Assembly: GCA_000934665.2 (NCBI GenBank)
Contig: KZ538249.1
Span: 62,001 to 92,831, forward strand
Origin: Catajapyx aquilonaris
Taxonomy: Eukaryota
DNA length: 30,831 nt
Reading direction: 5' to 3'
In this document: piece after piece, positions 1 to 30,831 of the stretch
Position numbering within the stretch: the stretch's first letter is position 1
Layout of the letters: the number at the start of each line of letters is the position of its first letter
The notes under the pieces: model-generated
The model's database searches: none
Told to the model about the DNA's origin: nothing
Seen by the model: only the letters and a program-made list of their open reading frames with translations
Made by a program: the position numbers and the translations under genes

Positions 1-1966
1 AGTGATTCACATTTGCATATATTGAAATATTAGGGGAGGACCATGCCATTTTAGGAGGTCGCCAAATCAGACGAGGAAATTGCACCGGGGCGTATAGCTA
101 CCGGATGAACATATTGCCCACTGTCCCATTTTTGTCGGGTTGGTCGGAGGTGGGGCACACCAAAAGAGTCGTTCTACAATACCCGGAAATTAGGTGTGAA
201 AACAGCTAACGTTTTAAAAAAAGGCATATTTTTTCTGGTAATCGGTCAGTGACAGGACAGCCCTTGTGTTCGTGCGACGCTCACATTAGTTACCGTCTCC
301 TAATGTGACAATGACACGTACGAGGTCCTTTTGTACGACTGGGAGCACATGTCGGAAGTTGTCAGGTCGGGAAAGAATCCGGGATTAAATTGGCTTTGTG
401 TTGCAGGTACTGTGAAACCTGGAGTCACGCCTATAGTACAAGCAGGGTCGTGTGCTATGCCTGGGTTTATAAATTTCTGGCGGTGTTAGGAGAAATTCCG
501 GTGTTATTTATTAACTCGGGTGAATTAGGCGGGCACTTTTAAGCAATCTGTTTTATGGAGTGAGAGAGCACGGAATATTTTTGGAACCGAGCGTGATAGC
601 TGGTGTTATAAAATTATAAAGTGACATTGATCATTTACCGATATCCTAGCACGTATCAGGTCGGAGCCCAGATGTATTACTAATGTAGCTAATTTGCCTA
701 CCGAGATGCTCTATAAATTTTTAAAGTGGAAGTAGCTGCTAATAATACATAGTGAGGAAGCGACACTGTTTGTGAAAATTTAAGTGTGAAATATGCAGTT
801 TTTATTTATCTAATTTGAACTAATTTTTAAAATTTCATGCATTATTCTATCATGCTGGTGCATGCAGGATTAAGCAGATACATGTTTGATGCTACCCTGA
901 AATTTTAAAGTAATGTTTGTAGGGCATATCATATTTGCAACTGTTTTTTTGCACACTTTCAGGGTGGCTAGGGTCAATACCTCGAGCCACACACACACAA
1001 AAAAACGAAAGAATTACAGTCGGATTTTCGTAATTTCAAAATCGATAAAAACACCGGAGTTTTCCAATTTGCAACAGATATTATTAACAACAACTTCCGC
1101 TACTATGGCAAAACCCATGGACACCTTCCTTACAAATTGATATCGACTCATAAGCCCCGCACAACTTTTTTTGAAACTCGGTCGTTTCCAGCATATGCGA
1201 CCTTTCCGCTTACTAGCTGATGGGTAATCGCCTCTTTTTGAAGGGGGGAAAAAAACTCAAAAAAATCTATGGATTATTTACTACAGAGATGACGGCCGGA
1301 AACCTCCCGAAATTCAGCCCCATGTATAATTCAGGGCAATGATAGACAGTGAGTGGGATCCGACTCGGTCAGCACCATCCATTTTTCAAAGTACTGAACC
1401 GGTTCTTTCACAGGATTACGTGTTTAATTCACACCCGTAAAATATTAACACTTGCGTCGAGTTGGAAAATGGAAAGCGTGGGAAGTACCGTCGGTTGGAA
1501 AAAATTTGAAAAAAAGGAAGAAAAGTGGTTCTTTTTTATATAAAAAAAACCCCCCGCATTTTCTTTGTTCATGTAGGCGGACAAAAGGATTTGGATAAAA
1601 ATCAAGGTGTGAAAAGTTATTTCGAGAAGGAGGTGAATTTTTTCCGTTTCTTCCACTTTTTTTTCCACTAAAATTCGAATAAGTGGGGAAAAAAGCGCGT
1701 CGATGGAAATCAAACAGGGAGGCCCCTCTGCCTGAAGTCATCCAACGAGAAAATTCATGTCGCACCAATTACGTTCCCTTTTCGCTTTTTCTGTGTACTC
1801 AAAGGACCAGATTTTTTTGTGTGGGGAAAAAAAACAGGAGCCTAGATGTTACAATGGAAGTTTGTCGAGATGGGATTTTTGAAACTGTATATACAGCGTA
1901 TATTGAACTTGTGTCCTGATTTTTAAGAAAACTGCAGGATGGCAAAATATTGGAGAGATTGAAGAA

Positions 1967-2130
1967 TGTGGCATGAGAGCCCCGGGGCCAACCCAAAGAA
2001 AATACCTGGGTTCCATGGACACTGGTTTATTCACCACTTTAGTCAAGTCCACTCTCCCCTGGCCAAAGCCAAGGAAGCAGTGCGCATGCCCCGCCCACAT
2101 CACATGACCTGTAGGGGGCGGGTCCTCACA
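1967..2130 (-). mobile_element. Solo-LTR-like repeat, copy 1 (shortened, degenerate)
   Basis: Shares AAGAAAA(C/T)ACCTGGGTTCCATGGACACTGGTTTATT and GGAAGCAGTGCGCATGCCCCGCC...GGGGGCGGGTCCTCACA with 8047-8265 and 19503-19722. Ends TGTG...TCACA; AATAAA on the minus strand. No TSD visible and the left boundary is uncertain. Confidence 0.7.
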
Positions 2131-2680
2131 GTTGATATGATGTTTAAATGGAAAAATGCCAAAGCCTTGGGTGATGTCAGCTTCTGGAGGACTGAATCTT
2201 GGAGTGGAAGTTGGACCAGAAAGTTGCGAAATCCAAACTGAATGTCTTGCAGCTTTCAAAATAGACTGAATAATCAAAATCAATGGGCTCCCCCCCCTCC
2301 TTTAAAAAGACTAGGAGGGGGGGGGGGGAGGAAAGATAAGGCTTGGCAAAATCCAGTTTTTCTTCTTCCTCAGCCTCTTCTGAACTTTATTGGAGAACCA
2401 TGAAAGTGGCTGTTGGGCTTCGTGTTGGGATACTTACGCCTTTAAATCCTGGTCTTGAGATTGCGACGATGATGGTACTAAAAGTGGTCCAGGCCCGCGC
2501 TAATACCACACTTTATCTCATTTCCAAACCGGCAACTGTTGGGACCGGAGTGCGATTTTGAGGCAATATGCGAGCAGTTTGGAAAACAAACGAGATCATT
2601 ACCCCAGGTGAAGTTGATAGCGTCTGTTCAAATAGTTCGGTTCAGCTGAAAATGTTTGCTATACTGTGACTGTAAGTACA

Positions 2681-2828
2681 CTGTAAATATGTACCGACTT
2701 GGAGGTGGTATTTTGTGATCAAAATTGGTACATTGACTTGAAAATATTGGACTTCAAATTCCGTCTGCAGTACTGACGGTATTTGTTGATCACGAAGTAC
2801 CACCTCCAAGTCGGTGCATGATTTACAG
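2681..2828. mobile_element. MITE with ~43-bp TIRs (Tc1/mariner-pogo-like ends)
   Basis: 2681-2722 CTGTAAATATGTACCGACTTGGAGGTGGTATTTTGTGATCAA is the inverse of 2786-2828 with 3 substitutions and 1 indel. Right flank is TA, left flank CA (possibly a mutated TA TSD). Confidence 0.8.
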
Positions 2829-3664
2829 TAGTTATTGGTGGGAACCAGCTCTTGTCAACACACGCGACTTGGTCGCTGATAAAATAGTGCAGAACCGCAC
2901 TTACCATGTTACAACTATCTGTGATCTACTATAGTGTCAAGCATTTGCGATGAAGGGGGTGGAGCCCTATGTGGCATATCGCATTGCATTAATTGAAAAC
3001 GGAATTCGCCAGGTCGGCAGACTGTCAGCGTAGAAATTAGTGTGCGTGATGAAAATTGTACAGCTGAAGAGCACATGCACTGGACAATTAGCCGCCATTA
3101 TTATTTTTTAACCAGTAACATGCATCAAAATAACTGCTATATTTTTTGATTAAATTAAGGTTTTTTTTTGTGTGTGACCTGGACGAGGCGGTAGGAAAAT
3201 CGTTTTTTTGAGGCAGGGTTTGCATTGTCATTCCACACTGCACCAGACCAGTGCTTGGGTCCCCATACGTCAGTGGTGGGCTCCCAGGCGCTGCAGGGCC
3301 AAATTGAATCAGCCCCACATTGGCAGGATGAAGGACATATTAACGTAATTGTGCTAGAAATCCAACAGGTGGCAGCATTGGGTGGGTCCTGAAGATTAAA
3401 ACAAAAAAAATAATTTTTAAAAAGGCAGCTCGCCTTTTTTTATTTTTGGCGTTTTCTAGCCATATTGCGTGTTTCGCACCGGAGGAAAAATGTACTCTGG
3501 TGTAATTTTAATCAATCAGGGAAAGCTAAGGGGGCAGGACTGGGTTTTTTTGTGGCGGTTCTTTGCACATGCCAAGTCCTTGACACCCTCGACGGAAATT
3601 ATATTGAGCAAATTTGCTGGTAGGCCGTCACAAGTCGGTACAGTTTCAATTATTTTTAATTATA

Positions 3665-3858
3665 CTAGAAAAACCTTTGATTCGATCGCACTCGGCGTAG
3701 AGGACCGGGGGATGTGTACTCGCCGACCTCCAGCAAACGACTGAGGAGTTCCTCCACTCATTGCGCATGTGTAGAACGCGGGCCAATAGCGCGGTTATGC
3801 GGCGGACCAATCAGAGAGGACCAATCTGTCATAGTACGAATAATTTTAATATAATAGA
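3665..3858 (-). mobile_element. Non-autonomous Helitron-like element (194 bp)
   Basis: On the minus strand it starts A|TCTATTATATTAAAA and ends TTTTTCTAG|T: 5'-TC, 3'-CTAG, inserted between A and T without a TSD. The subterminal hairpin is not clean. Confidence 0.6.
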
Positions 3859-5429
3859 TGGCGGTTGTAATAATAACAACATTTGTACAGAAATATGGCG
3901 GTATGGGTTGAAAATCAATTGACGACCCACATATGCAGGGTGTGTTATTGTAGGAGGCAGAAGCAGGCAAATTGCTCGGTAATAATTCACAACTTGACAA
4001 CTGGCCCGTATTTTTGAAACATGCAAATTATTCACGAGGCTTAAAAATAGTCTGCTTTATTGGTACCTTCTGGCTTCGTACTGTACAATTGCGGCTGGAG
4101 TTCCATTATTCACTTTTGGCAGGATGTTTGCTCTAGGTTGCGTCAGGGTGGTCCTTTTTACACCTGCATTCGGTTGTTTCCACGCGAAGCTTCATGCAAC
4201 AGAAATGCATTGCGTGACAGGCATACGATTTCCAGTTGGCATGCCAGGGACTCTTAACGGGGATAAATGAATTTATGCCATAAGTGAAATGCATACTTAT
4301 GGGGCCTAGAATTAATTACTAAATAGTAATTGCATCACATGTGACACCCGTTGCTTTTTCCTGAACACAGCATATGTAGGCTGGGAAATCAAAATGGAAA
4401 TCTTGTCGGGTGATGCCAAATTGTGCAGGACAAGTGTGATTTTTTTTTTTTTAATTATGAAATTTTATGGGTGTAGGTATGTAAATGGCCATACAAATTG
4501 TTCGATACATATTTGCCGATATCTATTCCTCGCCCAAGTTTCGAAGCGTTTCGAAGCCTTTCCGTTGCGTGAAAGAATAATGCTGTCGCCGCCTTTCCGT
4601 AGTACATGATCCCACGAAGATATATGCGAAAGAGAAACACCGTCTGTAGGGCAATTATCGGGAGATAAGTTACACTATCGTCAGAGTTTATTAATTGAAG
4701 TCGCGTGTGTTTGCAGGCGATATTGATTTGGGCGAAGTTTTTGCCCCCGTTTGCGATCCAGGGCCCTCTTCAAAGATTGATGAATGTTTTCCACGGAATG
4801 GTGTGTACCCGGTGACAGGGTATGTGAAGGTATCCACACCAGTCCGGAATACTTTGTGTAGCGTGCCATGCCCCTTGTCACCGAGGTTCGGAATGCGTGG
4901 GATTCCCCAAAGATCCTGTTTAACAGGGTGTAGTAAAAAATGTATTATTCTGAGCGTAGAGGGGGCCGTAAAGGCAGAAAATGCGAAAACGATATTCCTC
5001 ACGCTTCCAATCACCCTCTATAACCATTTTCCAGCCCCAGCCTTTTCGAAAATCGATTAGGCATCACAAAAGGAATTTTAAACGACCCCTCCCCCCCCCC
5101 TACAACCACCCATCTTTGGCTATGAAAATGTGCCAAAAGTATGACCTTTGAGGTTAATGCCGTCGGAGCCTATCCCGCATTATTTATTTCATCTCGCCTC
5201 CAAGTCTGTCGTCTGCTCCTCCAGGGAGAGATACGTGGTGTCATTTTCAGGCGACATATTATTTTTTCTGGGGGGGACGAGGCCTGACAGCTCGGATATC
5301 ATTGCCAAGTGATATTGCACGTCCTGACGTGATTGGTTTATGAGCAGTCCACAGTGCGCACGTCAACAATGTCATCAATAAAATTAACAATTGTAGACAC
5401 ATGACACCAATATTACGTAGACATTTTCT

Positions 5430-5718
5430 AATTAAAAAGTATTATATAGGACGGCTCTGTCCGTCTGTGGACATGTATCAGGGCCTAAACTGCAAGAGAC
5501 AGCGACAAACGGTTTTCGGATTCAGCGGACCCTAAGTAAGTAGGTTTCATGGCCAACTTCCGGTTTTCCAAGTTCACTATATCCGCCAAAGTCAAGTCTG
5601 CATGCTTTAGAAATTATTTTCCCTAGGTTACTTGGCAACGAAAAATGAAAGTGACAATATTATGCCTTGAGAAAAAGTCGACTCGAATCACGCTCGCGTG
5701 ATTTTCCAATCTTACTGA
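5430..5718. mobile_element. Helitron/Helentron-derived (DINE-1/HINE-like) non-autonomous element
   Basis: AT-rich start followed by a CTGTCCGTCTGT core near 5456, with hairpin AATCACG-CTCG-CGTGATT at 5686-5703 near the other end. Layout resembles DINE-1/HINE; boundaries approximate. Confidence 0.4.
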
Positions 5719-5744
5719 TAATATAATTAATTTTGCTCAATATA

Positions 5745-5831
5745 TTGTCTAATAACTTCTCTAACTCGAATCTTCTGTAACTCGAAGTTTATTCCGGTTC
5801 CATGGAGATTCGACTTATAGAAGTTTTACTG
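5745..5831. mobile_element. Tigger/pogo-like mini-MITE
   Basis: Right end reads TA|CAGTAAAACTTCTATAAGTCGAATCT on the minus strand, a pogo/Tigger-type terminus. A degenerate inverse (AATAACTTCTCTAACTCGAATCT) lies at ~5751-5773, plus an internal TAACTCGAA repeat. Confidence 0.65.
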
Positions 5832-5842
5832 TAAAACAATTA

Positions 5843-6057
5843 AGGTGAAGTGGGGTAAGTGCATACACGGGGTAAGTGCATAAACTGGCCGCCATATTGG
5901 AATGAAAATGGCTGACATGCTCACCTCTTGTGGGGATGTGATGTGCAGCTACACAAAGGAGTGCCTGACGCGTTTTGGTGTCGTCAGCCATTTTCATTCC
6001 AATATGGCGGCCCCGTGTATGCACTTACCCCGTGTATGCACTTACCCCACTTCACCT
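5843..6057. mobile_element. MITE with ~75-bp TIRs and TA TSD
   Basis: 5843-5916 and 5983-6057 are near-perfect inverted repeats, each carrying a tandem 17-mer GGGGTAAGTGCATACAC. TA at 5841-5842 and 6058-6059. Confidence 0.9.
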
Positions 6058-6115
6058 TATTGTTTTATGATTGATTTCATATACAATATTGTTTTATGAT
6101 TTATTTCATATACCA
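6058..6115. repeat. 29-bp tandem duplication
   Basis: TATTGTTTTATGATTGATTTCATATACAA followed directly by TATTGTTTTATGATTTATTTCATATACCA (2 mismatches), abutting the MITE. Confidence 0.85.
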
Positions 6116-7547
6116 TTTATAATTTGTATCTAATTTTTATAATTAATGTAGCAGAAGTATTAGTCACATCGATTTGTTTCCTATTAGCTCCTAGTATGAA
6201 GATGTGTAAGAAATATCGATATATCGATGTAGATGCTCCCTAAAACTTTCTTACCTCGTTTTTTTTTAACATACTGGCATATACCTTTTTGGATGGCCTC
6301 GATTGCGTCCCGGCAACACAAAGAAGGTGCTGATTGAAAATGGCGGACGATGGACTCCCGAAGTAGGAAAAGGGAAACCCCATCGGGAGCACATATCATC
6401 TTTGGCAGGCACGAAGAATGCGGGGCCGAATGCATGAATTTTAGGTGGAGGTCGCTGCTCAATTCCAAGGAAGGGAGGACAGCAACCTTATTTACGTCGT
6501 ACCATGGGCGGACTGGGAAGCCCCCGTTGGTCCCTTTTGATGCTGGGGCTCCCTTCAATCTCCCAGGATTTCTTGCTTATAAGGGTTCGTGAAGGGCAAG
6601 AAATCTATCAAGAAGAAAGTTGGGCTCAGAGTAACGGCCGATATTATACAGGGTCCCATCGGACTTTCCTGCTGCCAAAATTTGAAATTGATTTTTTTTT
6701 AAACAATTTTGCTGAGATTGTCAACTGCTGAAAGTACAGGTGGAGTAATTCGATGCGTAGGAGTATTTTTTTTCCAAAAATTTAGCCCCATACGTTTAGT
6801 ATAGGAGAAGGATTGAGACAAGGAGGATGGTTTTTTTCGGCCCATTAGATGGGAATAAATTGGGGGGAAGAGAAACGTAGTGAACTAGTCGGCGGTTCAG
6901 GGAGAGACGCTTTTTGGCGTGTTGAACTGGGGCAGTTCTTTGCTCGACTATCGGATCAATAGTGATTGGTGGACTATCCTGCTTGCTGACCACTTCCCAC
7001 CAGCCTCCCCACATTTTTTTGGGGAGGACGGCTATGGGGTCGAAGATGCTGGAGTTCTCATTGAGATTTATCACCTCCAGGATTTCGGTTGCAGTCATAC
7101 GCAGGCGTCCCTCTTGTAGGGTCATGGCGGGACCCAACTTTGTAAACTCCTTCAAAGTCATTAGCTTTATGGGCTTTAAGTATGTCGGGCTTCCAGAAGA
7201 CGTTAGCGGAAGGAAGTGGTAGCGGGCGAGTCAATTTGGCACGGGTTGGGAGGGGCCATGAAAAAGAAGGAAAGGAAAGGGAAAAGAAAAAAAGGAACTT
7301 CTGCAATGGTTCCGGGGAGACTCTCAGAGATGGCAGCCACGCGTGACAATGGTACAGACGTAATTTTACAGGCGAGAAGCTTATTACAAAGGTTGAATTC
7401 GGGAACAATATGTAATGAAGTGGGCAAGTGTGCGACTTGCTTGGAGTCATTGGTTGATTGAGAAAGGTCGAAATCACTGCATCACGCTGATCAGTTTAAG
7501 TTGGAAATATTTTGGCACTAAGCTGCTTAATTTTAAGCAGCTGTTAA

Positions 7548-8039
7548 AGGGACACTCCACTCAAAATACAAGTTGGGTTCTAAAAATCGGGCAAAAAATC
7601 CTGATTCCGAGGGTATAAGCAGTTTTTCTTAGAGACGAACGGTAAGGCCAGTGTGAAAGCTGGAAGTGTGGCGTTCGAAAACCGCGCGCGGGGCAGGTGG
7701 GCGCAGGTGGCGACGCCACCAGAGTGGAACCGGGCGGAACTAGAGAAAGCATCCTGGCGCGGCCAGGGTCCCCTACATGGTTGCCTCCCCCACCCTAACT
7801 GTCTAACTGTCTAGGTGGGGGAGGCACTCATGTAGGTGACCCTGGGCGCGTCTCCTTCCCTACTTCTCCGGTTTGCCGCGAGATGCTGTTGTATCGCCCT
7901 TCTTAGCAGACGACGTGTGTATAGATGTATTATTTTCCGTGTTACCGTTGGGCGTAGGAAAAAACCGATTGCACATTCGGAATCAGGATTTTTTGCCCGA
8001 TTTTTGGGGGCCAACTTGTATTTTGAGTGGAGTGTCCCT
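7548..8039. mobile_element. Kolobok/T2-type MITE (492 bp, TTAA TSD)
   Basis: 63-bp TIRs AGGGACACTCCACTCAAAATACAAGTTGG... at 7548-7610 and 7977-8039; TTAA at 7544-7547 and 8040-8043. TTAA|AGG termini are typical of Kolobok/T2 MITEs. Confidence 0.9.
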
Positions 8040-8046
8040 TTAACAT

Positions 8047-8265
8047 TGTGACGACCCCGGGTCCGCCCCGGGGCCAACTCCGTGCGAGCTCTACCAAGAA
8101 AACACCTGGGTTCCATGGACACTGGTTTATTGGACCTTCCAGGTCGCCATCTTCCAGACTATCTCGACTCTGGATACGAACTCCACTCTCCCCTGGACAA
8201 AGCCTGGGAAGCAGTGCGCATGCCCCGCCCACATCACATGACCTACATGGGGGCGGGTCCTCACA
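8047..8265 (-). mobile_element. Solo-LTR-like repeat, copy 2 (219 bp, 4-bp TSD ACAT)
   Basis: TGTGA...TCACA termini with ACAT at 8043-8046 and 8266-8269. Minus strand has two GC boxes, a GCATGCGCA motif and AATAAA about 85 nt before the end. A 4-bp TSD is compatible with Ty3/Gypsy. Confidence 0.85.
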
Positions 8266-11251
8266 ACATTGCTGTGAATTGCAATTGGAGTCGAACACAA
8301 TTTTTTTCTCTTTAAAAATGATGGGTGAACACAACCTAATATTAGCAGCTTATACTTTTGGTAAACACTTGTGTAGCCTTTTCAGCATGATCGCTCCTTA
8401 TATGAAAACAAGTCACGCCTGCTTCGCAAATAAACGGCGGCAGGTAACACGCACCTACAAAGGCATTGTTATCCAACATCCCATTGTGCGAGCTGGTCGG
8501 CCTTAATAATTGGCGTATGATAATGACCACTAATAGACCACCTTTTCATCCTGGCCCGGTATGAGCACACTCGACAGATACTTGTGTCAGTCGATAAACG
8601 ATCCTTTCTGGTCGGGTTAAAATTTCAAAAAGGCGATGTGCTATAAATTGGGGGTATTTTTGACCTGAAATTTATCAGACATCGGTAACGATTGGTAGTC
8701 AGTACAGCATCACATACTTTTTTTATAGTTTTTTGTATTTTTCCGCAAAGCAAAAGGCCGTCTGCGACTTTTGAAACAAAAAGGGCCAAGTTTCCAGCGG
8801 CTCGCTTATGGAAATAAAAGCGCATTAGGCTTTCCCCGTGGCGCTAAAGTAATTTCATCCGGGAAACCCCTTGCGTGGCGAAAAAGAGCACTTCGTGCAA
8901 GTGGACACTGATCCCCTTTGATCCGAAGTGGGCATGTGAGTGGAAACTGAAAACGGATCCTGACCTCTGTCATGGGAGGCGGGTGCGTGCAGTGTCGTGA
9001 ACACCACCTGTGCCCGGTTTTTGAGCCAAAGGGGCAGGTACGGATCCCAACCACTGACAACAAAACACAGTCGGACATATCGATATTCTCCCAACCGAAT
9101 TGCTGACCCACTCCGGAAACGGTGAAGGCGTGTGGTTCGCGCGCTCAGGGACGGCACACCATCTGCCTTTCATGTTAGTGCATCGCGGTTGGGGGTTTCT
9201 CCGATGCCAGTCACGAAAACACCTGGAAAAGGCAGAAGGAGATACCTGGGCGGTTTTGGGCAACACGGAATGGCTTGAGAGACAGACTGTTCGGCACAGT
9301 TCGGGAATGATCGGAGCTGTTCGGCGATGCCCGACAGACGACAGTGCCATCTGTTGTTGAGCCATGTGGCAATGCTGAATCTGTCCTCTTTGTGAGGCAT
9401 GCCAGATTGTCAGATGCATCCGAAACACAGTGGAAGTTGTCCTGCGAACAAGTGATGAGGCTGAATTCTCTGCGGGACTTGCACTTGTACTACGTTGACA
9501 GTTTCGGACAAATGGAGCGTCGCCTGGCCTGACCACAGGATGCGTACTGTAGCCAAACCGCATCCGGTGCAACTGCCGCCTGCTGGTTTTTTTTGTTGCA
9601 GTCTAAAAATAATGTTTTGGTCTGCATCTCACCGGAGTGTCAGAACACAATACGTCATCCGTACTGGTGAAAACCTGCCGACATGTTGAATGCACACACA
9701 GGGTGTCCCAACGGACATTACATTGCAGTTAATATGACAGTTATGTGCAACGAATTGGGCAACAAAAATTAGGGGAAAATCTCCTTATATTTACAATGCG
9801 TCATCAGAGATTTTGCCTTTAATTTGAGTCGATACAACCAGCTTTACAGAGGGCGTTTTATTTTTATCCGCACACAAACAGATCACCCTATGTGTTATTC
9901 AGTGGAGCTTTATGACCACGGTATGTACTGTACCTATACAGTATTTTGACATGGTCGGAGCAGATTAATTCCAGGATTCGTGACTGTATAAGCTTGGTGG
10001 TGTCCTGAATTTTGCACATTATTTACTAGCCAGATTTAGCAGCCTTTTTACACTTCACACTCCACCTCCCCGACCACCAATTGGCACAAAGGTGTCATTT
10101 CAGGCGCTTGGTTTGTCACATGCCACTTCATATCTGCTCAAAATCGATTTAGGGAAGCTACAGTACGTCCATTATCAGATTCACTCTGGCGTCTCCGCAG
10201 GGCACGACACATGCAGATGGCCTTAATCGTCATGTGTTGCAAACATGCACTCGTGACATTGCTTTCAATCAAAGGGACAATGCACAAGGACAGTGTAAAA
10301 TTGCAAGTGCGACCTCGTTTACATGTAGGTGCTTACTTGGACAGAGCATCGTCCTGATGCATTGTTCTTGCACTTTTTATGTCGCGAGAATCTATTGTCA
10401 TATCTTGCGCTTTTGACAAACAGGTTGTAGCAAAATGTCAGTGAGCCACGAACTTCCTACCACTTTCCATTACAAACTTTGTAAAAGTGCGCCATTGAGT
10501 CCTCCATACCGGGGGGCTTGCATTTGGAGCGGCGACGAACAAAGGAAGCCGGATAAACCGAACGTCCTCTACACACCTGAGGGAGAGGGGGAGGGGGGGA
10601 AAAGTAGTCGCGAAAAATCCCCCCCAGGGGGGAGTTTCAATTTGTGCGAAATAATAACTCATAGGCCGGATCTGATGGCACGTCAGGCGCACGTGGGGAG
10701 CCCGAGCTGTATACAGAGGAGGCCAAAGGAAGGACCAGGGACATTGTGTTTTCGAAGTTCAAAAGAAACACCCGACTCGGGGCCCTCCCTAAACTCGATT
10801 GGCCACACCTTTCCACGGAGGAAACCCTTCTCAGGTTGCTTCCCAACACACAGGAGTCGTGAGGGTTTCTGCGAATACGAAACTCCATTGTCACTTAAAT
10901 CGGCTTTTCTCAAGGGGTCGATGCAAATCGGATTTGAGGGGGGGTGTACAGAAAGGGGTAGACTATGGCAGAGCCTACACTGCAGAGACGAGGCAGCAAA
11001 TTCGATATGAAAGTGCTTTTGTTCGCTTCTACATACATTTCTGCGCCACCTTTGAGACCCATGGGATTCTATTCCCATCCATTAGCGTTAGCGCACTTTA
11101 CACCCCTGACACTATACCTGCGGATCTGGCATTGTTAGGGAGGGTCTTCAAAAATGATCGTTTTCGCATGATCGTGACTAGATGAAGTCGATAGTCGAAC
11201 ACATGCAACTTACAATTAAAGATTCGTACCTCAGGACCCAATTACCGAATC

Positions 11252-11339
11252 AGTCAACAGTGTATGCCCACATTCCATTATCGGAGTGTAACAGTCAACA
11301 TTGTACAGGTCCGGTAATGGAACATGGGCATTGTTGACT
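11252..11339. other. 88-nt imperfect hairpin (pre-miRNA-sized, or MITE remnant)
   Basis: AGTCAACA-GTGT-ATGCCCACATTCCATTATCGGA pairs with TCCGGTAATGGAACATGGGCAT-TGTTGACT around a 24-nt loop. Confidence 0.55.
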
Positions 11340-12525
11340 TGGCTGAGAGTCACTGCTCTCATTGTGGTGTCAGTGCCTCATTGCTTTCTTTTAATCAGGT
11401 ACTTTGGAAATTTACTCTTAGCAGCTATCAGAAGTATTACTGTAGCTGTTAGCATCAGGCCGCTGTAAAAATCCCCGTAGTCGCTCAGGTCATTAACGAA
11501 TCCAGTGCAATAATTGGCACATAGTGAAAAATGGGTGGGAGGGTATGGGTTGGAAACGCGTCAAACAGGCAAGCTCTGTTGAAGACTAACCGCATGAGCT
11601 ACATTACACGCGGCACCAACTTGCAAATTGTGAATTATCCTGGCGCGCATTAGCAGGAGGGTCATCGCTTTTAATAAATTATGAATCGCCGATATTATTG
11701 GGCGCTAGGCAGCACAAGGGAGCTCTGGATATGAACGAGAGAGGCACCCCTATATACCATAATAGAGACAAGCTAGCTCATGGGATGAATTGCTGCAGTT
11801 TGCCGTTGCAAGCCTATAGGCCGCGATACCACCTGCAATTAAGACTCCCCCCTCCTTGATGAAGATGTAGCGTAAATTCTAATTATGCCGTAGCTTGTCG
11901 TAAACTTTGATGACGCATGAGATGTCGAATTGGAATTTGCTCGGAAGCCACCAAACTTTTGGACGATCAATCTCTCTTAATGTGCGGGGCGTAGATGTCT
12001 GCCGGAGGTGACTTCCAGGCCTGCCGAATGAGAGGGGGAGACTCGTATAAAGTTTGCAGGGCTAAATATAATGCATCGTGTATATACGGTGGTCCTAGCA
12101 ACGCTTGTAACTTTAAAAAAATAAGCCCCGTCCTAGCCTACATTTTTCAAACCCATGTAAAAAAATCGTACTTATTTTTAAATGAATTTTGGTGTCTTTT
12201 GTTTGTGAGTGTACAAATTACCCAAATCCCAGGCCAAGGTTATAGCAGCGGTATGTCAAAAAAGCGCAATATTTCAGTTCTACTGTTCCTTTGTATGCGA
12301 GTAATTGAAACAAACGTTTTCACGATAATAGCACCAGGAATTCTCTAACCATTGCTATCCGAAAACAATCTTATTATTCCCCCTGAAGTGACGTTCCCCC
12401 ATATTATTTTCTCTTCAGATGACCCCCTTCCTCGACTTTGATTGCGATCTTGAAGTCGCTTCTGGAGAGAGAAAACGGAATTTTATTCCTAATATTTCCC
12501 CCTCCAGCCTCTCGACCCATTTTTT

Positions 12526-12548
12526 TGTTGTTGTTGTTGTTGCTGCTG
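12526..12548. repeat. (TGT)n/(TGC)n microsatellite
   Basis: TGTTGTTGTTGTTGTTGCTGCTG read directly. Confidence 0.85.
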
Positions 12549-12884
12549 TGTCTATATGTATACCAAACCGAAGAGAATCTTTGTGTTTTGTCCGCTATCA
12601 TCGTCCCCGTTGCCAAGGAGACCCCCCCATCATATACGACTTACATAAAACTGGGGCGTGGATTATATCGGAATCACACGAACGACTGTTCAGTCCGAGG
12701 AAAGTAACAGTAAAAGGCATTCTTAATGTATTCTGACGGCTATTTAACGATCCATCTGAAAATATAACCTGGGCTATCACGCAGAAAGCACGAGACTCCT
12801 ATCCCCAACAGTTTCCTTTTCACTCTTTGTAATAGTTCAAAATGGAGACTGACAGTCTTGCTCTTTTGCAAGCGGCCAATCCAA

Positions 12885-13365
12885 TCCTTTTAATTGGCGC
12901 TTCTTGTGATCAATAAATATTATATACCTTCTTGCACAATGTATAGAAGATGAAAGGCGATGGTGTAAAGATCTATGCAAAAATATTCTTTTTTTTGAAA
13001 GGGGGCGAATTTCGCTTAGGGGGGACCCCCCTTTGCCGTCACCGACAGATTGACGACGTCGCTCCGCCTCTTCATTTAATTTGGATAATGGCGCCAATTA
13101 AGGAAATGGATTACGGGGAGACGTTTTAATTGGTTAATCGTTTATAATGACACCGTGTGACTTCGCCTTCAGAGGAGGGGGTAATTGGTTAACGACGACT
13201 TTGGGACTTGGGGCCAATCAGGTGTTTGCATCTTGGAATGGCGCCACAATTGGTTCAGGTACATACCCAGGTGTGCGACAGTTCGCGCTGTTGACACAAA
13301 TTGGTCAGCGAAATGGCAATGCCAAACGTTGAACATTCGTGTGGTGTTGGAGATAATCAATTAAA
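12885..13365. promoter_or_regulatory. Candidate enhancer: cluster of homeodomain TAATTG/CAATTA sites
   Basis: TAATTGG at ~12891, 13127 and 13182; CAATTA at ~13095 and ~13358; TAATTGGTTAA twice and AATGGCGCCA twice. Motif evidence only. Confidence 0.35.
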
Positions 13366-14354
13366 AATGAAAATATTAAATATGGCGCGCAGTATAATTT
13401 TATTAGCTGGGCAGCGTGTGTTTCAATAATGAATTTTCAGCATTGCATTACATGCATTATCATGCTATGGACTAGTCAAATCCTCAATTTGCATGCAATG
13501 CCCATTGCTATACGTGTAAAAAATAATATTGGCTGAAATTTTGCATGTCACCTTTTGGTGGGATGGTATTACTTTTAGCTTTTCAAACACCCAGATGTAT
13601 ATAGTGTATTGGAGGGATATCGACCGTGCATTTAATTTTTGAGACGAGATTAAACCAGGGGGGGATTTTCGCCCCTGATTCATCTGTTCCTGCCGCGAAC
13701 AGATCTCGTGATCTATTCAGGTTATGAACGAGAAAAATTCAATAACATGTTGATTGGAATTCTTCCAGCTGCCGCTAATTCCAAACTGATAGCCGCTTGC
13801 TGATCTTAATTTGGGATCCAGCAGCTGGTGGGGCCTCATGAAGCGCCATACCGATTTTTCAACTAACAAGGAAAAAAAAAAAAAACATCCATTACATGTA
13901 TATTACTGCGCTGCTGTTGTTATTAGCATAAGTTACATCTTGAGAGTTTCCTTCCCACATTTTTGCATAGGGGGGAGGGGGTACGCGAAAAAATATTTGC
14001 TTTTGGCTGCATGTGTGCAGTAGAATTAAGCATAGGGTGAATAATGAGGTTATCTTGTAAGTCCTGGACGGGAATAATTCGGGGTGCTCCAATGAATCCA
14101 CAATGCTGGGCCATTCCTCGTCACGACAAATGTCCCACAAGGTACACATAGAGTGGAAGCATATCCCCTGGTCCTTTCCACGGATAATTACGTGCCATCC
14201 CTTCCCCTCTTCGCAGTACGTGCCTCATTCGCTCCGTCAGGCGTGGGAGGTCTCAGGGTTGCTCAAATTTTGGTCACATAACTGGTCTTTGGTGGGATTC
14301 AGCGGAAACAGTGTCTATCAACCTAGAATATTGAAATTTTGGTGCTATTCTCAG

Positions 14355-14394
14355 TAATTAATGACAACTTTTTTTTGTTTCTTTTCAGGTAAGT
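14355..14394 (+). other. Candidate recursive splice site (ratchet point, zero-nucleotide exon), junction 14388|14389
   Basis: TAATTAATGACAACTTTTTTTTGTTTCTTTTCAG|GTAAGT: branch-point-like sequence, AG-free zone, ~19-nt polypyrimidine tract and CAG acceptor fused to a perfect GTAAGT donor. Confidence 0.65.
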
Positions 14395-15347
14395 ACTCGT
14401 CTGCTGCTATCGACGTTTGGAAGTGACAGTAGCCAGTAACCGTCGAAGAGCATGAATCGAGCACTAATTCCGCATCTGCAGTCAGAACCTACCAGCCCAA
14501 CTACAATGTACAAGGGAGGTGTATATAGGTTAGGGTGGTCCTCATCCTGGATCCTTCTATTTAGAAGGAACAGTAGTGCGGCTCGTGCTATTGGTAATGC
14601 AGAACTGCTCCACCTGTAATTAGGAGGGGGCGGAGGAGAGGCATGCCGTTTGAAAAATTCATTCCTCATTCGACATCCTTTTTTCGACCCCCTCCTCCTC
14701 TTACTTTGTTCGGGGGGTAGGGGGGGGGGGTCTTCGCCGTGCAGGTTGAATGGAGACCAGGGCCTCCCTGCTATGGAAACAAAAGTGGCTTCCATTTGAT
14801 GCAGGAGCATTAAAGCGAGTAGCGCACGAGACCCATTTGCAGCCAAGGGCCATTCACTTCGATTGGTAGCTTCAATTTGTCCGCCTTTGTATTTACACTG
14901 TGTTGCCCACGATTCCGAACCGGGTTGCCTCCATCCCTCTGCGTGGTACTAGTCACGTTCCTTTTCTTCTTGCTACAGTGTTTCGCAAGCGAAAGATATC
15001 AGAGTGCGATACAGCAACTTGGAGGCTCAAACTTTTCGAGTGGACTCAGCATACAGGGGTTCCAAACAGAAGTTGTGTCATCTCTGGGGGGGACCTTTTC
15101 GAAAAAAAAGAGATCATGTCAAAGCTTCAAATGACATTAATTGGAGCGTCCTTTTTGAATACCTGGGTATGCAATTACCGCTTAAAGACTATGTGTAATT
15201 GAGCAATAATGTGTGCAATTTATGGAGTGATTATGGACTCTTTAATGCTGCAATTTGTTGCCCAGTGGGAATATTTTGAAGCAGGGAGTGGCGTTAATGA
15301 GAAGCGAATTGCTACGATGCGTGGTATGCTTCATATTGTTCTCTTGG

Positions 15348-15364
15348 GTGTGTGTGTGTGTGTG
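15348..15364. repeat. (GT)n microsatellite
   Basis: GTGTGTGTGTGTGTGTG read directly. Confidence 0.85.
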
Positions 15365-18300
15365 GGAGGTCATCAGCGATATTTTATTGCCTTTCATGGA
15401 AAATGATTTAGAGGCTCGTATTTTTCGAGATATTTGAAACGTGTTGTTGCGACATTACTTGATTCCCCCGTCGGGGGGTTTATTGCAAGGTGTGGAATGC
15501 GCTCTCGAAACTATATGGCATGATCAGATCCGACTGGAAATGATTGTCTCTCACTCGGCTAGAATGATCGAGTTTCACTTTGAAATGATTGGATTTCGGT
15601 ATAAAATATCGGATTTGACGGGGGGAATTGACTCCGCAGAACCATTTTCCAAGTTGTCAGCTCAGCGACTGTGTATAAACTATTTTTTTTGTGAAATTCT
15701 GAACTTAACGCTCATTTTGAAGCGATTTGATCCGACTGTTGTAGATGATGCATGTGACACATGCCTAAGCAAAGATTGGGCCGATTCTACATCCGGTCTT
15801 TGAATGAGTTGCTGGCATAGCTGAAGCCAATAACTCTGGTGGTGGGAGAGAAAAGTTGAGCTAGGCAGGATTTCCAAAAAAAAGAGATGAGGTTGACAGT
15901 GCATAGCTTTGAATGTGAATCCAGGGGAGCATATTCTCCGGTCCCAATGATTGGCGTTTGGACCATCAGTCGGAATTCAGAGTGGGACAGTAATTTCCGG
16001 CCCTTTCTCGTCCCAGGGTGGAAATGAGAAACAATATCATTTTTCCTCCCCTGACTCCACTGCGAAGGAGCGCTGGCGTTGATGGGTTACAAAAACTTTA
16101 TTAATGGAGAAAGAGGGAGGAAGAACCTGAGGATTGGGCCTCCCCGAGTGCCGAAGAGCTGATATAAACCGGGGCTTTACAGATTTTTACGGGCCTCAGG
16201 GGGCCGTAAAGCGGGGACCCCACGCGTCTTCTCGACCTGCATTACGCATGCAGAAGAAATGCCACTTGCTTTTAATTTCGCAACAAATTGTCATCCAGGC
16301 GACGGGGCTTCTGTTCTGAACGCTGCACATTTTGAGGTCAACGCCATGGCTGCCATCTTGGATCGCTTCTTGGATCAGCCGGTAGAGGGAAGCGGGTTGG
16401 TGAAATGAGCCGCTAGAGGTGCCACTGATGAGCCGAAAATTAGGGATGTTAAACAGTTTTGCGGCGGATTCCCACTATATATGTGATCATAGCCCATAAA
16501 ATCGCCGTAAACTTGAACGCATTGTCTGAACAAACAGAACTCGCGGGCTCAGAACTCGCGGGGCCTTTAATTATTCCGCTCGCGCATTTCCGGTGGGTTC
16601 ATGGAAATAGGAAGCCCATTGCTGCCTTGCTTGGCTGTCGGGCCTCAATGATGCATGAGCTAGTCATTGGCCCTCCGGAACTTTTTATTATAACCCCCAA
16701 AGTATGTCTAAGTTGAATCTCATAAATAACGAAATCACACTAAACAAGCACGCCCCGGGCTTGTGTACAAAATCCGGGCGTACGCTTCATCCCATAACAG
16801 CTCCGAGGTTTTTTCCTATATGGAAGGTAGACCCCCCATATAAAAGCAACGCAGCTCCAGCTTGGAATTGCGCATTGTCTTGTAAGATATATTCGTGTTT
16901 TTTTTTGCATTTATTTTAACTGGATCATATATGCTGATTTACGTCTGCTGATGTGCATGTAAATTTCTTGGATTTTTTGAGCCGTGAGAGAATATTTTTG
17001 AATTATGAGGAAGCCTATTACTTGGGGATCAATTCAATGAGTAACTGAACATTGTAGAAATAGTTGTGAGAATATGTTTCTTGTTATTGATATCTTAAAA
17101 ATTTCAGAGAGCTGGAGTAGATCACACTTTTACAGAGTTGGGTCTCACTTTCAAAGTGAGGAGCAACTTCAAGTGGGTAAAAGTGACATTTGACTATTTC
17201 AGAATGAAATTTCGTTGAATTTGGAGCTGGCAGTATAGCCCACTTTATAGGGGAAGTGCCGCACACCAGAAAGGTGAATGAAACGAGATCGATTTGGAGT
17301 TAAAGCAACTTTTCCCAGACACAAAAGTGAGAGGGATGGCGCCCATGAGACTGTCCCGAGGTAGAAGAAGAAGGAGTGGTTTTAAAAAGATAGTTTAGGT
17401 GTTGGGGCATCAGGTGGGAACGTGGGGAAGGGGAGGGGGGAGGGAAGGAAAGGCACAATCCCCTCATGGCCCTCGGTTGGCTTCTTGGGGGCATGAGCGG
17501 AGTTTTTGGTGTTGGCGGCCTGCACCCCGGGGTTTATTATGGCGGTTTCGCCTTGTTTGAGGAAAAGAATTCTCCTTATCAAATATGGTTGGTACAGTTA
17601 GGCGGGAAGAAGCAGGGGGTGCGGATCAATAGCTGGATGAGAGAAGGAGGATTTGGTTATAAAGTCATGTAGACATTGTGCAAGTTGGTTCCCCACTAAG
17701 GGTTAGGCGGTGTGCATGGCTGTCTATGAAGTTTTCTTGAAGAGGTCAGTCACACTGTTTCTGTAGCTTATACCTGCAAATACCTTGGGTACATCTTAGC
17801 ACTGACATAATAAATTATAGTTATGGTATGTAAGGCCATGTGCTTTTTTTTTATTTGGATGTGGTCAGGTGGAATTGTTGAATGAGTGTGACCTCATTTT
17901 AGTACCGGGGGGCGTTTAATTCGGCTAATAATGGTGATGAAATTTATGGATGTTTGGCATCCGCCGTGTCCGACCATGATTTCATCAATGTTTTATGGCA
18001 GCAAAATACAATCGGAACCAAATGACGTACCGATCAATGAGTGACGGAACGAAACCAATTAGAGTAATCTCATTTAAGCTAGTCAATTACGTAAAATCCT
18101 ATTAGAACACCACCACCAGGAGGATTTTTTTTTCGGACGATATTATTTTTCATGTTTTTCATTATAGGATATTATATATGAAAGGCGAAACCGCATCGTC
18201 CTGGCACAATCATTGTTGCGGTGAGTGTTTTGACGTCACCTGAGTGCATGTTTGAGATCAAACAAGGGGTTGTGTTGTTTTTTTTTTGCTCGATGCCAGA

Positions 18301-19502
18301 GCAATTATCGCGGTAACGACTGGCCAACAAAGTGCGCAAGTGACTAGTGGTCATCATGGGAAATTGAACCGCAGAACTGTCCGCTTATATCTGCCCCATT
18401 ACGTTGCACGCGAACGGAGGACACGATGTAACAAGTGCGGTTATGGTTGTTTTATGCTAAAGCGTGGCGTGGCTGCCTAAGAGATACCCTTCGCAGATTT
18501 GATGACATTAATGCGGATGGTTCCATGAAGCTGATTTTTTTTTGTGTGGGTGGAGGTTTTTGAGAGAGAGCTTTTAATGTTTGTGCTATTGTGATAATAT
18601 TTTGGGTAAGCAAATATTAGTACACCACACTGCATCAGTGGATTATCGATATGTGACACGTACATTGCATATCAAAAATTAACCATCTGCGCAGGGGATA
18701 CTGCTCATGTTTGCATTATCTTGATATATTCTTGTAGACAGTTGGCATTGTTAATTCATGCATGAGTATACAGTATGCAACACAAAACTTGGATGTATTT
18801 TTTAAACGCGACCTTTTGAACATACGCACGACCTTTTCAAGTTATATTACTGTGATTGCATGTAGTGTGCAGTCACAAAGGACAATAAAAAATGTAATTA
18901 ATGTCTCACTTGCCTTGCATATGCCTTGAACTTTTTAAGCGCTGCACAAAGCCCACATCCTTTTTTGCGCGTTGAATAATTTGTTTTTGAGCACATTTCT
19001 GATTCAAATTACATTTCTTTTTTGGGGCAGTAGGAAACGGCATGCTCGACGTATAAAGCGACCAAATCTCCGTCATTATAATCCTGGCCAACCGCAAAGT
19101 ATATGACCCAGCCAGCCAGCAAAGTCCGGTGCGTTGAACTTGGGACATCGTTTCAGGCCATTGTGTCCAATAATCGGTACTTTAGCAGTCGGGCCAATCT
19201 GGGCAGTTTGCATTAGCATGTTATTGTCCCAGCAAAGGTAATACCCCCAGAGCATGATCGGACTAGGGGGCGTTTGAGAGGAGCTCTAAATCCTGGCCCA
19301 AATGAGCTAGATGCAGCTGAAGCATTATCTGTCCCAAGGAAGTCCTGGTAAATAAGGGGCGTCCTGCTTTTATGGGACAGACACGATTAATTCCTGGCTT
19401 TGCCGTGATGACGGGGGTGGAGTTCCGCCCATTTTAGGACCACGCTTTATGATCCTTTGAGAAACAAATAATCAGCTATGGGCAAACCTAATACATAGAA
19501 AC

Positions 19503-19722
19503 TGTGACTACCCCGGGTCCGCCCAGGGGCCAACCCCATGCTAGCTCTACCAAGAAAACACCTGGGTTCCATGGACACTGGTTTATTGGGCCTATCCAGG
19601 TCACAGCCTTAGTACAGACTCTCTCGACTGTGGTTACCGACTCCCCTCTCCCCTGGCCAGAGCCAGGGAAGCAGTGCGCATGCCCCGCCAACATCATGAC
19701 CAGAAGGGGGCGGGCTCTCATA
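19503..19722 (-). mobile_element. Solo-LTR-like repeat, copy 3 (220 bp)
   Basis: Colinear with copy 2; ends TGTGA...TCATA. Flanks AAAC and ATAC (4-bp TSD with one mismatch). No adjacent PBS or PPT. Confidence 0.8.
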
Positions 19723-20579
19723 ATACACACCAGTGTTCGCCTACATGACTAACCACGCCTCCACTCAGTTTTTCCCTCCTATCATGAGGTCGAATCGCTC
19801 TGCACGCATCTGCGCATGCTCAGAAAACACGGCTGGTGTGACGTCAGATCGTTCTTTCGCTTACAGGACAGCGATATTCGGCTCGTACCGTATTTTCAAT
19901 GTTTACAGTGATATTATAGAGCTTAGAGGTGCCATACCAGGACCCAAGTTATTTGAGGTGCTGGTATCTTGAACCCTTGCTGGTAATAAGAGAGCCACGT
20001 CATAATTACAGGTTTTTTGTTCCACACAGCAGAGGGCATATTGCGGGTTTTCTCGTAAATGGATCCTCCAATTAGAGGGCGCAAAGAGTTGACGTATAGC
20101 GCAATCTGAGAGTGGAAGGCAGGTGCTGATAAGGTTGTGCATCCATGTCGGGCGCCTCTTTTGTTCGCTGGCGACGAGGATGGAAGGAGGCTGGTAAGGG
20201 GGTGGGGGTGTGGAGGAGAAGCCCTCCCTTCTCTCCACCTCCCCCTTCGTATCTGCCAGGAGCCTGACAAATTTGTTTCTCCAGCAAGACTGCACGTTTC
20301 CTCTTGCCTTCTTCCCCTCCTCCACGTAGAACTGTGCCACCCCCAGAAGACTTTTTGCCTGAGATCTCCTCCCTAGCTCCATTGACAGCTCCCCAGGCTT
20401 GATGCCCGGGAGAAGAAGAATGGAGCTTTCCGGGGAAAATCTGGACCGGATTCCAAGGAGTATGCAGTGCGCAATTAGTGAGGGAACAGGCTCTGGAAAA
20501 AGAAGTGGAAGTGAATTTGCAAGATTTCTGCACATTGGGGGGGATATGCTTGAAGGGCACCCATCGTGTCACACTATTA

Positions 20580-20752
20580 TAATATGGGTTTAATTAATTA
20601 ATTAATTAATATAATGCTGAATTTCATTTTTAATTTTAAAAATGAAATTCAGCATTATATTTATTTATTTATTTATGTGTATTTTTTTAAATGCACAAAT
20701 TGACAATTCCTTAGACTGCAGTAGATCCACAGTATCCGAAAGGGTAATATGG

Positions 20753-20785
<33 letters not shown>

Positions 20786-20936
20786 ATATAATGCGAATTT
20801 CATTTTTATTTTTAAAAATGAAATTCAGCATTATATTTACGTATTTACTTATTTAACCCATATTACCCTTTCGGATGCTGTGGATCTACTGCAGTCTAAG
20901 GAATTGTCCATTTGTGCATTAAAAAAATACATATAA
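20580..20936. repeat. Compound foldback: 264-bp palindrome plus an upstream duplicate of its central hairpin
   Basis: 20673-20936 is a near-perfect palindrome with (AAAT)n inside the arms. Its central hairpin (20785-20837), with the preceding TAATATGGGTT plus an AT microsatellite, recurs at 20580-20661, where 26-bp perfect arms surround TT. Confidence 0.9.
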
Positions 20937-23569
20937 TAAGCCCCTTTCAGTAAGCCTTTTTTAAGTTCCTTTGATACCAAATTATTTTTGTACGAAATGC
21001 GGAATGTATTCATGGGCAATGGGGCTTTCTGGAAAATGTGACCCTGCAACTTTGTCACACAGTCGACTGTGACATAGATGAAAGTATCTCTGGGCTCTTT
21101 TTCCGCTCTTCTCTGTACGTCATGCATATGTAGCGGTTTTTTGGGAAGGGGTTGGTAGGGGGTGGGGGTCCACATTAATATGAAAGGTGCTTTGCACTTT
21201 CCATTCTCCCACGCATTTTCGCTCTCCTGAAAAAAAAAAAAAAATCTACTGGGAGCAGTCATTCACAGCCAGACTAAATTACGGCTCCCTTTAAAATTTT
21301 GCGCGTGAGCAAACAAAAATTAGGTGGAAGAGAACAAAATGTATGAGCGCATTAGCATGCTTTTTCCCTGGTTTGTGCTTCAGATGAACAATGTCCTGTC
21401 GGTTGAATGTATTGCATTATGTTGAGTAGTTACTATTTCATTCGGCCTGAAGTAGCCTGGAACTGCACTCTGGCAGTTTGCAATGTTGGGTGTATTTTAG
21501 GATGGTGGGAGCCCCTAGAATAATAGAGATGTCTGCTTGTATTAGCCTCAGATGTATATGTGTAGTTATAACAATGTGTAGGTGGAAATTCAGAATTACT
21601 GCGGGGAATATTATTTTTTTGATACCGAATTGGCCGCTTCAATATGGCCACTGTAATAAAGTTCCACAGGTGCAGGTACATCGCCATAAATATAATGCAA
21701 TTATTACTTCGCGGCAGCCGCGCAATAAACCCGCAAAATTAGGTGTAAATTATTCTGGCTGTCGTATAATGTTATACGAGGCACTAATCATAACCGCGGT
21801 TGTTTTTTTGTTATTTTTTTGTTTATAAATAACTAAAAAAAATCAGGGGGTGGGGGGTGGGGATGGGGTGGGTTGAGCGAATGGTTCCGTGTTTTTGGCG
21901 ACAGATGCGACATCCCCCATCCACCGCGCGTGTCATGAATTTTATGCGCCAGAAGGGCACATCAGCGGTGATAAATAAGCGGAGGGGAAATTTTAAATTA
22001 TCAGCGAAATCGTAAATAGGTGTAAGCGACATGAACATCCGCTGTACGTATCATTTGCCTCGTTATCACCAGGGGACACTTTATTTTGTTCGGTCGGGGA
22101 CAACTACAATGCGTGTTGCGACTCCACTCCTGAACTGGAATTTTGACAGGAACGATTTTTTTTGTGGGGGGGGGGGGGTGCTATAAATCACGAGGATAGT
22201 CCCAAATAGTAGTGTAAGAAATGTAGAATAAAATTTTTGTCTATGAAAAATGTGGTATAGCATAGGGTCAAAAAAATTGGAAGGTCGACTTTTTTGTAGG
22301 GCATGACCCAGCAGGTTATTATTACACCTTTCGAATACTTGACGTCATAAAAACGTCTATTACTGCCCTTGACCAGCTGCAGTTTGCTTTGAGCCTATCC
22401 TATATATATTTTTTTTTCGGGACATGAGGAACTACAGGAGGGCAAAAGTGCAATAAAATAAGGGAAGGTGGTCTGGGTTACGAGCCGATTGCATGCCTTG
22501 AAGCCATGCTTAAAATCGGTCCCGAGTTGGGAAAAGTGGTCTGAGCACGCGTCAGGGGGGCCTTGCAGGAAAAGGACCATCAAAGCACATTCATCATGAG
22601 CTTCCTAGCACTTAGGACTTCTTTTTTTTTCCTCCGGATTAATTACCCAGTCAGCGCATGTTTCCTCTGCTATCCCATCGCGGTTCCTGCATAACGAATT
22701 GTGACGTGCGTCAAATAAATTTTTATTTGATGACTTCAGAGGCTCTGGGTTCCAATCTCATTAGCCTCCAAAACCATCCAGATCAGGCAATTCAAGTGCA
22801 GCGGGGCTATAATAGGTGTAACTCGCATTCTGTTCCAGTTGTTAGTATGGAGCGGACTATCGATTACAATCCTAAATACATTTCTTTCATGTGCAAAAGG
22901 GTATAGCAATATTTTTTTTTGTTGTTTTGAGGTTGCGGTGTAAGCCGCAATTTCACTGATGCATGCAATTTTTCAAATGCATAGATTGTATGCAGGGGAG
23001 GGAAAAAAATATGAAATGCTTTTGTTGATGGGCATTTTCGGTCGTTGATTAAAAACATATGTACAGTATTACATAATGTAGGATTCAGGCAGCACTATTC
23101 CCATTTTGTTGGGGGGTGCTGCTCTTTAAAACATTGGCTTGCAGTGCATCGCCACCGAGCAACCGAAGCGAATAACTACATTCTGACTTGCTTTGAGCCG
23201 CACGTCGTCACCATACATATTCAACATCATGTCAGTCCCCATCTCGGTTTAATTAAACACGCCTTTTGCGTTACATTTTGGAAAAAGAACTGACGAAATG
23301 TACCTGTGCACCACTTGAGACATCAGCGCTTTGATTAGTTGAATGAACCACACTGTATACGTATCCTGGACGCGTCTGAACAAGGTAAAACCCTGGGTCT
23401 GGCCGAAAATGCAGCGACCGGTTATAAAACGAAGCGAGCAGGAACGGACCATAAATGTCTGTACGTAATGAAGCCAAGGCAAAGCGCGCACACTTCCGCT
23501 TTATGGGGGCTTTTCATCAGAGGGCCTGGCTTCCCCCCGTCTCTTAGCTTGTAATTCCCCCCCCCCCCC

Positions 23570-23586
23570 NNNNNNNNNNNNNNNNN
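23570..23586. other. Assembly gap (17 N) between poly-C and poly-G runs
   Basis: C run 23557-23569, Ns, G run 23587-23599. Confidence 0.95.
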
Positions 23587-23797
23587 GGGGGGGGGGGGGC
23601 TAGAGTTGGAGGATCTGCTGCTTGGAAGGGGTTTTTTCGGGGGTGAGTTGAGACCGATGGGGATACTAACTCCCGGTGGGGTTACGTGCTGCACGAAGCC
23701 TACTGCTTAATAAGTGATGGACCTGGATGCTGTCAGTTTGTGACAAGTGTCGGTCAGACCCATGATCTTATAGAATACTAAGGTCTGGTCACTCCCA

Positions 23798-24066
23798 CTT
23801 ATCGCCTGCCGGGGCATTTTGGATGAGGTGCTCACTTGAGAGCGCCATGAGACATTTCATTTCTCTATTATGTGGCGACCTCAACGGGACCGCGCTGAAC
23901 TTTATAGGTACAAAAGGGAAGTGCTATATTGGAGGACCCAGCATGGTCGCCATCCCTTTTGTGCCTATAAAGTTCAGCGGGGAGGTCGCCACATAATAGA
24001 GAAATGAAATGTCTCATGGCGCTCTCAAGTGAGCACCTCGTGCAAAACGTCCCGGCAGGCGATAAG
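23798..24066. mobile_element. Palindromic (foldback) MITE-like element, 269 bp
   Basis: Arms 23798-23919 and 23953-24066 are inverted repeats with a few substitutions and one 8-nt indel, around a 33-bp spacer. TSD ambiguous (TA possible); superfamily not assignable. Confidence 0.8.
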
Positions 24067-25379
24067 ATAAGACTGTAGGGGTAGTGTCCGTGGGCTGGTC
24101 AGACCCCCAACAACGACTCGTATGAATCTAATTGTGCTTGGTAAGTTCTGAAGCCAATTAAAATCTTAGTTTTTAGCGTTCCCTGGCATTTGCTATTAAT
24201 TCCTCTTACAAATTGACTGCCTTTTCTTCTAGCATTAACGCGGGCTGTGCATTAGGCCTTCAGAAGTCTCCCAGCAACATGAAATATGCCTTGGAAATTA
24301 TGTTGAAGCCCTCGTTTACAAGCGAGGAGGTATTTGAAAGCCGAAGCAATTAGTCGTCGCCCAAGCTCCTTGGACCAGAATCTTGGAGAGTTAGCAACTA
24401 CAGGCCTATATAAGCTCGGCATCTGAGAGGAAGAGAGGTTGTGCTGGTTGTAAGTTGTAACATGCAGTTAGCTGTATTTTTAAAAAAACGAGCATGCACT
24501 TTAAAACCTCTAGTTCTTTTGAAGCTATATTGCACCGGTACAGAATCAATAAGCAGATTGTAATCGAAAGCATACCTGGCTCCGGAAACGGTGACTCTGT
24601 AATTAATTACGAGTGATGAAGGGAGCTTGTTAGGGGAGAGTAATGGGAGCTGCTCCAACCAATCCCCCACCCTTCCACCCCCCTCTTTTTTTTACCTTTT
24701 TATCGGTGTGTTACCACTTAAACGCAACCTCTGTAATGTGCGGTATCCCTAGAGGGTTACATCCATTTCAACACAGGCTCCCGAGTTTGGTAAAAAAGTG
24801 AGATGGGGGGAAATATATAATAAAAAAAGTGGAGTGGCCTATGGGATATTTGGGGGGGGGGGTGGTTCTCTACAACGCTAGGCGATCAATAAGCAAACTG
24901 TGGTCTCGTTTCCTGAGAGGTTGTGGACATAAAAGGAAACAATACATGACAAACGAGCCGGAGGAAAATGTATGGGGGTTTATAGGATTTCATGGCGGAG
25001 AGTCCGATCTTCGAGACTAATCTTACGGAAAAGGATTTTTTTATATAGGGGGGGGAGGGGGAGGGAAAGAGAGTAATATTGACTGACGATAAACAAGTCG
25101 GATGGACGGTTGTTTTTACCCAAATGGATTTTTGGGTAACCCAATGCTCATAGAATGTAGCTAAAATTAACTTGCTTAGAATAACCGGACTTGGTATTTC
25201 CTAGTATGTAACGTAGTGTGACGTACCAGTTTGGAAATCAATCATATCTAATCGGATGGATGTCTGTAGCGTTTACGACCTGCGGAGGGAGCGTGAAATG
25301 CGTTTCGTCGAACCGGGTCTCGCGGAATTTTTCTCTTCTACCAAGGCCTGCCTGCCATGCATTCCACATAGGGCCTTCT

Positions 25380-25381
<2 letters not shown>

Positions 25382-25410
<29 letters not shown>
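25382..25410. repeat. Poly-T tract (29 nt)
   Basis: Read directly; no retrocopy body or TSD recognised next to it. Confidence 0.9.
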
Positions 25411-27600
25411 GAAAGGGTGGTCTAAAGAACCGTGAGGAAAATGCGCCAGCTTCACTAAATCGCAACGGGCTTATTTTGCACGCCTCGTAGGCGTTTTCAT
25501 GGGCGGGAAGAAGGAAGAGGGCCAGGACAATCCTGACACTGTCGCACTGATGCGAAGAGACAGGCGAGGGTCTTCCGCAGCAGAATGCGCATTTTCAGGT
25601 TATGAAATGGGCTTGGAGGGAATCTGTGTCGTTGCAGGAGACTGTAGATCTCCGCGGGAACACTGCAACCTCTATTGTCGCTCAAGTTATGCACCATTGC
25701 ATACTGGTTATTACTCCGGTTGGAACTGACGTACGAATTGGTTGCACCTGAATGTACTTGTATGTTGACGATTTTTTTTGGGGTATGTGTGTGTGTGTGT
25801 GGCGGTGAATTCACGCAACATTGTGCATAAAGTATGCAAATGTATGTTTGTGAGAGTTAAAGCAATGTTGGTATTGGAGGCTTGCAGGGGCAGTAACCCC
25901 CTCTGTCATTTGGTTAACCACGGATTACGCTTTATCTTCGTGGCTTATCGAATTTGGTAAAGAGAGCCGACTCTATCGAGGGCTGTAAAAATTATTTTGA
26001 TTAAGGGCATGAAAGTCAGTGTTGCTTCCCTCCATAAACCCCCGGGATGAAAAAAGGTGTTGTCCCGAGCCTTCCATTATGCACGGCGAGGTTATTTTGC
26101 GACTGTGTATGAAATACCGATGAATAATTCGGTGCGTAGCGGGGCATAATTTATTAGCAGGGATGTTATTATTTTTAGGGAGTTGATTTTGTACAGGTTG
26201 CAAATATGTGCTAATTTATTAATAACAAAGGGGGTGTGCCTGGGCCGGCCAAGTGATTTTGGGTTCACGTGCACGATTTTTCAAATAACTTTGTGCGTTG
26301 TGGTTGTTTTACATGGGGTGATTGAATGTACTGGAGATTAAATCGAACAAGCTGATGTAACTAGTTATAGGTAATGTTTTAATTGAGGTTTCAACTGATG
26401 GCGATTTTCCCTGTCAAGCTGGTTATTTTCCAAAAAGTTACTTGTAGGTGTAATAATGTACAGTATATTGCATGCTCATGTTATGTACTAGTCATAAACG
26501 CCTGAATTACAAAAGTTCAAATTGACCTACTCAATCAAATATTAGCTACAAATATTTTGGAAAAGGAACCGATTAAATTTATGCAGGTTAATGAGAAAAC
26601 TAGTAACTGAAATGGACACTTCATTTGGAACACACTGTACAAATTAACCACTTCCATGGAGTTAACAGGAGTATTAAAATTCAGGCGATTTACTCATGCA
26701 TTTCACGTGCATTGTACCGGCTACATAAATCTTGCTATTTGAATTTAACGACCGCTTTCACATTTATTAATTCTATTGTAACTGTGCAGTACAGTTCTGG
26801 TTAGATTCACCTAACTTGTCTCGAATAATGCACCGCAATTAATGTAAATGATTTTTTAATTAGCCGGAAGTAGGGATCAAAAATAATTTCCCACAATCTC
26901 GATATAGACCTAATCACGTAGCAACCAATATCAGTGTTCATACGTTAGCTTTTTTTTCACGAAAGCAGCATAAAATTGATTTTCCAAACTCACAGTGTAA
27001 TTAACATGACCGTAATCTTAGGTTTTGCAACGCATGATTCGTTTATCGACCGATTTCTTGGCACGCAACATGTTATCTCAACAAATTGGTAAAAATTTTA
27101 AACTCAAAATGCTTACCTGCCAGTTCTGCTAACCACCCACTTTTTTTTTACATAAAAAATTAAAGAGGCAAACTCACATCCCCCCGTTTTTTTTATATGT
27201 ACAGCCCCCCACTCGTTTATTCACGATGTAGACAAGCACCTGATTGCATTTTCTGTTCCCCTCTATGCAGTTCAAAAGACGTGTAAACACGATTTTGGGA
27301 GCCAGGGATGGGTGTTTCCTATTCCTGTTAGCGACGAGTAAATCGGCAATTGGATCCGAGTCAGTCAATATGGCGCATCCTCGTCCATCACACTATACCT
27401 TGCATTTTTTCTCTCCTTTTTCTCAGAAATACCCTTACAGGCGCCATGTCCTGTAATAAAACAAAGTGGATGGCCCTCGGGGGCTCAAAATCCCTCCCCC
27501 CTAAGGCTATCCCTCATCCCCCCGGAGCCCCGCCATCACATTTTGGGAACTGATCAATCATCGGTAGTTTTAAAAACCTCAGTTTACTTTTTTTTAAAAA

Positions 27601-27879
27601 TATTATTTTTGAAATTGGGGTTGGGCTGACCACTACTCTTAACCATTTACCTTATAAATTACCTACTATGTGCAAAATACCTTCTAAATATAGAAGGTAA
27701 TGCCGGTAAAGAGACACGTGCTACCTCTTTATATATTATAAAGAGGTAGCACGTGTCTCTTTACCTTCTATGCACGACATTACCTTCTATATTTAGAAGG
27801 TATTTTGCACATAGTAGGTAATTTATAAGGTAAATGATTAAGAGTAGTGGTCAGCCCAACCCCAATTTCAAAAATAATA
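27601..27879. repeat. 279-bp near-perfect nested palindrome (foldback element)
   Basis: Outer arms 27601-27702 and 27778-27879 (102 bp, 1 mismatch); inner perfect 29-bp arms 27705-27733 and 27737-27765 around TAT; asymmetric bulge of 2 vs 12 nt. Confidence 0.9.
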
Positions 27880-30148
27880 ATAATAAGACCGTGAATGAAC
27901 GTATAAGGGATGTATTAAATCCAACAGACAGGTGCTGGGCCTGATGTATAAGGTATACAACTATATATGTGGAGGAAAAGGTTTCTATGAATTTCCCTTG
28001 ATTCAACCCGGGGGTCTTGGCCTCTTGTTGTGAAATGTTTGCAGACCCTGGGAGGATGAATGGTCTCGCTAACTTCTTGGCCGCACATCAAGCTTCCACT
28101 TATTACTCCGGGAGCCTCGCCTATGCAAACCGAATGGGAATTAAGGCAGGCTTGGATTCAGTCGCTGCGCAGGAAGCAAGCTGAGGCTTTTCTAATGTGG
28201 CACCGGCCAAATTGTGTGGAAGTTGCGAAACTTTGTGCTTATTGTTGCAGGGAGTGAGTCTCAACAGTTGTAGTTTTGAGACGACCTTATAGTTTCTCAT
28301 ATGTGTAACAAAGTGCAGGAGTATTCGAGCCCAAATTAGATTATGACCAGGATTGGAGACCAAGAAATGAAGTGAAAACAAAGGTGTGGAATGACATGCG
28401 CTGTGACTTGGAGCATGGTGCGAACTGGAGAATCCTCGGCGGTCGAGCGAGCACTCTGGCGAAAGTGATGATGATGAAGAATGGCTAACGACCTTTGCGT
28501 GAGGGAACGTTGAGCCTGCTTACATAAATCACCGCCGCCATCAGACCCCAATTTGCTTACTGTCTTCTACCGACTAACGGTAATCAGGTCAAAGGAGTCT
28601 CTTCCCTTCTAATCGCTTTTAATTATTCAAGAGCCAGTTTTTTTTTGGCATGTAAATTATTTTGACGCTTGTTTGCTATTGGGTGATTTGAAGTAACAAA
28701 CTTTGATCGTAATATGCAGAGTGTGTTTCAATACGCACCAGAGTAATTATGCAGTTCCGCATGTACCCAAATAACGAGGCATTCAGCTGCGTATAACTTC
28801 ATTTTGCAAGATTCAGGCCTCTGAAGCGTAGGAAATTGGAAACAGTTAGTATGGAAATGTGCTTCCCTGAGCAACAGCAAGCGGCATGCACAAGTTCCAT
28901 TGTTGTAATTGAAATTGGCAGATTCATTTCTAGTACTTTGTGCGTGGTGTGCGCGGGTTTTTTGAGCCGTGAGCGACATGGACGGAGGGAGGGGCTTGAC
29001 AAAGAGCAGATTATGCGAATTCATCAACCCTCGCATTTTTTTGAAATTTTGTGCAAAAAAAAAAAAAGTACCGCAGGCATATAATAAGCCGATGTGGATT
29101 TTCTGTACGGCAAGGCTTTTCATTTGGAAATGGGGGAAGACGTTGGCGACAAACAGACCAAGCTTTTCGAGGAGACAAATGGCGTCTTCAAAGGGAAAGG
29201 GAGGGAAAGTAGGAGGTTGTCTTTTGCATACGACGAATGGAAGGTTTTCAGCGATAATGAATACGGAGCTTTGAGGAGCTGCTTTTGTTTCGGACTCTTA
29301 ACGTTCATCAAGGACCGCACGGTACATTTATTAATGGGTCTTGGGCCGGAGTGTAAATACCTGATATTTTTCTGAAAATACTTGAGCACTTCCTTTGATT
29401 TTTGTGATGAGTCTCACTATAGAGGGTCTGCTGGGTGCCTATTTTGTGAGGTCGTGAAACGACCTGGCTGCAGGCTGTCCCGAAGCTGTGTATTATTGGA
29501 TCTTGCTGGGTCAACCCCTGTATACAGTATTATAAAATTGAAGAAGCTTTTTGTCCACAGTGTCCATGGTGTACTATGTGTACCTTTAAGAAATGGTTGA
29601 AAAAAATGGAGCCATCTTGTAAGAAAGGCAATGTATGCGCATAAATATCCAAAACGTTGTTGAAAGCTGGGTCTGAAAATCAATGTTGTATACGAAATGC
29701 AAGATGGCATGTGTGGTGCACTCTTCGCAACCCAAATGACAGACTTGGGGGGGGGGGGGGGGGANGGAAGAAGCAGGGGTTTGGGGGGGGGGGGAAACTC
29801 GAGATGAGTGGAAGAGACAGGGCTTCTGAAAATGTAGAAGGGGGGAGAAGTTGGAAGTTTGGGTTGAAGGGTGCGGGTGGGTGGTTGAAACCTGGCTTTA
29901 CCACCCATCCCCCTTGCTCCTCGACTTTTGGACTTTTGGTTGGAAAAGGGTGAGCGGCCTCCGTCAGTCCGGGGGAGAGAGCCTTGAATCGATTTGGGAG
30001 CAGAAATTTGGGTCTGAAAAGCAGCGTGTGCTATGGCCTTATCTGCCTCTACACACACGTGTGCGATCCTAGTTGGCATACCCGAGTAAAGTAACCCCGG
30101 GGAACCTGGCGGGCCGGAAAATAACCCGGGGGTTTGCATGGGCCCGGA

Positions 30149-30153
<5 letters not shown>

Positions 30154-30205
<52 letters not shown>
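30154..30205. repeat. (CT)n/(GA)n microsatellite
   Basis: About 26 uninterrupted CT units. Confidence 0.95.
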
Positions 30206-30209
<4 letters not shown>

Positions 30210-30831
30210 GGAAGACGGCTGGTGCTACTTACTCCTCCAAAACCCTCTGAATTTTTGGTGAAATATTAAGCATGAAAAGGTCACTTTGAAGGTGACGCCC
30301 ATGAATAAGGTAAGGCCATGGATTATATGAATAATCTAAAAATATATGGCCTACCTGAAATTCAGAACGAACAGCCGTCATTTTGGTTGAAATTGAATTA
30401 GAAAATGCATAATATATTCCTTGATCCGTACTGTGCGATGGATACGTCAGATGCCTAGAGAAATTACGGTTACATCGAGGAATGGTTGGAAAAAACTGCT
30501 CCTTAAAGGATAATGAAATCTTCAAAATTCCTTCGTTTATCTCGAAGTCACTCCAAGATGACTGTAGTTATTGCATCCATGTAATATACAGGGGGCAGGG
30601 AGCATATACTACATAAGAGGCGCAAACTTCTGTCGGTGCCTTTGATGTTCGCGTCTCTCTGTTTTGGGCGTTGCCAAGGCTGGCGGCCATTTTGAAGTGT
30701 GTGGAACGCCAACGAGGTATAAATAGGGTACAGGCAGGCCGTCATGGTCCACGGGGGTCCGCCATCTTTGATGGTTTTGGCTGCCATGGCAATACACGGC
30801 ATAACTTCCTTTTTTAATTGAATTTTGCATG

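Follow-up and report, generated by a model that had tools for sequence, protein, structure and literature searches.

A consensus acceptor-donor composite resembling a recursive splice site in 31 kb of DNA without detectable coding sequence

The composite motif

The window (the whole stretch of DNA that was analysed, 30,831 nucleotides) carries on its + strand a putative 3' splice site that runs directly into a consensus 5' splice site: positions 14355-14394 read TAATTAATGACAAC-TTTTTTTTGTTTCTTTTC-AG/GTAAGT, with the junction at 14388/14389 (slashes within motifs mark the junction throughout). The sequence-only reading had described a strong 3' splice site fused to a consensus GTAAGT donor, and this was correct to the base when the sequence was re-read. 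The features of the site and of its surroundings are listed in Table 1. Citations of PMC8605326, PMC8797253, PMC8892266, PMC6110456, PMC6110457, PMC7175933, PMC5786239 and 10.1101/2024.12.11.627982 refer to parts of these papers.

Pyrimidines occupy 15 of the 16 nt before the AG, and the donor matches the consensus at every position, with an A at +7. The sequence AGGTAAGT is present in one copy on the + strand and in none on the - strand of the whole window. When both strands were searched for AG/GTRAG preceded by at least 10 pyrimidines in 16 nt, the motif at 14389 was the sole instance in the window. RNA structure does not bury the region of the site (z = +1.29; folding was as good or better in 184 of 200 shuffles), and none of the variants listed from the DNA-run contigs of one sample falls within 14355-14394.

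Table 1. Positions of the composite motif and of other features in the window
Feature	Position	Strand	Remarks
Branch-point-like stretch TAATTAATGACAAC	14355-14368	+	Within the AG-free zone; read from sequence
AG-free zone	14355-14386	+	32 nt; closest upstream AG at 14353-14354
Candidate branch A in TTAAT	14361	+	-28; fits yUnAy; sequence reading only
Candidate branch A in TGAC	14364	+	-25; sequence reading only
Polypyrimidine tract TTTTTTTTGTTTCTTTTC	14369-14386	+	17/18 pyrimidines; TT at -5/-6, C at -3
TT at -5/-6	14383-14384	+	
AG of putative 3' splice site	14387-14388	+	Junction 14388/14389
GTAAGTA, consensus 5' splice site directly 3' of the AG	14389-14395	+	CAG/GTAAGT against MAG/GTRAGT: 9/9 matches
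Hypothetical cryptic RS-exon	14389-14528	+	Weak donor-like sites downstream; all three frames closed within 17 codons
Donor-like CCA/GTAACC	14446	+	+57; 5/9 donor matches, read by eye
Donor-like GAG/GTGTAT	14519	+	+130; 6/9 matches
Donor-like TAG/GTTAGG	14529	+	+140; 6/9 matches
Stable GC-rich hairpin AGGAGGGGG...CCCCCTCCT	14622-14699	+	235-310 nt 3' of the site; single-copy by depth
Relaxed match to the composite, CAG/GTGTGT	10571-10592	-	Weaker acceptor-donor composite TCCCCCTCTCCCTCAG/GTGTGT; poorer donor
Relaxed match to the composite	21221-21242	-	No GT
High-copy interspersed repeats	5067-6400, 7068-8401, 11737-12403, 19074-20407, 23743-24399		Depth about 150 to more than 20,000, against a baseline of about 30
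Hairpin pairs	5834-5888/6012-6066, 7542-7645/7942-8045, 23798-23882/23982-24066, 27594-27705/27775-27886, 20683-20776/20834-20927		
Dispersed family of about 190 nt	8047-8236, 19503-19696 (also 2012-2102)		2-3 copies in the window; 85-93% identity
Long stop-free frames	29420-30265, 19906-20568, 8973-9602, 28731-29297	-	
Long stop-free frame	10417-11007	+	
Long stop-free frame	14388-14948	-	187 aa; abuts the site
Microsatellites	30154-30205, 25382-25410, 20590-20615, 20755-20788		(CT)26, T29, (TTAA)6 and (TAAA)8, respectively
Runs of N	23570-23586, 29765		17 bases and a single N; DNA contig 20879-23795 crosses the first gap
Within-sample variants	after 14719; 13969, 13976		GG insertion (contigs of two runs); A>G (one contig)

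The regenerated donor and the donors downstream

If an exon were spliced to 14389, the donor so regenerated (9/9 matches) would by far surpass every donor-like site of the following 400 nt, none of which exceeds 6/9. The best of these lie at +130, +140 and +227, with 6/9 matches each; the first two, GAG/GTGTAT and TAG/GTTAGG, had already been pointed out in the sequence-only reading and are present at the positions given there. A donor-like site of at least 6/9 was not found near 50 nt downstream, the typical length of a fly cryptic RS-exon, where the 5/9 match at +57 is the closest candidate. Since weak downstream donors are also expected by chance, they do not discriminate for or against a cryptic RS-exon.

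Further 3', the GC-rich hairpin folds with -38.6 kcal/mol (z = -4.87), a value that none of 200 shuffles attained. Its sole Rfam matches are miRNA-like and lie far below threshold.

Copy number, repeats and variants

Contigs from three DNA runs, which belong to one sample of one study, were placed on positions 4400-24399. Three of them (12213-14730, 12213-14747 and 12213-17095) each span the site, at a depth of 22-32 that equals the single-copy baseline. Self-BLAST of the window found no second copy of 13500-15500 and returned only low-complexity matches of 14-29 nt. Because the site is bridged at baseline depth and has no self-BLAST copy, it is single-copy down to 90% identity, and at this level the earlier statement that it lies outside any repeat holds. 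An old, diverged repeat of less than 90% identity could still underlie the site.

Elsewhere in the covered part, high-copy interspersed repeats stand out by their depth. Several of them are long inverted repeats, with arms of 55-112 nt that are 83-96% complementary; these elements look like MITEs, and no coding frame recognised by Pfam was found within the high-copy repeats. The copies of the dispersed family of about 190 nt are connected to each other in the DNA-run contigs (joint from 8153 to 19646). Assembly gaps, microsatellites and within-sample variants are given in Table 1. Another run under this species label reaches 8 of the 30 bins; these all fall in high-copy repeats, and the site is left uncovered. 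Judged by its depth relative to the DNA runs, this run looks like low-coverage DNA, and it says nothing on expression.

Searches for genes

The window had been said to hold no coding exon, and as far as Pfam sees this is so. The curated cut-off was reached by none of 297 stop-free frames, neither by the 45 of at least 100 aa nor by the 252 of 50-99 aa (50-99-aa frames containing N excluded), in a scan that shorter or lineage-specific exons would escape. The four matches below threshold were all of low complexity. Nothing was detected in the window by Rfam at the gathering score or by the ARAGORN tRNA scan. Such a stretch of 31 kb without detected coding sequence is compatible with an intron, and equally with intergenic DNA.

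Stop-free frames of at least 187 aa number six, against about 0.6 expected from Markov-2 and Markov-5 simulations. The long frames either overlap with each other, across reading frames and strands, or hold microsatellites, are without a Pfam match, and look compositional rather than coding. One of them, the 187-aa frame on the - strand, was considered as a coding exon abutting the site and was rejected: it belongs to no Pfam family, and none of 317 candidate homologues reached an E-value of 0.01 or less in a search that compared proteins of 102-328 aa.

The - strand was also inspected for relics of RNA-derived elements. As for a U1 relic, no Rfam match was obtained at the gathering score in the window, nor at E-values up to 10 in 13800-15000. 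A retroposon tail was rejected as well: no credible target-site duplication was found (the lone 10-nt flank match lies 4.5 kb off in AT-rich DNA and is expected at about 0.2 by chance), and the A-run at 13865-13885 pairs with the T-run at 14369-14380 only as low-complexity sequence.

Frequency expected by chance

The 8-mer core alone occurs at its expectation, with one copy observed against 0.24-0.89 per strand per window in Markov simulations. For the full composite, 100 Mb were simulated with an order-3 model trained without the site, and an AG-free 16-nt tract was required. With at least 13 of 16 pyrimidines, the simulation yielded 15 composites on the + strand and 18 on the - strand per 100 Mb (0.33 per Mb for both strands, or about 0.010 per window); with at least 15 of 16, it yielded 1 on the + strand and 4 on the - strand (0.05 per Mb for both strands, or about 0.0015 per window).

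A separate estimate was taken from real counts, by multiplying the acceptor-like sites by the frequency of GTAAGT. Acceptor-like sites with at least 13 of 16 pyrimidines number 31 on the + strand and 36 on the - strand of the window (67), those with at least 15 of 16 number 3 and 10 (13), and GTAAGT occurs 8 times on the + strand and 7 times on the - strand (15 per 61,662 positions). This gave about 0.016 composites per window under the loose threshold and about 0.003 under the strict one. By the two estimates, a motif of the strength observed is expected by chance at about 0.0015-0.003 per window, and a looser one at about 0.01-0.016. Extrapolation to a genome of at least 250 Mb gives roughly 12 chance motifs that are equally strong and about 80 that are looser.

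The relaxed pattern Y12-NYAG/GTRAGT, with at most two mismatches, has three matches in the window against 0.14 expected, and none of 100 shuffles reached three; the two matches other than the site lie on the - strand (Table 1). As real DNA contains more homopyrimidine runs, shuffles underestimate the chance rate. The motif is rare for one window yet expected many times per genome or in a large scan.

Strand asymmetry

On the + strand, G exceeds C by 8.7% and T exceeds A by 3.2% (8.0% and 3.5% in the single-copy parts). Of 16 bins of 2 kb, 15 have a positive GC skew and 13 a positive TA skew (T>A). AATAAA occurs 22 times on the + strand and 33 times on the - strand, a difference that is not independent of the T>A skew. 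An excess of T over A on the coding strand is general, whereas vertebrates have G>C there and invertebrates C>G (PMC5786239, citing Touchon 2004). The GC skew of fly introns is reported as 1-1.5%, and the 8.7% of the window is far larger. With the vertebrate pattern, both skews would be in line with a + sense strand; with that of invertebrates the two indicate opposite strands, and the skew is therefore uninformative on the sense strand. The asymmetry may stem from transcription, replication or repeat content.

Comparison with known recursive splice sites

The intronic ratchet points of Drosophila, for which the names zero-nucleotide exon and cryptic RS-exon are also in use, are described in Ubx, kuz, osp, fz, luna and other genes (10.1101/006163; PMC8605326; PMC6110457). 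A preprint by Duff et al. (10.1101/006163) reports 197 of them in 130 fly introns of 11-133 kb. Mapped branch points lie mostly at -36 to -21, TT is found at -5/-6 in 196 of the 197, and the sites are conserved clearly above control AG/GT sites; 91 of 160 earlier computational predictions were verified, and recursive splicing occurs in only 6% of the fly introns that are longer than the smallest recursive one (10.1101/006163). The part of PMC8605326 cited here counts more than 500 recursive sites in flies, and describes the ratchet points as acting via a cryptic RS-exon that is short, about 50 nt, and whose donor loses to the stronger regenerated donor.

Judged by its sequence, the present candidate has every feature published at that level for fly ratchet points. 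As in these, acceptor and donor are juxtaposed at AG/GT, the T-rich tract is prominent and carries TT at -5/-6, and the candidate branch adenosines at -25 and -28 fall between -36 and -21. The likeness extends to a regenerated consensus donor that beats the nearby downstream donor-like sites, to stop codons just 3' of 14389, and to a long stretch without detected coding exons. What defines a fly site, by contrast, is a set of junction reads, a saw-tooth in read density and lariats, together with conservation well above control AG/GT sites, while the present one is a candidate from sequence; and, unlike fly cryptic RS-exons, it has no donor-like site of 6/9 or better near 50 nt from 14389.

Recursive sites and RS-exons of vertebrates share the AG/GT(AAGT) composite (PMC8605326; PMC6110456; PMC8797253). 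The mechanism proposed for them, RS-exon definition and then competition of the regenerated donor with that of the RS-exon (PMC8605326), is the same as would be proposed for the present site. In mammals, the part of PMC8605326 cited here gives nine fully suppressed intronic recursive sites and perhaps more than 6,400 expressed RS-exons. These counts imply that composites are more often exon starts there, and in this the mammalian composites, which mostly open expressed exons, differ from the present window. Recursive sites are rare in mouse (PMC8797253). Beyond these groups, a recursive site has been predicted in a 230-kb locust intron (PMC8892266), and there is a study of recursive splicing in lungfish (10.1101/2024.12.11.627982).

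Control AG/GT sites serve as background in the fly studies (10.1101/006163; PMC6110457). The site also resembles cryptic splice-site composites and pseudoexon acceptors of long introns (the latter reviewed for DMD, PMC7175933), in that it is a splice look-alike deep in non-coding DNA; it differs from typical background AG/GT in being far closer to both consensus sequences. An exact 28-nt scan of metagenome contigs for the motif gave no match. The CpG observed/expected ratio of the window is 0.80, unlike that of vertebrate DNA, and this argues against a vertebrate host.

Discussion

The motif is confirmed as an observation, and the results neither support nor reject its reading as a recursive splice site in use. 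The likeliest reading, by a narrow margin, is that the motif arose by coincidence and sees no regular use by the spliceosome. In this view, a GTAAGT hexamer would have come by chance to adjoin a T-rich tract with CAG at its end in single-copy non-coding DNA, and either no + strand pre-mRNA would cross the site, or the site would be ignored or used as occasional splicing noise. Consistent with this, the 8-mer core stands at its chance expectation and full motifs are expected at 0.05-0.33 per Mb; relaxed matches exceed the shuffles (3 against 0.14), and strong acceptor-like tracts are common in the window (31 on the + strand, 36 on the - strand). No sign of a host gene was found (none of 297 frames in Pfam; Rfam and tRNA scans empty), and there is no strong downstream donor (best 6/9, at +130 and +140). 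Proven recursive sites are rare elsewhere, in 6% of long fly introns (10.1101/006163) and with nine fully suppressed sites in mammals (PMC8605326). The motif is, however, well above the minimum (15/16 pyrimidines, TT at -5/-6, an AG-free zone of 32 nt with plausible branch points at -25 and -28, and a 9/9 donor), and by chance its like would be expected only about 0.0015-0.003 times per window. Such motifs in long fly introns mostly proved genuine (91 of 160 verified, 10.1101/006163), 31 kb without detectable coding sequence have the look of a long intron, and RNA structure does not occlude the site (z = +1.29). The excess of T over A on the + strand, present in 13 of 16 bins, has the direction usual for a sense strand (PMC5786239).

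A genuine recursive splice site in a long + strand intron, acting as a ratchet point or as the start of a cryptic RS-exon, we regard as possible but less likely than a chance motif. An upstream exon would be joined to 14389, so that a strong donor, (exon)AG/GTAAGT, would be rebuilt; this donor would out-compete the weak donor of the cryptic exon, and the rest of the intron would be removed in a second step that leaves no trace in the mRNA. Recursive use gains from the presence of all the sequence-level features published for flies (10.1101/006163), from a 9/9 regenerated donor against 6/9 or less downstream, as the donor-competition model requires (PMC8605326), and from frames that close just downstream, as in cryptic RS-exons (PMC8605326). 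It also fits a single-copy site in 31 kb without detectable coding sequence, at a chance of about 0.0015-0.003 per window and with T>A on the + strand. The tens of chance motifs of such kind that a genome should contain speak against it, as does the excess of G over C by 8.7% on the + strand, which opposes the C>G of the intron coding strand in invertebrates (PMC5786239). At about 50 nt, moreover, nothing donor-like is found except the 5/9 match at +57, and recursive sites are rare in mouse (PMC8797253) and in mammals generally (PMC8605326). A narrower proposal appears rather unlikely, namely that the host is neither Drosophila nor a vertebrate and constitutively uses the site as a zero-length ratchet point of a long + strand intron. 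The balance depends on the host. Since the site is near both consensus sequences, its recognition would be expected if a + strand pre-mRNA crosses it, and recursive use would then be the better account. In a lineage with fly-like use of ratchet points, and within a long sense intron, a motif of such quality would be much likelier real than chance; in a mammal-like lineage, or in an intergenic or antisense window, chance would win.

The acceptor may instead be real and mark 14389 as the first base of an exon that extends to a downstream donor, be this exon ordinary or cryptic (untranslated, alternative, poison or lncRNA), with GTAAGT reused never or at times. This is improbable, although the acceptor is strong, donor-like sites follow at +130, +140 and +227, and the expressed RS-exons of vertebrates offer a parallel for occasional reuse of a donor. 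The three frames close within 17 codons, and the + strand frames around the site are without a Pfam match. With downstream donors of 6/9, weaker than the regenerated one, the competition model predicts that such an exon would be skipped (PMC8605326).

Very improbable is an origin of the motif as the by-product of a - strand element, namely the 3' end of an old retroposed copy with its A-tail, or the stub of a U1 snRNA pseudogene. The - strand does read ACTTACCTG followed by the A-rich run GAAAAGAAACAAAAAAAA, the 187-aa stop-free frame of that strand (14388-14948) ends exactly at the site, and frames of at least 187 aa are in excess (six against about 0.6). U1 has a 5' end complementary to the consensus donor, and the likeness to U1 goes no further than the 9-10 nt common to U1 and every consensus donor; down to 90% identity the region is single-copy, and the 187-aa frame has neither a Pfam family nor a homologue among the proteins compared. 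An origin from the - strand concerns origin only, and is compatible with later use as a splice site.

At present, the locus offers a precisely defined target, with its junction at 14388/14389 and branch candidates at 14361 and 14364; it is a single instance of the motif and a candidate from sequence. If used, the site would add one more recursive site, possibly in an unmapped lineage, and no new mechanism, the known range of recursive splicing already reaching beyond flies and mammals through the locust prediction and the lungfish study. If used, and together with a genome-wide count, the site could show whether organisms with long introns share the fly-type ratchet signature in general. Were the site a constitutive ratchet point in an organism outside Drosophila and the vertebrates, recursive splicing of the fly type, marked by TT at -5/-6 within a T-rich tract, would be more widespread among long-intron eukaryotes.
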